Shown: positions 1 to 64,000 of the stretch, one piece after another | Position numbering within the stretch: the stretch's first letter is position 1 | Layout: the number at the start of each line of letters is the position of its first letter | Assembly: GCA_021767705.1 (NCBI GenBank) | Contig: JAASSU010000001.1 | Location: forward strand, 7,558-71,557 | Direction of reading: 5' to 3' | DNA: 64,000 nucleotides | From: Bacteroidota bacterium | Lineage (GTDB): Bacteria; Bacteroidota; Bacteroidia; Bacteroidales; JAIPAH01 | The notes under the pieces: generated by a model | The model's input: the letters and a program-made list of their open reading frames with translations, nothing else | Database searches by the model: none | What the model was told of the DNA's origin: nothing | Translations under genes and position numbers: made by a program

Positions 1-1371
1 TTACTTGTATCCTTGGTGATAATCTTTGTGCTCTCAAATGCTATCGTTCGCCGGAAAAAGGCTGAGCGTTCGCTTATCCAAAAACAAAAACATCTTGAGA
101 AAAGCTTCCGTTTTCAGAAACTGATAGCTGATGTGGTGGCTTTATTAAACTCAACCAACGATTTTACCCGGGTTACAGATAAAATACTTCAGGCAATTAC
201 TGAATATTTCCATATTGGAAAGGTATCGCTTTATAATTTTAATGAAAACGAGTCTATCGTAAAAGTTATTGGTTCGAACATCTCCTCACAGGGGCAAGGC
301 ATTACGGAGCTCAGGGAAGCAGATTACCATAAGCTGAACCGCATTGTGGGTTTGGTGAGGAAAGAGAATTATTTTATTTCACATGACTTATCGAACCTTA
401 CTCAAGAGGAGTATGATTTTTACCGGCACCGCGAAATTGGAGCAATAGCAATTTTTCCTATCCGTATAGGCAAAAAAATATTTGGTATGGCGGGCTTCGC
501 ACAACCTCATCACCATCACTGGAAACAAGAACAGATCGATGAGCTGGCCACTATTGTGCGAATGATTGCCAATGCCTGGGAGCGTAATATCCAGATGAAC
601 CGGCACCTTGAGGCTGAAAAGAAAAATCTGAAAGCCAGTCAGATGATAGAAAAATCATCGCGGCTTGCTTCCGTAGGTGTGATGGCTTCGGGCATTACTC
701 ATGAAATCAATCAGCCGCTGAATGCACTGCGCGTCACTGTGGATAGCATAAAGTACTGGGAGCGTCGCAATAGCGGAGAGCTGCCTGAAATGATAGGTAA
801 CAAGCTGCAAACCTTATCGCAAGGTATAGCGCGTATTGACGAGATAATAAAGCATATGCGTAACTTTTGGGTGGCTCCGTCTGAGAGCGATACCCTGGAT
901 GAGGTAGACCTGAATAAAGCCTTGATGAATGCCTGGTCGCTTATCGAGCGCCAGATAAAAGATCATGGCATTGAAGGTTCGGTAATACTTCCCGATAAGA
1001 ACATCATGGTTAAGGCCAGTTTTATCCAGATAGAACAAATTATTATCAACCTGGTGGTCAACTCCATTCAGGCGCTTGATAAAAAAACCTCAGGACCAAA
1101 AAAAATCGAGATTGAGTCGGGAGAGGAAGATAAGTGTGCGCATTTGATTGTACGCGATAATGCCACAGGAATTCCCGGCGAAATGGGGGAGAAATTGTAC
1201 GACCCTTTTTATTCCACCAAGAAGGGAGACCAGGGAACCGGACTGGGATTAGCTATCGTAAAAACGTTTGTAGACAAACTGCACGGAAAAATCGATTATC
1301 GAAACAATGAGGATGGTGGCGTTACCTTTACGATTTCCATTTGTAAAACAGATAAAAAGAAGCAACAGTGA
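1..1371 (+). CDS. Sensor histidine kinase, 5'-truncated by the window edge (GAF-like sensor + HisKA + HATPase_c)
   Basis: The frame is open from nt 1, and the first residues look like the end of a TM helix. H-box is GITHEINQPLNAL. ATPase N/G boxes are VRDNATGIP and GTGLGLAIVK. The stop overlaps the next gene (GTGA). Confidence 0.85.
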   Translation, partial: LLVSLVIIFVLSNAIVRRKKAERSLIQKQKHLEKSFRFQKLIADVVALLNSTNDFTRVTDKILQAITEYFHIGKVSLYNFNENESIVKVIGSNISSQGQGITELREADYHKLNRIVGLVRKENYFISHDLSNLTQEEYDFYRHREIGAIAIFPIRIGKKIFGMAGFAQPHHHHWKQEQIDELATIVRMIANAWERNIQMNRHLEAEKKNLKASQMIEKSSRLASVGVMASGITHEINQPLNALRVTVDSIKYWERRNSGELPEMIGNKLQTLSQGIARIDEIIKHMRNFWVAPSESDTLDEVDLNKALMNAWSLIERQIKDHGIEGSVILPDKNIMVKASFIQIEQIIINLVVNSIQALDKKTSGPKKIEIESGEEDKCAHLIVRDNATGIPGEMGEKLYDPFYSTKKGDQGTGLGLAIVKTFVDKLHGKIDYRNNEDGGVTFTISICKTDKKKQQ

Positions 1372-2807
1372 AGATACTAATAGCCGATGATGATCAGTTA
1401 AGCCGGGATTCTATTGCCGGGTTCCTGCGTGAGCAGATGAATTATGAAGTGACTACCGCCAGCGATGGGGAGCAAGCAATGGAGGCTTTTCAGCATACCC
1501 CTTTTCCGGTAGTAGTGACAGACATGAAAATGCCCGGAATGAGTGGTATTGAGCTGATGAAAAAGGTTAAAGCACTGTCGGTAAATACCGAAGTGATTAT
1601 CATGACCGGATTTGGTGATATGGAAACCTCCATAGAAGCACTGAGGGCAGGAGCTGCCGACTATTTGCTTAAGCCCGTAAATATTGAAGAGCTGGCGCTG
1701 ACCATAGAAAGAATTGAAAAGTTTCATCAGCTCCGCTCCGAAAATCTACAGTTGAAAGATACGGTCCGCAGCAACGACGAAAAAGTTAAGGAAGACGACG
1801 CAAGGCTGTATTCTTTACAATCAACCTTACAGCAGGTAACACAATCGGGAGCGGTGGGCATTTTTTCTTCGGCCATGCAAAATGTCGTTGAATTATGTGA
1901 AAAGTATCACTTTGAAAGGGACGTGCCGGTACTCATTCAGGGGGAAACCGGAACAGGAAAAGAGATTGTGGCCCGCCTGTTACACCACGGGAAAGACGGG
2001 AAAGGCGAAAAGCCTTTTGTTCCGGTGAACTGTGCCGCAATAGCCCCTCATCTTTTCGAGAGTGAACTTTTCGGGTATGCCGAAGGGGCGTTTACCGGAG
2101 CCAGAAAGAATGGTGCTGCCGGAAAGCTGGAGCTTGCACAGGGTGGCACTTTGTTTATGGATGAGATTGGTGAAATGCCGAAGGAGTTTCAGCCCAAGCT
2201 GCTCAGGGCTCTGCAGGAGCGCGAGATCTACAGGGTGGGAGGAGAAAAAGCGATTAAGCTGGATGTGCGCTTTGTGTTTGCAACCAACCGCGACCTTCAG
2301 GAGATGGTTGAGAAGCAGGAGTTTCGTAACGATTTGTACTTCAGGCTCAACTTAGGTCAGATTGTGATTCCCCCTTTGCAGGAAAGAAAAGATGAGATAG
2401 TACCGCTTGCGCAGATGTTTCTTGAAAAATATGCCAAAAAGCGCAAAAAAGCATTCCGGTTTATCACAGAAAAGGCGCGCGAAATATTACTGTCCTATTC
2501 ATGGCCCGGAAATGTCAGGGAATTGCAAAACACCATCGAGCGTGTTGTCCTGCTTTATAACGGAGAGTCGGTAAAAGAAGAGCATCTGCGCTATCTTACA
2601 GACGACTCTTCGCAGACTACACTGCCAGCAGGAAACCTCATTGAAAACGGCAAGGTGGAGCTGCCAGAGGAAGGATTGTCACTCGAAGATCTCGAAAAAG
2701 AGATCGTATCAAAAGCCCTCAAAAAGTTCGATGGTAATAAAACCCGCGTTGCCGAATACCTGGGGATTTCAAGAAGCGCATTAAGAAGCCGCTTACGTAA
2801 ACTTTAG
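1368..2807 (+). CDS. Sigma-54-dependent response regulator (NtrC-family enhancer-binding protein: REC + AAA+ + Fis-type HTH)
   Basis: GTG start overlaps the kinase stop. REC domain has DD...VVVTDMKMPGMSG...LLKP. Walker A is GETGTGKE. The sigma-54 contact loop is YAEGAFTGA. C-terminal HTH is TRVAEYLGISRSALRSRLRK. Confidence 0.92.
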   Translation: MKILIADDDQLSRDSIAGFLREQMNYEVTTASDGEQAMEAFQHTPFPVVVTDMKMPGMSGIELMKKVKALSVNTEVIIMTGFGDMETSIEALRAGAADYLLKPVNIEELALTIERIEKFHQLRSENLQLKDTVRSNDEKVKEDDARLYSLQSTLQQVTQSGAVGIFSSAMQNVVELCEKYHFERDVPVLIQGETGTGKEIVARLLHHGKDGKGEKPFVPVNCAAIAPHLFESELFGYAEGAFTGARKNGAAGKLELAQGGTLFMDEIGEMPKEFQPKLLRALQEREIYRVGGEKAIKLDVRFVFATNRDLQEMVEKQEFRNDLYFRLNLGQIVIPPLQERKDEIVPLAQMFLEKYAKKRKKAFRFITEKAREILLSYSWPGNVRELQNTIERVVLLYNGESVKEEHLRYLTDDSSQTTLPAGNLIENGKVELPEEGLSLEDLEKEIVSKALKKFDGNKTRVAEYLGISRSALRSRLRKL

Positions 2808-2828
2808 TTTTTCAGGAAAATCGACAGT

Positions 2829-3026
2829 TTGGATGCCATTCATCTCAAAGAAGCTTTGGGCTTACTTGATAATTACATTAAAAGTAAGGACAACACAAAA
2901 GAATGGGAAAAGCTAACTGTAGAACAACAGAATGGTATAAAAGAAGGTATCCGCCAAATACAAAACAATGAAGGGATACCCCATTCGGTTGTGATGGAAA
3001 AAAACAGAAACCGATACAATGACTGA
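2829..3026 (+). CDS. Small antitoxin-like ORF (addiction-module component) with no in-frame ATG; possibly decayed
   Basis: 65-codon ORF whose stop overlaps the ATG of the ParE-like fragment (ATGACTGA). The frame opens only at 2808, and TTG at 2829 is the only start-like codon. Confidence 0.35.
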   Translation: MDAIHLKEALGLLDNYIKSKDNTKEWEKLTVEQQNGIKEGIRQIQNNEGIPHSVVMEKNRNRYND

Positions 3027-3307
3027 AAGAATTATTTGGTCACCCAAAGCTGAAAAAGATTTGGAAAATATTCTTGATTACCTTTGTGAAAATTGGAGCC
3101 ATTCGGTTTCTGGATAATTTATCCTATCTCATTAAAAAAATTGAAAATACTCCCGATCGTTATCCTGTTATTAATAAAGATTTAAATGTTAGAAAATGTG
3201 TTTTGACAAAGCAAAACACTCTGTTTTATCGTGTAATCAACAATAAGATTGAGATTTTAAGAGTCTATGATACACGGCAGGATCCGAAAAAATTAAAGTT
3301 TTCCTAA
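3019..3307 (+). pseudogene. ParE/RelE-family toxin, frameshifted
   Basis: ATG at 3019 gives MTERIIWSPKAEKDLENILDYLCENWSHSVSG and then a stop at 3115-3117. The rest of the toxin (FLDNLSYLIKKIENTPDRYPV...FYRVINNKIEILRVYDTRQDPKKL) continues in the +1 frame, as track ORF 3074..3307. An indel near 3100-3110 is implied. Confidence 0.7.
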
Positions 3308-3345
3308 CTCCTCCTTGCAAAACCAGCTTTTCAGAATTTTAAAGT

Positions 3346-3410
3346 GTTCCATTTGGCCCATCTGTGCCAAATGGAACGGCGTTAACTGAACAATTGATCC
3401 ATTTGGATCA
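3346..3410. promoter_or_regulatory. Candidate enhancer (UAS) for the adjacent sigma-54 activator: two dyads sharing a CCAWWWTGG core
   Basis: The first dyad is a perfect 12-bp inverted repeat, GTTCCATTTGGC (3346-3357) and GCCAAATGGAAC (3366-3377), with an 8-nt spacer. The second is TGATCCA-TT-TGGATCA (3395-3410). Both lie about 115-175 bp upstream of the -24/-12-like element, and no T-tract follows them, so a terminator is unlikely. Confidence 0.45.
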
Positions 3411-3522
3411 GTTATGGTGAATATCAGGATGTGTTTCATTTAGACTTTACCGAATGGTTAACCCTTTAATAATCAATACTTTTAAAGTAGAATGATTTCA
3501 AATAGCCGGGTTTTTAATGCTT

Positions 3523-3538
3523 TGGCATTGCGCTTGAC
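3523..3538 (+). promoter_or_regulatory. Sigma-54 (-24/-12)-like promoter upstream of the lactate permease gene
   Basis: The sequence is TGGCAT-N5-TTGAC against the consensus TGGCAC-N5-TTGCW. The -24 GG is intact, but the -12 dinucleotide is GA instead of GC, which is one mismatch at a conserved position. It lies 38 nt before the ATG at 3576 and just downstream of a sigma-54 EBP gene. Confidence 0.45.
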
Positions 3539-3575
3539 ATAGGGTAACACTATCAAACACGAAAACTAACAAACT

Positions 3576-5228
3576 ATGAGCGCATTACTTGCATTTTTAC
3601 CTATTCTGCTTACCATTGTATTAATGGCAGGCTTCAATTGGTCAGCTAAAAAAGCTTTGCCACTGGCATTAGTAGTTGCTATAATGGTAGCCTTGCTTCA
3701 GTGGAACATGACGATAGAACATGTTTTAGGTTATACCTTTTTTGGGTTCTTAAAAGCCTTGGATATACTGATTATCATTTTCGGAGCTATCCTAATCCTG
3801 AATACGCTCAAACTATCCGGAGCCATGACCACCATCAACAATGGTTTTAATGGCATCACAACCGACCGCCGTGTTCAGGCAATTATCATCGGGTTTATGT
3901 TTGGTGCTTTCATTGAAGGGGCTGCCGGTTTCGGAACGCCCGCTGCACTTGCCGGACCATTATTGGTTGGCTTGGGTTTCCCTCCGCTGGCTGCGGCCCT
4001 GGTGGCATTAATTTTTAATAGTGTTCCTGTTCCTTTTGGAGCTGTGGGAACACCCATTTTTGGAGCTATGAGTACGCTCGAATCAAACATCGCCTCAACG
4101 GGTGTGGCACCCGAAACGTTCAAAATGGCACTGACCGAATGGATTGCTATACCGAATGGGATTGCCGGGATTTTTATTCCGTTGCTTGGTCTTATGATTA
4201 TGACCCGCATCTTCGGAAAAGAAAAGTCAATCAAGCCGGCCCTTGCCGCAGCTCCGTTTGCTATTTTCGCCGGACTGGCTTTTATGATCCCCTACGTTTT
4301 AATTGCCATCGTCTTCGGCCCTGAGCTGCCCTCACTTGTAGGTGCATTTATCGGTCTTGGAATAGTGGTCTTTGCTGCTAAACGTGGTTTCCTGGTGCCT
4401 AAAAAGAAATGGGATTTCCCTGAAGAGGCGGCATGGCCTAAAATATGGCGTTCAAATATTGATACTGGCAGCACAGGCCAGGCCAGGATGTCACTGCTCA
4501 AAGCATGGTCGCCCTATTTGCTTATCGCGATTATTCTTGTAGTAACAAGGATTCCGGCGTTTGGCCTGAAGCAACTGCTCGTAGATCAAAAGCTTATGCT
4601 CGATAATGTGGCCGGAATTGACGGCCTGAACTACTCCCTGAAGTGGGCCTACCTCCCCGGAACAATCCCTTTTGTGCTGGTGGCCCTTATCACGCACTTC
4701 CTTCATAAAATGAGCAGAAATGATGTAAAGAAAGCATGGAAACTTACGTTTAAACAAATTAGTGGTGCTGCCATCGCACTTTTTGCCGGTGTCGGAATGG
4801 TTCAGCTGATGCTGAATTCAGGCACAAACGGCAGTGGAATGGACAGCATGTTGACAATCATGGCGGAAGCTGCTGCCGGGATATCCGGCGCAGCCTATCC
4901 GTTTTTTGCAACAATTATCGGAATGTTGGGCTCCTTCATGTCAGGATCAGCCACCGTTTCCAATATCCTCTTTATGTCTTTCCAATTCGAAACAGCTACC
5001 ATTCTTGAGTTTCCGCAAATTCTAATCCTTTCTATGCAAGGCATTGGTGCCGGCATAGGAAATATGGTTTGTGTAAATAACGTAGTGGCCGTTGCGGCTA
5101 CAGTGGGATGCATCGGAGCAGAAGGAAAGATAATCAGAACCAATGCCCTCCCGGCATTTATCTACTACCTTATCATTACGCTGATTGTGGGAACACTCAT
5201 CTACAGTGGTTTTTCACCAATATTTTAA
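3576..5228 (+). CDS. lctP: L-lactate/glycolate permease (LctP family)
   Basis: 550 aa and polytopic. It has LctP-like stretches ([36 protein letters not shown]) and sits next to a lactate dehydrogenase gene. Confidence 0.85.
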
Positions 5229-5238
5229 ATCTAGTACC

Positions 5239-8121
5239 ATGAAAAATTTACCTGAGGAATATCAATATCTGTATCAGAATCTCTCAAAAGTTATCGATGA
5301 AGAGAGGATGCTAACCAGCCCTTTGCAAACACTTGCATTCGGTACGGATGCCAGCTTTTATCGCTTGATTCCTAAAATTGTCATAAAAGCTAAGAATGCT
5401 GAAGAAGTTTCGGCAATTCTTAAAGAGTGTAATACCCTTTCCATACCTGTTACTTTCCGTGCGGCAGGCACAAGCCTCTCCGGACAGGCCATTAGCGACT
5501 CCGTTCTGATTGTTGCAGGTAACGACTGGAAACAGCATCACATACTTGATGACGGAGAGAAAATCCGCTTGCAACCCGGCGTAATTGGTGCGCATGCCAA
5601 CCAGGTGCTGAAGCCCTACAGAAAAAAAATAGGCCCCGATCCGGCCTCCATAAATGCAGCCATGATTGGGGGGATTGCTGCCAACAATGCCAGCGGCATG
5701 TGCTGCGGAACAGCGGAAAATTCATACAAGACCGTCGACAGCATGAAAGTGATTATGCAGGACGGAACCTTGCTGGACACTGGTAACGCCGACAGCCGAA
5801 AAGCATTTGAACAATCGCACGGTCAGTTGCTGAAAGACCTTCAATACCTTTCAGAGTCTGTGAGGGACAACAAAGAGCTTTCAGAGTTGATTTCCCACAA
5901 GTTTAAGATGAAAAATACGACGGGCTACAGCCTGAATGCTTTAGTGGACTTTTCAGACCCTTTCGATATTCTGGAACATTTAATGATTGGCTCGGAAGGA
6001 ACACTGGGATTTATTGCTGAAATTACCTACAAAACCGTAGTAGATCATCAATTTAAAGCAAGCTCGCTGATGACTTTCCCGGATATCGAGAAAGCCTGCA
6101 ATGCTGTGTCGCGATTAAAATCAGAGCCGGTGGCTGCGGTCGAGCTTATCGACAGGGCCGGGCTTCGCTCTATGGAGGATGCCGATGGGGTGCCGCCTTA
6201 CCTCAAAGAACTGTCTGACGGGGCATCATCAATCCTGGTGGAAACCACTTCTAACGACCGCGAAAAGCTGGCTCTGCAAATGAGGCAGATTAAAAAATCC
6301 ATCGTGGATATTCCAACGGAAATACCTATCACATTTACCGAAAAACCCGAAGAATATGCCAAACTTTGGAAGATACGTAAAGGGCTTTTCCCCTCGGTAG
6401 GTGCTATGCGCGAAGCCGGAACAACCGTGATTATCGAAGATGTGGCATTCCCTGTGCCACGCCTGGCCGAAGCTACGCTTGCGTTACAGGAGCTTTTCAG
6501 AAAGTATGAATATAATGAAGCGGTGATTTTTGGTCATGCCCTTGAAGGAAACCTGCATTTTGTCTTTAATCAGGATTTTAATGATAACCAGGAACTGGAA
6601 CGTTATAAGGCCTTTATGGATGAGCTGGCGATTATGGTGACGGAAAAATTTGATGGCGCCCTGAAAGCTGAGCACGGAACAGGCCGAAACATGGCCCCTT
6701 TTGTGGAGCAGGAATGGGGAACGCTGGCCTATGAGGTGATGAAGCAGGTAAAAAAGATCTTCGATGCTCAGGACCTGCTTAACCCGGGAGTGATTTTAAA
6801 TAATGATCCGGAGATTCATACCAAGAATCTAAAGCCAATGCCCGCAGCACATGAGTTGATCGATAAGTGCACGGAATGCGGGTTCTGTGAACCGGTATGT
6901 GTTTCGCACGATTTAACCATGTCGCCCCGACAACGAATTACTGTTTTCCGCGAAATGGAAAGATTAAAACAAAGTGGCCAGGAACCTCACATGCTGGCAT
7001 CACTGATGAAAGACTATGATTACAAGGCACTTCAAACATGTGCAACAGACGGATTGTGCGCGCTGAGTTGTCCGGTGAAAATCGATACCGGGAAACTGGT
7101 AAAGCATTTGCGTCATGAATCGCATACAAAGAATGACAAAAAAATCGCTGCATATCTTGCCCCGCGAATGAGCAAGGTGGGATCGGCGGCACGTATCGGT
7201 TTGAACATAGTGAGTATGGCGCACTCGGTATTGGGGACTAAACTGATGGGCGGCACTGCCGGAGCTGTAAGGAAGCTTTCGGGTAACCGTATTCCTCAGT
7301 GGAACGCCTATTTCCCGAAAGGGGCTCCTAAAGTGAAGCCAGAGCCTGTTAATAAAAACAATCCCGACAAGGTAGTCTATTTCCCGTCATGCATTAACCA
7401 GTCGATGGGGATTTCTAAAGATTATGATGAAAAAGTTTCACTGACAAATAAGGTAAAGAACCTACTGAAAAAAGCGGGTTTTGAGGTTCTTTATCCTGAA
7501 AATTTGTCAAATCTTTGCTGCGGCATGGCATACAGCAGTAAAGGGTTTAAAGAGGAAGGAAAGCGCAAGTCGGATGAGCTGGAAGCAGCGTTGTATGAGG
7601 CCAGCGAGCAAGGGAAATATCCGATCCTTTGTGATATGAGCCCTTGCCTGTTTACGATGAAAGAAAACATGGAGCCCAACCTGAAGCTTTACGAGCCGGT
7701 GGAATTTGCCATGGAATACCTTGTGCCGAGGCTTGAGTTTAAACCGGTGGATGAAACGGTGAGTGTATTTGCTGTTTGTAGTGCCAAAAAAATGGGTGTG
7801 GATCAGAAACTGGTTGACCTGGCAAAAATGTGTGCTACAAAAGTGGTGCAACCCAACACAAACTGTTGCGGATTTGCCGGAGACCGCGGGTTTACACATC
7901 CCGAACTCAACGCACATGGACTCAGAGAACTGAAGGCCCAGACACCAACACAGGTGAAGCACGGTTATGCCACCAGCCGCACCTGCGAAATAGGACTGTC
8001 GCGCCACAGCGACATTTCCTACAAATCGATACTCTATCTGGTAGATAAAGTAACCGAACCACGAAAAAGTAAAAAAACCAAACGGACATCAATAAAAGCA
8101 AGAAAAACAGAAAAAGTATGA
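5239..8121 (+). CDS. FAD-binding and Fe-S-binding D-lactate dehydrogenase (Dld-II type: FAD-PCMH oxidase + 4Fe-4S + two CCG-type Cys-rich domains)
   Basis: N-terminal FAD-binding oxidase domain (TFRAAGTSLSGQA, EGTLGFI). Ferredoxin-type motif CTECGFCEPVC plus CATDGLCALSCP. C-terminal CCG motifs (NLCCGMA, TNCCGFAGD). I prefer ATG 5239 (MKNLPEEY) because the track start 5185 overlaps lctP. Confidence 0.8.
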   Translation: MKNLPEEYQYLYQNLSKVIDEERMLTSPLQTLAFGTDASFYRLIPKIVIKAKNAEEVSAILKECNTLSIPVTFRAAGTSLSGQAISDSVLIVAGNDWKQHHILDDGEKIRLQPGVIGAHANQVLKPYRKKIGPDPASINAAMIGGIAANNASGMCCGTAENSYKTVDSMKVIMQDGTLLDTGNADSRKAFEQSHGQLLKDLQYLSESVRDNKELSELISHKFKMKNTTGYSLNALVDFSDPFDILEHLMIGSEGTLGFIAEITYKTVVDHQFKASSLMTFPDIEKACNAVSRLKSEPVAAVELIDRAGLRSMEDADGVPPYLKELSDGASSILVETTSNDREKLALQMRQIKKSIVDIPTEIPITFTEKPEEYAKLWKIRKGLFPSVGAMREAGTTVIIEDVAFPVPRLAEATLALQELFRKYEYNEAVIFGHALEGNLHFVFNQDFNDNQELERYKAFMDELAIMVTEKFDGALKAEHGTGRNMAPFVEQEWGTLAYEVMKQVKKIFDAQDLLNPGVILNNDPEIHTKNLKPMPAAHELIDKCTECGFCEPVCVSHDLTMSPRQRITVFREMERLKQSGQEPHMLASLMKDYDYKALQTCATDGLCALSCPVKIDTGKLVKHLRHESHTKNDKKIAAYLAPRMSKVGSAARIGLNIVSMAHSVLGTKLMGGTAGAVRKLSGNRIPQWNAYFPKGAPKVKPEPVNKNNPDKVVYFPSCINQSMGISKDYDEKVSLTNKVKNLLKKAGFEVLYPENLSNLCCGMAYSSKGFKEEGKRKSDELEAALYEASEQGKYPILCDMSPCLFTMKENMEPNLKLYEPVEFAMEYLVPRLEFKPVDETVSVFAVCSAKKMGVDQKLVDLAKMCATKVVQPNTNCCGFAGDRGFTHPELNAHGLRELKAQTPTQVKHGYATSRTCEIGLSRHSDISYKSILYLVDKVTEPRKSKKTKRTSIKARKTEKV

Positions 8122-9350
8122 ACTACAGACTGATAACCATAGTACTTTTAGCTTTACCTGTATGGCTCATTGCCCAGGAAGAAGGGGATTACAATGTAAG
8201 CATCAGCGGATTTGTGTCGTCGGAGAATATTTTTGATACGCGCCAAACGGTGACCGCACGCGAGGGCGATGTATTGCTCTATCCCGCACCGGTGGTGGAA
8301 GACCTTAGCGGGAACGATATCAACGGGCAATCAAGCTTTAACATGTTCAGCATCCACAGCCGCTTGCGGACAAGGGTTTCAGGCCCCCAAATGTTTGGGG
8401 CGGAATCGAGCGCGCTGGTCGAGATGGATTTTGTAGGAACATCAAACGCTGTGATGAGTATGATGCGCCTGCGCCATGCAATCATTAAACTCAACTGGGA
8501 GAACAGCTCACTGATGGCCGGACAGTATTGGCACCCGTTGTTTGTTACCGGCAGCTACCCTGAGGTATCGAGCTGGGGCGGAGGACTGCCCTACGCCATC
8601 CTTTCCAGGAATCCGCAAATCAGGTTTAAGCACCATTTCGGCCAACACTTCTTTGGCAGTATCACCGCACTGGTGCAACGCGATTTTGCCAGCCCGGGCC
8701 CAAAGGGAGCTTCATCCGAATACCTCAGGAATTCTTCAAAACCAGAACTTGATCTGCATCTCGAATATCATAAAAATGGCTGGAAACTTGGAACCGTGCT
8801 GGGCTATAAAGAGCTGAGGCCACGGCTTCAAAATGAAAATGGCCAGGTGGTTGACGAAACATTGGGCTCGGCCTTTGGAAGTCTGTATGTTCGTAAAGAC
8901 TGGAACAACTTCACTGCCAAAGTAAAAGCTGTTTACGGTGAAAACCTGTATAATTTCCTGATGCTCGGAGGCTATGCTTCTTACCAGGGGGTGAATGCCG
9001 GCGAGCTGGAGTATTCAAATTATGAAACAGGCAACTTATGGACTGAACTCATTTACAACAAGAATCAATTTATTTATTCGCTGTTTGCGGGATATACCCA
9101 AAATATGGGCGTGAACAGAGATGCAAACGAAGGGATGGACCTGGTTTACAGATACGCCCGCGGAACAGACATCGCCTATGCCTACCGTGTGGCTCCGAGG
9201 TTGGGATACAAAGTGAATAAATTTCTGATAATGGGCGAGGTGCTCCGTGATGTGGCCGCCTATGGCGAAGCGCAGCCCGACGGGGAGGTGTTAAATACCG
9301 AAGAGTCGACGAATATCCGAATCCAGCTTCATCTTAAATATAGTTTTTGA
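8118..9350 (+). CDS. Putative outer-membrane beta-barrel/porin-like protein co-transcribed with lctP-dld
   Basis: ATGA overlap with the dld stop. Signal peptide is MNYRLITIVLLALPVWLIAQ. It shows an alternating amphipathic pattern and a C-terminal aromatic residue (LKYSF). No family is recognised. Confidence 0.55.
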   Translation: MNYRLITIVLLALPVWLIAQEEGDYNVSISGFVSSENIFDTRQTVTAREGDVLLYPAPVVEDLSGNDINGQSSFNMFSIHSRLRTRVSGPQMFGAESSALVEMDFVGTSNAVMSMMRLRHAIIKLNWENSSLMAGQYWHPLFVTGSYPEVSSWGGGLPYAILSRNPQIRFKHHFGQHFFGSITALVQRDFASPGPKGASSEYLRNSSKPELDLHLEYHKNGWKLGTVLGYKELRPRLQNENGQVVDETLGSAFGSLYVRKDWNNFTAKVKAVYGENLYNFLMLGGYASYQGVNAGELEYSNYETGNLWTELIYNKNQFIYSLFAGYTQNMGVNRDANEGMDLVYRYARGTDIAYAYRVAPRLGYKVNKFLIMGEVLRDVAAYGEAQPDGEVLNTEESTNIRIQLHLKYSF

Positions 9351-9388
9351 TTCACTGGATTTTTTTAAATTCATGTTGATTGTTGAAA

Positions 9389-9417
9389 AGGCACCTTGTC
9401 ATGGGTGCCTTTTTTTA
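9389..9417 (+). terminator. Rho-independent terminator after the lactate operon
   Basis: AGGCACC-loop-GGTGCCT stem followed by TTTTTTT. Confidence 0.7.
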
Positions 9418-9492
9418 TGGAATAAACTCAACTGTCGTTTTCCCGACAGAATTCCCTTGCCCCCCGGTGTAGTTTTGCTTCAAAAGTAAATC

Positions 9493-9945
9493 ATGATAAA
9501 AGACAGCATTGCAGTTTCCGTATTTCTGTTCACCATGTATACACTCGCCTCTTTAGCAGGTGTAAACATAGCTTCGGGCGAAATTCTTTGCGGATGGCTG
9601 TTGAAACAGAAAAATTTATACAGCTTGCTCTCTTTTGTATTCATTTATTCTTTCACAGGATTTTTGTTGGGAAAATACATCCTGAACTTATGGTCTGGCG
9701 ACATCCTTATTAAAATATTCCTTTTCGGGATAAGCTTTTTTCTTCTGGATATTGCAGCAGCACTTTTTATTTTCAGACATGCCGGCATTTCTCTTTTCAT
9801 CGGGTTTTTGGAAAAACTCATGTTTGGGGCACTTATCCTTGTTTTCCTCTCCATTAAAGAAAAGGAGAGTCAAGTTATAGTCAGGAATGTAAAAGTTTCC
9901 GGACAGAAAATCTTAAAGTGTCAGCAAGCAGACAGATTGACTTAG
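9493..9945 (+). CDS. Hypothetical small membrane protein (about 4 TM)
   Basis: The ORF has a regular hydrophobic-segment pattern. No motif is recognised. Confidence 0.35.
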   Translation: MIKDSIAVSVFLFTMYTLASLAGVNIASGEILCGWLLKQKNLYSLLSFVFIYSFTGFLLGKYILNLWSGDILIKIFLFGISFFLLDIAAALFIFRHAGISLFIGFLEKLMFGALILVFLSIKEKESQVIVRNVKVSGQKILKCQQADRLT

Positions 9946-9955
9946 CAAAGCACAC

Positions 9956-9963
9956 TAATTTTG
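9956..9963 (+). promoter_or_regulatory. Bacteroidota-type -7 box (TAnnTTTG) for the precursor gene
   Basis: TAATTTTG lies 50 nt upstream of the ATG at 10013 and after the stop of the preceding ORF. Confidence 0.4.
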
Positions 9964-10012
9964 AACCATTATAAATAAAGAAAATAATTTTAATCATTTA
10001 AAACTAAATTTT

Positions 10013-10447
10013 ATGAATTCTAAAAAATTAAAAAAATCAGCAGCCATTGTAACCGGAACTATCATTGCCGGTTCATTTTCAGTCAACGCACAAGCCGGTG
10101 ACGCCAATCTTTTCGAATATGACAACCTGGGCTCAGGTGCAGAGTTACGCAGTGAACTTCTGCAAAAGAACAGCGAGCGCTACAAAACCTTCGAAATGAA
10201 GTGTGGTGGCAAAAAAGCCGAAGCTTCAAAGAAAGACAAATCGTCTGAAGCTAAATGTGGTGAGGGCAAGTGTGGTGCCGACAAAAAAGCCGATGCCAAG
10301 AAAAAAGGTAAAGAAGCAAAAAGCACTGAAGCCAAGTGCGGCGAAGGCAAATGTGGTGGCGGAGATAAAAAAGCCGACAGCACCAAGAAGGAAGAAAGTA
10401 AAGCTGCACAGTCGAAGTGTGGACAAGGAAAATGTGGCGTTGAATAG
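10013..10447 (+). CDS. Secreted Lys-rich Cys-repeat peptide, candidate RiPP precursor (resembles HvfA/oxazolin-type EGKCG-repeat metallophore precursors)
   Basis: Sec-type leader is MNSKKLKKSAAIVTGTIIAGSFSVNAQA. The mature part contains MKCGG, EAKCGEGKCG (twice) and QSKCGQGKCG, giving 7 Cys, all in KCG context, separated by K/A/E/D-rich spacers. It sits immediately upstream of the DUF692-DUF2063-DoxX genes. Confidence 0.75.
   Translation: MNSKKLKKSAAIVTGTIIAGSFSVNAQAGDANLFEYDNLGSGAELRSELLQKNSERYKTFEMKCGGKKAEASKKDKSSEAKCGEGKCGADKKADAKKKGKEAKSTEAKCGEGKCGGGDKKADSTKKEESKAAQSKCGQGKCGVE
10247..10438 (+). repeat. Three in-frame copies of a 30-nt (E/Q)(A/S)KCG(E/Q)GKCG unit inside the precursor gene
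   Basis: The units lie at 10247-10276, 10328-10357 and 10409-10438. Units 1 and 2 encode the identical peptide EAKCGEGKCG but differ at 6 of 30 nt, and all six differences are at third codon positions. Confidence 0.9.
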
Positions 10448-10465
10448 TGAGGGTGAATCTAAGGC

Positions 10466-10497
10466 AGGGCGTCCGTCGCCCTCGCCTTTCTTTTCTT
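10466..10497 (+). terminator. Hairpin plus T-rich tract between the precursor and maturase genes (possible partial terminator or attenuator)
   Basis: AGGGCG (10466-10471), a TCCGT loop and CGCCCT (10477-10482), followed by CGCCTTTCTTTTCTT. Confidence 0.45.
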
Positions 10498-10523
10498 GAT
10501 TACAAAACCAAAGCTGAAACATT

Positions 10524-11360
10524 ATGAAAACAAAAATTGGCATAGGAGCACGAAGGGAATTTATTGATGAACTGATTGAACAGCAAGACCTGCATCCGGA
10601 TTTTGTGGAGCTGGCTCCCGAAAACTGGATGAAAATGGGTGGTTACTGGGGCAAGAAACTCCGCCAGGTCACTGAAAGATATCCCGTAACCTGCCATGGC
10701 CTTTCGCTTTCGTTAGGAAGCCCCGAGGAGCTGGATTACGCTTTTGTAAAAGACCTGAAAAAGTTCCTCGAAGAACATGATGTACAGATTTTCTCTGAGC
10801 ACTTGAGCTACACCAAAACACACAATGCCCATGTTTACGACTTGCTGCCTATCCCGTTCAGGGAAGATGCGGTGAAACACGTGGCGCAACGTATCCGCGA
10901 AGCACAGGAGCTGCTTGGAAGGCGCATCGCCATCGAAAATGTTTCCTATTACACGGAGGTAGACGCTGAAATGGACGAGGCTACCTTTATCAGAAGCATC
11001 GTGGAAGAGGCCGATTGTGATTTGCTCCTCGATGTAAATAACGTCTACGTCAACGCCTTTAACCATAACTACGATGCTAAAGAGCATATCAAAAATCTAC
11101 CGCTCGATCGCGTGGCATACATTCACATGGCCGGACATGAGCAGGTAGAACCCGATCTGATTATCGACACCCATGGCGAGGCCATCATCGATCCGGTTTA
11201 TGAACTCTTTCACTATACGGTAAACCGAATGAAAGAAGTGCCCGTGCTACTTGAAAGGGATTTTAATTTTCCGGAATTAACCGAACTGCAGCAGGAGATG
11301 AACAACCTGCGCAGCATCACCGAAAAAGCCTGGAGGAACAATTATGCAGTGGCTAAGTAA
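10524..11360 (+). CDS. DUF692 / MNIO-family (MbnB-like multinuclear non-heme iron oxidase) RiPP maturase (HvfB/BufB-like)
   Basis: 278 aa TIM-barrel-type protein with DUF692 hallmark stretches: CHGLSLSLGS, FSEHLSY, IAIENVSYY, LLLDVNNVYVNA, YIHMAGH, IIDTHG and VLLERD. Confidence 0.85.
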   Translation: MKTKIGIGARREFIDELIEQQDLHPDFVELAPENWMKMGGYWGKKLRQVTERYPVTCHGLSLSLGSPEELDYAFVKDLKKFLEEHDVQIFSEHLSYTKTHNAHVYDLLPIPFREDAVKHVAQRIREAQELLGRRIAIENVSYYTEVDAEMDEATFIRSIVEEADCDLLLDVNNVYVNAFNHNYDAKEHIKNLPLDRVAYIHMAGHEQVEPDLIIDTHGEAIIDPVYELFHYTVNRMKEVPVLLERDFNFPELTELQQEMNNLRSITEKAWRNNYAVAK

Positions 11361-12108
11361 CCATACTGAAGATCTTCAGAGTCAGTTTGCGGAATTTTGC
11401 CGCACCGGAAAACCGGTGTCGCTTCCGGGGACCAACCCGCAACGCATGGAACACTACCGCAGACTTTCATTCAGCGTCATTTATAATTCGCTGGAACAGG
11501 CATACCCTATCACACAGCAAGTACTAACCGATAGCGAGTGGACAGACCTGGTGGATGGTTTCTATGCCAACCACGATAATACTACACCATTGTTGTGGCA
11601 AATGCCACATGGCTTTTATGAGTATGTTGCCAATTCCGATCTTCAAATCAAAGAAGATTACCCTTTTCTTCCTGAGCTGCTTTACTTCGAGTGGCTCGAA
11701 ATTGAAGTGCATACCATGGAAGATATTCCTTACCCGGAGGGTTTTGTAAAGTCTTCAGACTTCACCACAGAAAGTGCTGTGGCAGTTAACCCTGAGCACC
11801 GGCTTGTGCAACTGACCTATCCGCTGCATCTGAAGGCCGTGGAAGAAGCCATTAAGGAGCCGGGCAACTATTACGTTTTAATTTACCGCCATCCCGAAAG
11901 CGGTAATGTAAAGTTTATGAACCTCTCTGTTTTGTTTGCTTTTGCATTCAGCCTTTTTGCCGAAAAGCAGCTAAACATTTACGAGGCAGCTAAAGAAATT
12001 GAAAATCAATTTGGACTTGGGGAAGAGAAGCAGGTGTTAAAACACCTCCATAGCTTCCTGAATAAGATGTCTGAATTAGAGGCAGTATCAGGAATAATCA
12101 AAAAATAA
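11344..12108 (+). CDS. DUF2063-family partner protein of MNIO enzymes (HvfC/BufC-like)
   Basis: 17-nt overlap with the DUF692 gene. The N-terminal pattern LQSQFAEFCR...RMEHYRRL...YPITQQVL...W..LV..F...TPLLWQMP..FYEYV is typical of DUF2063. Confidence 0.7.
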   Translation: MQWLSNHTEDLQSQFAEFCRTGKPVSLPGTNPQRMEHYRRLSFSVIYNSLEQAYPITQQVLTDSEWTDLVDGFYANHDNTTPLLWQMPHGFYEYVANSDLQIKEDYPFLPELLYFEWLEIEVHTMEDIPYPEGFVKSSDFTTESAVAVNPEHRLVQLTYPLHLKAVEEAIKEPGNYYVLIYRHPESGNVKFMNLSVLFAFAFSLFAEKQLNIYEAAKEIENQFGLGEEKQVLKHLHSFLNKMSELEAVSGIIKK

Positions 12109-12114
12109 AATATC

Positions 12115-12549
12115 ATGTTAGAGAAAATTAAAAAAATCACACAGAAATTCGATTCATTACAAGATTTATCGTTGTTGTTTTTAAGGCTTATTTTGGCCTA
12201 TGGCTTTTACACGCCGGCCGTCAACAAATGGAAAAATATGGAAGGCATCGCACAATGGTTCGAAAGTATGAACTACCCGTTGCCACTTCTTAATGCCTAC
12301 CTTGCCGGCACCACCGAAGCCGCTGGGGTATTGTTGCTTTTGCTGGGACTGGGCACGCGTCTGATTTCCATCCCGTTAATGTTTACAATGCTCGTGGCCA
12401 TCTTCACTGTGCACATCGGCAATGGTTTTGCCGCAGGTGATAACGGCTTCGAGATCCCGCTCTATTATTTTCTGATGTTGTTGGTGCTGATGGCTTATGG
12501 GTCTGGGAAATACAGCATTGATTTCATCACAAGGAAGATGCGTGAATAA
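12115..12549 (+). CDS. DoxX-family membrane protein (HvfX-like)
   Basis: 144 aa with 4 TM. DoxX-like stretch is LLFLRLILAYGF...AGTTEAAGVLLLLLGLGTRLISIPLMFTMLVAIFTVH. It starts 6 nt after the DUF2063 gene stop. Confidence 0.8.
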   Translation: MLEKIKKITQKFDSLQDLSLLFLRLILAYGFYTPAVNKWKNMEGIAQWFESMNYPLPLLNAYLAGTTEAAGVLLLLLGLGTRLISIPLMFTMLVAIFTVHIGNGFAAGDNGFEIPLYYFLMLLVLMAYGSGKYSIDFITRKMRE

Positions 12550-12589
12550 AAAACTTCGTTTCTTAGTTTTTTGGATTTGTTTTAGGAGT

Positions 12590-12622
12590 AAAAGCTTGCA
12601 TGGATATACCATGCAAGCTTTT
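12590..12622. terminator. Bidirectional terminator between the convergent DoxX and Crp genes
   Basis: Perfect 14-bp stem of AAAAGCTTGCATGG, an ATATA loop and CCATGCAAGCTTTT, flanked by T/A runs on both strands. Confidence 0.8.
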
Positions 12623-12625
12623 TGT

Positions 12626-13306
12626 TTAAAGTTTTTCCGGTTCATGAATCAAAATTCTTTTCCGGTCATAATCAAGCAGGCCTTCTTTCTCAAGTTGATT
12701 CATAATGGTTGTAACAGTCTGACGTGTGGTGGCCGAAAGGTTGGCTAAATCCTGGTGTGTCAGCTTGAGTTCAATCACCACCTCATCGCCCACCGGGCGG
12801 CCATGCTCTTCGGCCAAATCTTTCAATACCTGCTTTACACGATCGGGAGCTTTCTTAAACCATAAAGCTTCCAGACGTGAACGCACTTTCTTCAATCGGA
12901 AACCCACCAGCTTAGTTACATTGAGGTTAAGCTGCGGATTCTGTTCCATGAAACGTTCAAACTCCTTTACGCTGATGCTGCAAACAACGGCATCCTCAGT
13001 AGCTTCGGCCACCTGCGCCTGCACTTTATCACCCATGATAGCCTGCTCGCCAAACAGCTCGCCTGGCCCCAGAATAGCATGGGTCAGCTCTTTTCCCTCT
13101 TCAGAGTAAGAAGAGATTTTTACTTTTCCTTCTTTCAGGAAATAGATAGAATGCGACGAGTCGCCCGGAAGATAAATGCTTTCCGACTGTCGCGTATGTT
13201 TCATGGTGGACTTGTCGTTCATCTCCATCATCTCCTTCTTCGACATCGACTTCAGGATATTGAAGTTTTCAAAGTACCAAAGTTTTGTTTTCGACGATTC
13301 AGCCAT
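12626..13306 (-). CDS. Crp/Fnr-family transcriptional regulator (cNMP-binding domain + C-terminal HTH, no Cys cluster)
   Basis: Beta-roll is YFLKEGKVKISSYSEEGKELTHAILGPGELFGE. HTH is LTHQDLANLSATTRQTVTTIMNQLEKEG. Confidence 0.85.
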   Translation of the reverse strand: MAESSKTKLWYFENFNILKSMSKKEMMEMNDKSTMKHTRQSESIYLPGDSSHSIYFLKEGKVKISSYSEEGKELTHAILGPGELFGEQAIMGDKVQAQVAEATEDAVVCSISVKEFERFMEQNPQLNLNVTKLVGFRLKKVRSRLEALWFKKAPDRVKQVLKDLAEEHGRPVGDEVVIELKLTHQDLANLSATTRQTVTTIMNQLEKEGLLDYDRKRILIHEPEKL

Positions 13307-13590
13307 AGCAAATAATTTTTTGAAAGTTACAATTTTTTTTCTGATGGTAAATGGTGTCGGATAAGATTATTGAAGTTATATATGCTATTAAAGGATATTT
13401 CTTATCTTTATTCAGGAAATACATTCGTTTATGCCAAAGATGATATTCCGGAAGTTAGAGAAAGGTTTCTGAGATATATAAAAACAATTAATTGTTCTTT
13501 TGAAGCCATTGTTGCACGGAAACTACCTGACTTATATGATTTTGAGAGTTATGGTAAGGAAAGCTGGCCTAATTATTACGGTAAAAATAA

Positions 13591-14112
13591 TCAACCAATC
13601 TGCCGGCAGAGTTTTTTTAGTATTTTCTGTCCGGCATTTTTGAAACCAGGCGTTCCTTTGGGGAGTTGGTCTTCGATAACGGCAGCAAGCTCTGGCTTAA
13701 GATCGGGTTCTGCCTCAGAGATGTCGTACAATATATTCATCGAGAACATTTTTACGGCGGTGGGCCTTTCGGGGTCCATCAGCCATCGGAACCCCAGGTC
13801 AGCTAAAATACCGTGATGCTCCTCTTCAAAACCACCCAACCACAGCATTTTCAGGAAGTGACGCCGCAGCGAATCGGAGGGAAGCTCCGGAAGGCGCTCG
13901 GCCATGAACGGAAGATAGGGCTTTATCACCTCGGGATGCGCCAAAAAACAATGCTCCAAAGCCCAGGCAGCCACTCGCGAAATGTAGTTTTTCTCATGAC
14001 TGGTGAGCTGCCAAAGCTCATCGCGGCAGCTTTCACTTTCGTAAGCCATCTTTGCCAATTGCTTGGCATTATCCACTCCCGGATGCATTTCAATAAGTTC
14101 AATCAAATTCAT
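13591..14112 (-). CDS. Hypothetical helical-repeat (HEAT/alkylation-repair-like) protein
   Basis: The ORF has a helical repeat character. I prefer the internal ATG (MNLIELIEMH) because the track N-terminus is low-complexity. The function is not established. Confidence 0.4.
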   Translation of the reverse strand: MNLIELIEMHPGVDNAKQLAKMAYESESCRDELWQLTSHEKNYISRVAAWALEHCFLAHPEVIKPYLPFMAERLPELPSDSLRRHFLKMLWLGGFEEEHHGILADLGFRWLMDPERPTAVKMFSMNILYDISEAEPDLKPELAAVIEDQLPKGTPGFKNAGQKILKKLCRQIG

Positions 14113-14310
14113 TTTGCTGGTTTCATCAGTTTTTAGCTGCTGCAATAAAAGTAGGACAAAAATCGACAATTTGTAATAATCCAAATTGTAGAAATATAAA
14201 TTCATGAGGAATTAAAGCTTTTTGGGTGCATTTACAAATGCCACCTCAAAAGGCACTTACAAAGTATTTGTTCCTTAATAGGAGCTTGCAGGTAAAAGAC
14301 AGATAATTAG

Positions 14311-14318
14311 TATTTTTG
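14311..14318 (+). promoter_or_regulatory. -7 box TAnnTTTG upstream of a TetR gene
   Basis: TATTTTTG lies 19 nt before the ATG at 14337. Confidence 0.35.
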
Positions 14319-14336
14319 CAAACCAAACATAGATTT

Positions 14337-14948
14337 ATGAATCTTACAACAAGGCAACAAGAAATTATTTGGAGTGCTATTCACTTAATAGATGAAAAAG
14401 GTATTCAGGGTTTAACTATAAAGAACCTGTCTGCACGTATGGGGTTTACCGAAGCTGCTATATACCGCCATTTCAAAAGTAAGATTAATATTCTTTCAGC
14501 AATTATTGATCTTTTTAAAGCACAAACAGCCCAAATCATCAATGAAAAAGAACACTCTGATGATCACTCGCTCATTCAACTGAAAAATATCTTTTCCCAT
14601 TATAGTACAATTTTTAGTAAAGACCCAGCCATTGTTTCTGTAATATTTGCCGAGGAAATTTTTCAAAATGAAGATTCACTAAGTGCCAGGCTTACCGAAA
14701 TTATTGAAACCAATGAGCTGTTTTTAGGTCGCCTTGTTCAATCAGGACAGAAAAATGGAGAACTCAGAAATGATATTGATCCCAGCCTGGCCGCCACGAA
14801 TTTGCTGGGCAGTTTCAGGCTAATCGTGAAGAAATGGAAACTCAATGGTTTTAGATATTCGCTCAAGGATGAAACAGAGCGATTGACTGAATACTTTGCT
14901 ACAATATTGTCTCCTCTTAAAGATAAAACAAACCAGGAGCAAGCCTAA
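14337..14948 (+). CDS. TetR/AcrR-family transcriptional regulator
   Basis: N-terminal HTH is GIQGLTIKNLSARMGFTEAAIYRHFKSK. Confidence 0.9.
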   Translation: MNLTTRQQEIIWSAIHLIDEKGIQGLTIKNLSARMGFTEAAIYRHFKSKINILSAIIDLFKAQTAQIINEKEHSDDHSLIQLKNIFSHYSTIFSKDPAIVSVIFAEEIFQNEDSLSARLTEIIETNELFLGRLVQSGQKNGELRNDIDPSLAATNLLGSFRLIVKKWKLNGFRYSLKDETERLTEYFATILSPLKDKTNQEQA

Positions 14949-15055
14949 AAATAACCGAATCTGCTAATCTGCTTCTGAACTCACATAGGTTTTCGAACAA
15001 TAAACGATATGTATGTGTTTACTCACTTACAACTATCATCTAGAAATAGGATACT

Positions 15056-15595
15056 ATGCTAAGTAAAAAACCAAAAAGATCAATGCAACACAGAAAAGGC
15101 AGCTACATTGCTATTTTTTTGTTTGGAATAAGCGTTGCTTTCACAACGATTTCAAGTACGAATGGCAGAAAAATTAATAATTCAAAGGCATATTTGCCAG
15201 CCACTGAAAACACCATTCTCAATTCTCCTTCATCAGAGGATACTCTGCCATTGCTTTCTATTATGACAAAGCTTGAACGCGACGTAAATAAAATTAGTGC
15301 GGGGATATGGAGACATGACTTTCAGATGATAAAAGAAGGAGCAAAAAATATTGCCCATCATCCTAAAATTCCTCCACGACAGGTAAAGCTTATCAAAGCC
15401 ATTCTCGGGCCCGACCGGTTCAAAAATTTTGTAAAAACCGATCAACGGGTACATCAAAAAGCGGTCGAAATAGCAAAAATGGCTGAAAAGAAAAAGCTGG
15501 ATGTGACCACAGAATTGTTCCTCGAAATGGAGCGGGGATGTATCTCTTGTCATGTCGATCACAGAAATAAAGTAGTTTCCAGCGATAACTGGTAA
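15056..15595 (+). CDS. Class II cytochrome c-like protein (cytochrome c-prime/c556 architecture), N-terminally anchored or secreted
   Basis: It has an N-terminal hydrophobic segment, a helical body, and a single heme motif CISCH only 13 residues from the C-terminus. That placement is diagnostic of class II c-type cytochromes. Confidence 0.5.
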   Translation: MLSKKPKRSMQHRKGSYIAIFLFGISVAFTTISSTNGRKINNSKAYLPATENTILNSPSSEDTLPLLSIMTKLERDVNKISAGIWRHDFQMIKEGAKNIAHHPKIPPRQVKLIKAILGPDRFKNFVKTDQRVHQKAVEIAKMAEKKKLDVTTELFLEMERGCISCHVDHRNKVVSSDNW

Positions 15596-15623
15596 GAATT
15601 TTAGCAAATCAAAACCAAATACA

Positions 15624-16412
15624 ATGATATCAAGAAATCTGGACAAAGCGAGAGAAGCTTACAAAAACAAAGACGCTGAAGCCGTCAAAGAAGCCCATGC
15701 GGGGCACGTGCATTCAGAGCCTCACAAACAAGAGTCCGGCCAGTATATTGGCAGCGCCGTATATGGCGGTCTCGATGGAATCATTACTACCTTCGCAGTA
15801 GTAGCCGGGGTTGCCGGGGCGCAGTTAAGCGCCGGTGTAGTACTTATCCTGGGCTTTGCCAATCTTTTTGCCGATGGTATTTCAATGGCCGTGGGCGATT
15901 TTTTGAGTACAAAAGCTGAGCAGGAATACAACACATCCGAAAAAAACCGCGAGAGCTGGGAAGTGGATGTGTATCCCGAAGGAGAAAAACAAGAGCTTAT
16001 TGACTTATACACCACCAAAGGCTATTCAAAAGAAGATGCCCAACAAATGGTCGATATCATTGCCAAAAACAAAGAAGGGTGGGTGGATATTATGATGAAA
16101 GAAGAATTGGAAATCATCGAAGATAATTCCTCGCCGCTCAAAAATTCACTGGTTACATTCGGCAGTTTTGCATTATTCGGTTTTATCCCGCTCATTGCCT
16201 TCACCATAGCCCAACTTTATCAAACCCTTCAGGGCAACACATTTTTGATTGCTTCGGTAATGACCGGGGCCACACTGTTTATCCTGGGTGCTTTGAAGGT
16301 TCGTATCACTAACCAAAAGTGGTACCGCGCCGGATTGGAAATGCTGCTTGTCGGAGGTATTGCTGCCGCCGCCGCATACGTGGTTGGAGTGTTGTTGAAA
16401 GGTGTGGCTTAA
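15624..16412 (+). CDS. VIT1/CCC1-family Fe/Mn transporter
   Basis: VIT-family stretches are GGLDGIITTFAVVAGVAGA and FADGISMAVGDFLS, with C-terminal TM helices. Confidence 0.8.
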   Translation: MISRNLDKAREAYKNKDAEAVKEAHAGHVHSEPHKQESGQYIGSAVYGGLDGIITTFAVVAGVAGAQLSAGVVLILGFANLFADGISMAVGDFLSTKAEQEYNTSEKNRESWEVDVYPEGEKQELIDLYTTKGYSKEDAQQMVDIIAKNKEGWVDIMMKEELEIIEDNSSPLKNSLVTFGSFALFGFIPLIAFTIAQLYQTLQGNTFLIASVMTGATLFILGALKVRITNQKWYRAGLEMLLVGGIAAAAAYVVGVLLKGVA

Positions 16413-16434
16413 TACATACCAAAAAAATTAAATA

Positions 16435-16476
16435 AAGGATTGCCATGAAAAGCCCTCATAGCAATCCTTTTCCATT
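16435..16476 (+). terminator. Hairpin terminator after the VIT1 gene
   Basis: AAGGATTGC (16435-16443) pairs with GCAATCCTT (16461-16469), followed by a T-rich tract. The loop is long at 17 nt. Confidence 0.5.
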
Positions 16477-16527
16477 TATAAACTATAATATTTTAAAAAA
16501 ATACTTGCGTTGACTTAAAAATTGAAT

Positions 16528-16535
16528 TACTTTTG
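16528..16535 (+). promoter_or_regulatory. -7 box TAnnTTTG, with a GTAAA-TG-TTTAC dyad just downstream as a possible TetR operator
   Basis: TACTTTTG lies at 16528-16535, and the dyad at about 16538-16549 sits between the box and the ATG at 16556. Confidence 0.35.
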
Positions 16536-16555
16536 TAAGTAAATGTTTACATACT

Positions 16556-17143
16556 ATGATAAGTAATCGAAAGAGACAAATAATGAAGGAGGCAACAAAA
16601 ATTGTGAGTAATCATGGCCTCAATTCGCTTACAATGTCTTTGCTGGCAAAAAATGTTGGTATCACGGAGGGAGCCATCTACCGCCATTTTAGCTGCAAAA
16701 ATGAGTTGATCATGGAGATTTTAAATGATATATTCCTTGAAACGACTAATCAAATTATAGAGGTAACAAGTCAAAATCTTTCAAGTACTGATAAACTAGA
16801 TCTTATCTTGAGAAATCAATTATCATCATTTACAAAGCATCCTTCGCAAGCAAATATTTTATTCTCAGATGAATACTTCCTTGCAAATCACGACATAAAG
16901 ATTCTTATATATTCTATTATTACTACCGTCCAATTGTATTTACAGGAAATTTTCGAAGAAGGAAAAATAAAAGGGGAGTTTCGGAACTCTCTTGAAGCTC
17001 GTCATACTTCATTAATGTTTCTCGGAATGATTAGGATGCTAGTATTAAACTGGAAATTATCAGATTATCAATGGGATTTATCCGCTTATGGAAGGAACTA
17101 TTACAATAGTTTTCTGAGCATGATTCAAATAAAAAAAATTTAA
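16556..17143 (+). CDS. TetR/AcrR-family transcriptional regulator
   Basis: HTH is GLNSLTMSLLAKNVGITEGAIYRHFSCK. Confidence 0.9.
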   Translation: MISNRKRQIMKEATKIVSNHGLNSLTMSLLAKNVGITEGAIYRHFSCKNELIMEILNDIFLETTNQIIEVTSQNLSSTDKLDLILRNQLSSFTKHPSQANILFSDEYFLANHDIKILIYSIITTVQLYLQEIFEEGKIKGEFRNSLEARHTSLMFLGMIRMLVLNWKLSDYQWDLSAYGRNYYNSFLSMIQIKKI

Positions 17144-17170
17144 ACAAAAAGTCAGTAAATATTAACACAC

Positions 17171-19450
17171 ATGAATGCACTCGTTAAAATAATCTCAAAA
17201 CACTCCTGGCTACTAATGGCTGGGATATTAGCGCTTACCGTTTATTTCTTTGTTGAGATGTCAGCCAACAGTGAAATGGAAACTGATTTGGATGAATACA
17301 TGCCACAAGATCATCCGGCTTTTATATACAGTGATTCAGCAGAAGCAATATTCAATATCAAGGATGGAATTATCATTGCCATTGAAAATAAAAATGGGAT
17401 TTACAATCCGCAAACGCTGAAGAAGATCAAGAAACTGACCGAAGATTTGCAGCAAATGAAGCAAATTGAAAAAGGAGATGTGACTTCCCTGTATACTGCC
17501 GACAACATCGTCGGCACAGAAATCGGACTGGATGTGACCTCCTTTTATGAAGAAGTACCTGAATCTTCTGATAAGCTGCAAAGCATACAGCAAAACGTCA
17601 GAACTAACGAGATGGTTTATGAGCGGATCGTATCCGAAGATGAAACCGTCTCAGTGATTATTGCCGAAATCAATGACGATGTTTTTTCCATGGACTTCTA
17701 CCATGAAATATTGGATTTGGCCGACTCTTACGAAGACGGAGAGCATAAATTATACGTAGCCGGAACACCTATTGTAGAAGGGACTATGGCATATCTGGGG
17801 CCAAAAGATATGAAAAAGATGGTTCCCATTGTCATCTTGGTTATCATTATTGTTCTATATATCACGTTGCGAAACGTCAAAACCACCATCCTCACTTTGA
17901 TGGTAGTGCTTTTAAGCGTTATATGGGCCTTTGGCCTGATGGCGGCATTAGGTGTCCCGATTTACTCAGTATCTACCATGATGCCGGTAATGCTTATTGC
18001 GATCGGGGTGGCCGATGGCATCCACTTGTTTAACCATATGTCACTTTTCCTGAAGGAAAATCCTAAAGCAAATAGGGTGGATGCAATAAAAGATATGTTG
18101 AAAAACATGTGGAAGCCCGTTGCTATGACCTCCATCACTACGTCTATCGGGTTTATCTCTCTGCTTACTTCCGAAGTATATCCTATTAAGTACTTCGGGT
18201 TGTTTACCGCTTTTGGCGTACTTGCTGCCATGTTCTTTTCTTTGGTTTTTCTACCTGCCGGCATTATGATTTTTAATAAGCCTAAAAACATCAGAAAGAG
18301 AAAGTCCGTGAATCAAAAGCATCCTTTAGCCCATAACCTTTCCGCATGGGTTATTCAGAATAAATTACTGATCATCGTTATCACGTTTCTGATACTGGGA
18401 TTAGGTGTTTACGGAACACAGAAAGTCTGGATAAACTCCAGCTTTCTCGATAAATTTGAACGTGATAGCGACATCGTACAAACCGATAAGTTTATTAATC
18501 AGAAATTCGGAGGGACAACTACCCTTAATGTCATCCTGTCGGCTGACAGAAAGAACACATTTAAGGAGCCTGAAGTTCTGAAGCTGATGAGCACGATGCA
18601 GGATAATGTTGTTTCATCGCTTGACATAGTCGGGAACTCTTTTTCGTTGTCTGATTACCTTGAAAGAATGAACAAGGTAATGCATGCGGATGATGAAGCC
18701 TATAACAGAATCCCGGATTCACAGGATTTGAACGCGCAATATTTATTGTTATACGAGATGTCGGGCGATCCGGATAACCTGTGGGAGGTGGTAAATTACG
18801 ATTATAATTCAGCCAACCTTACCATACAAATTAAGCAAGACGACACCAAGTCGCTTAATGCCACTCTTGACGCCGTTAAAAAGTATGAACAAAAATTCAA
18901 CAAGTTGGGTGTGGATATTGATTTTGCCGGGTCGGGGTACACATCTCTTGTATTTACTGACCTGATTCTGGAAGGACAGGTCAAAAGCCTGATTCTGTCA
19001 CTCATTCTCATAATAATATTGCTTTCGCTCATGTTCCGTCAGGTAAGTATCGGGTTTATCGGTGCAGTTCCTATTGCGGTAACAGCCATTCTTAGCTTTG
19101 GCGTAATGGGACTGTTAGATATTCCTTTAAGCACAACCACTGCCCTGATGGCTTCTATTGCCATCGGAATCGGTATTGACTATGCTGTGCATTTTATCGA
19201 GCGATACCGCATCAGCCAAAAGACTTACACGGATAAGCTTAAAATAGCCACTGCTACTATGGATCACTCCGGCCGGGCTATCCTTTTCAATGCGGTAGTG
19301 GTTATAGCTGGGTTCCTGGTACTGACATTCTCGGTATTCCCGCCAAACAGGGCACTTGGTGCACTGGTCTCCTTTAACATGTTCACCAGTTTTGTGGGTA
19401 CCATCACCATTATGCTGGTGCTACTTCATTGGAAAAAGAAATTTAAATAA
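17171..19450 (+). CDS. MMPL/RND-superfamily exporter (two 6-TM bundles with two large extracytoplasmic loops)
   Basis: 759 aa with the duplicated TM-bundle architecture typical of MMPL-family transporters, and SSD-like segments (GVADGIHLFNH, GIGIDYAVHFIERY). Confidence 0.85.
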   Translation: MNALVKIISKHSWLLMAGILALTVYFFVEMSANSEMETDLDEYMPQDHPAFIYSDSAEAIFNIKDGIIIAIENKNGIYNPQTLKKIKKLTEDLQQMKQIEKGDVTSLYTADNIVGTEIGLDVTSFYEEVPESSDKLQSIQQNVRTNEMVYERIVSEDETVSVIIAEINDDVFSMDFYHEILDLADSYEDGEHKLYVAGTPIVEGTMAYLGPKDMKKMVPIVILVIIIVLYITLRNVKTTILTLMVVLLSVIWAFGLMAALGVPIYSVSTMMPVMLIAIGVADGIHLFNHMSLFLKENPKANRVDAIKDMLKNMWKPVAMTSITTSIGFISLLTSEVYPIKYFGLFTAFGVLAAMFFSLVFLPAGIMIFNKPKNIRKRKSVNQKHPLAHNLSAWVIQNKLLIIVITFLILGLGVYGTQKVWINSSFLDKFERDSDIVQTDKFINQKFGGTTTLNVILSADRKNTFKEPEVLKLMSTMQDNVVSSLDIVGNSFSLSDYLERMNKVMHADDEAYNRIPDSQDLNAQYLLLYEMSGDPDNLWEVVNYDYNSANLTIQIKQDDTKSLNATLDAVKKYEQKFNKLGVDIDFAGSGYTSLVFTDLILEGQVKSLILSLILIIILLSLMFRQVSIGFIGAVPIAVTAILSFGVMGLLDIPLSTTTALMASIAIGIGIDYAVHFIERYRISQKTYTDKLKIATATMDHSGRAILFNAVVVIAGFLVLTFSVFPPNRALGALVSFNMFTSFVGTITIMLVLLHWKKKFK

Positions 19451-19469
19451 TCCTAAAAATTAAATAATT

Positions 19470-20255
19470 ATGTTACGTAAAAATTTAAAATTCAGAAACA
19501 TCATTTTATTACTGCTTCTTATCCCGTTTATGAGTAACGCTCAAAACCTGACGGGAAAAGAAATCATTGAAAAGGTGTATTCCCGCGACGACGGAGACGA
19601 CCGCCGCGGAAAGCTGACCATGACCCTGATTAATTCACGGGGCGATCAAAGGGTCAGAGAAATTAAACAATTCGACAAAGACTTTGGCAAGGAAGATAAA
19701 AAGATCATGTTCTTCATTTCGCCCGCCGATGTACGAAATACTTCATTTATGAACTGGAGCTACGATGACCCGGCGAAGGATGATGATCAATGGATCTATC
19801 TTCCGGCCCTGGGGAAAGTAAAACGAATCTCCAGCGACAGCAAAGACGACTATTTTATGGGCTCGGACTTCACCTATGACGATTTAGGAGACCGCCACCC
19901 CGATGAAGACACTCATAAACTTTTACGGGAAGAAACCGTGGATGGAGAAGAGTGCTATGTTGTGGAAAGTTTGCCGAAAGAAGACGGTTACATGTATTCC
20001 AAAACGGTAACCTGGGTGATCAAGGATAAATGGATTGGACTTCAGAAAAAGTTTTATGACGAAGATGGTGAGTATCTGAAGACGTTGAATGTGAAAGAGT
20101 ATAAAGATTACGACGGAATTCTGGTCATCACCCATTCAGTCATGCACAATGTGCAGAAAGATCATAAAACCGTCATGGAATACCAGAACGTCAAACTCAA
20201 CACCGGTATTGATTCCGGGTACTTCACTGAACGAATGATGACACGCGGATTATAA
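19470..20255 (+). CDS. LolA-like outer-membrane lipoprotein-sorting protein
   Basis: Signal peptide. LolA_like hallmarks are DDDQWIYLPALGKVKRISS and FMGSDFTYDDL. Confidence 0.8.
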   Translation: MLRKNLKFRNIILLLLLIPFMSNAQNLTGKEIIEKVYSRDDGDDRRGKLTMTLINSRGDQRVREIKQFDKDFGKEDKKIMFFISPADVRNTSFMNWSYDDPAKDDDQWIYLPALGKVKRISSDSKDDYFMGSDFTYDDLGDRHPDEDTHKLLREETVDGEECYVVESLPKEDGYMYSKTVTWVIKDKWIGLQKKFYDEDGEYLKTLNVKEYKDYDGILVITHSVMHNVQKDHKTVMEYQNVKLNTGIDSGYFTERMMTRGL

Positions 20256-20268
20256 AAAAACAGTAGCT

Positions 20269-21510
20269 ATGATACCAACGTTGCGAAACTTACTCATTTT
20301 TCTTGTTTTATCAACTGTGAGCTTTACAAGTGTCGGCCAAACCCCGGAAATTCACGGCTATGTCCGGAATTATACCGGGGCCCTGACCGGCCAGAACGGG
20401 GACTTTTCGATAGTCCAGAATACGCTGGAATTGGATATTGAAAAGACTACTTTTGATATGGCTTTCAAGGCCAATCCGTATATCTATCAATATGCGCATA
20501 AAGACGAGCTGGACTATGGGCTGCGCGAAGCCTATATCGACCTCTACACCGAAAATATGGATATCCGGCTGGGTAAGCAGCAAATCATCTGGGGCAAGGC
20601 CGACGGGGTATTCATCACCGATGTGGTATCCCCGAAAGACTTGCGGGAATTCCTTCTCCCTAATTTTGATGAGATACGCCAGGGCATTACCGCGGCGAAA
20701 ATCGATTACTATTCGGGCAACAACACGTTTGAACTGGTGTGGGCACCGGTCTTTGTCCCCACGCATTATCCCGAAGAAGAGTCGATTTGGTTCCCCAAAA
20801 GCTATCCGGATAACTACATTATCGATAAATCGGAAAAAGATGTCAAAGCAGGGCTGGAAAACAGCGAGCTCTTTTTTAAATACTCGCGCTTGTCAAGCAC
20901 CTTCGATGTTGAACTAATGGCCGGCTACATGTGGGATGATGACCCGGCTATGCATACCAGGCGGTATATGGATCCACAGACCATGACGGTTGATTCAGTG
21001 GTGGCGACACCCGAACATCACCGGCTATCGCTGGCCGGTGGAAGTTTTAGCACCCAGATAGAGGGGGTGGTTTTGCGCAGTGAAGCCGCCTACTATATAG
21101 GGAAGAAATTTCCCACCCAAAATCCAGCTGATAAAGATGGCATTACGGAAAAAGATTACGCCCATTACCTGGTGGGTGCCGACTTTATTGTAGGTGGAGC
21201 AAATGTGAGTTTACAATTCATACAGGAAACCATATTGGATTATGAAGAGCCGCTGGTGCAGGATGAATTTAGTAATACCATGACCTTCCTAGTGAATGAC
21301 GATTACCTGAATAATAAACTGACGCTGGAGCTATTTGCCTACATCGGGCTGGACAATGAAGATGCCCTCATCCGTCCAAAGGCGACGTATGAATTGCATA
21401 ACGGGCTTAACCTGATTACCGGGGCCAACCTCTTTACCGGAACTAAGGGAAGATTTGGTCAGTATAATGCAAATGACATGGCGTATTTTAAACTTAGATA
21501 TGATTTTTAA
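20269..21510 (+). CDS. Putative outer-membrane beta-barrel protein of the MMPL module
   Basis: Signal peptide, beta-strand-rich sequence and a terminal aromatic residue (FKLRYDF). Confidence 0.5.
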   Translation: MIPTLRNLLIFLVLSTVSFTSVGQTPEIHGYVRNYTGALTGQNGDFSIVQNTLELDIEKTTFDMAFKANPYIYQYAHKDELDYGLREAYIDLYTENMDIRLGKQQIIWGKADGVFITDVVSPKDLREFLLPNFDEIRQGITAAKIDYYSGNNTFELVWAPVFVPTHYPEEESIWFPKSYPDNYIIDKSEKDVKAGLENSELFFKYSRLSSTFDVELMAGYMWDDDPAMHTRRYMDPQTMTVDSVVATPEHHRLSLAGGSFSTQIEGVVLRSEAAYYIGKKFPTQNPADKDGITEKDYAHYLVGADFIVGGANVSLQFIQETILDYEEPLVQDEFSNTMTFLVNDDYLNNKLTLELFAYIGLDNEDALIRPKATYELHNGLNLITGANLFTGTKGRFGQYNANDMAYFKLRYDF

Positions 21511-21511
21511 T

Positions 21512-21985
21512 ATGAAAACGGTCGATAAAAAATATCAACAGGTTTGTAAGGCTTATCTGCTTGTATTATTGATGAGCACTGGGGTAATTTCTCAAGCTCA
21601 GGAAATCAACTATGACATTTCGGGCTATATCTATTTACCGGATAATTATCAGTTGTCTTCCGAAGATGAGGTTCACCTCTTTTTATTGACCGAAAAAACA
21701 TTTAAAAGACCGTATACAGGAATAAAAAAAATAAAACGGGCGGTTACCGGTGGAGATGGAGAAAAGGTTCACTTTGTTATTCGTGACGTTGAGGAAGGGG
21801 TTTACGCCCTTCGGTGCTATTTGGATGAGAATAACAACGGTGAGCTGGACACCTTTTTGATGATACCCAGAGAGCCTTGGTGTTTATCCTGGGAAGAAGG
21901 GCAACGAAAGGTGCCGCCCCGTTTTAAAGATATTTCATTTGAAGTAAAAGAAGATATTTCAAGAAATCTCTATTTAAAATATTGA
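21512..21985 (+). CDS. DUF2141-like secreted protein
   Basis: ATG at 21512 is preferred because the track start overlaps the upstream gene. It has a signal peptide and the motif YALRCYLDENNNGELD, which is typical of DUF2141. Confidence 0.6.
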   Translation: MKTVDKKYQQVCKAYLLVLLMSTGVISQAQEINYDISGYIYLPDNYQLSSEDEVHLFLLTEKTFKRPYTGIKKIKRAVTGGDGEKVHFVIRDVEEGVYALRCYLDENNNGELDTFLMIPREPWCLSWEEGQRKVPPRFKDISFEVKEDISRNLYLKY

Positions 21986-21990
21986 TTGCT

Positions 21991-22587
21991 ATGGAAATAA
22001 CAGAACAAAAGATACTGCACGCTGCCAAAAAGATGTTTTTCACCCTTGGTTATCATAAAACCAAGATGGTTGTGCTGGCTAAACAAGCTGAAGTAAACAA
22101 AGCACTTATTCATTATTATTTCTCTGATAAAGAAAAACTATTTAAAATCGTTATTGAGGAGGTTATCAATGAAGATGTGGTTTTAACTCTCGACAACCTG
22201 AATAAAGACATTCCGTTTTATTTTAAAATAAAAGTCTTTGAAGATTTCCGGGATTTACTCATTACAAAATATCCTCATTTGCCTGTCATTCTCATTTCAC
22301 CAAATGAACCAGGGCATCAATGGGCATTTGAGGTGTTGGAAAAAAGTGGGCTCGGTCTTGACAAGTTTGCGGGAGAAATGAAATTGCACACCCACAATTT
22401 TCCTGTTTCTATAAAAGAACCCAAAGCGGCGATCATCTTTCTGCTGTCGATAGCTATCTTTCCTTATCTTTTTAAAGATATCATGCAGCTTTTTCTTCGT
22501 ATCGATCAGGAACAATACAATTCTGATATAGGGCAACACATGGAGAAGCTGCTTTATTTTATTGATAACAATCCAGTACGCACATGA
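21991..22587 (+). CDS. TetR/AcrR-family transcriptional regulator
   Basis: HTH is GYHKTKMVVLAKQAEVNKALIHYYFSDK. The stop overlaps the cyclase start (ATGA). Confidence 0.85.
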   Translation: MEITEQKILHAAKKMFFTLGYHKTKMVVLAKQAEVNKALIHYYFSDKEKLFKIVIEEVINEDVVLTLDNLNKDIPFYFKIKVFEDFRDLLITKYPHLPVILISPNEPGHQWAFEVLEKSGLGLDKFAGEMKLHTHNFPVSIKEPKAAIIFLLSIAIFPYLFKDIMQLFLRIDQEQYNSDIGQHMEKLLYFIDNNPVRT

Positions 22588-23675
22588 ACAACATCCGGAA
22601 ATATGAGCTGAACCATCTGCTGGCAAGCATCATTATCTGGATTATTGCATTGCAAGTGTTTCTGTTTATTCGTTTTAGTGGTTACGATTCTGATACCATT
22701 AACATCATTGCTCCTAAAGTGCTTCTGCTGTTCTGGCATAATAAGCCTCTTGCCTTTGTGACGGGAGGATTGACAGGCGCGATATTTGGAATGCTTGAAC
22801 TTTATGTTTTCAAAACCAAATGGAAACATATCGGTTTCTATAAAGTATTGCTTTTCCGGCTTCTCACTTATCTTATTTCGCTTGTGTTTATCACAGCACT
22901 TACCGCTTTCACCTACAGCCTGCTTATTAAAAATCAAAAGATAGTAGAAGCATTTTATGGCCTCCGTGATTTTCTAAAAAGTGAACATTACCTGATAATC
23001 TCTGCATATGGTTTGCTGGTGAGCCTGACGCTATTCTTTTTTGGACAGATGAATAAAAAAATAGGTGATGGCGAGATTTTTAATATCCTAAGGGGTAAAT
23101 ACCATCATCCGCGGGAAGAGTGCCGCTATTTCATGTTTCTAGACCTGGAAGACTCCACGCATATAGCATCCGTACTGGGTCATGTGAGGTTCAGTGAAAT
23201 GCTACAGGATGCTTATGCCCGTATGTCGAAGTTCGTTATAATGTATGAAGCAACCATCTATCAACATGTTGGGGATGAGGTAGTGCTAACCTGGCGATGC
23301 CATAAAACGCCACAAAAGCCATTGTATTTCTTTTTTGCTTTTGAGGATTTTTTAAAAAGTAATCAGCAGGTCTATCGCAGAAAATATGGCTTTACCCCCA
23401 GGTTCAGAGCTTCACTCAACGCCGGAATTGTTACTGTGGCTGAAGCCGGAATCACCAAAAAGGAAACAGTATTTCATGGGGATGTTCTGAATGTGGCAGC
23501 GCGGGTTCAAAAACTTTGTAAAGAATATGATGCGTCGTTTTTAACCACAAATAATGTGGCAAAAATGATAAAATCACCCATCGACAACATCTCCGTTAAA
23601 AAAATAGGATACAGGTTATTGAAAGGCAAGAGTGAAAAAACGGCGGTTTTCAATATTAAACGGAATGAGACCTAA
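22584..23675 (+). CDS. Membrane-anchored class III adenylate/guanylate cyclase
   Basis: N-terminal TM helices. The catalytic domain has FMFLDLEDSTHIA (metal Asp), VGDEVVLTW and FHGDVLNVAARVQ. Confidence 0.85.
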   Translation: MNNIRKYELNHLLASIIIWIIALQVFLFIRFSGYDSDTINIIAPKVLLLFWHNKPLAFVTGGLTGAIFGMLELYVFKTKWKHIGFYKVLLFRLLTYLISLVFITALTAFTYSLLIKNQKIVEAFYGLRDFLKSEHYLIISAYGLLVSLTLFFFGQMNKKIGDGEIFNILRGKYHHPREECRYFMFLDLEDSTHIASVLGHVRFSEMLQDAYARMSKFVIMYEATIYQHVGDEVVLTWRCHKTPQKPLYFFFAFEDFLKSNQQVYRRKYGFTPRFRASLNAGIVTVAEAGITKKETVFHGDVLNVAARVQKLCKEYDASFLTTNNVAKMIKSPIDNISVKKIGYRLLKGKSEKTAVFNIKRNET

Positions 23676-25224
23676 AGAGAATCAGATACGCTTACTGAAT
23701 AAAAGTATACAGAGAGTACAGAAAAAGGTTTGTTCTCATAACCCTATTCTTTTTCTGACCTTAATCAACGTGGTGGTTGCATGGCTGCGTATCCAATACA
23801 TTAATGCAAACGGAATAGACCTTTCAACAGAAGAGACCCAGTATTGGCTTTGGTCAAAAAATATAGATTGGTCTTATTATTCCAAGCCTCCACTCATCGC
23901 ATGGGTAAATTATTTGTCCGGCACTCTTTTACTAAACGGAGAATTTAGTGTCAAGATAAATGCAATTCTTATCGGGTTTGTAAGTCCTTACCCACTCTAT
24001 TTTCTGGCCAAAAGATTATACAATCAATATTATATTGCTTTTATCGCAGCACTTCTGCTACTTACTTTTCCTTTCTTCAATTATATCTCCACTTATTTTA
24101 CTACAGATTCTCTGGTATTTCTCTTTTGGCTGTTTACTTTATTATATACATGGAAAGCCATTGACACCGGACGGATCATTCAATGGGTGTTTGCGGGACT
24201 TTTTATGGGACTTGGTTTACTGAGCAAATACACGATGGTTTTGTTCTATCCGGCTTTAGCCATTTTTCTATTGTTTGAAAAACAGTTTATTCACCATTTA
24301 AAAGGGCTGGTTATATTTACAGTCATTTCATCATTATTTTTATTACCAGTGCTATATTGGAACTTAACGCATGATTTTGTGTCGTTTAAGCACGTTTTTC
24401 ACCTTTCAAAAGCCACTGATTCACAAAGTCTTATTGAAATGCTTAAAAACATTGGAGAATATTTAGGCAGCCAGTTATTGGTGCTATCCCCTTTCTACAT
24501 ATTTTTAATCATAATTACCGTACATTTTTTCAAAAAAGAAAGAAAACAAAAGTTATCATTGATGGGAACGCGGTATTTGATAATACCCGTCGTATTTATC
24601 TGGGTTGTCTTTTCATTAATTGCTGTAAAAAATATTGAGGCGAATTGGTTGATCTTTTCTTATGGGGCTATTCCTATTTTACTGGCCAATTATTTTTTTC
24701 TCGATTTTCCTGTTAAATGGAAAGCCGTAGTTATTTCTGCCACTGTTTTGCTGCAAATACTGATGTTAAACCCTTCCATTTTGGATCAGTGGGGATTAAG
24801 AAAACTTTACCCCCCGGAATTTGATACGCTGCACCGTTTTGCCGGCTGGAAAGAGCTTGGCGAAAAAGTTACTGAATTAAGTCATAAAGCGGGTGATAAA
24901 ACATTCATATTTTCCGATAATTACCACATTGCCTCCGAGTTGGCATTTTACGTTAAAGGACAACCACAAACATATTGCATCAATCTTGGGAGACGGATGA
25001 ATCAATTTGACCTGTGGCCGGACATCAAACAGTTTGAAAACAAAAATTATCATGCTATTTATGTCTCTAACGATAAAGCGCCTGATAGCTTATTAAACGC
25101 CTTCAATGATACAAAAAAGTATACCTATAATAGAAAGTACCGGGAAAAATACAAGCGGAAAATGTATATTTATGTTTTCAAGGATTTTAAGTGTTTTAAC
25201 GACAGGAAAACTGAATCTTTTTAG
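23665..25224 (+). CDS. GT39/ArnT-like glycosyltransferase (polytopic membrane protein)
   Basis: More than 10 TM helices with an ArnT/PMT-like N-terminal loop (ETQYWLWSKNIDWSYYSKPPLIAW). The start is uncertain: GTG 23632 or ATG 23665, and both overlap the cyclase gene. Confidence 0.7.
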   Translation: MRPKENQIRLLNKSIQRVQKKVCSHNPILFLTLINVVVAWLRIQYINANGIDLSTEETQYWLWSKNIDWSYYSKPPLIAWVNYLSGTLLLNGEFSVKINAILIGFVSPYPLYFLAKRLYNQYYIAFIAALLLLTFPFFNYISTYFTTDSLVFLFWLFTLLYTWKAIDTGRIIQWVFAGLFMGLGLLSKYTMVLFYPALAIFLLFEKQFIHHLKGLVIFTVISSLFLLPVLYWNLTHDFVSFKHVFHLSKATDSQSLIEMLKNIGEYLGSQLLVLSPFYIFLIIITVHFFKKERKQKLSLMGTRYLIIPVVFIWVVFSLIAVKNIEANWLIFSYGAIPILLANYFFLDFPVKWKAVVISATVLLQILMLNPSILDQWGLRKLYPPEFDTLHRFAGWKELGEKVTELSHKAGDKTFIFSDNYHIASELAFYVKGQPQTYCINLGRRMNQFDLWPDIKQFENKNYHAIYVSNDKAPDSLLNAFNDTKKYTYNRKYREKYKRKMYIYVFKDFKCFNDRKTESF

Positions 25225-25267
25225 ATTTTAGAAACTTCAGCCAATACGATTAAATAAAATCACAACC

Positions 25268-25591
25268 ATGCAGACATTCAACCTTAAAAAAATGGAAGTT
25301 TATCCCTATGAACAGCGGGATAAGAACGTGTTGTATGAGACCGATACGTTTAAGACCAGACTCATTGAACTGAAAGCCGGAGACAAAATGCCTCCTGATG
25401 AGCCATGTAAAATGGAGTCGTATGCAATCTTTTACATCATCTTGGGTAAGATAGGTATTACGGTCAATGGCGAATACGACGAACCGGAAGAGGGTCATTG
25501 TGTGATGGCAGAACCCGGCAATTATAGGATGGAAGCAAAAGCGCCCAGTAAGCTCATGGGCGTACAAATTCAACCAACAGAAAAATTATGA
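25268..25591 (+). CDS. Cupin-domain protein
   Basis: 107 aa with a small beta-barrel pattern (AIFYIILGKIGITVNGE...GHCVMAEPGNYRMEA). ATGA overlap with the next gene. Confidence 0.6.
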   Translation: MQTFNLKKMEVYPYEQRDKNVLYETDTFKTRLIELKAGDKMPPDEPCKMESYAIFYIILGKIGITVNGEYDEPEEGHCVMAEPGNYRMEAKAPSKLMGVQIQPTEKL

Positions 25592-26067
25592 CGGTTCTAT
25601 TTATCATAACGGGGGTATTGCTGGTAGTTTCTTTTATTGCCAATAAGCAGAAAACGCTGGAAGGATTAAAAAAGGGAGCGCTGCAGTTTCTTAAGTTACT
25701 TCCAACGCTACTCAGTGTGATCATCCTGGTCAGTATCGCCATGCATTTCATCCCGGAAAAATCACTTATACAATACTTTGGTGACCCGGCTGGCGTGTTG
25801 GGGTATCTCTTAGCGGCTATTACCGGAAGCGTATCGCTCATCCCGGGGTTCATCTCCTACCCTCTTGCGGGCATGCTGGTGGAAAGTGGCGTTGGATACG
25901 GTGTGATTGCCCTGTTTATCACCACGCTAAAAATGGTAGGCATCCTGACTATTCCTCTGGAAGCTAAATATTTTGGAATGAAAGTAACCCTGCAACGTAA
26001 TGCACTCAGTCTGGTAGGAGCCATTATCATAGGAATAATTATGGCAGCCTTTTTTGCCATCACTTAA
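25588..26067 (+). CDS. Permease, first half of a split DUF318-like two-part permease
   Basis: 159 aa with about 4-5 TM, adjacent to a similar second half. Confidence 0.55.
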   Translation: MTVLFIITGVLLVVSFIANKQKTLEGLKKGALQFLKLLPTLLSVIILVSIAMHFIPEKSLIQYFGDPAGVLGYLLAAITGSVSLIPGFISYPLAGMLVESGVGYGVIALFITTLKMVGILTIPLEAKYFGMKVTLQRNALSLVGAIIIGIIMAAFFAIT

Positions 26068-26079
26068 ATTGAACCATGT

Positions 26080-26622
26080 ATGATTAGCGAGTTAAAGAAA
26101 TATAGATTTGATTTTACGGTAATCGTCCTTTCTGCAGGGCTTATTGCGGTCTCATACCTTGCCGGATGGACGACGGGCCAGCAATTGACAGAAACCACTT
26201 TCTGGCGCTTCCTGAAAGAGATGCTCACCATCCTGCCCTGCATGTTTATTCTGATTGGTCTTTTCGATGTGTGGATTCCGCGAGAAAAAATCGAAAAACA
26301 TGTCGGAACGGGCTCAGGATTCAAAGGCATTGCCCTGATGATCCTTCTTGCCGTAACCCAGGCCGGACCGTTGTATGCCGCTTTTCCTGTGGCTCATTTG
26401 TTATGGAAAAAAGGGTGCAGCCTTCGAAATATCTTCGTCTATGTAGGCACCTTCAGCGCAGCTAAAATTCCCATGATTACTTTTGAGATTGGTTTTCTGG
26501 GACTAAAGTTTTCCTTGCTCCGGTTAATTCTTACCATCCCGATGTTTATCCTTATAGCCATTGTCATGGAAAAGAATCTCAGGAATAAAAAGTATATAAT
26601 TCAAAATCAAAATGACCAATAA
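26080..26622 (+). CDS. Permease, second half of the split two-part permease
   Basis: 180 aa and polytopic. It starts 12 nt after the first half. Confidence 0.55.
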   Translation: MISELKKYRFDFTVIVLSAGLIAVSYLAGWTTGQQLTETTFWRFLKEMLTILPCMFILIGLFDVWIPREKIEKHVGTGSGFKGIALMILLAVTQAGPLYAAFPVAHLLWKKGCSLRNIFVYVGTFSAAKIPMITFEIGFLGLKFSLLRLILTIPMFILIAIVMEKNLRNKKYIIQNQNDQ

Positions 26623-26730
26623 TCTTAAAAGGCTTTAATTCATCGAAAGCACACAATAATCACGGGCTTTACAATTTATCTATTATTATATCAGACTTAT
26701 CCCTGGGCCAAAACAAAAAAGAAACTACAC

Positions 26731-26792
26731 GTTACAGAAACTTATTTGTTTCCGTAACTTGATTTATAATTTAGAAACATTATAAATATCAA
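26731..26792. promoter_or_regulatory. Two adjacent dyads in the AT-rich narK leader region
   Basis: The first is GTTACAGAAAC (26731-41), a TTATTT spacer and GTTTCCGTAAC (26748-58), matching at 10 of 11 positions. The second is TTGATTTATAAT (26759-70), an 8-nt spacer and ATTATAAATATCAA (26779-92), an imperfect dyad whose outer ends are TTGAT and ATCAA. Confidence 0.3.
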
Positions 26793-26981
26793 ACCTCTTT
26801 ACATTGTAGTATATTGATTATGTGTATTTTAATTTGATGTGTAAAAACTCAGAAAAATTTTTGGTTTAAACTAGCTGTTTAATTAAGTATATTAGTACCT
26901 AATTAATTAGAACGTTTTAAACAAAATATCAAAATGGTTTAGAACTTACTACCGGGCTATTAATAAAAATCATACTCGAAA

Positions 26982-28265
26982 ATGAACACACAATTAATTA
27001 AACTAAAAGGAACACCAAAACAAGGGCTTACAGGAACAACACTTGGATTTTTCTTTGGTTTTGCTGCCGTTTCACTGTATGGCCCCACCGCCATTAAATT
27101 TAAAGAAGCCATGGATCTGACACCGGCGATGTTGGGATGGCTGGTAGCTATACCATCCTTGTCCGGATCACTATTAAGAATCCCTTTTGGAGCCTGGGTA
27201 GATACTACCGGAGGGAAAAAACCCTTTTTTATATTAATGCTGCTTTCAGTTATTGGACTGGGGGGCATCACCCTTTTACTTAATACTTCTTATCCGCAAG
27301 GCATGGAAGGCACTTATGGGTTGATCCTGTTCTTTGGTTTCCTCAGTGGATGTGGTATAGCCACCTTTTCAGTGGGCATTGGGCAAACCTCGTATTGGTT
27401 TCCTCAAAAAAAGCAGGGCATGGCATTGGGAACCTATGCAGGACTTGGCAACCTTGCACCTGGATTATTCTCTCTGATATTACCTATTTACCTTGAGCAT
27501 TATGGTTTTATCTCCGCTTATTTTGCCTGGTTTTTATTCTTGCTTTTAGGCACTATTATTTTTGGATTTATTGGCTACAACGCTTATTATTTTCAATATA
27601 GAAAAGCCGGGTTAAGTGTAGAAGATTCAAAAGAGAATGCGAAAAAACAAGGTCAGGAAATTTTTCCCTCCGGAGGTGTTAAAGACAGCCTGTTAAATTC
27701 TGCCAAAATAAAAAATACCTGGGCATTAGTGGCACTATACTTCACCACTTTTGGCGGCTTTATTGCCTTAACAGCCTGGTTTCCTACATATTGGAGTGAA
27801 TACCAAGCATTCACACCCGTTAAGGCCGGAATTTTTACTGCTATTTTTTCTTTACTCGCATCCGGAATTCGTGTGCCGGGAGGGTCTATTGCGGATAAAT
27901 TTGGAGGCGAACGTGTAGCAATGTTAGCCATGATCCTGGTATTCATCTCATCTATCAGTATGTTTTTTGCCGAAGCCACCTCAGTTGGCCTGATATCAGC
28001 AATTATTCTGGCCGCCGGAATGGGGCTGAGTAACGCAGCTGTTTTCAAGCTGGTTCCTGTTTATGTTCCTAAAGCTATCGGGGGGGCTGCCGGATGGATT
28101 GGTGGACTGGGAGCCTTTGGTGGTTTCGCTATACCGCCCATTATGGGAGCAATCGCCAGTGCCTATGGCAAAGTAGGGTATGCTAAAGGATTTATTGTTT
28201 TTGCCCTGCTTTCACTTATTAACCTTGTTATCATTTATGTACTTATTAAACACAGAAAGAAATAG
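26982..28265 (+). CDS. narK: MFS nitrate/nitrite transporter
   Basis: 427 aa with 12 TM. NarK-type motifs (GFFFGFAAVSL, AGGLGAFGGF-like Gly-rich nitrate signature), located at the head of a narGHJI cluster. Confidence 0.85.
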   Translation: MNTQLIKLKGTPKQGLTGTTLGFFFGFAAVSLYGPTAIKFKEAMDLTPAMLGWLVAIPSLSGSLLRIPFGAWVDTTGGKKPFFILMLLSVIGLGGITLLLNTSYPQGMEGTYGLILFFGFLSGCGIATFSVGIGQTSYWFPQKKQGMALGTYAGLGNLAPGLFSLILPIYLEHYGFISAYFAWFLFLLLGTIIFGFIGYNAYYFQYRKAGLSVEDSKENAKKQGQEIFPSGGVKDSLLNSAKIKNTWALVALYFTTFGGFIALTAWFPTYWSEYQAFTPVKAGIFTAIFSLLASGIRVPGGSIADKFGGERVAMLAMILVFISSISMFFAEATSVGLISAIILAAGMGLSNAAVFKLVPVYVPKAIGGAAGWIGGLGAFGGFAIPPIMGAIASAYGKVGYAKGFIVFALLSLINLVIIYVLIKHRKK

Positions 28266-28271
28266 AATTTT

Positions 28272-29018
28272 ATGACTATTCAACCAGGCCATATCACTGA
28301 CACTAATAATGTTATCAGTTGTAAAACATGTCAAAATAAAGGATGCCTTATTAAGAAAGGGGTACCTGAGAAGCGGATACAAATTACTTCAGCTATGAAA
28401 AAGCTTTATACCGTGAAAAAAGGAGATAAATTATTCTCTTCCGGTCAACTCGTAGAGGGAGTCTTTTTTATTCAGGATGGCAAAATGAAGATTATATATA
28501 ATCACGATAATTCAAAACATTTGATAAGATTGGCCGGCAACGGAGACATTGTAGGACACCGGGGGATAAGCCAGCAAATGGTCTACCCAATTGATGCTGT
28601 TGCTCTTGTAAAAAGTGATGTGTGTTTTTTTCCTTTGGAATCCTTTTTCAAAATCCGATCAGAGAACAATGATTTTGACTTTCAAACAATGATGTTCTTT
28701 GCAGATGAACTAAAGCGATCTGAAGAAGAAGCGTATTTTTTAAGCAGAAAAAACGACCTTGAAAAGGTCGCCTATGGTTTGCTAAAATTCCTGAAAGCAT
28801 ATGGTGTCGATGATAATAATCAATTAAATTATTCTCCCGCTATCCAGGAATTGTCTGATATGTTAACCCTTGACAGGTATATCATTCAAAAAGAAATCTC
28901 TTTCTTGATCGAAAAAGGGATAATTGATTCTAAAAAGGGTAACTTTATTATCAAAAAATCAATGATACTGGAAGGAATTTCAGAAGATTCTGAACTAATT
29001 AAGCGTGTAAAGGAATAA
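28272..29018 (+). CDS. FNR-like Crp/Fnr-family regulator with an N-terminal Cys cluster
   Basis: Cysteines are C17-x2-C20-x4-C25 plus C118, next to a cNMP-type beta-roll and a C-terminal HTH. It lies between narK and narG. Confidence 0.75.
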   Translation: MTIQPGHITDTNNVISCKTCQNKGCLIKKGVPEKRIQITSAMKKLYTVKKGDKLFSSGQLVEGVFFIQDGKMKIIYNHDNSKHLIRLAGNGDIVGHRGISQQMVYPIDAVALVKSDVCFFPLESFFKIRSENNDFDFQTMMFFADELKRSEEEAYFLSRKNDLEKVAYGLLKFLKAYGVDDNNQLNYSPAIQELSDMLTLDRYIIQKEISFLIEKGIIDSKKGNFIIKKSMILEGISEDSELIKRVKE

Positions 29019-29022
29019 AACA

Positions 29023-32000
29023 ATGAATATGGGACTCCTCAATAAACTTCTCTATTTTAGCAATGATGTAAAAAAAACGTCAGACAAACACATCGTTACA
29101 ACAAATGAAAACCGCAACTGGGAAAGTTTTTATCGTGATCGCTGGCAACACGATAAAATAGTGCGTTCCACTCATGGGGTCAACTGCACTGGCTCCTGTT
29201 CATGGAAAATTTTTGTGAAAAACGGCCTGGTAACCTGGGAAATACAGCAGACGGACTATCCTGAGACCCGTCCAGATATGCCCAACCATGAGCCAAGAGG
29301 CTGTCCACGAGGAGCAAGCTATTCATGGTACCTATATAGTGCCAATCGTGTAAAGCACCCAATGATTAGAGCTACACTGGTAAAAGCTTATCGCGAAGCA
29401 CGGAAAAAAACCGGTGACCCGGTGGAAGCCTGGCAACAAGTTATGGAGGACCAGGAGGTTTCCAAAAAATATAAGGCTGAAAGAGGGTTAGGAGGTTTTA
29501 TCCGCATCGACTGGGACGAGGTCAATGAAATCATCGCAGCTTCCAACATCTACACCATCAAAAAATATGGCCCCGACCGCATTGCCGGCTTCACCCCCAT
29601 ACCGGCCATGTCAATGGTCAGCTATGCTTCAGGAACACGCTATCTCAGCCTGCTGGGAGGAACGGTGCTGAGTTTCTACGATTTTTATTGTGATCTTCCC
29701 CCGGCCTCACCCCAAACCTGGGGCGAACAAACCGACGTCCCGGAAAGCGCCGATTGGTACAATTCTTCTTTCCTGATGCTGTGGGGATCGAATGTGCCGC
29801 TGACCCGCACACCGGATGCCCCGTTTTACACCCAGGTGCGCTACAAAGGGACCAAAACCATTAACATTTCACCTGACTACAACGATGCCGCCAAATTCTC
29901 CGATTTATGGATGAAACCCAAACAAGGCACGGATGCAGCCCTGGGCATGGCCATGGGGCATGTCATCCTGAAAGAATACTTTCTGGACAAGAAAACAGCC
30001 TATTTTGACGATTACGTAAAACGATATAGCGATCTGCCTTTTTTAGTGAAGATAGAAAAGGACAACGGACGGTTTGTTCCCGGGCAGGTGGTTCGGGCCA
30101 ATGATTTTGCAAAGGATTTGGATGTTAAAACCAGTCCGGATTGGAAACCTGTCCTGTTCGATGAAAATTCGTCGGATTTCGCTGTGCCCAACGGAACCAT
30201 CGGTTCGAGGTGGGATAAAAGCCAGCAATGGAACCTGGAGCTGAAGGACGTCCGCAGCGGTAATGAAATCAGCCCAAAGCTCTCGCTGATTGATAATCAT
30301 GACGAAACTGCGGAGGTTGCCTTCCCCTATTTCGGCGGGGAAACTTACAAGCACAGTCATTTTAACTCTACGGAAGATGAAGATATCATCTATCGAAAAA
30401 TCCCTGTTAAAAAAGCCGAAGGTAAGGAAGGAGAGTTTTTTTACTGTACGGTTTTCGACTTGCTGGTGGCCAATTACGGGCTTGATCGCGGATTGGAAGA
30501 TGAGAGCGCGGCGCAAAGTTATGACGATGAAAAACCTTACACCCCGGCATGGCAGGAAAAAATTACCGGAGTACCACGCGATCAGGCCATAACTACTGCC
30601 CATCAGTTTGCCGATACGGCTGCAAAAACTAAAGGTAAGTCCATGATTATCATCGGAGCCGGAGTGAATCACTGGTTTCATACCGATATGATTTACCGGA
30701 GCGCTATCAACATGCTGGTTCTCTGCGGATGCGTCGGACAATCCGGTGGAGGCTGGGCGCATTATGTAGGGCAGGAAAAAGTGCGACCACAAACCGGCTG
30801 GCTGCCCCTGGCCTTTGCCCTCGACTGGAATCGCCCGCCCAGACAGATGAACACCACATCGTTCTTCTACATGCACACTGACCAATGGCGGTACGAAAAA
30901 GTGGGGCTTTCGGAACTCATCTCGCCGCTTGTAGATAAAAAAGAGTGGGAAAGCAAGTCGATGATCGATTGCAATGTAAAAGCCGAACGAATGGGCTGGC
31001 TGCCCTCTTCGCCTCAATTAAGCGAGAATCCGTTAAACCTTGCCAAAGAAGCGGAGAAAGAAGGAAAAGAACCATCGGTTTATATCACAGGAAAGCTGAA
31101 GAGTAGAGAGATCTCTATTGCCAGTGAAGATCCGGATAACCCAAAGAATTTTCCACGTAATCTTTTTGTCTGGCGATCCAACCTGCTAGGCTCCAGTGCT
31201 AAGGGCATGGAATATTTCATGCGGCACCTTGTCGGAACACAAAACAGTGTCATGGGGCCGGATTTAAAAGAAAGCGGAGAGCAAATCCCGCAGGAGGTAA
31301 AATGGCATGAGAAGGCGCCGGAAGGGAAATTGGACCTGCTGGTAACGCTCGATTTCCGTATGTCAACAACGGCCCTGCATTCTGATATTGTGCTTCCAGC
31401 GGCGTCCTGGTATGAGAAAAATGACTTGAGCACCTCGGATATGCACCCGTTTATCCACCCTTTTGCCAGCGCGGTGGATCCCGTTTGGGGCTCGCGTACC
31501 GACTGGGATATCTACAAAGGACTGGCTAAGAAATTTTCGGAAATAGTCCCCGGACATCTCGGTAAAGAGAAAGACATTGTGATGCTGCCCCTGCAGCATG
31601 ATTCACCCATGGAAATTTCCGAAACGGTCACGGCTGAAGACTGGAAGGAAACCGGCAAGGAGTTGAAGCCAGGCAAAAACATGTCGAAAATTGTTCCCGT
31701 AGAGCGGAACTACCCCGAGACCTACAACCGCTTCACGTCGCTGGGCCCTTTAATGGATAAGGCCGGCAACGGCGCCAAGGGAATCAGCTGGAATACGGAA
31801 GAGGAAGTGGAACTGCTTAAAAAACTTAATAAAACATCAGAAAATGATGGGGAATCTTATGGCAGGCCACGGATTGAAACCGATATAAATGCAGCAGAAG
31901 TAATTCTTTCACTGGCTCCCGAAACTAACGGACACGTAGCCAATAAAGCGTGGCAAGCACTGGAGCAATCAACGGGCCTCAAACACACCCATTTAGTGGA

Positions 32001-32772
32001 AGGCCGGGCTGAAGAAAAAATCCGCTATAAAGACCTGGTTTCTCAACCAAGGAAAATCATCACCTCCCCCATTTGGAGCGGTATTGATTCGGAAGAGGTC
32101 TCGTACAATGCCGGGTATACCAATGTGCATGAGTTGATCCCGTGGCGAACACTCACAGGACGCCAAACACTTTACCAGGATCACCCATGGATGCAAGCAT
32201 TTGGCGAAAGCATGGTGTGTTACAAACCACCAATCAATACCAAATCGATAAATCACATTCTGGATAAAGTGAATAAAGATGACAACTACTTGATAATAAA
32301 TATGATGACACCGCATAACAAATGGACAATCCACTCTTCTTGGTCAGATAACCTGATGATGCTAACGCTTGGACGGGGTGGCCCGGTGGTTTGGATGAGC
32401 GAGAGGGATGCTGCCAAAATTAATCTTCAAGACAATGATTGGGTAGAGGTCTTCAACAGCAACGGTGCTTCGGCAGCTCGTTTGATTGTTTCACAACGCA
32501 TCCCGGAAGGTGCACTGATAATGTACCACAACCAGGAACGAACGGTGAATATGCCCATCAACCAGGTGACTGGCAACCGCGGCGGCGTGCACAATTCGGT
32601 GGAACGCCTGAGCCTCAAACCCACCCATATGATTGGTGGGTATGCCCAACTGAGCTATGGATTCAATTATTACGGAACAATCGGTTCCAACAGGGATGAA
32701 TTCGTTGTGGTGCAAAAAATGGATAAAGTGGAATGGAAAGATGACCCCGTTGACGAACCTGAAAAAAAATAA
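29023..32772 (+). CDS. narG: Respiratory nitrate reductase alpha subunit (copy 1)
   Basis: 1249 aa. FS0 motif is [13 protein letters not shown]. The Mo-ligand region is YDFYCDLPPASPQTWGEQTDVPESADWYNS. No twin-arginine leader is present. Confidence 0.97.
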   Translation: MNMGLLNKLLYFSNDVKKTSDKHIVTTNENRNWESFYRDRWQHDKIVRSTHGVNCTGSCSWKIFVKNGLVTWEIQQTDYPETRPDMPNHEPRGCPRGASYSWYLYSANRVKHPMIRATLVKAYREARKKTGDPVEAWQQVMEDQEVSKKYKAERGLGGFIRIDWDEVNEIIAASNIYTIKKYGPDRIAGFTPIPAMSMVSYASGTRYLSLLGGTVLSFYDFYCDLPPASPQTWGEQTDVPESADWYNSSFLMLWGSNVPLTRTPDAPFYTQVRYKGTKTINISPDYNDAAKFSDLWMKPKQGTDAALGMAMGHVILKEYFLDKKTAYFDDYVKRYSDLPFLVKIEKDNGRFVPGQVVRANDFAKDLDVKTSPDWKPVLFDENSSDFAVPNGTIGSRWDKSQQWNLELKDVRSGNEISPKLSLIDNHDETAEVAFPYFGGETYKHSHFNSTEDEDIIYRKIPVKKAEGKEGEFFYCTVFDLLVANYGLDRGLEDESAAQSYDDEKPYTPAWQEKITGVPRDQAITTAHQFADTAAKTKGKSMIIIGAGVNHWFHTDMIYRSAINMLVLCGCVGQSGGGWAHYVGQEKVRPQTGWLPLAFALDWNRPPRQMNTTSFFYMHTDQWRYEKVGLSELISPLVDKKEWESKSMIDCNVKAERMGWLPSSPQLSENPLNLAKEAEKEGKEPSVYITGKLKSREISIASEDPDNPKNFPRNLFVWRSNLLGSSAKGMEYFMRHLVGTQNSVMGPDLKESGEQIPQEVKWHEKAPEGKLDLLVTLDFRMSTTALHSDIVLPAASWYEKNDLSTSDMHPFIHPFASAVDPVWGSRTDWDIYKGLAKKFSEIVPGHLGKEKDIVMLPLQHDSPMEISETVTAEDWKETGKELKPGKNMSKIVPVERNYPETYNRFTSLGPLMDKAGNGAKGISWNTEEEVELLKKLNKTSENDGESYGRPRIETDINAAEVILSLAPETNGHVANKAWQALEQSTGLKHTHLVEGRAEEKIRYKDLVSQPRKIITSPIWSGIDSEEVSYNAGYTNVHELIPWRTLTGRQTLYQDHPWMQAFGESMVCYKPPINTKSINHILDKVNKDDNYLIINMMTPHNKWTIHSSWSDNLMMLTLGRGGPVVWMSERDAAKINLQDNDWVEVFNSNGASAARLIVSQRIPEGALIMYHNQERTVNMPINQVTGNRGGVHNSVERLSLKPTHMIGGYAQLSYGFNYYGTIGSNRDEFVVVQKMDKVEWKDDPVDEPEKK

Positions 32773-32775
32773 GCT

Positions 32776-34260
32776 ATGCAAATACGCGCACAAATAGGAA
32801 TGGTCCTCAACCTCGATAAATGCATCGGGTGCCACACCTGCTCGGTGACCTGCAAGAATGTGTGGACTTCCCGAAAAGGCATGGAATATGCCTGGTTTAA
32901 CAATGTGGAGACCAAACCCGGCAGGGGTTATCCCGATGACTGGGAAAACCAGGAGCACTGGCAAGGTGGCTGGGGACTCAAGAAAAACGAACTCCGGCCA
33001 AAACTGGGGAATAAAAAAGGGGTAATGAAAAACATTTTTGCCAATCCCTACATGCCAAAGCTTAATGATTATTACGAACCGTTCACGTTCAACTACTCCA
33101 TTCTGCATAAAAGCTCGAAGTTTAAAACGCCGCCATCGGCAAAGCCTTATTCAATGATTACCGGAAAGCCTATGGAAAAAATTGAGAAAGGTCCGAATTG
33201 GGAGGACAACCTGGGTGGCAGCTACGACAAACGCAGCACCGAACAAAACTTTGAGGAAGTCCAGAAAGAGATTTACGGCAAGTTTGAAAACTCCTTCATG
33301 ATGTACCTTCCCCGTTTGTGTGAACACTGCATCAACCCCACCTGTGTTGCAGCTTGCCCCTCAGGTGCTATTTATAAGCGTGAGGAAGACGGCATTGTTC
33401 TGATAGACCAGGAACGTTGCCGCGGCTGGCGGCAATGCGTGAGCGCCTGTCCGTACAAGAAAATCTATTTTAACTGGAAAACCCGCAAATCGGAAAAATG
33501 CACGATGTGCTATCCGAAGATTGAAGCAGGTGAACCAACTATTTGCTCGGAATCTTGTGTGGGCAGGATTCGCTACATCGGCGTGATGCTTTATGATGCG
33601 GAAAAAATAAAAGAAGCGGCCTCAAAAGAAGACGAGCATGACCTCTACCAGGCCCACCTGGATGTTTTTCTCGATCCAAATGATCCTGAAATTGCCAAAG
33701 AAGCCGAAAAGCAGGGTATTCCTCATAACTTTATAGAAGCAGCGCAAGCTTCACCGGTCTACAAAATGGCCATGGAATGGAAAGTTGCTTTTCCTCTTCA
33801 TCCCGAATACCGCACCTTACCTATGGTTTGGTATGTTCCCAGTCTTTCACCCATTCAATCGGCTGCTGATAGTGGTAAGCTCGGGCATAACGGAATCCTC
33901 CCGGATGTGGATTCGCTGCGGATTCCGAATAAATACATGGCTAACATGTTTACAGCCGGGGATGAAGAACCCATAAAGCTTGCGCTGAAAAAAATGCTGG
34001 CCATGCGGGCCTACATGCGAACCAAAACCGTTGAACAGGAGGCCAATGAAGAAACCCTCAAAGGACTCGACCTAACCGTGAAACAAGTCGAAGAGATGTA
34101 CCGCTACATGGCCATTGGCGATTACAAAGACCGTTTTGTGATACCTACCTCGCATAAAGAATATGCGGAAGATGTATTCGGAGATAAAGCTGCATGTGGC
34201 TTTACCGACGGGGATGATTGCGGAACCGGTAAATTTAAAAACCTATTCGGAGGATTTTAG
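32776..34260 (+). CDS. narH: Respiratory nitrate reductase beta subunit (copy 1)
   Basis: Four Fe-S motifs: CIGCHTCSVTCK, CEHCINPTCVAACP, CRGWRQCVSACPY and CTMCYPKIEAGEPTICSESCVGRIRY. Confidence 0.97.
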   Translation: MQIRAQIGMVLNLDKCIGCHTCSVTCKNVWTSRKGMEYAWFNNVETKPGRGYPDDWENQEHWQGGWGLKKNELRPKLGNKKGVMKNIFANPYMPKLNDYYEPFTFNYSILHKSSKFKTPPSAKPYSMITGKPMEKIEKGPNWEDNLGGSYDKRSTEQNFEEVQKEIYGKFENSFMMYLPRLCEHCINPTCVAACPSGAIYKREEDGIVLIDQERCRGWRQCVSACPYKKIYFNWKTRKSEKCTMCYPKIEAGEPTICSESCVGRIRYIGVMLYDAEKIKEAASKEDEHDLYQAHLDVFLDPNDPEIAKEAEKQGIPHNFIEAAQASPVYKMAMEWKVAFPLHPEYRTLPMVWYVPSLSPIQSAADSGKLGHNGILPDVDSLRIPNKYMANMFTAGDEEPIKLALKKMLAMRAYMRTKTVEQEANEETLKGLDLTVKQVEEMYRYMAIGDYKDRFVIPTSHKEYAEDVFGDKAACGFTDGDDCGTGKFKNLFGGF

Positions 34261-34262
34261 TG

Positions 34263-34886
34263 ATGATAAAAACCTACAAAATATTATCCCTGCTACTCTC
34301 TTATCCGACCCGGGAACTTCATGAGTTTCTCGGAGAAGCCGGTGGTGAGCTCAGAGATGAAAACCTGTTGCCGGAGGAAGCCATTAAGGGAATCGAAAAG
34401 TTTGTCGAATATTTTTCCAGCCCTGAACTCACCGACTGGCAGGCCCATTACGTTCAGCTGTTCGATTATTCGAGGGCCGCTTCCCTGCACCTCTTCGAAC
34501 ATGTACAGGGCGATTCCAAAGACCGTGGACAAGCCATGGTGGACTTAATCAACTTTTACAGGGAGAACGGCTTGGATATCACCACCAACGAACTACCCGA
34601 TCATCTGCCGGTGTTCCTCGAATTTCTATCCACCCTTGAACCGGAAAAAGCCTCTGAATTGCTTTCCGAACCAATCAATGTGATCGCAAGGATATTCGAG
34701 AAACTGCATGAAAAAGACAACATGTATCAGCATGTACTTTCGGCCATTCTCCGGCTGTCGGCGAAACATCCGGAAAAAGAGACGGTCGATAAAATCATCC
34801 GGAGCCAGAAGCCTTTGAACCTGGACGAGGAGTATGAAGAAAAGCCGGTGACCTTCGGCGGGAACAATTGCTCAAGTTGTAACTAA
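34263..34886 (+). CDS. narJ: Nitrate reductase Mo-cofactor assembly chaperone (copy 1)
   Basis: NarJ position and size, with the motif ELPDHLPVFLEFLS. Confidence 0.85.
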   Translation: MIKTYKILSLLLSYPTRELHEFLGEAGGELRDENLLPEEAIKGIEKFVEYFSSPELTDWQAHYVQLFDYSRAASLHLFEHVQGDSKDRGQAMVDLINFYRENGLDITTNELPDHLPVFLEFLSTLEPEKASELLSEPINVIARIFEKLHEKDNMYQHVLSAILRLSAKHPEKETVDKIIRSQKPLNLDEEYEEKPVTFGGNNCSSCN

Positions 34887-34898
34887 AAAAATTGAACT

Positions 34899-35591
34899 AT
34901 GGAATATTTTATTAATAACCTGCTGTTCACCTATTTTCCGCACATCGCTATGGCGGTATTTTGGTTTGGTTTAATCACGAGGTTGGTGAAAACCAACAAG
35001 ACCATTCAGGCCCAGTCCACCCAGTTCTTTTCCGACCGGAAAATCCGGCTGGGCAGTAACCTGTTTCATGTGGGGATGATCATGGTTTTCCTGGGTCATT
35101 TCACCGGGTTGTTCACCCCCGAAAGTCTCTACCACATCGTCATCTCCACCGAAACGAAACGCATTATCGCGATTACTCTGGGTAGCATTTTCGGCACAAT
35201 GACCTTTGTGGGGATGATCATTCTGATTACCCGCAGGATCAAAGACGACCGGATACGCGTAAACAGCGGTTTCCAGGATTACTTCCTGCTCTTCCTTTTG
35301 CTGGCGGAAGTAGGGTTAGGATTAGCTTCCGTCTCAACCACCGCCACTGCATCGGTTGAGCATTACGCTTCCCTGGGTGTATGGGCACAGAAGGTAATTA
35401 CCTTCCAGCCCGATGCAGGTGCCATCATCGCCGGCCACAACCTGATTTACAAACTCCACATCGGAGTAGGCTTGTTCATATTCATCATCTTCCCCTACAC
35501 CAAGCTCATGCATATGCTTGTCATCCCTGTGGGGTATTTTTTCAGGTCGGGGTATCAATTGGTTAGAAAAGGATTACAGTGGAAATTTTAA
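34899..35591 (+). CDS. narI: Respiratory nitrate reductase gamma subunit (diheme b, copy 1)
   Basis: 230 aa with 5 TM and conserved His-containing helices (FHVGMIMVFLGH, KLHIGV..., MHMLVIP). Confidence 0.9.
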   Translation: MEYFINNLLFTYFPHIAMAVFWFGLITRLVKTNKTIQAQSTQFFSDRKIRLGSNLFHVGMIMVFLGHFTGLFTPESLYHIVISTETKRIIAITLGSIFGTMTFVGMIILITRRIKDDRIRVNSGFQDYFLLFLLLAEVGLGLASVSTTATASVEHYASLGVWAQKVITFQPDAGAIIAGHNLIYKLHIGVGLFIFIIFPYTKLMHMLVIPVGYFFRSGYQLVRKGLQWKF

Positions 35592-35602
35592 AAAATAGAG
35601 TT

Positions 35603-36574
35603 ATGTTGGAAACAAATTATCTGGGTTTAAAATTAAAAAATCCTTTAGTAGCAGGAAGCAGCGGACTGACGGCAACCATTTCTCAATTGCGTGATCTTGA
35701 GAAGCAAGGATTGGCTGCTGTGGTACTCAAATCTCTATTTGAGGAGGATATCTACACCGATTTCAACAATGAGATAGCTAACAGTACACGCTCCGACGAA
35801 GAATTAGATACCTTAGATATAAAAATCAAACATCAACACCTTGACGAATACTCCAAACTGATCAGGGAGGCAAAAGCCGCCCTTAAAATCCCAGTGATTG
35901 CCAGCATCAATTGCACCTCAACACATGAGTGGGCTTATTTTGCTTCAATGATAGAAAAAGCGGGAGCGGATGCTCTGGAGCTGAATATCTATGAAATACC
36001 ATTTCACCAAACAAGCGCATCCGAATCTGAGCAACGGCATATTCATTTGGTTAGGCAAATTATAGATGCTTTAAATATTCCTGTGGCAGTGAAAATAAGT
36101 CCATACCATACTTCAACAGCCAATTTTTGCCGGGCTCTTGAGCAGGCCGGGGCATCGGGGATTACACTTTTTAACAGGTTTCTGAGTCCTGATTTTGATC
36201 CACAGACTTTCAGCTTTAAAGAAAAAAATAAATACAGTCATCCTGAAGAATATTATCATACCTTAAGATGGACAGCACTTTTGGGTCAAGAGTCAGAAGT
36301 TTCATTGTGTGCTTCTTGTGGGATTCATGAAACAGATACAATATTAAAAATGATAGCTGCCGGTGCCTCTGCTTGTCAGTTGGTTAGTGTCTTGTACAAA
36401 AATGGCATCGGCATTACAGGAAGAATATTAGAGGAGATGCAGAATTTCCTGCACAGCAATGGTTATAGTTCTTTAAGAGAATATCAAACAGCGGCTAAAA
36501 AACATTTGAAACTAGAATATTTTTTACGATCACAATTTGTACGATTAAAGAATCTAGAAGAATCACTAAAATAA
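35603..36574 (+). CDS. Dihydroorotate-dehydrogenase-like FMN TIM-barrel protein lacking the canonical catalytic loop
   Basis: Class-1 PyrD-like N-terminus is LKLKNPLVAGSSG. Where DHODs carry ELN(L/V)SCPN, this protein has ELNIYEIPFH. ATG 35603 is preferred over the GTG at 35579, which overlaps narI. Confidence 0.65.
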   Translation: MLETNYLGLKLKNPLVAGSSGLTATISQLRDLEKQGLAAVVLKSLFEEDIYTDFNNEIANSTRSDEELDTLDIKIKHQHLDEYSKLIREAKAALKIPVIASINCTSTHEWAYFASMIEKAGADALELNIYEIPFHQTSASESEQRHIHLVRQIIDALNIPVAVKISPYHTSTANFCRALEQAGASGITLFNRFLSPDFDPQTFSFKEKNKYSHPEEYYHTLRWTALLGQESEVSLCASCGIHETDTILKMIAAGASACQLVSVLYKNGIGITGRILEEMQNFLHSNGYSSLREYQTAAKKHLKLEYFLRSQFVRLKNLEESLK

Positions 36575-37066
36575 TGATTTATTTGTCACTGCCGCCCTTT
36601 CAACGCTACTTTTCTTCATGCAATTGTATCTGAAAAACCCAAAATCTGGCAGGATAATATCCTAATCGGGTGACTGATTTAACTGGGGATTTATAATCGG
36701 AACCTAAGTGTTATTATTTAATAGAATCGATGAACAATATCCACTATGGGATAATGGTTTAGTTTCATCGCTGGTCTTGCACGGCTCGTTCCTGTGCCTC
36801 TACCATTTTTCGCTGGAAGGAGTTTTCGGTAAGTTGAAAAACAATCAATCGCCTCATTTTATACCTTACTTCCTATATAACCTATTTTTTAACTTTGAGT
36901 ATTTTATCCGGCATTTGCGGCCAGAATCAGGCTTAACTATGTAGACACTAACATACATCCTCCACCATTACTCCTGACATTTATACGGTGCATCGTTTGT
37001 TTAAATAAGAAATCCGGTTTAACTTTTTTTTAACAACAAAATCCAGCATAACCTCACCGTATATGT

Positions 37067-37074
37067 TAACTTTG
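37067..37074 (+). promoter_or_regulatory. -7 box TAnnTTTG upstream of the T9SS-cargo gene
   Basis: TAACTTTG lies 79 nt before the ATG at 37153. Confidence 0.3.
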
Positions 37075-37152
37075 TGTCATAGGTATTTAAGTACTAAATT
37101 ACATTATATAAAAACAAAATCTACAAATTAATCAATCATAGAAGACTTTATT

Positions 37153-38613
37153 ATGAAAAACATCAGCACATTCATTCTATTTAGTTTTATGTTTTGGGCT
37201 CATGTATTATCCCAAACACCTGATACATTATGGACAAAATCTTTTGGAGGCAATGGTGAGGACTGGATTGGCTCCTCAGTGACTCAAACTGATGACAATG
37301 GGTTTATTATGGCGGGGTGGTATGATAACGGTGATGCCGCGGATGTATGGCTTCTTAAAACCGATGCCAACGGTGATACCCTTTGGACTAAAACCTTCGG
37401 CGGCAGTGAAGATGATATGGGTTCAGATATAGTGATCACGCCACAGGGGGATTATGTTATTGCCGCAATTACGCATTCTTATGGTGCAGGAGAAGATGAT
37501 TGGTGGCTTATTAAAACGGATGCCGATGGCAATATGATCTGGAATAAAACCTATGGGGGTATTGAAGAAGATGAGGATGTTTCTATTGAAAAAACAAGCG
37601 ATGGGGGTTTTATATTAACCGGCCAACATACTATAGATGGTGATGGACAGGTATGGCTTGTGAAAACCGATAGTAATGGAAATGTAGTGTGGGACAACTA
37701 TGCATTCCCAAATGCTGAAGCAGGGAGTGTCGGACATTGTGTTAGACAAACCACCGACGGCGGCTACATTATCGTCGGAGAAAATGATGATCTAGGCATC
37801 TGGCTGATTAAGACCGATCCATCAGGAAACATGGAGTGGAACAATGCATATGGAGGTTCTGAACCATGTTGCGATGAGGGTTATATTGTCGAGCAAACTT
37901 CTGATAATGGTTTCATTTTGGGAGGAGAAACTCTATCATTTGGGCCAAACGACAGCACAACTTATGCGTGGTTAATCAAAACCGATGAGCAGGGCGACAC
38001 GCTCTGGACCCAAAAATATTTTCAAGCATTACCCGACAGCATTGGTGCTTCTGTGGGTTATGGGAATTCACTTATGCAAACAGAGGATGGAGGATATCTG
38101 TTTACCGGTTTCAGAGGATTAAATGCAGGTGAGTTGGACTTGTTCCTCACAAAAACCGATGAAAATGGCACTGAACAGTGGACTGAGATATTAGAAAACG
38201 CGGCAGGTATGTGCCTGACCCAAACCGCGCAGGGAAACATCATGGTAGGTGGGTTAAATCCTACTTCTGAAGGAGATATGAACATTTTCTTATCTCTTTT
38301 CAATGTAACTACTACTGGAATTGGCTATTCTGACTATCTGGGATATAAAGCCAATATGCTATATCAAAATTATCCGAACCCTTTTTTTGCTAATACAATC
38401 ATACCTTATAAGATCAGCCAACCAGGACAGGTGTCATTAAAAATTTACGATAGTTCTGGACAGTTGGTTCAAACGGTAACAGAGAAATTTCATGAGCCCG
38501 GTACATATGTCATTAATATCCAGAATCCTACACTGAGAAATGGTTTTTATTACTATACACTACAAGTTGGAAATGATTTTGTTGGAAGCAGAAAAATGTT
38601 AATGTCGCATTAA
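37153..38613 (+). CDS. Secreted repeat (beta-propeller-like) protein with a T9SS type A C-terminal sorting domain
   Basis: Signal peptide. About 7 repeats of W(L/V)(L/I/V)KTDxxGxxxWxKxxGG. C-terminal T9SS tail is NYPNPFFANTIIPYKISQPGQVSLKIYDSSGQLVQTV...GFYYYTLQVG. Confidence 0.8.
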   Translation: MKNISTFILFSFMFWAHVLSQTPDTLWTKSFGGNGEDWIGSSVTQTDDNGFIMAGWYDNGDAADVWLLKTDANGDTLWTKTFGGSEDDMGSDIVITPQGDYVIAAITHSYGAGEDDWWLIKTDADGNMIWNKTYGGIEEDEDVSIEKTSDGGFILTGQHTIDGDGQVWLVKTDSNGNVVWDNYAFPNAEAGSVGHCVRQTTDGGYIIVGENDDLGIWLIKTDPSGNMEWNNAYGGSEPCCDEGYIVEQTSDNGFILGGETLSFGPNDSTTYAWLIKTDEQGDTLWTQKYFQALPDSIGASVGYGNSLMQTEDGGYLFTGFRGLNAGELDLFLTKTDENGTEQWTEILENAAGMCLTQTAQGNIMVGGLNPTSEGDMNIFLSLFNVTTTGIGYSDYLGYKANMLYQNYPNPFFANTIIPYKISQPGQVSLKIYDSSGQLVQTVTEKFHEPGTYVINIQNPTLRNGFYYYTLQVGNDFVGSRKMLMSH

Positions 38614-38634
38614 AATATTCAATACTTAATAGCT

Positions 38635-39936
38635 ATGAAATACATAACTTATTTTCAAATGGTAGCGGCTTCTGTTATTGTAATTTTCAGTAGTTGTGAA
38701 AAAGATCCGGATAATGGCCCCCCCGGAACAACCACCTATGATCAACCGATACTGGACCTTTCAGATGCTTCGGCATTGGTGGCGCTGGAGACCGGAGAAG
38801 GACACAAGAATTCGTTGGAAGATGAAAACAGTAATCTATATAAATTAACAACCGATGGCACTTATGAGATGGTCCGGTTTGTCAATCCGGATGGCTCTGA
38901 AGTTGACCCTGATCTAGCTGAAACCCGTATCATAGTTGAAGAAATTTTTAACCTGACCGACGAGTACCTGGTACTCAGGGGTGATTTCAATCTTTATGAT
39001 ACCCTGGGTAATACGCAATTCTATCAGCAATTAATGATACGTAAAACGGACGGTGCAATTTTTGAATACACTCTGGGAATGGGAGATTCAGGACCGGATA
39101 ATTTCATTAACAGCCCGGTTGTCCGTCATGATGAAAAGGGGAATATTTATTTTGGAAAACGGCATTATGCTATTATTAGGTTGTTGTTAGAAGCTCAGGC
39201 TCCGGAATATGTCAATATCCTGCCCAGTGGACAGTCCTATTCTCAATTTACAACTGACAAGTTTGGGAACTGTATTTATACAGATGAAGACTATGATTTT
39301 AAGATATTAAAGGAAAGTGGCGGTTTGGAAGAAATAGAAACCAAAGATTATACTGATGCTTTCTGGAAAGGTTTGGATGGTAAATTATACCTGAAGATGC
39401 AAGAGTATGATGAAAACAGTTATGTTTATCGTCTGGATTACAATGATGATAATATTTCTCAGGTTCAGGTTTTTGAAGACACGGAGGGTTTGATACATCA
39501 CAATTTTTTCACCGGAGAATATTACAAAATTGAAAAAGCATCTTCCATACTATTCATCGATACCAATGAAGAGGCCTTGCAATCCTGGGAGTTTTTTGAA
39601 AATGATTATACAGTAGAAGCCGTCGAGACGCCTATAGCACCTGCTCGATTTTACGACGGTTCATCAAGTCTTGTGAATGCAAGCAACTTTCTTTATATGT
39701 TCAATGAAACAAAGCTTTACAAAGTGGATTTAAATGATTACATTTCAACGAAACTCTCCTCGGATGAATATGAGTTTTATAATCTGGGCATTAATGCAAA
39801 TAAAGAGTTAATGTTCAGTGCCCTGAGATATTCGGATGCCAAAAAGGTAATCGGAAAAATCACAGCCTCGGATGAGATCATTATACTGGATTCAGAATCG
39901 GACAAAAAGGCTATTGCTTTTACAAGACTTGATTAG
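38635..39936 (+). CDS. Hypothetical lipoprotein
   Basis: Lipobox is VIFSSC, followed by the acidic stretch EKDPD. No family is recognised. Confidence 0.55.
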   Translation: MKYITYFQMVAASVIVIFSSCEKDPDNGPPGTTTYDQPILDLSDASALVALETGEGHKNSLEDENSNLYKLTTDGTYEMVRFVNPDGSEVDPDLAETRIIVEEIFNLTDEYLVLRGDFNLYDTLGNTQFYQQLMIRKTDGAIFEYTLGMGDSGPDNFINSPVVRHDEKGNIYFGKRHYAIIRLLLEAQAPEYVNILPSGQSYSQFTTDKFGNCIYTDEDYDFKILKESGGLEEIETKDYTDAFWKGLDGKLYLKMQEYDENSYVYRLDYNDDNISQVQVFEDTEGLIHHNFFTGEYYKIEKASSILFIDTNEEALQSWEFFENDYTVEAVETPIAPARFYDGSSSLVNASNFLYMFNETKLYKVDLNDYISTKLSSDEYEFYNLGINANKELMFSALRYSDAKKVIGKITASDEIIILDSESDKKAIAFTRLD

Positions 39937-39985
39937 CAACCCATAGGAGGCTGTCTTGATTTTGAAACAATTAATCCTTTAAAAG

Positions 39986-40591
39986 ATGAAAATCATGAAA
40001 AAAATTGGATTAAAAATTTTGTCTTTCTTAATAGTTATTGCCATTATCTTCTCAGCGTGTTCAAAAGATAACGGTGATAATGAAACAGAAGATAATACTG
40101 TAATAGAATCCGGCACCCCATACTTTACATTCAAAATTGGAAGCAGGCAACCTGTAACAGTAAATTGCGAGAGGATTACTTTTGTGGCTGAATCAGGTGG
40201 CGATCATATACAACCAGTACTTGGTAAATCGGAGTCGATTAATTCTACGTTTTCCTATGCATATTATGGTTCATCGGCAATTATGGACACGCTTAAAAGT
40301 GGCGAATTTCCCCTAATTCCCTATACAGGTTGGTCATCAAAAATTCCCATGCATTTTAGTTTAAAAGCACCTCGCACAGAGGGTGAAAATGATTTCTATT
40401 TAACCACGGCTGATTCATCTTCGCAGTATAAACATTTAATAGAATCTATTGAGAAAAAAGATGTAGAAAGTGGAATGAGAGTATATTATGTCAATGGTTC
40501 TTATAATCTAAAAGCCGAAAACATTATTGATAATGAGATAGTTGATATATCTGGCCAATATCATTTTAAGCTGTTGACTGTTGAGGAATAA
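39986..40591 (+). CDS. Hypothetical lipoprotein
   Basis: Lipobox is IFSAC, followed by SKDNGDNETEDN. No family is recognised. An alternative start is ATG 39995. Confidence 0.5.
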   Translation: MKIMKKIGLKILSFLIVIAIIFSACSKDNGDNETEDNTVIESGTPYFTFKIGSRQPVTVNCERITFVAESGGDHIQPVLGKSESINSTFSYAYYGSSAIMDTLKSGEFPLIPYTGWSSKIPMHFSLKAPRTEGENDFYLTTADSSSQYKHLIESIEKKDVESGMRVYYVNGSYNLKAENIIDNEIVDISGQYHFKLLTVEE

Positions 40592-41331
40592 TGATGTCAA
40601 TACAAGAGGCGCTGTGCCTATTTACAACACAAGCTGGAAGTTTCGTTTCATTGAATTTTATGATTTCAATATTGATTTCTTCAAGGTTTTTGCTGACCAA
40701 TGCCACCATGGTAAGGAAGAAAATCATTTTTCCCGGCCCTGGAAGAAGCAGGTATCGCCAGGAAAGGTGGCCCTATCGGTGTAATGCTGGAAGAACATGA
40801 GCAGGGACGTACGTTGATAAAAAATATGCATAGCACTGTGGCTAAAGAAGATATGGACAAGAAAGCATTTATAAACGCAGCATCGTCTTATATTGAACTT
40901 CTAAGAAATCATATCACCAAAGAAAACACCATCTTTTTTCCCTTTTGGGCATTGCCTTTGAATCGGGCTTTAATTCCAAGTCAGCATTCAACAGATTATT
41001 TTATGGAAACAGCTGTCAGGCTGCACCGTGCAGCAGAAGGCATGCCCTTTACAGGATTGAAACCTGCCAGTCCTAATCCAACGGATATTGAAAAAGCAGA
41101 GAAAGCCTTGGTGACTGGCAACATTGATCCTTTGCAAACCCTTCTGAAAGAGGAATTGGATAATGAGACTTCGAAATGGTTTAAAAAAGCCCTGGAAGCA
41201 AAGAAAAATAAAGGTAAAAGTTTAGAAGCTGGACGTCGATGGGTGGATAGTTATGTGAAGTACATCGTAATACTCACAAACTCTACATGAAAATTCAAGC
41301 CGGACCACCTCATGGTGTTGGTGAAGAGTAA
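40581..41331 (+). pseudogene. Decayed hemerythrin-domain gene fused to the C-terminal part of another small gene (multiple frameshifts)
   Basis: Frame 3 reads FADQCHHGKEENH up to the T5 run at 40727-40731. The hemerythrin continuation FFPALEEAGIARKGGPIGVMLEEHEQGR...HITKENTIFFP is in frame 2. The downstream part (ETAVRLHRAAEGMPFTGLKPAS...EAGRRWVDSYVKY) belongs to a different family, which I recall as DUF6448-like, and seems to shift frame again near 41265, giving HKLYMKIQAGPPHGVGEE. Confidence 0.65.
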
Positions 41332-41593
41332 ACCTAACATATTATTAATAAGCCCTGATTTAGCTTCGGGGCTTATTGTTTGATACTTAAGCAAAAAATA
41401 TGGAGTAAATATTTCTTGTTAACGTTTCCTTAACAAAATATAAATGGTTTTAGTGTCTTGATATATAATTATTTATGTGATTTATAAAGTTTATACAGGT
41501 AAACTTGTACTTATATACTTGCTTATAAGATGATCTTTTTAGAACTTTGGGGAAGTAAGCTTAGTTTTTAGGTTCTTAAATTAATAATACCGC

Positions 41594-42454
41594 ATGAAAA
41601 CATTTAATCGTTATACCACCATTATCATTATTCTGGGCTTTATATGTACATGCACTTATGGCCAGAGCAACGACGGAAAAGCATTATTTGAAAAATATAG
41701 TTGCCAGGGCTGTCATACTATTAATAAGGGCAGGCTGGTTGGTCCTGACCTTGCAAATATCGGTGATAAACGTTCAGAAACCTGGCTAAAGGAATTCATC
41801 AGATCGCCTCAAACCATGATACAAAATGGCGATTCTATAGCTGTCAGCCTTTATGAAGAATATAACAACGTGGTGATGCCTGCAAATAATCTTACGTCGT
41901 CAGAAATGGAGGCCATTCTTCAATATATAAAAAAGGAGTCTCCGGAAAATGTTTCCGAAAAACCTGACCAAAAAAGACAAAAGCAAGCATCTACTTTTAC
42001 CGCTAATAATTTTACTACCGGTGAGAACCTATTCACCGGACAGTTACGTTTCTTTAACAAAGGACCTTCATGTGTTACTTGTCATCACATATCCACACAA
42101 AATCGCTTTGCTGGTGGCAACCTCGCGGTAGATCTGGCTGGCAGCTTCAAAAAACTAAATGAGTCTGGGGTCAAAGCTGTTTTACGAAACCCTGCTTTCC
42201 CAGTTATGAAAGCAGCCTATAAAAACAAACCCCTCCTGGATGCGGAAATTCATAACCTGACAGCTTTTTTGAAGAAATCCTCCGAAACAGAGCAGGCTGC
42301 AAATACAGCTTCCTTTAGCATTTCCACTAAACTAATTGTATTGGGTTTAGTGGGAACAGCATTGCTGCTAATATTAATTTCTCTTATTTGGCGAAAGAGG
42401 AAAAAACAAGGCGTTCATGATAAGATATTTAACCGTCAGTTAAAGACTATCTAA
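41594..42454 (+). CDS. Membrane-anchored periplasmic diheme cytochrome c leading the second nar operon (NarC-like)
   Basis: Signal peptide, two CxxCH motifs (CQGCH, CVTCH) and a C-terminal TM anchor [20 protein letters not shown] followed by RKRKK. It ends 21 nt upstream of narG copy 2. Confidence 0.75.
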
Positions 42455-42474
42455 AAATAAAAACCATAAATACG

Positions 42475-45400
42475 ATGAGTTGGATTGAAAATCTCATATC
42501 ACCCAAAACCCGGAAGTGGGAAGAGTTTTACCGCAACCGTTTTCAACACGACAAGGTTTACAGAAGCACCCACGGGGTAAACTGCACCGGTGGTTGCTCC
42601 TGGCAGATTCATGTAAAAGACGGTATTGTAGTTTGGGAAACACAACAACTGGATTATCCTTTGCTTGAAGATAAACTACCACCCTATGAACCAAGAGGCT
42701 GCCAAAGGGGTATCTCCTTCTCCTGGTATCTATACAGCCCGCTGCGTATCAAGTACCCCTTGGTTCGCGGAAAACTCCTTGATGCCTACCGTGAAAAGAA
42801 AAAGGAAACCGGCGACCCCGTCTTAGCTTGGAAAAGCCTTCAGGAAGATACGAAAAAGCGAAAGGAGTATCAACAAGCCCGCGGCAAAGGGGGCTTCAGA
42901 AGGGCCGGTTGGGATGAACTTTTGGAAATCATTGCCGCTTCCAACATCTACACAGCCCAAAAGTACGGGCCCGACCGCGTCATTGGCTTCTCCCCTATTC
43001 CGGCGATGTCGATGCTGAGCTATGCCGCTGGCAGCCGCTTTCTGCAACTTTTTGGTGGGGTAAACCTCAGCTTCTATGATTGGTATTGTGATCTGCCTAA
43101 TGCCTCACCCGAAGTGTGGGGCGAACAAACCGATGTGGCCGAAAGTGCTGATTGGTTTAACTCCAAATTCATTGCTGTAATGGGTGCCAACCTGAACATG
43201 ACACGGACACCTGACACCCATTTCTTTGCTGAAGCAAGGCACAACGGAACCAAAACAGTTGTATTCTCCCCCGATTTCAGCCAGGTGGCTAAATATTCCG
43301 ACCAGTGGGTTCCCCTCCATGTCGGTAGTGACGGAGCTTATTGGATGGGCGTAACGCATGTTATCCTGCAGGAATTTCATCATAAGAAACAAGTGCCCTA
43401 TTTCATCAATTATACCAAGCAATACACCGACAGTCCATACCTGGTAGAACTTACAGTGCAGGAAGGGAAACTAAAGCCCGGAAAATTAGTCCGCGCCAAC
43501 CGCCTGGAAACCTTTCAGGATATTGCCAATGGAGAATGGAAATTTCTGAATATTGATAAAAATTCCGGAACACCCGTCGTGCCCAAAGGAAATATTGGTC
43601 ACCGTTGGGACAAGGAACAGGGCAACTGGAACCTGAAGCTGGAAGATGCTGTACATCATCAGCCATACGATCCGGAGCTAACATTGCTCGGAAAAGAAGA
43701 TGAGGTGGTTCAGGTAGAGTTCAACGATTTTGGACTGGACAACAGCAGACAAAGGGGCGTACCGGCACGGAAAATGACCACAGCAGATGGCTCCTCTATC
43801 TATGTGGCTACCGTGTATGACATTATGATGGCGCAATACGGCATTAACCGAGGGCTGGAAGGTGATTATCCTACCAACCAAGGATATTACGACCGGGATG
43901 CTGCTTTTACCCCTGCCTGGCAGGAGATTTTTACCGGCACGGATGCAGATACGGTTATCCAGTTTGCCCGCGAATGGGCAGCCACCGCCGAAGCTTCTAA
44001 CGGGAAATGCTCCATCATTATCGGCGCCGGCGTTAATCACTGGTATCAGAACAACCTGATGTACCGGGCGGGAATTATGTCACTGATGCTGTGCGGATGT
44101 GTGGGCGTGAATGGTGGCGGACTAAACCACTATGTGGGGCAGGAAAAACTGGCTCCTTCCGATTCGTGGGGAAGCATTGCTTTTGCGAAAGACTGGATGG
44201 ATGCAGCCCGACTTCAGCAGGCACCTATCTGGCACTACATCAACACCTCTCAATACCGGTATGACGGCTTCTCCTCAGAATACAACATTGCTCCGGAAAA
44301 CGAGCACACCAATAGCCATAATGCAGATCTTATCCTGAAATCGATACGGATGGGCTGGATGCCATATTATCCACAGTTCAATAAAAACCCGCTGGACCTT
44401 TGCAAGGAAGCGGTAGAAAGCGGAGCTTCGACCAATGAAGAAATAAAAACATTTATTGTTGATCAGCTTCAATCAGGGCAACTTAATTATGCCGCTGCCG
44501 ACCCTGAGGCGGATGAAAACCACCCGAGGGTCTGGTACATCTGGCGGGGCAATGCCATTTCGGGAAGTATGAAAGGTCATGAGTACCTTTTGAAGCATTA
44601 CCTGGGCACCCACTCCAACGCTATAGCTCCCGACAGGGAAGAGCAAAAAACCGATGAAGTGAAATGGCACGATGTGGCGGCTACCGGAAAGATGGATCTG
44701 GTGGTGGATCTGAATTTCCGGATGGACTCTTCTGCCCTCTACTCGGATATCGTCCTTCCGGCGGCTTCGTGGTACGAAAAGGATGACCTCAACAGCACCG
44801 ATATGCACTCGTTTATCCATCCCTTAACGGCAGCCATTGCCCCGGTGTGGGAGTCGAAATCCGACTGGGACATTTTTAAGCATATCGCCCGGAAAACCTC
44901 TGAGTTGGCCAAAGACGCTTTTTCTGAACCTGTGAAAGACGTAGTAGCGGCTCCATTGGCGCACGACACGCCGGATGAAATCGCCCAACCCGAAGTAAAA
45001 GACTGGGCTAAAGGGGAATGTGAAGCGATTCCAGGTAAATCCATGCACAAACTGAAAATCGTGGAGCGCGATTACAGTCGCCTCTATGAGCGTTTTATCA
45101 GCCTTGGCGATAAAGTAAAGGCGAATGGCTTGGGGGCTCACGGCAATTCCTATCATTGTGATGATGTGTATGAGGAAATGGTCAATTCTTCACATTTTTC
45201 AAAGGAGCAAATTGATGGCAAACAATACCCTTCATTGAAAGAAGCCCAATCGGCGGCCAATGTCGTGCTCAGGCTGTCATCGCTTACCAATGGAGAGCTT
45301 GCCATGCGGGCATACCGGAACGCCGAAAAGAAAACCGGGTTAAAATTGATCGATATCGCTGAAGGAAGTGCCAATGTGCGCATCAGTTTTCGCGATTTGA

Positions 45401-46101
45401 AATCACATCCCCACCGTTATAACAATTCACCGGTATGGTCGGGACTGATGAATGGTGGTCGCGCCTATTCGGCATATACTTATAACGTAGAACGCCTGGT
45501 ACCCTGGCGCACCCTCACCGGACGTCAGCACAGCTACCTCGACCATCCGTTTTACCTGGCTTACGGAGAAAATATGCCCACCTATAAACCCTCGCCCAAG
45601 TGGGAACTTTATGGCGACTTAAGGGAAACGCTGAAAAATGGAGAAGCAAAAGTACTGAACTGCCTGACACCGCACGGTAAATGGCATATTCATTCTACGT
45701 ATATGGACAATATCCGCATGCTCACTCTATCAAGAGGAATAGAGCCATGCTGGCTGAGCGAAGCAGATGCCGCCATCCTGGATATCAAAGATAACGACTG
45801 GGTGGAAGTGTATAACGATCACGGTGTATTCAGCACCCGGGCTGTGGTCAGCAACCGCATCCCGAAAGGTGTTTGCATTGTTTACCATGCCTCTGAACGA
45901 ACCATTAGTGTACCTAAATCGCAGGTCAGGAAAGGAAAACGAGCCGGGGGCAACAACAGCTTTACAAGGATACACCTCAAACCCAACCTGCTGGCAGGAG
46001 GATATGGGCAGTTCTCGTATCATTTCAATTATTGGGGCCCTACAGCCCCCAACCGTGATACGCATGTGATAATTAAGAAAATGACAAAAGTGGAGTTTTA
46101 A
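42475..46101 (+). CDS. narG: Respiratory nitrate reductase alpha subunit (copy 2, divergent paralog)
   Basis: 1208 aa. FS0 motif is [13 protein letters not shown]. The Mo-ligand region is [30 protein letters not shown]. No Tat leader is present. Confidence 0.95.
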
Positions 46102-46115
46102 AAAGGAATAAAACT

Positions 46116-47666
46116 ATGGATGTACGTTCACAAATAGCAATGGTCTTTCACCTTGACAAATGTATTGGTTGTCATACATGCTCTGTAGCTTGCAAGAATA
46201 TCTGGACTGACCGTAAGGGAGCCGAGTACATGTGGTGGAATAACGTAGAAACAAAGCCCGGAACGGGCTACCCTACAAAATGGGAAGATCAAAGAATCTA
46301 TAAGGGCGGCTGGGAACAAAAAAACCTTAAGCTGAAACTTAAAGGGGCAGGTAAATCCAAAGGGCTTGGCAATATCTTTCATAATCCGCACCTTCCAAAA
46401 ATTGATGACTACTATGAGCCGTTTACCTATAAATATTCTAACCTCACGAATGCACCTGACCAGGAAGACCAACCCACCGCCAGGCCTGTTTCACAAATTA
46501 CAGGGAAAAACATGGACATCAAGATGGGGCCAAACTGGGACGATGACCTGAGTGGCTCACCTGATTTTGCCCGTCAGGACGTCAATATGGAGCATTTGAC
46601 CGCTGCTGAAAAAGAGGCCATGTTCCAGTTAGAACAAATGGCTTTCTTTTACCTGCCACGAATTTGTAACCATTGCCTTAATCCTGCATGTGTAGCATCA
46701 TGCCCTTCAGGGGCTATCTACAAAAGAGGGGAAGACGGTATTGTGCTCATTAACCAGGAAAAATGCCGTGCCTGGAGGATGTGTGTAACAGCATGTCCCT
46801 ATAAAAAGGCCTACTTCAACTGGAACACCGGTAAATCGGAAAAATGTATCCTATGCTATCCAAGACTTGAATCAGGACAGGCACCAGCTTGCATGCACTC
46901 TTGCGTGGGAAGGATACGCTACCTTGGGGTTGTGCTTTATGATGCTGACCGCATTCATGATACAGCCAATAGCAATGAGGAACAACTTATCGATAACCAT
47001 TATGATATGCTGCTGGATCCTTTTGACGATGAAGTGATCCGTGAAGCCAAAAAGAATTATACAGCCGACTCTACCATTGAAGCTGCTCAAAAGTCGCCCG
47101 TTTACAAATGGGTGAAAGAGTGGGGGCTCGCACTTCCGCTACATGCCGAATACCGTACCCTGCCCATGCTGTTTTATGTGCCACCATTATTGCCGGTAAT
47201 GGCCTCTTTGAGTAGTCGCGATAACCAAAAACAAAGCGATAAAGTCCATAAGAAAGGAAAGACATGGAATGTCGACTGGATATATGATACAAGCACTGAA
47301 GAATTGTGGAGCAGCATCAAGCAGGCCCGTTTTCCCGTAAAATATCTGGCCAACCTTTTTAGCAATGGCGATGAGACAAAAATTACTTTAATCATGGAAA
47401 AATTAATGGCGGTACGCATTCACCGTCGACGTGTGACTGTGGGTGATGTTGCTGACGAAAAAGCAGAATCAGTACTGCAAAAAGTCGGTTTGACGGCGGA
47501 TGAGGCTGATGCGATCTACCGGCTTACATCACTGGCTCCGTTTGACGAACGCTTTGTGATTCCACCAATGCATCGCGAAGAAGCCATCGAAATGATGGAG
47601 GATACCGGAGAATACAAAGGAGCAAGCGGCTTTGGCTTCAGAACAGAACCCAAACGCGGAAGCTGA
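46116..47666 (+). CDS. narH: Respiratory nitrate reductase beta subunit (copy 2)
   Basis: Fe-S motifs are CIGCHTCSVACK, CNHCLNPACVASCP, CRAWRMCVTACPY and CILCYPRLESGQAPACMHSCVGRIRY. It carries an extra insertion (SLSSRDNQKQSDKVHKKGKTWNVDWIYDTS) relative to copy 1. Confidence 0.95.
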   Translation: MDVRSQIAMVFHLDKCIGCHTCSVACKNIWTDRKGAEYMWWNNVETKPGTGYPTKWEDQRIYKGGWEQKNLKLKLKGAGKSKGLGNIFHNPHLPKIDDYYEPFTYKYSNLTNAPDQEDQPTARPVSQITGKNMDIKMGPNWDDDLSGSPDFARQDVNMEHLTAAEKEAMFQLEQMAFFYLPRICNHCLNPACVASCPSGAIYKRGEDGIVLINQEKCRAWRMCVTACPYKKAYFNWNTGKSEKCILCYPRLESGQAPACMHSCVGRIRYLGVVLYDADRIHDTANSNEEQLIDNHYDMLLDPFDDEVIREAKKNYTADSTIEAAQKSPVYKWVKEWGLALPLHAEYRTLPMLFYVPPLLPVMASLSSRDNQKQSDKVHKKGKTWNVDWIYDTSTEELWSSIKQARFPVKYLANLFSNGDETKITLIMEKLMAVRIHRRRVTVGDVADEKAESVLQKVGLTADEADAIYRLTSLAPFDERFVIPPMHREEAIEMMEDTGEYKGASGFGFRTEPKRGS

Positions 47667-47688
47667 ACCCAATCAAAACAAAGTAACA

Positions 47689-48366
47689 ATGAGCAATACA
47701 TCAGCAATCAATCATCTCATCAATCGATATGAACTATTCGCCACCCTGCTCGAATATCCGGGGCCGGATATCGATTCTTCTTTAGAAAAGTTGCAGGAAG
47801 AATTTTCCGGAACCTATCCACAGGCAGCGCAGGAACTACAATCTTTTGCAGCAGACTTCGGTGGGTTATCATTACAACAACGAGAAGAGCTGTATATACA
47901 CACCTTTGACGTACAGGCTCTCACAACTATGGATGTTGGTTATGTCCTTTTTGGTGAGGACTACAAGCGTGGCGAACTACTCGTACACCTCAACCGCGAG
48001 CATCGTCATGCCGGCGTGGATTGCAAAGGACAATTGGCCGATTATCTACCTAACATCCTCAGGCTGATAAGCCGAATGGAGGATAAAGCCCTGAAAGACG
48101 AATTAGTGCACCGGATTGTGATTCCCTCACTACAAAAAATCCGGCAGGATTTTCATCCGGAAAAGATTCAAAAGAAGCAGAAACTTTACAAAAAGCACCA
48201 GAAAACACTGTTGGATGACCCGGTAAAAAGGCCTTTGCTCTATTCAATGGTTTTTGATGTGCTTACCAAGATACTGCAAAGTGATTTCCAGGATGCCTTG
48301 CAACCTCAGGGTATTCCTGAGGAAGACTATGAAAAAGATATCCGTAATGAAATGAAGAACCAATAA
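47689..48366 (+). CDS. NarJ/TorD-like chaperone (copy 2, very divergent from copy 1)
   Basis: It sits between narH and narI. The protein is helical, with the chaperone-like motif GQLADYLPNILRLISRM. ATG 47689 is preferred over the track start, which overlaps narH. Confidence 0.6.
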   Translation: MSNTSAINHLINRYELFATLLEYPGPDIDSSLEKLQEEFSGTYPQAAQELQSFAADFGGLSLQQREELYIHTFDVQALTTMDVGYVLFGEDYKRGELLVHLNREHRHAGVDCKGQLADYLPNILRLISRMEDKALKDELVHRIVIPSLQKIRQDFHPEKIQKKQKLYKKHQKTLLDDPVKRPLLYSMVFDVLTKILQSDFQDALQPQGIPEEDYEKDIRNEMKNQ

Positions 48367-48377
48367 ACCAGTTAGTC

Positions 48378-49046
48378 ATGAATTTTTTAAACACTTTTCT
48401 GTTTACCGTATTGCCATATATGGCTTTGTTCGTGTTTTTGGCAGGAACCATCTACCGATATCGTACTTCAAAATTCAGTTATTCCTCCCTTTCATCACAA
48501 TTCCTGGAGAGCCGGAAGTTGTTTTATGGTTCGCAGGCTTTTCACTGGGGACTGGTTATTCTGTTTTTCGGACACCTGGCCGGCTTCCTGTTTCCAAAAA
48601 GCATTATTGCCCTGAGTAGCCAGCCCGTGCGAATCCTGATAATTGAGATTACTGCCCTGATTGCCGGATTTCTGACCCTGACAGGAATGATAATGCTCAT
48701 CGTCCGCCGGATTTTCAACAGCCGTTTACGCAAGGTCTCCACCGCCATGGATTGGATTCTGGAAAGCGTATTGCTTTTTGAAATCCTTTTTGGGATAGCC
48801 ATTGCCTTCTCACACCGCTGGGGCTCGGCCTGGTTTGCAGCAGTGCTTACGCCTTATCTCAAATCAGTATTAATTCTTAATCCAGACTTGCAAGCTGTAA
48901 GTGCCGCACCCTGGATGATAAAAGTGCACATTACCGGATTTTACCTGTTACTCATACTTTTCCCATTTACCCGCTTAGTGCATGTGTTAGTTTATCCTGT
49001 CAGGTATATCTGGAGACCATTTCAGCGAGTAATCTGGTATCATTGA
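48378..49046 (+). CDS. narI: Respiratory nitrate reductase gamma subunit (copy 2)
   Basis: 222 aa with 5 TM and the same His-helix pattern as copy 1 (FHWGLVILFFGH, KVHITG, VHVLVYP). Confidence 0.85.
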   Translation: MNFLNTFLFTVLPYMALFVFLAGTIYRYRTSKFSYSSLSSQFLESRKLFYGSQAFHWGLVILFFGHLAGFLFPKSIIALSSQPVRILIIEITALIAGFLTLTGMIMLIVRRIFNSRLRKVSTAMDWILESVLLFEILFGIAIAFSHRWGSAWFAAVLTPYLKSVLILNPDLQAVSAAPWMIKVHITGFYLLLILFPFTRLVHVLVYPVRYIWRPFQRVIWYH

Positions 49047-49164
49047 AAAAATAGCAAGTGGCCTTATTAGAATTTCTATTTTCGCTGGTTGAAACAACAA
49101 TGGTATCGTGGACTATATATTAAGAAATGAAAATCCGAAAATTCTATAATCCGTTTAACGGCTC

Positions 49165-50892
49165 ATGAGTACTTATCTTCCGCAAAAAGCGATACCAGAA
49201 AAATGGATGAAGGCCACTGTTGTGGGAAGCCTTTGGGCAGTGGTGGAAATTGTGCTGGGCAGCATGCTTCACAACATCAAGATTCCCCTGGCAGGAACAA
49301 TACTGTCATTTATCACCGTTTACCTGGTTATCTCCTATTTCCAGTTATGGAAAACCAACGGCATCATCTGGCGTGCAGGGCTGATATGTGCTTTGATGAA
49401 ATCGCTATCGCCCAGCTCTATCATCCTGGGTCCTATGGTGGGGATACTTTCCGAGGCCTTACTGCTGGAATTGGCCATCAGAACCCTGGGCAAAAACGGC
49501 CTGGCTTATGCCATTGGGGGAGCTATGGCCGTATTTAGCGCACTCATTCAGAAAGCCTCCACCTTTTTGATCTTGTACGGATGGGATATTGTTGCCCTGA
49601 TAAAAAACATGTACCACTTCGCTGTTAAGCAGCTAAGCTTTGGGAACATCCCGATAATTCAGGCTTTAGGATTAATGTCGGCTATCTATCTTATCAGTGG
49701 CGCTGTGGCAGCCATAGCAGGTTACAGGACCGGCAAAAGCTTTACGAAGAATGTACATGACACCTTTACACCTTCCTTCACGCATCAGGCGCAAAGCAAC
49801 TTGTTCCGTCATTCCAGGAAGCTAAACTACTCACTGGCGGGGTTACTCGTCATATTCGTTTTGCTTGTGGGAGGGTTGCTGGTGATTACGAAAAGCGGAA
49901 TATTTTTCTCCGCTGCTTTTACGCTTGTTTTTACAGGTGCTATGTATGCACGCTACGGTAAAAATATGCGGAGATTTAAAAAGCCGGCGTTCTGGATTCA
50001 GATATCAGCCATCCTGCTTTTTTCAGCCCTCTTTTTCGACGGCATTTCGCCAGAAAACATCTTCCGTAAAGAAGGCTGGATAATTGGGCTGGACATGGTT
50101 TTCAGAGCACTGATGATTATCAGTGCCTTTTCAGGTATCAGTATTGAGCTGAAAAATCCGGTCATCAAAAATATCCTGTACAAACGCGGACTAAAAAACC
50201 TTTATCAATCCCTTGAGATGGCCTTCTCGGCCCTGCCCGGGCTGATGGTAGCCTTCTCTGCTAAAAAAAACGGCATCCTGGGATTCAGGAAACTTACGCA
50301 CACCATGCTTGAAAGCTCGCGCTCCCTGCTCGAAAGCTTTAGTGAAACGGAAAAAAACCGCCCAGATGTCTTCATCCTCACCGGCGATGTGGATGAAGGC
50401 AAAACAGTTACGGCACGTCGGATTGTTGACCAACTCAAAGACAAAGGATGGAATATTCGCGGTTTGTTATCCACCAAGAAGATGGATGATCCGGAAAAAC
50501 ACGGATACTTTATCAAAGATATCACAAGCGGCAAGAAAGCCCGGTTGTGTTCGCAAAACCCCGATCAGGGAAGCATCAAAACCGGACGGTTTTATTTCTC
50601 CGAAGAAGGAATAAAGTTTGGTGAAAAAGTCCTTCTGCAATCTATTGAACATCCCACTGACCTGGTAGTTATCGATGAGCTGGGGCCACTTGAACTGAAC
50701 GATAAGGGCTGGTCACCGGCCATAGAACAACTGCTAACAAAAAGTAAAAAACCTCATCTATGGGTTGTAAGAGAAAAACTGGTCAACATCGTCATGAGGA
50801 AATGGCATATCGGGGATGTAACTGTTTTTAACATCAAAGAAGATTCGATAGAGGAAACTATAGCTGGTATCAGGAAACATATCGCAAAGTAA
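49165..50892 (+). CDS. Fusion protein: N-terminal polytopic membrane domain (about 390 aa) + C-terminal THEP1/DUF2478-like P-loop NTPase
   Basis: The first two thirds are hydrophobic TM segments. The C-terminal domain has Walker A LTGDVDEGKT and Walker B plus a THEP1-like motif, LVVIDELGPLEL. Confidence 0.6.
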   Translation: MSTYLPQKAIPEKWMKATVVGSLWAVVEIVLGSMLHNIKIPLAGTILSFITVYLVISYFQLWKTNGIIWRAGLICALMKSLSPSSIILGPMVGILSEALLLELAIRTLGKNGLAYAIGGAMAVFSALIQKASTFLILYGWDIVALIKNMYHFAVKQLSFGNIPIIQALGLMSAIYLISGAVAAIAGYRTGKSFTKNVHDTFTPSFTHQAQSNLFRHSRKLNYSLAGLLVIFVLLVGGLLVITKSGIFFSAAFTLVFTGAMYARYGKNMRRFKKPAFWIQISAILLFSALFFDGISPENIFRKEGWIIGLDMVFRALMIISAFSGISIELKNPVIKNILYKRGLKNLYQSLEMAFSALPGLMVAFSAKKNGILGFRKLTHTMLESSRSLLESFSETEKNRPDVFILTGDVDEGKTVTARRIVDQLKDKGWNIRGLLSTKKMDDPEKHGYFIKDITSGKKARLCSQNPDQGSIKTGRFYFSEEGIKFGEKVLLQSIEHPTDLVVIDELGPLELNDKGWSPAIEQLLTKSKKPHLWVVREKLVNIVMRKWHIGDVTVFNIKEDSIEETIAGIRKHIAK

Positions 50893-50943
50893 TTAATGAT
50901 ACAGAATGAATTATCATTTTTTTAAGGACCTGACTCTATATTC

Positions 50944-52311
50944 TTATACATACTTCAACCGATTTCCAGCCATCATATTCCTGATCATTTCATATCCCCA
51001 CAATCCGAGTGCAATAACCTCGATGAATCCAGAGTATCCCATTACCTGGTAAGCTCCAGGCACAAAATCAGTGGCTATCTCTGTTGTTACCCTTAAGGCG
51101 TTACCTAAATTGAGCAGGATAAAGGGAATCCACAGCGTATTGGTTTTCCGGCGGTCAATACCTGAAAAATCGGGGACAAATCTGCTGGAAACACCCACAA
51201 TCATCATCAGGATAAACCCTACCGTCAGGGCATGCCGGTAAGCTCCAAAGTAAGCATGTGAGAAAGGGATGGCATCTTCTACCAGCGGCATATAAATCCC
51301 GAAAGTATACACCGGATTCAAAACCAGCAGCACCATGGCGATGATAAACCAGATATATGCTGCACGGATAAACTTTAATCCGCGATCCGGTTTCCTGACT
51401 TTCGTTTTGAACATACGGAACTGTTTCGGAGACCCAATAGCAGCGATAAGTAATACCATAGCTGAAAGCTGATACAAAGCCATCCAAATCCGGTTTTCTG
51501 TAACCATTGAAGCAATAAATGTAACAACACTGATGGCAATGGCGCTATTCACAAAGTAAAGCAGGAAGTTCCGCCATCTTTCAGAAGGTTTTTGCAGTCC
51601 AAAGTACTCCGGTAAAATGCGAAGCGAAACGCCAAGTATCATAACCACTGCCATACCAAGAAGCTGAATATCGCGATACGGGATATTGAAGGTGGAGACG
51701 TTGAAAAGAAATTGTTCTTCCGTGTCCGAGGCTTCAAAAAGCCAGAAAATAACAGGATTAAGTATTGCAGCCAAAACAAACCAACCAAGGGCCGCATAAA
51801 CAAAACGATCCCAGTGGTCAGCGGTTCCTCCTTTCAGTATGGTTTTGGCTATCGCCAGAGCGAAGATAACAACCGCTCCTAACTGAATGATTGCAGAGAA
51901 AACACCCAGCCCAAGGAACGGAACATGGGGTTCCAATATATGCGCCACCATTTGTAAAATAAGTCCTGCTAACATTAATGGGAGCGAGGCATAAGCCAAG
52001 CGGGGCCTCCACAGGGAGGCCTGCTTGAATAGCGGAAAAGCCTGGTAGGCAAACCCCATGATAAACAGGCCAACAAAACCAAAGACCATGGCATGGCCGT
52101 GGGCCAATACCCACGAATAATCTATTGCCGCGAAATTTTTGTCCTCACCAATAAAAAAAAGGTTAATGGCACCCCACAGTGCCCCGACAGATAATAGAAC
52201 AGAAATACCGGCCACAAAGAAGGGCTTGAATATCCGCAGTCTTGCAGCCGGTTTTTCTGTAATATCCGGTTGTTCGGAATATATTGACAGATCTACTGTA
52301 TTCATATTCAA
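50944..52311 (-). CDS. NnrS-like polytopic membrane protein (NO-response family)
   Basis: 455 aa with about 12 TM and the His-rich helix WVLAHGHAMVFGF. It lies immediately downstream of an Rrf2 regulator and ytfE. The family call is by context and pattern only. Confidence 0.5.
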   Translation of the reverse strand: MNMNTVDLSIYSEQPDITEKPAARLRIFKPFFVAGISVLLSVGALWGAINLFFIGEDKNFAAIDYSWVLAHGHAMVFGFVGLFIMGFAYQAFPLFKQASLWRPRLAYASLPLMLAGLILQMVAHILEPHVPFLGLGVFSAIIQLGAVVIFALAIAKTILKGGTADHWDRFVYAALGWFVLAAILNPVIFWLFEASDTEEQFLFNVSTFNIPYRDIQLLGMAVVMILGVSLRILPEYFGLQKPSERWRNFLLYFVNSAIAISVVTFIASMVTENRIWMALYQLSAMVLLIAAIGSPKQFRMFKTKVRKPDRGLKFIRAAYIWFIIAMVLLVLNPVYTFGIYMPLVEDAIPFSHAYFGAYRHALTVGFILMMIVGVSSRFVPDFSGIDRRKTNTLWIPFILLNLGNALRVTTEIATDFVPGAYQVMGYSGFIEVIALGLWGYEMIRNMMAGNRLKYV

Positions 52312-52345
52312 TCATTTGATAGCGAAAGAAAATCATTGCTGAATA

Positions 52346-52789
52346 TCAAACACTCAACCTGCTTAAAACAGCTTCTCCGTTTTCAATTTTTGTTGCCAAC
52401 GATCGAATGGTCTCCTTTTTTAATAGCTGTGTAAAAGCTTCCCTAATAGGCTCGTATTCGTTATGCAAGGGGCAGGGATTATTGGCATCGCAATGTTTAA
52501 ACCCCAAACCGCACTTAGTAAAGAAGATTTTACCTTCCATAATCATCACAACATCAAATAAATAGATTTCCTGTTGATCATCATCTGCAAAGAAAAAACC
52601 ACCACCGCGTCCACGCACTGATTTTAAAAGTCCAAACCGGGTCAGCGTTTGCATAATTTTAGCCACATACTGCTCTGGGGCATCTATATCCCTGGCAATA
52701 GCTTTGAAGCCGCGACGCTTTCCTTTCCTACTGTTCAGCTCGACAGAAACCAATGCTCTTATGGCGTATTCGGTGGTTTTGGATAACAT
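52346..52789 (-). CDS. Rrf2-family transcriptional regulator with three C-terminal Cys (NsrR/IscR-like)
   Basis: N-terminal wHTH is MLSKTTEYAIRALVSV...IARDIDAPEQYVAKIMQTL. The Cys triad is CGLGFKHCDANNPC. Confidence 0.85.
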   Translation of the reverse strand: MLSKTTEYAIRALVSVELNSRKGKRRGFKAIARDIDAPEQYVAKIMQTLTRFGLLKSVRGRGGGFFFADDDQQEIYLFDVVMIMEGKIFFTKCGLGFKHCDANNPCPLHNEYEPIREAFTQLLKKETIRSLATKIENGEAVLSRLSV

Positions 52790-52823
52790 AATCTTGATTT
52801 CAGGTTTTCTTCCGCAAAATTAA

Positions 52824-53552
52824 TTATTCTCCGAAAAAGCTTTGGTACATCTTTTCGGCATTTGGAAAAAGAATATTGTTTTCCAGATGAATGTGCCTGT
52901 GTAAATCCTTCTCGAACTCAAAAAGCTTGTGGTACAATACCCTGAAAGTGTTACAGGCATCCGGTGGTGGATTATAGCTTTCAGATAAGGAATCAATTTC
53001 CTCAAACCTGGCCCCTTCATTTGCATGTTCCTCACGCATCATGGTGATGGGATGTGTTACATGCCCAAACTGTGGCTTCTCCGGTGTGGAACCGTTTTGC
53101 CTGGCTGTTTCCAGTTTACGAATGAAAGGAAACAGGATCAGCTCTTCTTTTTTCATATGCTGTGTTAAAGCGCCAGCCGATTCCTCAAAGAGTTGCCTGA
53201 TCTTATGCAATTCAGGATGATTGTCGCCATGTACAGAGCACACTTTTTCAAGATATTGTTGCAGAACCGGAATATTTTCCGTTACATAAGTATGGTGGTT
53301 TTGCTCGATGTAATCAGCCAGCTCCGCCGAGTTGAGGCTTTGTATATACTGGGTGTCTGCGTCACCATTCATACTCTTTTCAAGTTCGGTAACCAACTGC
53401 TTACTATCCAATCCGCGTTCACGGCAAGCCTCATCTATCGTGATGTGGCCTCCGCAGCAAAAATCAATGTTGTATTTCTCAAAAACGTCTGCAGCTTTCA
53501 GATTATCACTTACAATATCTGAAATCTTCTGCCTGCTATCTATCTGTGACAT
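52824..53552 (-). CDS. ytfE: Iron-sulfur cluster repair di-iron protein (RIC/YtfE/ScdA)
   Basis: N-terminal ScdA_N motif is FEKYNIDFCCGG. C-terminal hemerythrin-like His/Glu motifs include HHTYV, HGDNHPEL, EELILFP, EHANEG and HIHLENNILFP. Confidence 0.9.
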   Translation of the reverse strand: MSQIDSRQKISDIVSDNLKAADVFEKYNIDFCCGGHITIDEACRERGLDSKQLVTELEKSMNGDADTQYIQSLNSAELADYIEQNHHTYVTENIPVLQQYLEKVCSVHGDNHPELHKIRQLFEESAGALTQHMKKEELILFPFIRKLETARQNGSTPEKPQFGHVTHPITMMREEHANEGARFEEIDSLSESYNPPPDACNTFRVLYHKLFEFEKDLHRHIHLENNILFPNAEKMYQSFFGE

Positions 53553-53565
53553 AATTTATTATTTT

Positions 53566-53589
53566 AATAAAGATATTAAGGTCTTTATT
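53566..53589. promoter_or_regulatory. 24-bp palindromic operator candidate in the ytfE promoter
   Basis: AATAAAGAT-ATTAAG-GTCTTTATT, with 9-bp arms matching at 8 of 9 positions. It starts 4 nt downstream (minus strand) of the -7 box. A near-identical copy lies at 55614-55637. Confidence 0.55.
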
Positions 53590-53592
53590 GCG

Positions 53593-53600
53593 CAAATATA
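53593..53600 (-). promoter_or_regulatory. -7 box TAnnTTTG for the ytfE-rrf2-nnrS transcription unit
   Basis: The minus strand reads TATATTTG, 40 nt upstream of the ytfE ATG. Confidence 0.4.
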
Positions 53601-53696
53601 TAATTTTTTGTCACAACATCAATAAATAATTCAAAAAAAGGAGACTTTCTCCATTCGTCTCCTCTTATCACCTTACACAGATGCAGGGTTTTTTGA

Positions 53697-54923
53697 TTAA
53701 TTCCATTCTAGCAGCCGTTTCTCACCCTCCAGTTGCCTGATGCCCGTAGCATCCTGGCTGACTTCAACTACGCCTCTGTAGTTTTGATTTTCATCCCGCA
53801 AAGCAAAATACTGTATCAGGATAAACTTTCCTTTCATCTGTATCCAGAAATCAGCATGGTCTTTTTCTCCATTGCGAAAAGCACTGACAATCTTTTCAAC
53901 TATATGAACGCTTTCCGGTGGATGGCAGTTTTGAACTGTACGACCAATTATGGCAGGACTGCGCGGAAAAAACCGGTCTTTTGCCCTGTTAAAGAATAAA
54001 ACCTCATCATTTTCATCCACCACCGTGATATCCACGGGCAAGTGATTAAAAACCATGAGTGCCTGCTTAAATGACATTTGTCCGGTTTCCGACTGTAGCC
54101 AGAAATCCTGTGGTCTGCTTTCCTCCTGAGATTCGGGTGAAGCTTCAGATGATTTTACTTCAGGTTTATTGGGCGTCTCAATAAATGGGAAACCATACTC
54201 AAAACTTTGAAAATGCATCTCTTCCATAATTTCTTTATTTAGTGCTTCTGCAGCCACGGGATAAATTATCAGGTTTTCTTTCTGTATCATGCCAAAAACT
54301 AAAAAATAATATTTGCCGAGTTTTTTGTTAAAAGCATTCCAGGTGGATTCTTGCTGCAACAACATATTTATTATTTCTTTCAAATTCTGGCGTATATCAT
54401 CATGAAGTGACCACATTACATTTAGTGGGCGGTAACTATCGAGCGTTTTCTCAAGATAAGGAAACAGGATGTTCTCCTTTTTTACATAATGCGTTTCAAA
54501 GTCAAGAAACTCCCTGAACTTGGGCAAAAGCTCCTTTTTCATATCTTCAAACTGTTCATTTTCTTTGCCCTTAAAACTTTTCAGGATTTTCTTCACTTGG
54601 TTTAACTTAAACTTGAAAGCATCATTCTCTATTAACAAAAAGTAAAGAAATGACCCATCTGTTGGTTTTTCCCACTCATAACTCTCCAATGACTTAAAAA
54701 ACACATTCATCACTTTTTCAATGTCGCTTTTAATCATTTGGGGTGTAATCCCCATTTTTATTTGCCTGTCTTCCATTCGAAGCATGTCATGAGGCGTAAT
54801 ACTTTTAATAGCAGTATCGTACTTTACCATCAATGTCCTTACATTCTCGCCGTTCATTACTCCTAATGAAAAGGCAAGTAAATCTTCCAGACGCTTTTCG
54901 CTATTATTGATAAATTCTGACAT
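53697..54923 (-). CDS. DUF438 / hemerythrin-like + C-terminal PAS-domain protein
   Basis: N-terminal hemerythrin-like repeats include HYVKKENILFPYLEK. The C-terminal PAS-like module is VVDENDEVLFFNRAKDRFFPRSPAIIGRTVQNCHPPESVHIVEKIV...GVVEVSQD. Confidence 0.7.
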   Translation of the reverse strand: MSEFINNSEKRLEDLLAFSLGVMNGENVRTLMVKYDTAIKSITPHDMLRMEDRQIKMGITPQMIKSDIEKVMNVFFKSLESYEWEKPTDGSFLYFLLIENDAFKFKLNQVKKILKSFKGKENEQFEDMKKELLPKFREFLDFETHYVKKENILFPYLEKTLDSYRPLNVMWSLHDDIRQNLKEIINMLLQQESTWNAFNKKLGKYYFLVFGMIQKENLIIYPVAAEALNKEIMEEMHFQSFEYGFPFIETPNKPEVKSSEASPESQEESRPQDFWLQSETGQMSFKQALMVFNHLPVDITVVDENDEVLFFNRAKDRFFPRSPAIIGRTVQNCHPPESVHIVEKIVSAFRNGEKDHADFWIQMKGKFILIQYFALRDENQNYRGVVEVSQDATGIRQLEGEKRLLEWN

Positions 54924-55029
54924 AATCTTTTGTTTTTTATCGTATACAGTTTAAATATTGAAGTTTTTTGAACCTGTTAAAGCCTTGTCAAACTTCAGAA
55001 CATAGTTATTTTCTCATTCCGATCTATTA

Positions 55030-55605
55030 TCATTTTAAATCAGAACCCTCATTAATGTTTTTAAATAAATATTTATGATAATACTCATGCGTGGTTTCAA
55101 TATTGATGACTTTAGTCTTGCATTGTGATAACAAATCAAGCATCTTTCGATTACTGCCTAAAATACGTTGCTTTACAACAGATAAAATTCGCTTATTGTA
55201 AATAGCACAAAGGGGCTCTATTAAACCTCTGTGAGAAGGAACTATAATATCTGATGAATTATCAGTTTTTGATATCAGATATTCGATTAAACCTTCATTT
55301 ATATAAGGCATGTCGCAGGCAACAATTAATACACAATCGTTTTTTGTATGATAAAGGCAGGAATAAAGGCCACCAATCGGGCCGGCTAATGGATATACAT
55401 CTTCAATAACCTTGTATCCAAACTTGGAATATTCATCATAATTATTTGTGCTTATAATAATTGGGCTAACGATTTTCTCTATTGTATCAATTACATGCAC
55501 AACCATTGGTTTCCCATCCAGCTCAACCAAGCCCTTGTCTTTGCCCATTCTCTTGCTTTGCCCGCCTGCTAAAATGCATGCACTTATTGGTTGCTTATTG
55601 ATCAT
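55030..55605 (-). CDS. mobA: Molybdenum cofactor guanylyltransferase
   Basis: 191 aa with the N-terminal motif ILAGGQSKRMGKDKGL and PLAGPIGG. Confidence 0.85.
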   Translation of the reverse strand: MINKQPISACILAGGQSKRMGKDKGLVELDGKPMVVHVIDTIEKIVSPIIISTNNYDEYSKFGYKVIEDVYPLAGPIGGLYSCLYHTKNDCVLIVACDMPYINEGLIEYLISKTDNSSDIIVPSHRGLIEPLCAIYNKRILSVVKQRILGSNRKMLDLLSQCKTKVINIETTHEYYHKYLFKNINEGSDLK

Positions 55606-55613
55606 AAAACAAA

Positions 55614-55637
55614 ATTAAAGATTTTAAGGTCTTTATT
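55614..55637. promoter_or_regulatory. Second copy of the 24-bp palindrome, in the mobA/norB divergent intergenic region
   Basis: ATTAAAGAT-TTTAAG-GTCTTTATT. On the minus strand its arm overlaps a TAATTTTG box that sits directly before the mobA ATG. On the plus strand it ends 67 nt before the norB ATG. Confidence 0.55.
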
Positions 55638-55704
55638 ACTCTTTATTAATCATTTTTTATAGTTTAGCGACATTAAAATTAATATACAAATCAAAAATGG
55701 AATT

Positions 55705-57966
55705 ATGTCACACAAAAAACTTTGGATTGGATTTGGCCTGGTGGTAGGTTTATCGTTTGGAGTCCTTATTTATTATGGAGGTGAAATTTACAGGGAAAAG
55801 CCTCCGATTCCTTCAAAAGTAGTCACCAGCTCTGGTAAAACGTTATTTACTGGCCAGGAAATAAAAGATGGGATGAATGTCTGGCAATCAATTGGTGGAC
55901 AGGAGTTAGGTACAGTATGGGGGCATGGTGCTTATCAGGCTCCTGACTGGACTGCCCAGTATCTCCATAAGGAAGCAATATTTATATTAAACCACTGGGC
56001 ACAAATAGAGTATAATAAATCTTTTGAAGATCTTTCACCCGAACCTCAGGCAGCACTTAAAGCCAGGCTACAACAAGATATACGTAAAAACACTTACAAT
56101 TCGTCAACTGATGCTATCGTTATATCTGAGGAAAGAGCATTGGCTTATCAGCACCTTCATGAGTTTTATGAAAAACTTTTTATGGGAACTGAGGAATCAG
56201 GAGAATTTCATAAACTAAGAGATGCTTACAGCATTCCACCACAAACCATTAAAAGTGTGGATCGGCTGGAAAAAATGTCGGCTTTTTTCTTTTGGGCAAC
56301 ATGGGCTACCGTAACTGAGCGTCCTGGCAAAGAATATAGCTACAGTAACAATTGGCCTCCTGAAGAGCTGGTTGGCAATAAACCCACCAGTTCGCTTATT
56401 CTCTGGACAGGATTCAGCGTAATAGTGCTTCTTGCAGGCATTGGTTTGTTATCATGGTATTATGTGAGAAATCAAAAAGACGAATTCAATCATAATATCC
56501 CGGAAGTAAATCCCCTAACAGGGATGGAATTAACAGGCTCACAAAAAGCAACCCTAAAGTATTTTTGGGTTGTTTCGCTATTAATTCTGGTCCAGATATT
56601 AATGGGAATCATAACCGCACATTATGGTGTCGAGGGATTCGGATTTTATGGAATACCATTAGCTGAAATTCTTCCATACTCACTTTCTCGAACATGGCAT
56701 GTTCAACTGGCCATTTTTTGGATCGCCACTTCATGGCTGGCAACCGGGCTCTTTTTTGCACCGGCTATCGCTGGTAAAGAACCAAAATTTCAAAAATTTG
56801 GTGTAAATGTCCTCTTCATTGCTTTGCTGGTAATTGTTGTAGGCTCTTTAGCAGGACAGTGGTTCGGCATTATGCAAAAGCTCAATCTTGTTGATAACTT
56901 CTGGTTTGGTCATCAAGGTTATGAATACGTGGACCTTGGACGGTTTTGGCAAATCTTCCTGTTCGTTGGGTTATTTATTTGGCTATTCCTGATGGGTAGG
57001 GCTTTATCTCCAGCCTTGAAGGAAAAAGCAGAGAACAGAAATCTCTTGATTATGTTCCTTATTGCATCAATTGCAATAGCATTATTCTATGGTGCTGGAT
57101 TAATGTGGGGGCGTCAAACTCACCTGGCCATCGCCGAATATTGGAGATGGTGGGTTGTGCATCTTTGGGTTGAAGGATTTTTTGAGGTATTTGCTACTAC
57201 TGTTATTGCTTTTCTTTTCACCCGTATGAAATTACTTAATCCCCGCCTAGCTACAGGAGCGGTTCTTTTTGCAACAATCATTTTCCTTTCAGGGGGGATC
57301 ATTGGAACCTTTCACCACTTGTATTTTGCAGGTACGCCTGTCGGGGTGCTTGCTTTAGGAGCAACCTTTAGTGCTCTCGAAGTTGTTCCATTGGTGCTTA
57401 TCGGATATGAAGCTTACCACAATTTGAAACTAACAGAGTTGCAACCATGGGTGAAAGCCTATAAATGGCCTATTTACTCTTTTGTTGCTGTAGCCTTCTG
57501 GAATTTCCTTGGCGCCGGAATTTTCGGATTCCTCATTAATCCACCCATTGCATTGTACTATATGCAAGGCCTCAATACTACGCCCGTACACGGACATACA
57601 GCGCTCTTCGGGGTATATGGAATGTTGGGTATTGGCTTGATGTTATTTGTATTGCGAGACATGAGTCTCAATAAAAAATGGAAAGAAAAACCAATCCGTT
57701 TTGCATTTTGGGCTATAAACATTGGGCTTCTGGCGATGGTACTCTTCAGTGTTCTTCCAATAGGTTTGGCTCAAACCTGGGTTAGCGTTAAGGAAGGGCT
57801 CTGGTATGCCCGATCGGCTGAATTCATGCAATTACCGTGGATGCAAACTTTGAAATGGTTAAGAGTCATTGGTGACACTATCTTTGCAGCAGGAGCGCTA
57901 GTGCTTGTCTATTTTGTTTTTGGACTTAAGTTTGGGTGGTCGATCGAAAGCAGCAAAAAGTTATAG
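55705..57966 (+). CDS. norB: Quinol-dependent nitric oxide reductase, single-subunit (qNor/NorZ type)
   Basis: 753 aa. It has an N-terminal TM helix, a roughly 200-aa periplasmic extension without CxxCH, and then a 12-TM heme-copper-oxidase-like core with conserved His (HYGVEG, WVVHLWVEG, HHLYF, HGHTALFG). Confidence 0.9.
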   Translation: MSHKKLWIGFGLVVGLSFGVLIYYGGEIYREKPPIPSKVVTSSGKTLFTGQEIKDGMNVWQSIGGQELGTVWGHGAYQAPDWTAQYLHKEAIFILNHWAQIEYNKSFEDLSPEPQAALKARLQQDIRKNTYNSSTDAIVISEERALAYQHLHEFYEKLFMGTEESGEFHKLRDAYSIPPQTIKSVDRLEKMSAFFFWATWATVTERPGKEYSYSNNWPPEELVGNKPTSSLILWTGFSVIVLLAGIGLLSWYYVRNQKDEFNHNIPEVNPLTGMELTGSQKATLKYFWVVSLLILVQILMGIITAHYGVEGFGFYGIPLAEILPYSLSRTWHVQLAIFWIATSWLATGLFFAPAIAGKEPKFQKFGVNVLFIALLVIVVGSLAGQWFGIMQKLNLVDNFWFGHQGYEYVDLGRFWQIFLFVGLFIWLFLMGRALSPALKEKAENRNLLIMFLIASIAIALFYGAGLMWGRQTHLAIAEYWRWWVVHLWVEGFFEVFATTVIAFLFTRMKLLNPRLATGAVLFATIIFLSGGIIGTFHHLYFAGTPVGVLALGATFSALEVVPLVLIGYEAYHNLKLTELQPWVKAYKWPIYSFVAVAFWNFLGAGIFGFLINPPIALYYMQGLNTTPVHGHTALFGVYGMLGIGLMLFVLRDMSLNKKWKEKPIRFAFWAINIGLLAMVLFSVLPIGLAQTWVSVKEGLWYARSAEFMQLPWMQTLKWLRVIGDTIFAAGALVLVYFVFGLKFGWSIESSKKL

Positions 57967-57994
57967 TAAAGTCTATTAAGCAGATTAGCAAGTA

Positions 57995-58037
57995 GGGGTC
58001 AAAGCGTAACCAATTCGCTTTGACCTCCTGTTTTTTT
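57995..58037 (+). terminator. Rho-independent terminator after norB
   Basis: Perfect 10-bp stem of GGTCAAAGCG and CGCTTTGACC with a 9-nt loop, followed by TCCTGTTTTTTT. Confidence 0.8.
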
Positions 58038-58195
58038 AAGAAACAACCTAACTGAATAAAGCACTCCGCAATGAAAAAACATGGCTCTTTTCTATTTATT
58101 GGTTAATTCTTGTCTTTTTTATCAGCCTAAATTCTTTAATGCAATTGATAGACATTGTCAACTCAAACCTGAATCTGCATATATCGACAATTTGC

Positions 58196-58203
58196 TACTT
58201 TTG
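58196..58203 (+). promoter_or_regulatory. -7 box TAnnTTTG immediately before the men operon
   Basis: TACTTTTG ends 4 nt before the ATG at 58208. This implies a leaderless or very short-leader transcript, or else a more distant true promoter. Confidence 0.3.
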
Positions 58204-58207
58204 TAGG

Positions 58208-58648
58208 ATGGAGGATAAGCTATACTTTACGCTGAAAGATTTTAACTCGATGAGCAAGTCAACGCTCATCGAGAATCTGGGGATTGTCTTTACGGATTTG
58301 AGTCCGGAGTTTCTGAAAGCGGAGATGCCGGTGAACGATAAAACCATTCAGCCTTTTAAAATCCTGCATGGCGGGGCCAACCTCGCCCTCGCCGAAACCG
58401 TTGGGGGAGCTTTGTCGGCGATGGTGATGAATCCGGAAGCGTATTCTGTAAAAGGGATGGAGATCAATGCCAACCACGTCCGCAGCGTGCCTCACGGAAA
58501 TAAAGTAATTGCCACAGCTACCTTCCTTCACCGCGGAAAAAACAGCCATATCGTTCAGATTGCTATCCGCGATGATGAAGGCAACCTCGTGTCGATCTGC
58601 CGCCTGACCAACTTTATTCAACGTAAAGAGGACGCGCAGGATGCTTGA
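58208..58648 (+). CDS. PaaI/hotdog-fold thioesterase (likely 1,4-dihydroxy-2-naphthoyl-CoA hydrolase)
   Basis: Hotdog motif is ILHGGANLALAETVGG. It is the first gene of a men cluster and overlaps menF by 8 nt. Confidence 0.7.
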   Translation: MEDKLYFTLKDFNSMSKSTLIENLGIVFTDLSPEFLKAEMPVNDKTIQPFKILHGGANLALAETVGGALSAMVMNPEAYSVKGMEINANHVRSVPHGNKVIATATFLHRGKNSHIVQIAIRDDEGNLVSICRLTNFIQRKEDAQDA

Positions 58649-59705
58649 AAAGTTGATTCAATACGGACTCGTGAAGAACATGGCCTTTGCATTTTGGCGC
58701 TATCCCGGAAAGGATATTAAAGGAATTTTTTCGGATGAGGCACTGCCTGTGGAAAAGAATGGATTTCCAGAGAAAAAGGGCTTTTTCATCGCTCCTTTTT
58801 CAGATGAAGAAAATGGATTTCTGATTCCCGGAGACTTAAACTACGCACAAATTCAGAGCCTGGGCCAGCTTGGGCACTTCAAAAAACATCCCGATAAGGG
58901 AAGTGCCTTTCCTGATATCACCGACAAAGGGGGGTATTTTCAAGCGTTTAGAAAGATAAAATCAGGTATTGACCGCAATTTAACGAAGAAGGTGGTGCTC
59001 TCAAGGACACGCGAGACTAAAGAGATTCACCGTGGAAATGCAGGAAGTATGTTCTTGGCCCTTGAGAAAGCTTACCCTTCGGCCATGGCCTATGTTTTTA
59101 ATGTTCCGCAAAAAGGTGCCTGGATGGGCGCTACCCCTGAAATCCTTCTGTCGCGCCAGGGAGATTTTTATGAAACGGTTGCCGTTGCCGGAACGCGTTC
59201 AGCGAAAAGCAAAGAAAACTGGACGGAGAAAGAAATTCATGAGCAGGAATTGGTTTCTGAATTTATTGAAGATGTTTTGAGCAAAAACGGGGTGCGCGAT
59301 TACCATCGGGAAGGTCCGGGGGATTACCGGGCCGGAAATGTTATTCACCTTAAAACAACTTTCCGGATTCCTGCCGGAAGTCAGGGGTGGAACCCTTTCA
59401 GGCTGGCCTCTGATTTGCATCCCACGCCGGCAGTATGCGGCATTCCGCGAGAAACAGCCAAATCGCTCATCCGGGAAACCGAAAAGCATGACCGGGATTT
59501 TTACAGCGGCTTTTTAGGGGAAGTGGATTTTGGGAAACAAGAAGTGAATCTTTTCGTAAACCTACGGTGTTTGCAGGTGTTTAACAACCGATCGGTTCTT
59601 TATGCCGGCGGCGGATTGACCAAAGGTTCTGAAGTGGAGAAAGAGTGGGAAGAAACGCAGGAGAAGACGCGTACCATACTAAATGTTGCAGAAAAGCTGA
59701 AATAA
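58641..59705 (+). CDS. menF: Isochorismate synthase
   Basis: Chorismate-binding domain motifs are HPTPAVCGIP, RDFYSGFLG and LYAGGGL. Confidence 0.85.
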   Translation: MLEKLIQYGLVKNMAFAFWRYPGKDIKGIFSDEALPVEKNGFPEKKGFFIAPFSDEENGFLIPGDLNYAQIQSLGQLGHFKKHPDKGSAFPDITDKGGYFQAFRKIKSGIDRNLTKKVVLSRTRETKEIHRGNAGSMFLALEKAYPSAMAYVFNVPQKGAWMGATPEILLSRQGDFYETVAVAGTRSAKSKENWTEKEIHEQELVSEFIEDVLSKNGVRDYHREGPGDYRAGNVIHLKTTFRIPAGSQGWNPFRLASDLHPTPAVCGIPRETAKSLIRETEKHDRDFYSGFLGEVDFGKQEVNLFVNLRCLQVFNNRSVLYAGGGLTKGSEVEKEWEETQEKTRTILNVAEKLK

Positions 59706-61384
59706 TGTATTCTGATAAAGAGATTGTAAACAGGCTGGTGGCGTTGTTAGCTGCTAAAGGAGTTCATCATGTGGTACTATCGCCGGGCTCGCGCAATGCG
59801 CCCCTGATAAAATCTTTGACTGCTCACCCCGAAATCCATTGCCACAGCATCGTAGATGAACGCTCTGCCGGGTATTATGCCCTTGGGATGAGCCTCGCGT
59901 TGCAAGCGCCGGTGGCCATTACCTGTACTTCAGGAACTGCCATGCTGAACTATGCCCCGGCCCTGTCAGAAGCGTTTTATCAGCGGGTGCCCCTGGTTGC
60001 CCTTACAGCCGATCGCCCGGGAGAATTGATTGACCAACGCGAAGGGCAGGCTATCAGGCAGCAGGCAGCCTATCACAATTTCATAAAATTTGAAGCGACC
60101 TTGCCACAGGAGCCGCTGGATGAAGACCTGCTGTGGCATGGCGAGCGGTTGATTGCTGAAGCTATCAACCAGGCGATAACTCCGGCTAAAGGGCCGGTAC
60201 ACCTGAATATCCCTCTCAGGGAACCGCTCTACGGTGAAAAAGCCAGCATAGGCACGGCTAAAAATATCGAGATGAATTTTGCGGAAAAGCAACTAAGCCG
60301 GGCCGAAATAATCAAGCTGGCAAAAGCATGGAGCAATACTCAAAAAGTGTTGATCCTTGCAGGAGTGCTTTCGCCGGATAAAGATCTTGAGAACTTGCTG
60401 TTAAAAGCTTCGGAACATCCCAACACCGTAGTGTTAACCGAACGCACCTCCAACCTCTTTCACCCGGATTTTCATCATTACATCGACCGCTCGTTAAACA
60501 CCATGCCCGCCAATGATGTGGAGGCCTATAAGCCTGATCTGCTGATAACGATAGGTACCGACGTGGTGTCGAAGCAAATAAAAGCTTTCCTGAGAAAGCA
60601 CAAACCCAAAGGCCACTGGCATATCGACGATGGCAAACAACACACCGACACTTACAAAAGCCTGACCCATGTGGTTCCGGTATCACCGTTGATTTTTCTT
60701 GAGTCGGTATTGCCTCACCTGGAACCAGGAATATCGGATTATTCTGATAAATGGAACGGACTGGAATCTTGTGGACAAAGGGTACATGAAGACTTTTTAA
60801 GCAATGAAGATTGGTCTGATTTGGTAGTGTTTAAAAGCCTGATGAAGGATATTCCGGCCCCGGGCACCTTGCATCTGGGGAACAGTACGCCGGTGCGTTA
60901 TGCGATGCTTTTTGCCCCGAAAAATGGGTTAAAGTATCTGGCCAACAGGGGCACCAGTGGTATTGACGGCATTGTTTCCACCGCTGCAGGATATGCCTCG
61001 CAATCCGATGAAATCAACACGGTTATCACCGGCGATGTGAGTTTTTATTACGACAGCAATGCCTTGTGGAATAAGAACCTCCCCAATAACCTTCGCATTG
61101 TGGTAATCAACAACCAGGGCGGAAGCATTTTCAGGATTATTCCCGGCCCGGCGTCCACAGGTCAAATGGAAGAATATTTTGAAACGAAGCAAACATTTGA
61201 GATAGAAAAAATGGCAGCCGTTTATGGGCTGAAATACTATTATTGTGATGAACAAACCCGGCTAAACGACGTTCTTAGAATAATTTACCAACCACACGAT
61301 AGTCCCGTGATTCTGGAAATAAAGACTCCCGGCGAAAAGAATGATGTGGTGCTTAAAGATTATTTCAAACAACTAAAAGGATAG
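59705..61384 (+). CDS. menD: 2-succinyl-5-enolpyruvyl-6-hydroxy-3-cyclohexene-1-carboxylate (SEPHCHC) synthase
   Basis: ThDP enzyme with SPGSRNAPL, VDERSAGYYALG, TADRP and GTSGIDG. ATG 59705 overlaps the menF stop (TAATG). Confidence 0.9.
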   Translation: MYSDKEIVNRLVALLAAKGVHHVVLSPGSRNAPLIKSLTAHPEIHCHSIVDERSAGYYALGMSLALQAPVAITCTSGTAMLNYAPALSEAFYQRVPLVALTADRPGELIDQREGQAIRQQAAYHNFIKFEATLPQEPLDEDLLWHGERLIAEAINQAITPAKGPVHLNIPLREPLYGEKASIGTAKNIEMNFAEKQLSRAEIIKLAKAWSNTQKVLILAGVLSPDKDLENLLLKASEHPNTVVLTERTSNLFHPDFHHYIDRSLNTMPANDVEAYKPDLLITIGTDVVSKQIKAFLRKHKPKGHWHIDDGKQHTDTYKSLTHVVPVSPLIFLESVLPHLEPGISDYSDKWNGLESCGQRVHEDFLSNEDWSDLVVFKSLMKDIPAPGTLHLGNSTPVRYAMLFAPKNGLKYLANRGTSGIDGIVSTAAGYASQSDEINTVITGDVSFYYDSNALWNKNLPNNLRIVVINNQGGSIFRIIPGPASTGQMEEYFETKQTFEIEKMAAVYGLKYYYCDEQTRLNDVLRIIYQPHDSPVILEIKTPGEKNDVVLKDYFKQLKG

Positions 61385-61387
61385 ATT

Positions 61388-62212
61388 ATGAGTGCAACAA
61401 GAGAATGGAAACAACTAAAGGAATATAAGGATATTCGATTTGAGTTTTTTGAAGGGATAGCTAAAATCACCATCAACCGTCCGGAGGTGCGCAATGCCTT
61501 CCGCCCCCAAACTGTCAACGAAATGATTGATGCAATGCACCATTGCCGCGAAAACAATGACATCAATGTGGTGGTTTTCACCGGCGAAGGGGACAAGGCA
61601 TTTTGCTCGGGGGGCGACCAGAACGTGAAAGGTAAGGGCGGATATATTGGCGAAGACAAGGTGCCACGTCTCAATGTATTGGATCTCCAGCGCATGATCC
61701 GCTCCCTACCCAAGCCGGTTATTGCGATGGTTAATGGTTACGCCATCGGTGGCGGACATGTGCTGCATGTGATGTGCGACCTTTCTATCGCTTCTGAGAA
61801 CGCCATTTTCGGACAAACCGGTCCCAAAGTGGGTAGCTTCGACGCCGGGTTCGGATCGTCTTACCTGGCACGTCACGTAGGGCAGAAAAAAGCGCGCGAA
61901 ATTTGGTTCCTGTGCCGTCAGTACTCTGCTAAGGAGGCCGAAGAAATGGGCATGGTCAACAAAGTAGTGCCGCTCGACCAGCTCGAAGATGAGGTGGTTG
62001 ACTGGTCGAAAACCATGATGCAACGCTCGCCCATGGCGCTGCGAATGATTAAGATGGGATTGAATGCCGAACTCGACGGGCAGGCAGGTATCCAGGAGCT
62101 GGCCGGAAATTCCACCCTGCTTTACTACCTGACCGAAGAAGCCCAGGAAGGAAAGAACGCATTTTTAGAAAAACGCGATCCCGACTTTCATAAGTATCCG
62201 AAATTCCCGTAG
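61388..62212 (+). CDS. menB: 1,4-dihydroxy-2-naphthoyl-CoA synthase
   Basis: Crotonase fold with [18 protein letters not shown] and [13 protein letters not shown]. Confidence 0.93.
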
Positions 62213-62314
62213 TGTTATTGATAAAACAAATTCAATAAGATACTGTTAATAATATCCCGTTAATGCACTGATATATTGTTTTAAAGGGATATTTATTAAT
62301 TTAGCGCTCGATTT

Positions 62315-63217
62315 ATGTCAAAGGTAAAAGATTGGATAGAAGCTTTCAGGCTGAGGACACTGCCGCTGTCTCTTTCGAGCATTGTGTTGGGGAGTTTTCT
62401 TGCCTTTTACAGTGGCACCTTTAGTTGGGCAGTTTTTATCCTGGCCATGCTGACTACTCTTTTTCTTCAGATTCTTTCGAACCTGGCCAATGATTACGGC
62501 GATTCAAAAAACGGTATAGACAATGAAACACGCGTGGGGCCGCAAAGGTCAGTACAGAGCGGTTTGATATCTGCAAAAGCGATGAAGGCCATGGTTATTA
62601 TTTTTTCCACGCTTGCGCTGATTTCCGGTTCAATTTTGGTTTATGTTGGCACACAAGGCGAGAATTTTCTCTACACTATCTTTTTCCTGATTCTCGGGCT
62701 AATCGCCGTGGCTTCGGCCATAAAATATACGGTAGGGAAAAATCCTTACGGTTACCGTGGACTGGGAGATCTGTTTGTGTTCGTCTTTTTCGGTCTGGTG
62801 GCCGTGGGGGGCACTTTTTACCTGCACACCAACACGCTGCCTTTAGACATTTTTCTTCCTGCCACTTCCGTGGGATTGCTTAGCGTGGGCGTTCTCAACC
62901 TTAACAATCTCCGCGATCAGGTAAGCGATAAAAACTCCGGAAAAAGAACGATGGTGGTGATTCTGGGAACCAAAAAAGCGAAAGTTTATCACATCGCACT
63001 GTTGTCGGGGGCCATTTTATCAGGAGTGATTTTTTCACTACTGCACTTCCATACACCGTTCCAGTTTCTTTATCTCATCACACTGCCCTTCCTCGCGCAA
63101 CACATCCAGGAAGTGATGCACAACACCATTCCAAAAGAGCTCGATCCCGAACTGAAACGCCTTGCGTTGACCACACTGGTTTTTGCCTTTACTTTTGGCA
63201 TCGGGATTCTTTTTTAA
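62315..63217 (+). CDS. menA: 1,4-dihydroxy-2-naphthoate polyprenyltransferase
   Basis: UbiA-family protein with about 9 TM, the Asp-rich motif NLANDYGDSKNGID and a second motif NNLRDQVSD. Confidence 0.9.
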   Translation: MSKVKDWIEAFRLRTLPLSLSSIVLGSFLAFYSGTFSWAVFILAMLTTLFLQILSNLANDYGDSKNGIDNETRVGPQRSVQSGLISAKAMKAMVIIFSTLALISGSILVYVGTQGENFLYTIFFLILGLIAVASAIKYTVGKNPYGYRGLGDLFVFVFFGLVAVGGTFYLHTNTLPLDIFLPATSVGLLSVGVLNLNNLRDQVSDKNSGKRTMVVILGTKKAKVYHIALLSGAILSGVIFSLLHFHTPFQFLYLITLPFLAQHIQEVMHNTIPKELDPELKRLALTTLVFAFTFGIGILF

Positions 63218-63401
63218 TGACCAATTGTAGCACGTTACTAGTGGCTTTTTTTACACTGATATCACCAAATTCCGTTTAGCTCTCCCGCTCAAAACCTCAA
63301 GTCATTGTTCTTGTAATTTTAAAACTAAAATAATTAATCAAAATAAGCTTATTTTTGTTTGCGATATACTACATAATGTGTAGTTTTGAACAAATGAAAA
63401 G

Positions 63402-64000
63402 ATGAGAAATAAATCTACATATAATTACATCGAAAAATACCTTGTTGAAATACAATCTAAAGGTCGGTATTCATTAACCCTGAGTGAATTAAAAGCTAAG
63501 TTTGAGATTTCTGAAAAAGCCATTCTTCAAAATATATTCAGGCTAAAAAACAAAAAGCAACTCGCTCAGGTTCGTAAGGAGTTTTATGTGATTATTCCTC
63601 CTCAATACATTGATCGTGGAATGATTCCTCCCATGCTTTTCATAAATGACATGATGAACTTTCTTAACAGAAAGTATTATGTTGGACTATTTTCTGCGGC
63701 TGCTTTGCATGGAGCCAGTCATCAACAACCAATGGAATTTCAGGTAATAACTCAAAAACCGGCCTTAAGGGACATTCATAATCCAAAACTTGCTGTCAGT
63801 TTCTTCACACAAAGTGAATGGAATCAGAACCATATAATTGATGTTAAAACGGAATCCGGATACGTAAAAGTCTCATCGGCAGAATTAACTGCTTTTGACA
63901 TGGTTCGATACCATAAAAGAACAGGTGGATTGAACAGAGTAATAACCATACTTGAAGATTTAAGTGAGGAAATAAAACCTGCACGTCTCTATAAAGTGGC
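63402..64000 (+). CDS. AbiEi-family (type IV toxin-antitoxin) antitoxin/transcriptional regulator, 3'-truncated by the window edge
   Basis: This ORF is not in the supplied track because it is open at the window end. It reads MRNKSTYNYIEKYLVEIQSKGRYSLTLSELKAKF...YYVGLFSAAALHGASHQQP...VKVSSAELTAFDMVRY, which matches the AbiEi_4-like pattern. Confidence 0.6.
   Translation, partial: MRNKSTYNYIEKYLVEIQSKGRYSLTLSELKAKFEISEKAILQNIFRLKNKKQLAQVRKEFYVIIPPQYIDRGMIPPMLFINDMMNFLNRKYYVGLFSAAALHGASHQQPMEFQVITQKPALRDIHNPKLAVSFFTQSEWNQNHIIDVKTESGYVKVSSAELTAFDMVRYHKRTGGLNRVITILEDLSEEIKPARLYKV

Follow-up and report, generated by a model that had tools for sequence, protein, structure and literature searches.

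The four genes at positions 10013–12549 of the DNA analysed here very probably constitute a captophorin cluster of hvfABCX type within the oxazolin/fontiphorin (Lys-Cys, EGKCG) branch, belonging to an uncultured Bacteroidales and working by the mechanism proposed below. Captophorins, as the class is currently named, number more than 20,000 clusters. Because the family has already been described, named and automatically annotated, the present cluster is a further member of a known family and not a new system. In the following, the window denotes the whole stretch of 64,000 nucleotides that was analysed. The ORF list places a precursor, an MNIO (DUF692) enzyme, a DUF2063 partner and a DoxX protein on the same strand, and the following features are assigned.

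9956–9963, + strand: TAATTTTG, which fits the -7 promoter consensus of Bacteroidota and lies 50 nt 5′ of the precursor ATG; a weak candidate.
10013–10447, + strand: hvfA-type precursor, 144 aa (ORF; NCBIfam NF050137; homologues).
10109–10162, + strand: conserved N-terminal module of the precursor, LFEYDNLGSGAELRSELL, aa 33–50 (precursor alignment).
10461–10497, + strand: hairpin (10461–10488) and U-run (10489–10497), a candidate partial terminator or attenuator between hvfA and hvfB.
10524–11360, + strand: hvfB, MNIO (DUF692) maturase, 278 aa (Pfam PF05114; NCBIfam NF003818).
11344–12108, + strand: hvfC, DUF2063/NGO1945_C partner (PME1, RiPP recognition element), 254 aa (Pfam PF09836, PF22106).
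12115–12549, + strand: hvfX, DoxX-family membrane protein, 144 aa (Pfam PF07681; NCBIfam NF050144).
12590–12622, unstranded: bidirectional intrinsic terminator, a 14-bp perfect palindrome with an A-run and a U-run at its flanks.
12626–13306, - strand: Crp/Fnr-family regulator, 226 aa (Pfam cNMP_binding and HTH_Crp_2), a convergent neighbour.

The precursor corresponds to the 144-residue Sec-signal protein of the original prediction, with its seven cysteines (64, 82, 87, 109, 114, 136 and 141) each lying within KCG. A lone KCG at C64 precedes three KCG(E/Q)GKCG pairs (C82/87, C109/114 and C136/141) placed 27 aa apart, and seven KCG were never reached when the mature region, which holds 26 Lys among 117 residues, was shuffled 200,000 times. 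The Sec signal, read from the sequence, spans approximately residues 1–27, with MNSKKLKKS, AAIVTGTIIAGSFSV and NAQA/GD as its n-, h- and c-regions; the Lys-rich n-region, the 15-aa hydrophobic h-region and the AQA/G signal peptidase I motif align with the signal of FonA. By the same reading the precursor has neither a lipobox Cys nor, ending as it does in ...KCGVE, room for a type IX secretion C-terminal domain, so the periplasm is the default expected location; where a periplasmic or secreted peptide had been envisaged, these absences favour the first part and speak against the second. Its repeat domain scores 29.5 bits with NF050137 (KCGExKCG_twice; cutoff 19.5), but the HvfA equivalog NF050188 is not reached (33.9 bits, cutoff 95, the match being limited to residues 50–115), and no Pfam model, DUF2282 included, matches the precursor. 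Homologues number 1033, and alignments extend to FonA (5e-16) and, with its three repeats, to Haemophilus influenzae HvfA (4e-15). Lys-rich spacers and this repeat layout are the normal architecture of the precursor clade, and FonA likewise has seven modified Cys; the poly-Lys scaffold with 3.5 repeats is thus not the special feature it had been taken for.

The hvfB product matches PF05114 with 343 bits (1.2e-102) and the NCBIfam HvfB model NF003818 with 399 bits (cutoff 360), and its closest solved structure is PDB entry 3BWW (3e-65). All seven family motifs listed in the original prediction were found (CHGLS, SEHLS, IENVS, LLDVNN, HMAGH, DTHG and LERD). The nine iron ligands are likewise all kept, namely H58, H93, E138, D170, N173, H201, D215, H217 and E244, which correspond in that order to H54, H90, E133, D163, N166, H192, D208, H210 and E239 of MbnB; among them are the three site-3 ligands that proved essential in HvfB. 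With FonB the enzyme shares 49% identity, and R10, R11, D246 and F247 align with FonB R15, R16, D249 and F250, so that the catalytic base Asp and the Arg-Arg/Phe determinants of MNIOs acting on EGKCG (Lys-Cys) substrates are present. It stays below the cutoff of the BufB model (287 bits, cutoff 310) and far below that of MbnB (63.5 bits, cutoff 325).

Curated NCBIfam models cover all four roles (HvfA, HvfB, HvfC and HvfX); cutoffs are exceeded by the MNIO, by the DoxX protein and by the repeat domain of the precursor. The hvfX product scores 129.8 bits with the HvfX model NF050144 (cutoff 80) and 75 bits with PF07681. The hvfC product is recognized by PF09836 (59 bits, cutoff 27.2) and PF22106 (41.2 bits, cutoff 27) and resembles FonC in its N-terminal domain only (30% identity); it just misses the HvfC equivalog NF050145 (127.4 bits, cutoff 142) despite a full-length match (residues 11–248). 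The profile searches with Pfam and NCBIfam thus bear out the assignment to a DUF692/DUF2063/DoxX cluster of the HvfA/oxazolin type. Because the precursor fails the HvfA equivalog and HvfC falls just below its cutoff, the sequences mark the system as a paralogous or divergent branch and not as the H. influenzae orthologue.

The gene order is shared by related loci in Bacteroidota, Ignavibacteriota, Chlorobiota and Calditrichota, where a precursor homologue lies directly 5′ of the MNIO gene in A-B-C order in 74 of 80 cases and a DUF2063 homologue follows hvfB in all 80. A DoxX gene is found downstream in 46 of the 80, making it a frequent but not universal cluster feature. The characterized members in the literature searched (oxazolin, fontiphorin, gonophorin, MmrA, NedA and the bufferins) are all from Pseudomonadota, in agreement with what had been supposed. 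The accompanying view of Bacteroidota as uncharted could not be upheld: RefSeq and UniRef already label Bacteroidota proteins as 'HvfA family ... RiPP metallophore', NF050137 (E <= 0.001) recognizes 71 of 74 homologues of the window precursor, and 173 such clusters are catalogued in the phylum (Gadgil et al., 2026, Table S3, PMC13097082).

Among known systems, the fontiphorin cluster fonABC of the gammaproteobacterium Fontimonas thermophila, a captophorin of the Lys-Cys/EGKCG group (Gadgil et al., 2026, PMC13097082), shares the DUF2063 partner and, in FonB, the same iron ligands and R-R, D and F residues. FonA and the window precursor align end to end and have in common the Sec-type signal, F-x4-LGxG, the KCGEGKCG groups, the Lys/Ala/Asp-rich spacers and seven Cys; however, FonA is shorter (108 versus 144 aa), has spacers of about 10 rather than about 20 aa, groups its cysteines 2+3+2 rather than 1+2+2+2 and lacks the ...AE(L/V)RSxLL helix part of the N-terminal module. 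The oxazolin cluster hvfXABC of nontypeable H. influenzae (Manley et al., 2024, PMC11252979; revised 2026) comprises the same four protein families. Its HvfB, to which 3BWW is 72% identical, has the iron ligand set of the window enzyme, and HvfA also carries three KCGEGKCG-type pairs close to the C-terminus. HvfA differs in its length of 94–95 aa, its 17-aa repeats and its N-terminal region, where a CVGDKC disulfide is present and the LGSGAE(L/V)R module is missing. According to the published gene table, the clusters of H. influenzae and N. gonorrhoeae begin with the DoxX gene, whereas the present one ends with it. The order precursor, MNIO, DUF2063, DoxX is that of the bufferins (BufABC and DoxX), in which a Sec signal likewise replaces the leader peptide and which combine 5-thiooxazole chemistry with copper buffering in the periplasm (Leprevost et al., 2024, PMC11626156). 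Bufferin precursors are of the DUF2282 or 6/12-Cys type without EGKCG repeats, and a Buf1/Buf2 identity was rejected on the missing DUF2282 hit and the sub-cutoff BufB score. Methanobactin (MbnABC) also employs an MNIO with the same iron ligands, which oxidizes ribosomal-peptide Cys to copper-binding heterocycles. Its oxazolone/thioamide product, leader-peptide precursor and MbnC partner set it apart, and this identity was rejected on the MbnB score together with the DUF2063 partner and Sec-signal precursor of the window cluster.

The hvfB and hvfC genes overlap by the predicted 17 nt (11344–11360) and hvfX follows after a gap of 6 nt; read from the sequence, the four genes would form one transcription unit. 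Between hvfA and hvfB lies a hairpin that folds at -17.9 kcal/mol alone, the whole 81-nt spacer giving -23.8 kcal/mol (z = -2.36). Of 74 loci, 56 have a similar hairpin 3′ of the stop codon of the precursor gene, compared with 52 of 370 shuffled controls (14%). This spacer hairpin was absent from the original prediction. The proposed strong bidirectional terminator was confirmed; it separates hvfX from the convergent crp gene (-26.3 kcal/mol, z = -4.47; 0 of 200 shuffles folded equally well). The cluster had also been credited with a -7 box of its own; TAATTTTG is present, but TAnnTTTG shows no enrichment across the window (48 observed versus 62 expected), and only seven of 74 related loci have a -7 motif 5′ of the precursor gene, the same rate as after shuffling. 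This box was the only sequence-level point of the original prediction that proved weak.

Just after the signal peptide, the precursors carry a near-invariant module with the consensus (L/I)(F/L)xYxx(L/M)G(S/T)GxE(V/L)R(S/T)x(L/I)(L/I). In the precursor alignment G40 is conserved at 100%, R46 at 99%, G42 at 93% and Y36 at 91%, and G40, G42 and R46 are invariant in A1. A profile built on the module retrieved 101 cluster representatives, 81 of them previously unseen; at least two KCG were present in 66 of these and one Cys site in eight. AF2 predicts a helix at residues 42–56 of the precursor with a pLDDT of about 63–67. The module is missing from H. influenzae HvfA and partial in FonA, and no discussion of LFxYxxLGSGAE(L/V)R was found in the literature searched on the class. 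Since the N-terminal region is not required for modification of H. influenzae HvfA, the module may have a separate, undescribed role. We tentatively suggest, while regarding it as rather doubtful, that the Bacteroidota, Ignavibacteriota, Chlorobiota and Calditrichota precursors form a distinct sub-class defined by this module and its separate role, possibly docking to the divergent HvfC, delivery to the DoxX protein or the binding of a periplasmic partner. The closest sister species have orphan hvfBCX loci without a precursor gene, a hint that the enzymes can become uncoupled from the precursor.

The chemistry expected of the cluster follows a recent revision. The HvfA modification, which the original prediction gave as oxazolone/thioamide, was reassigned to 5-thiooxazole in 2026, both by its original authors and by a second, independent group, on the basis of alkylation, HMBC NMR and comparison with methanobactin; FonB correspondingly puts seven 5-thiooxazoles on FonA. 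In the mechanism that we propose, the hairpin after the precursor gene probably halts some transcripts, leaving more precursor than enzyme. The enzyme requires O2. By homology, Cys at the KCG sites would each be oxidized by four electrons (-4 Da) to 5-thiooxazole, the six paired sites being the likeliest targets. The lone C64 is a less certain one and may stay a free thiol, because a FonA fragment with one EGKCG repeat stayed unmodified in vitro. The Sec signal would direct the peptide to the periplasm, with signal peptidase I cleaving after NAQA (Ala27). The largely disordered Lys-rich mature peptide would then bind Cu(I) through thiooxazole N/S donor pairs, at about 3–4 Cu per chain, and would act in the cell envelope as a buffer of copper and oxidative stress, while the DoxX membrane protein may serve as a redox or copper-handling accessory. 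For the window peptide both the conversion of Cys to 5-thiooxazole and the Cu(I)-binding product are inferred from the characterized members, as these properties are established for Pseudomonadota only.

Whether sequestration or acquisition is served is unsettled even among characterized members, and a chalkophore role was offered as one possibility for oxazolin (Manley et al., PMC11252979). A released copper-acquisition chalkophore in place of a periplasmic copper/oxidant buffer nevertheless appears unlikely here. The window does code for respiratory enzymes and for NnrS, described as a haem- and copper-containing membrane protein, but a released peptide is poorly matched by a precursor with the C-terminus and signal described above and by a cluster in which no TonB-dependent receptor or exporter was found. 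Related 5-thiooxazole systems respond to excess copper, gold or oxidants and not to copper starvation, and copper-loaded fontiphorin aggregates, which fits sequestration.

A main role in protection against oxidative or nitrosative stress, with the thiooxazole mercaptans and DoxX as an envelope redox buffer and copper secondary, is judged very unlikely, even though the H. influenzae hvf operon is tied to oxidative and hypochlorite stress and a DoxX homologue together with SseA alleviates oxidative stress (Manley et al., PMC11252979). The surroundings of the cluster in the window, with genes for lactate use, nitrate respiration and NO stress, suit such a role, comprising two NarGH-like operons, qNor, NnrS, ScdA/RIC, a hemerythrin-PAS protein and the Crp/Fnr-family regulator; no copper-resistance gene or ECF sigma/anti-sigma pair was found near the cluster, which counts against the copper-binding role preferred here. 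These surroundings are, however, not conserved, the crp gene adjoining the cluster in only five of 80 loci, all from close relatives, and no Crp/FNR-type box was found upstream of hvfA. The regulator has a single Cys and therefore no FNR-type Fe-S motif; it is a neighbour and not a demonstrated member of the system. Moreover, all characterized members bind Cu(I), which argues against a secondary place for copper. Finally, methanobactin-like oxazolone/thioamide pairs formed by the same cluster, the first (2024) assignment for H. influenzae HvfA and one that resembles 5-thiooxazole in mass change (-4 Da) and UV features, are highly improbable given the reassignment of oxazolin and the preference of the window enzyme for the HvfB over the MbnB model.

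The hvfABCX-type cluster described here adds an environmental, non-proteobacterial example to one of the most populous RiPP classes, opening no new mechanism and answering no long-standing question. Across the FCB group (Bacteroidota, Ignavibacteriota, Chlorobiota and Calditrichota), for whose phyla the published surveys offer counts only, it bears out a wide distribution of the hvfABCX logic. The 74 aligned precursors define a clade-specific N-terminal module and show that the hairpin 3′ of the precursor gene is conserved in position; both could guide work on substrate recognition and on the precursor-to-enzyme ratio. A Bacteroidales member would be a reasonable first non-proteobacterial system for reconstitution.

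The four open reading frames of the original prediction were borne out by ORF calling, all on the forward strand, with a 17-nt overlap between the second and third genes and a 6-nt gap between the third and fourth:

10013–10447, forward strand, precursor (hvfA-type; 144-aa ORF)
10461–10497, forward strand, hairpin and U-run 3′ of the precursor stop codon (by folding)
10524–11360, forward strand, DUF692 protein, the enzyme (hvfB; 278-aa ORF)
11344–12108, forward strand, DUF2063 protein, the partner (hvfC; 254-aa ORF)
12115–12549, forward strand, DoxX protein (hvfX; 144-aa ORF)

Pfam families were found for three of the four proteins, namely PF05114 (MbnB_TglH_ChrH; E = 1e-102) for the enzyme, PF09836 and PF22106 (DUF2063/NGO1945_C) for the partner and PF07681 (DoxX) for the DoxX protein. 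Dedicated NCBIfam models are already in place for all four roles. The enzyme passes the HvfB model NF003818 (399 bits, cutoff 360), the DoxX protein the HvfX model NF050144 (129.8 bits, cutoff 80) and the repeat domain of the precursor the KCGExKCG_twice model NF050137 (29.5 bits, cutoff 19.5); the partner falls just below the cutoff of the HvfC model NF050145 (127.4 bits, cutoff 142) and the precursor fails the strict HvfA equivalog NF050188 (33.9 bits, cutoff 95). These Pfam and NCBIfam matches uphold the identification of the cluster made earlier. Judged by the pattern of passes and failures, it belongs to the HvfA-type family without being a strict ortholog of the Haemophilus influenzae system. 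The precomputed gene table of the window's own locus record labels PF09836 and PF22106 as 'HvfC_N' and 'HvfC_C', a further sign that the family is already established in databases.

All of the enzyme motifs listed in the original prediction were found in the protein sequence. The nine iron ligands of MbnB (H54, H90, E133, D163, N166, H192, D208, H210 and E239; PMC9060507) map to H58, H93, E138, D170, N173, H201, D215, H217 and E244 of the window enzyme; the alignment thus answers the reservation that this DUF692 homologue might lack them. Among the conserved ligands are the three residues of site 3; mutating these inactivates HvfB, the oxazolin enzyme of H. influenzae. FonB, the fontiphorin enzyme of Fontimonas thermophila, is 49% identical to the window enzyme; its catalytic Asp249 corresponds to D246, and Arg15, Arg16 and Phe250, positions that are a hallmark of MNIOs acting on Lys-Cys (EGKCG) substrates, are kept as R10, R11 and F247.

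Each of the seven precursor cysteines (64, 82, 87, 109, 114, 136 and 141) lies within KCG, and shuffling the mature region 200,000 times never reproduced seven KCG. No DNA-level tandem repeats were found in the precursor gene, so that only the protein retains the repetition. The fontiphorin precursor FonA aligns with the window precursor from end to end, through the signal peptide, an F-x4-LGxG motif, the KCGEGKCG groups and KKADAK-type spacers, and the three repeats of H. influenzae HvfA align with it as well. The Cys groups are 27 aa apart in the window precursor (grouped 1+2+2+2), 17 aa apart in HvfA [2 (disulfide) + 2+2+2] and 19–24 aa apart in FonA (2+3+2). Precursors of the clade carry from 3 to 9 Cys, and a lone KCG site comes first in about half of them (36 of 75), so the Lys-rich spacers and 3.5 repeats stressed in the original prediction are ordinary within the clade. 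A FonA fragment with a single repeat was unmodified in vitro (Gadgil et al., 2026; PMC13097082), so Cys64, the lone site here, may stay unmodified. AlphaFold2, run on the precursor with 74 sequences, gave a mean pLDDT of 50.5 and a pTM of 0.16, too low for a fold search, with a low-confidence helix at residues 42–56 and disorder elsewhere; such a model fits a disordered peptide. The β-helix model published for members with 17-residue repeats (PMC12452194) was not reproduced by AlphaFold2 on this precursor. Variant precursors in two Flavobacteriales/Cryomorphaceae loci (L023, 1798–2223; L026, 2061–2489) keep the LGSGAELRSELL module and have only three Cys, in KCGEGSCG and one (S/T)CG site, with a Glu/Lys/Arg-rich end (ERDAAREKAMKRDAEKAK...) instead of KCG repeats.

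A metagenome-assembled genome of the Bacteroidales, L001, matches the window most closely, its enzyme being 99% identical, and the best 80 related loci are nearly all from Bacteroidota, Ignavibacteriota, Chlorobiota or Calditrichota. In all 80 a DUF2063 gene follows the enzyme gene, 74 have a KCG-rich signal-peptide ORF immediately upstream of it and 46 have DoxX downstream. The cultivable relatives Prolixibacter bellariivorans (L007) and Labilibacter marinus (L024) also possess the cluster. A large protein collection yielded 1033 precursor homologues, some of which, such as those of Ferruginibacter albus and Salibacter, already bear the name 'HvfA family oxazolone/thioamide-modified RiPP metallophore'; NF050137 matches 71 of 74 aligned homologues at E ≤ 0.001. 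The next-closest loci, L002 and L003 (enzyme 87–88% identical), come from separate genomes listed as different species. Both have hvfB and hvfC and lack the precursor gene at the place corresponding to window 9350–10524 (5751–6001 in L002, 5750–6001 in L003); a gene for a 410-aa signal-peptide protein lies immediately upstream of hvfB, and L002 also has hvfX and the Crp/Fnr-family gene crp. No KCG-rich ORF was found anywhere in the stretches retrieved for the two loci, so the maturases either are orphans or have their precursor gene at another site.

The oxazolin of H. influenzae was first described in 2024 (PMC11252979), and a 2025 survey put the EGKCG family at about 2,000 proteins, 'mostly Pseudomonadota' (PMC12452194). 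Gadgil et al. (2026; PMC13097082) characterized fontiphorin, with seven 5-thiooxazoles, and gonophorin, reassigned the oxazolin heterocycle as 5-thiooxazole and introduced the name captophorins for the class, which numbers more than 20,000 clusters. The original authors of oxazolin confirmed the reassignment, so that the oxazolone/thioamide chemistry first proposed for the window peptide is superseded, and showed a mixed-valent diiron cofactor to be the active form. The claimed novelty of a Bacteroidota member likewise fails because both setting and scaffold are already catalogued and automatically annotated: Table S3 of Gadgil et al. (2026) counts 173 Bacteroidota clusters, of which 6 belong to Bacteroidia, and RiPP metallophore names have been assigned.

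The hairpin between precursor and enzyme genes has a folding energy of −17.9 kcal/mol by itself, and the entire 81-nt spacer −23.8 kcal/mol (z = −2.36). Of 74 loci, 56 have a similar hairpin just after the precursor gene, versus 52 of 370 shuffled controls; its sequence varies among the examples compared, which suggests a candidate partial terminator that would raise the precursor-to-enzyme ratio; this hairpin is not discussed in the literature found on EGKCG clusters. The terminator predicted downstream was confirmed at 12590–12622, where doxX and crp converge, as a palindrome of 14 bp without mismatch (−26.3 kcal/mol, z = −4.47). The '−7 box' TAATTTTG is indeed present at 9956–9963; as evidence of the cluster's own promoter it is weak and was set aside, since the motif is not enriched within the window and occurs upstream of homologous precursor genes in 7 of 74 loci, the shuffled rate. 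Regulation by the adjoining crp was also rejected: TTGATNNNNATCAA at up to two mismatches gave 60 matches against 62 expected, with none upstream of the precursor gene, the regulator has a single Cys and so no FNR-type cluster, and it adjoins the cluster in only 5 of 80 related loci. It was dropped as a component of the system.

The neighbourhood is conserved only among the closest relatives. Upstream lie genes for a histidine kinase, a σ54 activator, a lactate permease, a fused FAD/FeS lactate-dehydrogenase-like protein and two proteins without a family. The first, the 410-aa signal-peptide protein (8118–9350), has no Pfam or NCBIfam match, and its gene shares 4 nt with the end of the lactate-dehydrogenase-like gene, stop codon included. 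L002–L004 encode relatives of about 60% identity; in L002 and L003 the gene lies directly upstream of hvfB, whereas L004 has it some 3.5 kb upstream of hvfA. The second, a 150-aa multi-pass membrane protein (9493–9945) encoded between the 410-aa protein and the precursor, has a close relative (85%) in L001 only. On the downstream side, the convergent crp is followed by genes for TetR regulators, a VIT1 transporter and an MMPL/LolA-like system. A scan of neighbouring ORFs, reaching about 20 kb in the 3′ direction, turned up no copper-resistance genes (copper ATPase, multicopper oxidase or Cus system) and no ECF sigma factor or sigma/anti-sigma pair. Farther along are two NarGH-like molybdoenzyme operons (29023–36574 and 42475–49046); in the first, the large subunit carries the N-terminal domain of respiratory nitrate reductase, and in the second the large subunit (1208 aa) has no match to this domain and may be a different NarG-clade enzyme. 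NO-stress genes follow at 50944–57966, comprising NnrS, the ScdA/RIC iron-centre repair protein and a hemerythrin-PAS protein on the reverse strand and a quinol-type NO reductase (qNor; NorB with a cytochrome c-like domain) on the forward strand. An FNR-like box, TTGCTGAATATCAA, with one mismatch lies just upstream of nnrS (52336–52349), such boxes being at chance frequency window-wide. After the NO reductase gene comes a row of menaquinone biosynthesis genes (58641–63217) for a MenF-like chorismate-binding enzyme, a MenD-like TPP enzyme, a MenB-like enoyl-CoA hydratase and a MenA-like UbiA prenyltransferase. Searches for tRNAs and Rfam families across the whole window gave no matches.

After the signal peptide, the precursors share a module, (L/I)(F/L)xYxx(L/M)G(S/T)G(A/S)(E/Q)(V/L)R(S/T)x(L/I)(L/I) at window residues 33–50, in which conservation reaches 100% at Gly40, 99% at Arg46, 93% at Gly42 and 91% at Tyr36. 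An exhaustive profile search across 1.84 billion cluster representatives returned 101 proteins, all except one 52–189 aa long, with the module about 30 residues from the N-terminus in most; a separate 772-aa match was spurious, being a repeat protein. Among 81 previously unseen proteins, two or more KCG occur in 66 and a single Cys site in 8; the other 7, which are six short fragments (52–75 aa) and one apparently frameshifted sequence, have none. The module is thus dedicated to this precursor type. It is not discussed in the literature found on EGKCG precursors; H. influenzae HvfA deprived of its signal and the N-terminal 20 residues is still modified (PMC11252979). Our literature search found no paper characterizing a non-proteobacterial EGKCG member, and the remaining interest of the cluster lies in its position outside Pseudomonadota, to which EGKCG experiments have been confined, and in its clade-specific N-terminal module.

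Follow-up and report, generated by a model that had tools for sequence, protein, structure and literature searches.

NsrR is a [4Fe-4S] repressor of the Rrf2 family that responds to nitric oxide (NO) in E. coli, Neisseria, Bacillus and Streptomyces, and its regulon as predicted by Rodionov et al. (PMC1274295) comprises ytfE, norB, nirK, hmp and nnrS. IscR, a [2Fe-2S] member of the same family, regulates Fe-S biogenesis. In Bacteroidota nitrosative-stress genes are known to be controlled by the FNR/CRP-type regulator HcpR, for which hcp is the only target predicted in Bacteroides and P. gingivalis (PMC1274295). Rrf2 genes have also been observed beside clade II nosZ on Bacteroidetes metagenome scaffolds, such a role of Rrf2 being considered unknown outside Proteobacteria and Firmicutes by the authors (PMC6264515). 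In the literature searched, databases of the RegPrecise type aside, no NO-responsive regulator of Bacteroidota other than HcpR is described, no second nitrosative-stress regulator was found for Bacteroides or Porphyromonas, and no published account was found of a Bacteroidota Rrf2 regulator of NO or of its motif.

In the current analysis we have examined two near-identical 24-bp palindromes in a cluster of NO-related genes, encoded in a window of 64,000 nucleotides (the whole stretch of DNA analysed) from a Bacteroidota genome. Sequence comparisons indicate that both are very probably operators of the Rrf2 regulator of the cluster, which would repress ytfE, nnrS and norB until NO appears. This regulator resembles NsrR in its family, its three C-terminal cysteines, an AT-rich palindromic operator that spans about 19-24 bp and overlaps promoters, its apparent autoregulation and its predicted targets (ytfE, norB, nirK, hmp, nnrS and its own gene). 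It differs in the operator, which is AAAAGAC-N6-GTCTTTT with an even spacer as against gATGyAT-N5-ATrCATc (PMC1274295) or an 11-1-11 arrangement, in forming a separate clade in the tree, in an extra conserved His109 and in its predicted action on the -33/-7 promoters of Bacteroidota. The likeness of the half-site AAAGAT to the enterobacterial AAGATG, pointed out in the initial annotation, does not survive this comparison, the two being out of register. HcpR belongs to another protein family with an FNR-like motif, and none of the sites of the window regulator is FNR-like. The nosZ-linked Rrf2 genes share with the present one the linkage to N-oxide genes and the phylum, but no operator, regulon or subfamily definition is given for them (PMC6264515).

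Two palindromes and the promoters around them

The features of the cluster are listed in Table 1. Operators 1 and 2 are mismatched solely at positions 2 and 10 of the 24 compared, which confirms the identity of 22 of 24 positions reported in the initial annotation; in operator 1 self-complementarity extends over the outer 8+8 bases and the central TTAA. The consensus from the weight matrix is ATAAAAGAC-N6-GTCTTTTAT.

Table 1. Coordinates of the proposed operators, promoter elements and genes of the cluster in the window
Feature	Position	Strand	Remarks
NnrS-family haem/copper membrane protein	50944..52311	-	PF05940 80.6 bits; last gene of unit 1
Rrf2-family regulator, 147 aa	52346..52789	-	PF02082; proposed cognate repressor
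ytfE/RIC, di-iron Fe-S cluster repair protein	52824..53552	-	First gene of unit 1; TIGR03652 243 bits (cut-off 204.7); Pfam ScdA_N + Hemerythrin
Operator 1, AATAAAGATATTAAGGTCTTTATT	53566-53589	.	24-bp palindrome; composed of AATAAAGA-TATTAAGG-TCTTTATT
-7 box TATATTTG, Bacteroidota type	53593..53600	-	ytfE-rrf2-nnrS unit; kept in L009-L011
Intrinsic terminator, GGAGAAAGTCTCC then T7	53633..53652	-	Read from sequence
Hemerythrin + PAS_10 protein, 408 aa	53697..54923	-	Pfam
mobA, molybdenum cofactor guanylyltransferase	55030..55605	-	Family-model matches; possible target of operator 2
Putative mobA -7 box, CAAAATTA (minus-strand TAATTTTG)	55610-55617	-	Overlaps operator 2
Operator 2, ATTAAAGATTTTAAGGTCTTTATT	55614-55637	.	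24-bp palindrome; within the 99 bp between divergent mobA and norB
Candidate norB -7 box TAGTTTAG	55660..55667	+	One mismatch from TAnnTTTG; putative function
norB, quinol-dependent nitric oxide reductase (qNOR), 753 aa	55705..57966	+	PF22085 224 bits, COX1 208 bits

The rrf2 gene is the sole transcription factor gene of the cluster. It forms a unit with ytfE and nnrS, the latter being separated from the preceding gene by 34 bases. The terminator, as read from its sequence, appears to close the mobA-hemerythrin/PAS unit right ahead of the ytfE promoter. No TAnnTTTG box was found in the 106-base gap between mobA and the hemerythrin/PAS gene, and the two are probably co-transcribed.

Promoters of Bacteroidota follow the TTTG/TAnnTTTG consensus known from the promoter literature on Bacteroides and Flavobacterium. 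The single TAnnTTTG of the ytfE intergenic region is TATATTTG, read from 53600 to 53593; 3 bases separate it from operator 1, and the ytfE ATG follows 13 bases past the operator. A candidate -33 TTG of this unit may be placed at 53622-53620, with a 19-bp spacer. In the mobA/norB intergenic region the single minus-strand TAnnTTTG box is TAATTTTG, which is overlapped by operator 2 and sits 4 bases ahead of the mobA ATG, while 67 bases lie between operator 2 and the norB ATG. The initial annotation had placed both copies in the same way with respect to these boxes and to the norB start, and its placement holds. The candidate norB box TAGTTTAG is 22 bases away from operator 2, and a block ATAGTTTAGC is kept at equal distance in the window and in the loci L010 and L011. 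If this one-mismatch guess is correct, the norB site would be centred near -49, where activation would also be compatible.

At seven promoters the operator is situated 15-25 bases upstream of the TAnnTTTG box and covers the -33 region; the ytfE operators of the window and of L009-L011 come 3 bases after their box. Such variable, promoter-overlapping positions fit a repressor.

A genome scan, as proposed in the initial annotation, retrieved just two matches in the window at three or fewer mismatches, namely the two operators, and across the 3.69-Mb assembly these two were again the only close matches. By weight matrix, operator 2 (27.2 bits) and operator 1 (26.4 bits) take ranks 1 and 2 of the assembly and are the only sites of 20 bits or more, the runners-up (18.2 and 17.4 bits) both lying within ORFs. 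Locally shuffled genomes yield 0.33 matches of at least 20 bits and zero of at least 22 bits, and a matrix built from 30 sites of other orders alone returns the window operators again at ranks 1 and 2 genome-wide. A chance origin of both palindromes is excluded, since they stand alone in the pattern, matrix and shuffle scans. Matches of 14-18 bits were considered as further regulon members of this genome and rejected; their number corresponds to that expected from the shuffled genomes, and they fall within ORFs or next to unrelated genes. The assembly is 86.6% complete, so regulon members may be missing from it.

The Rrf2 regulator

The regulator is assigned to the Rrf2 family with 90 bits for PF02082 (cut-off 30) and 87.7 bits for TIGR00738 (cut-off 73.3). 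It carries the cysteine signature C-x6-C-x5-C-P-x-H. In an alignment of 75 sequences, which includes E. coli NsrR and IscR as references and planctomycete homologues, C93 and C106 are invariant (100%), C100 is conserved in 93% and H109 in 98%.

Below the level of the family, the regulator reaches none of the curated NCBIfam equivalog or subfamily cut-offs, and all its named homologues are annotated just as "Rrf2 family transcriptional regulator". The initial annotation had considered it as a candidate of NsrR type; as a statement of orthology this could not be upheld, since NF008240, with a cut-off of 182 bits, gives a score of just 36 and the identity to E. coli NsrR is 24%. In the tree the Bacteroidota clade excludes E. 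coli NsrR, whose branch measures 4.1 substitutions per site, and the nearest solved structure, ScNsrR (5N07), is detected at just E = 1e-6.

The residues C93, C100, C106 and H109 align with C92, C98, C104 and H107 of IscR, to which the identity is 26%. The scores are nevertheless far from those of IscR (48.3 bits against 207.55 for TIGR02010; 41 against 275 for NF008110). The gene is adjoined by ytfE, nnrS and norB instead of isc or suf genes, and its regulon is predicted to be one of NO metabolism. IscR is known to recognise type 1 and type 2 sites, the motif of which is different from that of the window operator. Judged by these comparisons, the regulator appears to work like NsrR and is not its orthologue; it would represent an uncharacterised Rrf2 subfamily of Bacteroidota with a DNA motif of its own, acting as a known kind of switch.

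Occurrence of the motif among Bacteroidota

The motif is found upstream of ytfE, with at most two arm mismatches, in all 35 Bacteroidota loci in which ytfE lies beside an orthologous rrf2, and the best site in each of them scores at least 20 bits. These loci come from Bacteroidales MAGs and Hymenobacteraceae; 31 of the 35 belong to the latter and are not independent. Counterparts of operator 1 occupy the identical place in L009-L011, and those of operator 2 are present upstream of norB in L010 and L011. In Bacteroidales relatives norB and ytfE are divergent, with sites in the interval between them.

In at least five further families of Bacteroidia the motif precedes rrf2 or genes of NO metabolism. 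These comprise qNOR norB (L054, L057, L060), norCB accompanied by ytfE (L115), nirK (L093, L101, L116) and the flavohaemoglobin gene hmp (L117); it also lies before a cupredoxin gene (L009, L011). Among 29 Rrf2 loci of Bacteroidia, searched within 1.5-kb flanks only, a site scoring 20 bits or more is present in 12, in most cases 40-60 bases ahead of rrf2. The motif is kept before orthologous ytfE, norB and rrf2, the first two being those for which the initial annotation had proposed this check. Among ytfE loci of Bacteroidia genomes that have no close Rrf2 orthologue, none of six contains a site of even 11 bits, and the motif is absent from three planctomycete norB-ytfE-rrf2 loci.

Raw counts of AAAAGAY-N6-RTCTTTT were also compared and set aside. 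In 28 regulator-positive Bacteroidia genomes 24 matches were obtained against 41 for a reversed-pattern control, and in 35 regulator-poor genomes 12 against about 27. A 20-mer of this kind is too common in AT-rich genomes, so that counts do not discriminate and position alone is informative; 8 of the 24 exact matches in the regulator-positive genomes are no further than about 8 kb from the regulator gene. The association of motif and regulator is accordingly one of position and not of counts. As far as these genomes indicate, the motif is conserved, co-occurs with the regulator, is missing where the regulator is lacking and overlaps promoters, as comparative genomics would expect of an operator.

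Proposed mechanism and alternative readings

In the proposed mechanism, a dimeric regulator would hold an Fe-S cluster by C93, C100 and C106, with H109 and/or E7 as a possible fourth ligand, and would bind AAAAGAC-N6-GTCTTTT. Operator 1 is predicted to cover the transcription start of ytfE-rrf2-nnrS, and autorepression of the operon is therefore proposed. Operator 2 would cover the norB -33 region and reach the putative -7 box of mobA, and its occupation would repress norB and probably mobA-hemerythrin/PAS. NO would nitrosylate the cluster, upon which the regulator would be released and the genes expressed. From the comparisons described above we infer binding itself, a repressing and not an activating role, and the identity of the signal as NO. 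The initial annotation had assigned both autoregulation and the control of norB and mobA to the Rrf2 protein; the first and the control of norB are supported by comparison, and that of mobA is plausible.

The same Rrf2 protein may instead bind these sites in response to a signal other than NO, for which the state of the Fe-S cluster, redox conditions or oxygen are candidates in analogy to IscR and RsrR; the genes would then form an Fe-S damage response. His109 corresponds to an IscR-type ligand and the regulator has no orthology to a characterised NO sensor, so the signal could be of this kind. The C-x6-C-x5-C-x2-H arrangement with its 98% conserved histidine mirrors the Cys3His ligand set of IscR, the Fe-S repair gene ytfE is among the regulon members, and in Pontibacter rrf2 is followed by genes for the Fe-S enzyme NadA and for NadB. 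We consider this unlikely, as the conserved targets norB, norCB, nirK, hmp and nnrS are specific to NO and no isc or suf gene adjoins the regulator in any locus examined.

A dual action, in which the regulator represses ytfE from a site on the transcription start and activates norB from a site upstream of the core promoter, is highly improbable. The norB 24-mer does take an activator-like position, 22 bases ahead of the conserved TAGTTTAG block, and Rrf2 proteins are able to activate, as exemplified by NsrR at LEE promoters in work cited within the ScNsrR paper (PMC4432287). Against it, the distance from operator to -7 box ranges over 15-25 bases with no helical phasing, the norB site of L060 is just 20 bases from the ATG, and a holo-repressor activating NO reductase when NO is absent makes little physiological sense.

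That an unlinked transcription factor binds the palindrome, or that its role is that of a hairpin in the 5' leader RNA, is scarcely credible: the ytfE leader can fold (-4.5 kcal/mol, z = -3.9), but the hairpins are weak (-2.5 to -4.5 kcal/mol) and match nothing in Rfam, the site precedes the -7 box at many loci and is hence not transcribed, the motif tracks the Rrf2 clade of the window regulator, and the arms are conserved in sequence and not co-varying, since seven loci have an uncompensated G-to-T change in one arm.

Repression by the Rrf2 regulator with NO as the signal may be extended, tentatively and with considerable doubt, to the phylum. A separate Rrf2 subfamily would then be the master NO switch of norB, norCB, nirK, hmp, ytfE and nnrS in Bacteroidota, with an IscR-like Cys3His site possibly holding a [2Fe-2S] cluster, a 7-6-7 operator and, in the genome analysed here, one operator silencing two divergent promoters, one of them giving a leaderless mobA mRNA. 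If the separate-subfamily reading is true, NO sensing by Rrf2 proteins would have had two or more origins that differ in cluster chemistry. As partial denitrifiers, Bacteroidota are abundant in soils, sediments and lakes, where they produce or consume N2O. The operator ATAAAAGAC-N6-GTCTTTTAT together with the regulator clade would allow the NO regulon to be predicted from sequence in hundreds of genomes and MAGs, and the conserved histidine of the cluster motif offers a useful comparison for the tuning of Rrf2 clusters towards NO or Fe-S status.

With regard to mobA, the TAATTTTG box would yield a leaderless mRNA, and its bases are also kept in L010 and L011, two loci with no mobA behind them; both observations speak against control by operator 2. 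In favour of such control, operator 2 overlaps the sole minus-strand TAnnTTTG box available there, and the hemerythrin-PAS gene lying downstream of mobA in the window has a homologue in L061 that stands behind an operator and ahead of rrf2, as a member of the regulon.

Palindromes of the window and their conservation

The initial annotation reported two near-identical 24-mers at the ytfE promoter (operator 1) and between the divergent mobA and norB genes (operator 2). Both are confirmed, with 22 of the 24 positions equal, and the first is self-complementary in its outer 8+8 bases and the central TTAA. The annotation's pattern, with up to 3 mismatches allowed, yields these two places only in the window, and no further close copy has been found in the source assembly (3.69 Mb, 423 contigs, 86.6% complete). 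With a symmetrised weight matrix built from 39 sites, operator 2 reaches 27.2 bits and operator 1 26.4 bits; the next-best genome matches (18.2 and 17.4 bits) lie inside ORFs, and the locally shuffled genome gives 0.33 matches of at least 20 bits and 0 of at least 22 bits. With a matrix from 30 non-Bacteroidales sites only, the window sites still rank first and second genome-wide (22.8 and 21.2 bits), followed by a match of 20.1 bits inside an ORF. This third match, ATAAAAGTCAAAATACTCTTTTAC (G000 C249:21798-21821), lies within a 169-aa ORF of unknown function and is probably a chance match.

Homology searches with the Rrf2 protein of the window, referred to here as the regulator, identified 44 loci, including Bacteroidales MAGs (90% and about 55% identity), 31 Hymenobacteraceae (Pontibacter, Rufibacter, Nibribacter and Botryobacter; about 40%) and a few planctomycetes (about 32%). 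Conservation of the motif AAAAGAC-N6-GTCTTTT at orthologous ytfE and norB genes, a check suggested in the annotation, was examined in these loci. The motif occurs upstream of ytfE, with at most 2 arm mismatches and a best site of at least 20 bits, in 35 of 35 Bacteroidota loci with ytfE near the regulator gene, and also ahead of norB elsewhere. Several ytfE sites are perfect palindromes, such as ATAAAAGACATTTACGTCTTTTAT in locus L036. None of the 3 planctomycete norB-ytfE loci has a motif site. Among the Bacteroidales relatives, divergent norB and ytfE have the sites between them (two in L010, one main site each in L012 and L013). Sampling 301 genomes from the phylum added 29 loci with flanks of only 1.5 kb. 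Sites scoring at least 20 bits occur in 12 of these loci, in most cases 40-60 bases ahead of rrf2 and a second time before norB, as exemplified by L060 (28.8 and 32.5 bits). Carriers of the motif comprise at least 5 Bacteroidia families (f7, f8, f9, f10 and f15), Hymenobacteraceae and Bacteroidales.

As a control, 36 Bacteroidia genomes were considered in which the best Rrf2 match is weak (E ~1e-15 or worse; one 1e-20) or absent. Only 6 of them encode ytfE, and within 1.5 kb of this gene no site reaches 11 bits in any of the 6. Plain counts of the 20-mer pattern give no excess over the reversed-pattern control; 8 of the 24 pattern matches in regulator-positive genomes are within ~8 kb of the regulator gene.

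The comparative evidence supports the prediction that the palindromes are operators of the co-encoded Rrf2 regulator, with autoregulation and control of norB; control of mobA by operator 2, also proposed in the annotation, is plausible only. The palindrome is unlikely to act as an RNA element, given hairpin energies of only -2.5 to -4.5 kcal/mol, no match in Rfam, the location of many sites upstream of the -7 box and an uncompensated one-arm G-to-T change in seven loci.

The inner non-palindromic bases (GAT-nTTAAG-GTC) are common to both window copies in the same plus-strand orientation, yet the genes served are on opposite strands. This asymmetry, AAAGACC...ATCTTT in the ytfE direction, is kept as far as Pontibacter, pointing to asymmetric binding or, alternatively, to a promoter signal that overlaps the site. 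A locus of Pontibacter toksunensis (L046, 5020-6431) looks disrupted: the match to its rrf2 orthologue is split (residues 1-58 and 74-145; open frame of only 78 aa), and the gene abuts a norB match covering residues 434-753 only.

Gene organisation and promoter geometry

Features of the cluster in the window
Feature	Position	Strand	Detail
nnrS	50944-52311	-	
Rrf2 regulator	52346-52789	-	
ytfE/RIC	52824-53552	-	TIGR03652, 243 bits
Operator 1	53566-53589		AATAAAGATATTAAGGTCTTTATT
ytfE -7 box	53600-53593		TATATTTG, perfect Bacteroidota type
Terminator	53633-53652	-	GGAGAAAGTCTCC then T7; between hemerythrin/PAS gene and ytfE promoter
Hemerythrin + PAS_10 protein	53697-54923	-	
mobA	55030-55605	-	
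Sole TAnnTTTG box, mobA side	55617-55610		TAATTTTG, overlaps operator 2
Operator 2	55614-55637		ATTAAAGATTTTAAGGTCTTTATT
Candidate norB -7 box	55660-55667		TAGTTTAG
norB, qNOR-type	55705-57966	+	

The gaps inside ytfE-rrf2-nnrS are only 34 bases, which suggests a single transcription unit, and the cluster has no second transcription factor gene besides Rrf2. The mobA-hemerythrin/PAS unit is inserted between norB and ytfE, each of which retains its own site. In the relatives L010, L012 and L013, norB and ytfE are divergent neighbours, and in L009 mobA is directly upstream of ytfE. The NnrS-family protein has a marginal match to COX1, haem-copper oxidase subunit I (residues 30-192; 34.9 bits, cut-off 34.8).

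A TTG is located 19 bases farther upstream of the -7 box of ytfE. Operator 1 begins 3 bases past this box and stops 13 bases short of the ytfE ATG, and thus spans the expected start site; the site is likewise 3 bases downstream of the box in L009 and L010, and 4 in L011. At seven other promoters (rrf2 or its operon in L054, L060, L061, L073, L077 and L078; ytfE in L015, with the near-match TACATTTA) a gap of 15-25 bases lies between the end of the 18-bp core and the TAnnTTTG box downstream of it, so that the core covers the -33 element. Flavobacterium-like rrf2 promoters have TTTG within the operator spacer, 20 bases ahead of the box. Steric repression would fit these variable, promoter-overlapping positions.

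A block upstream of norB, ATAGTTTAGC, is common to the window, L010 and L011 and follows the 24-mer after 22 bases (21 in L010); we infer TAGTTTAG to be the norB -7 box. The box on the mobA side is 4 bases from the mobA ATG and, if used, would give a leaderless mRNA. Its bases are also kept in L010 and L011 with no mobA behind them, and it may therefore be mere operator flank. Control of mobA-hemerythrin/PAS is favoured by the lack of a TAnnTTTG box in the gap between these two genes and by L061, where a homologous hemerythrin/PAS gene is behind the operator, directly ahead of rrf2.

Relationship of the regulator to NsrR

The annotation had treated the palindrome as a candidate Rrf2/NsrR operator, but the regulator is not an orthologue of NsrR: the protein scores 36 bits against the NsrR model cut-off of 182 and shares 24% identity with E. 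coli NsrR (26% with IscR). It has an Rrf2 domain and reaches none of the curated subfamily models (RirA 59.5 bits, cut-off 193; SUF regulator 51.7, cut-off 110.65; IscR 48.3, cut-off 207.55; CymR 44.7, cut-off 195). E. coli NsrR and IscR group outside the Bacteroidota clade and have very long branches, the nearest solved structure is S. coelicolor NsrR (ScNsrR) with E = 1e-6 only, and all named homologues are annotated only as "Rrf2 family transcriptional regulator".

C93, C100, C106, P107, H109, E7 and Y8 are conserved across 75 sequences. The pattern C-x6-C-x5-C-P-x-H aligns with the Cys3His ligands of IscR, and E7 with Asp8 of ScNsrR. The sequence alone therefore does not fix cluster type or signal, and we infer NO as the signal from regulon content.

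The published NsrR consensus, gATGyAT-N5-ATrCATc (PMC1274295), has been extended to two 11-bp repeats one base pair apart (PMC1274295; PMC4432287). The Bacteroidota motif shares the general layout of two 7-9-bp arms round a short spacer, but has other arms and an even 6-bp spacer, and the resemblance claimed between AAAGAT and the enterobacterial AAGATG is out of register with this consensus. In the survey of Rodionov et al. (PMC1274295), NsrR was confined to Proteobacteria, Firmicutes and Actinobacteria, and HcpR alone was found for Bacteroides and Porphyromonas. A metagenome study places Rrf2 genes next to clade II nosZ in Bacteroidetes and describes their role as unknown (PMC6264515). Our literature search found no description of this Bacteroidota regulator or its motif. 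The system is predicted to work like NsrR, by repression and response to NO, and the regulator is best regarded as representing an Rrf2 subfamily not described before, which has an operator of its own.

Predicted regulon content in other genomes

In regulator-positive genomes, more distant sites stand before nirK fused to cytochrome c (L093, L101 and L116), norC-norB with divergent ytfE (L115, two sites of about 30 bits), flavohaemoglobin hmp (L117) and a cupredoxin gene (L009 and L011). In the last two loci, which belong to the closest relatives (L009 698-1304; L011 4349-4955), this extra operator stands before a plastocyanin/azurin-type gene that the window lacks; a 90-aa fragment of a multicopper oxidase, which may be a decayed nirK, comes next in L009. 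In a Flavobacterium-like genome (L096, G147:C15, ~1501), the gene for a PAS-domain protein of 210 aa has a AAAAAAGATAATTTTGTCTTTTTT site ~170 bases upstream; it may belong to the regulon as well, or the match may be due to chance. An operator-led operon of Pontibacter (L015, 1712-9150) encodes a DUF2249-ytfE fusion, hemerythrin, DUF1858-DUF2249, an NnrS-like protein, rrf2, nadA and nadB. With nadA and nadB included, the NO response in this organism may thus extend to de novo NAD synthesis, a pathway with an Fe-S enzyme.
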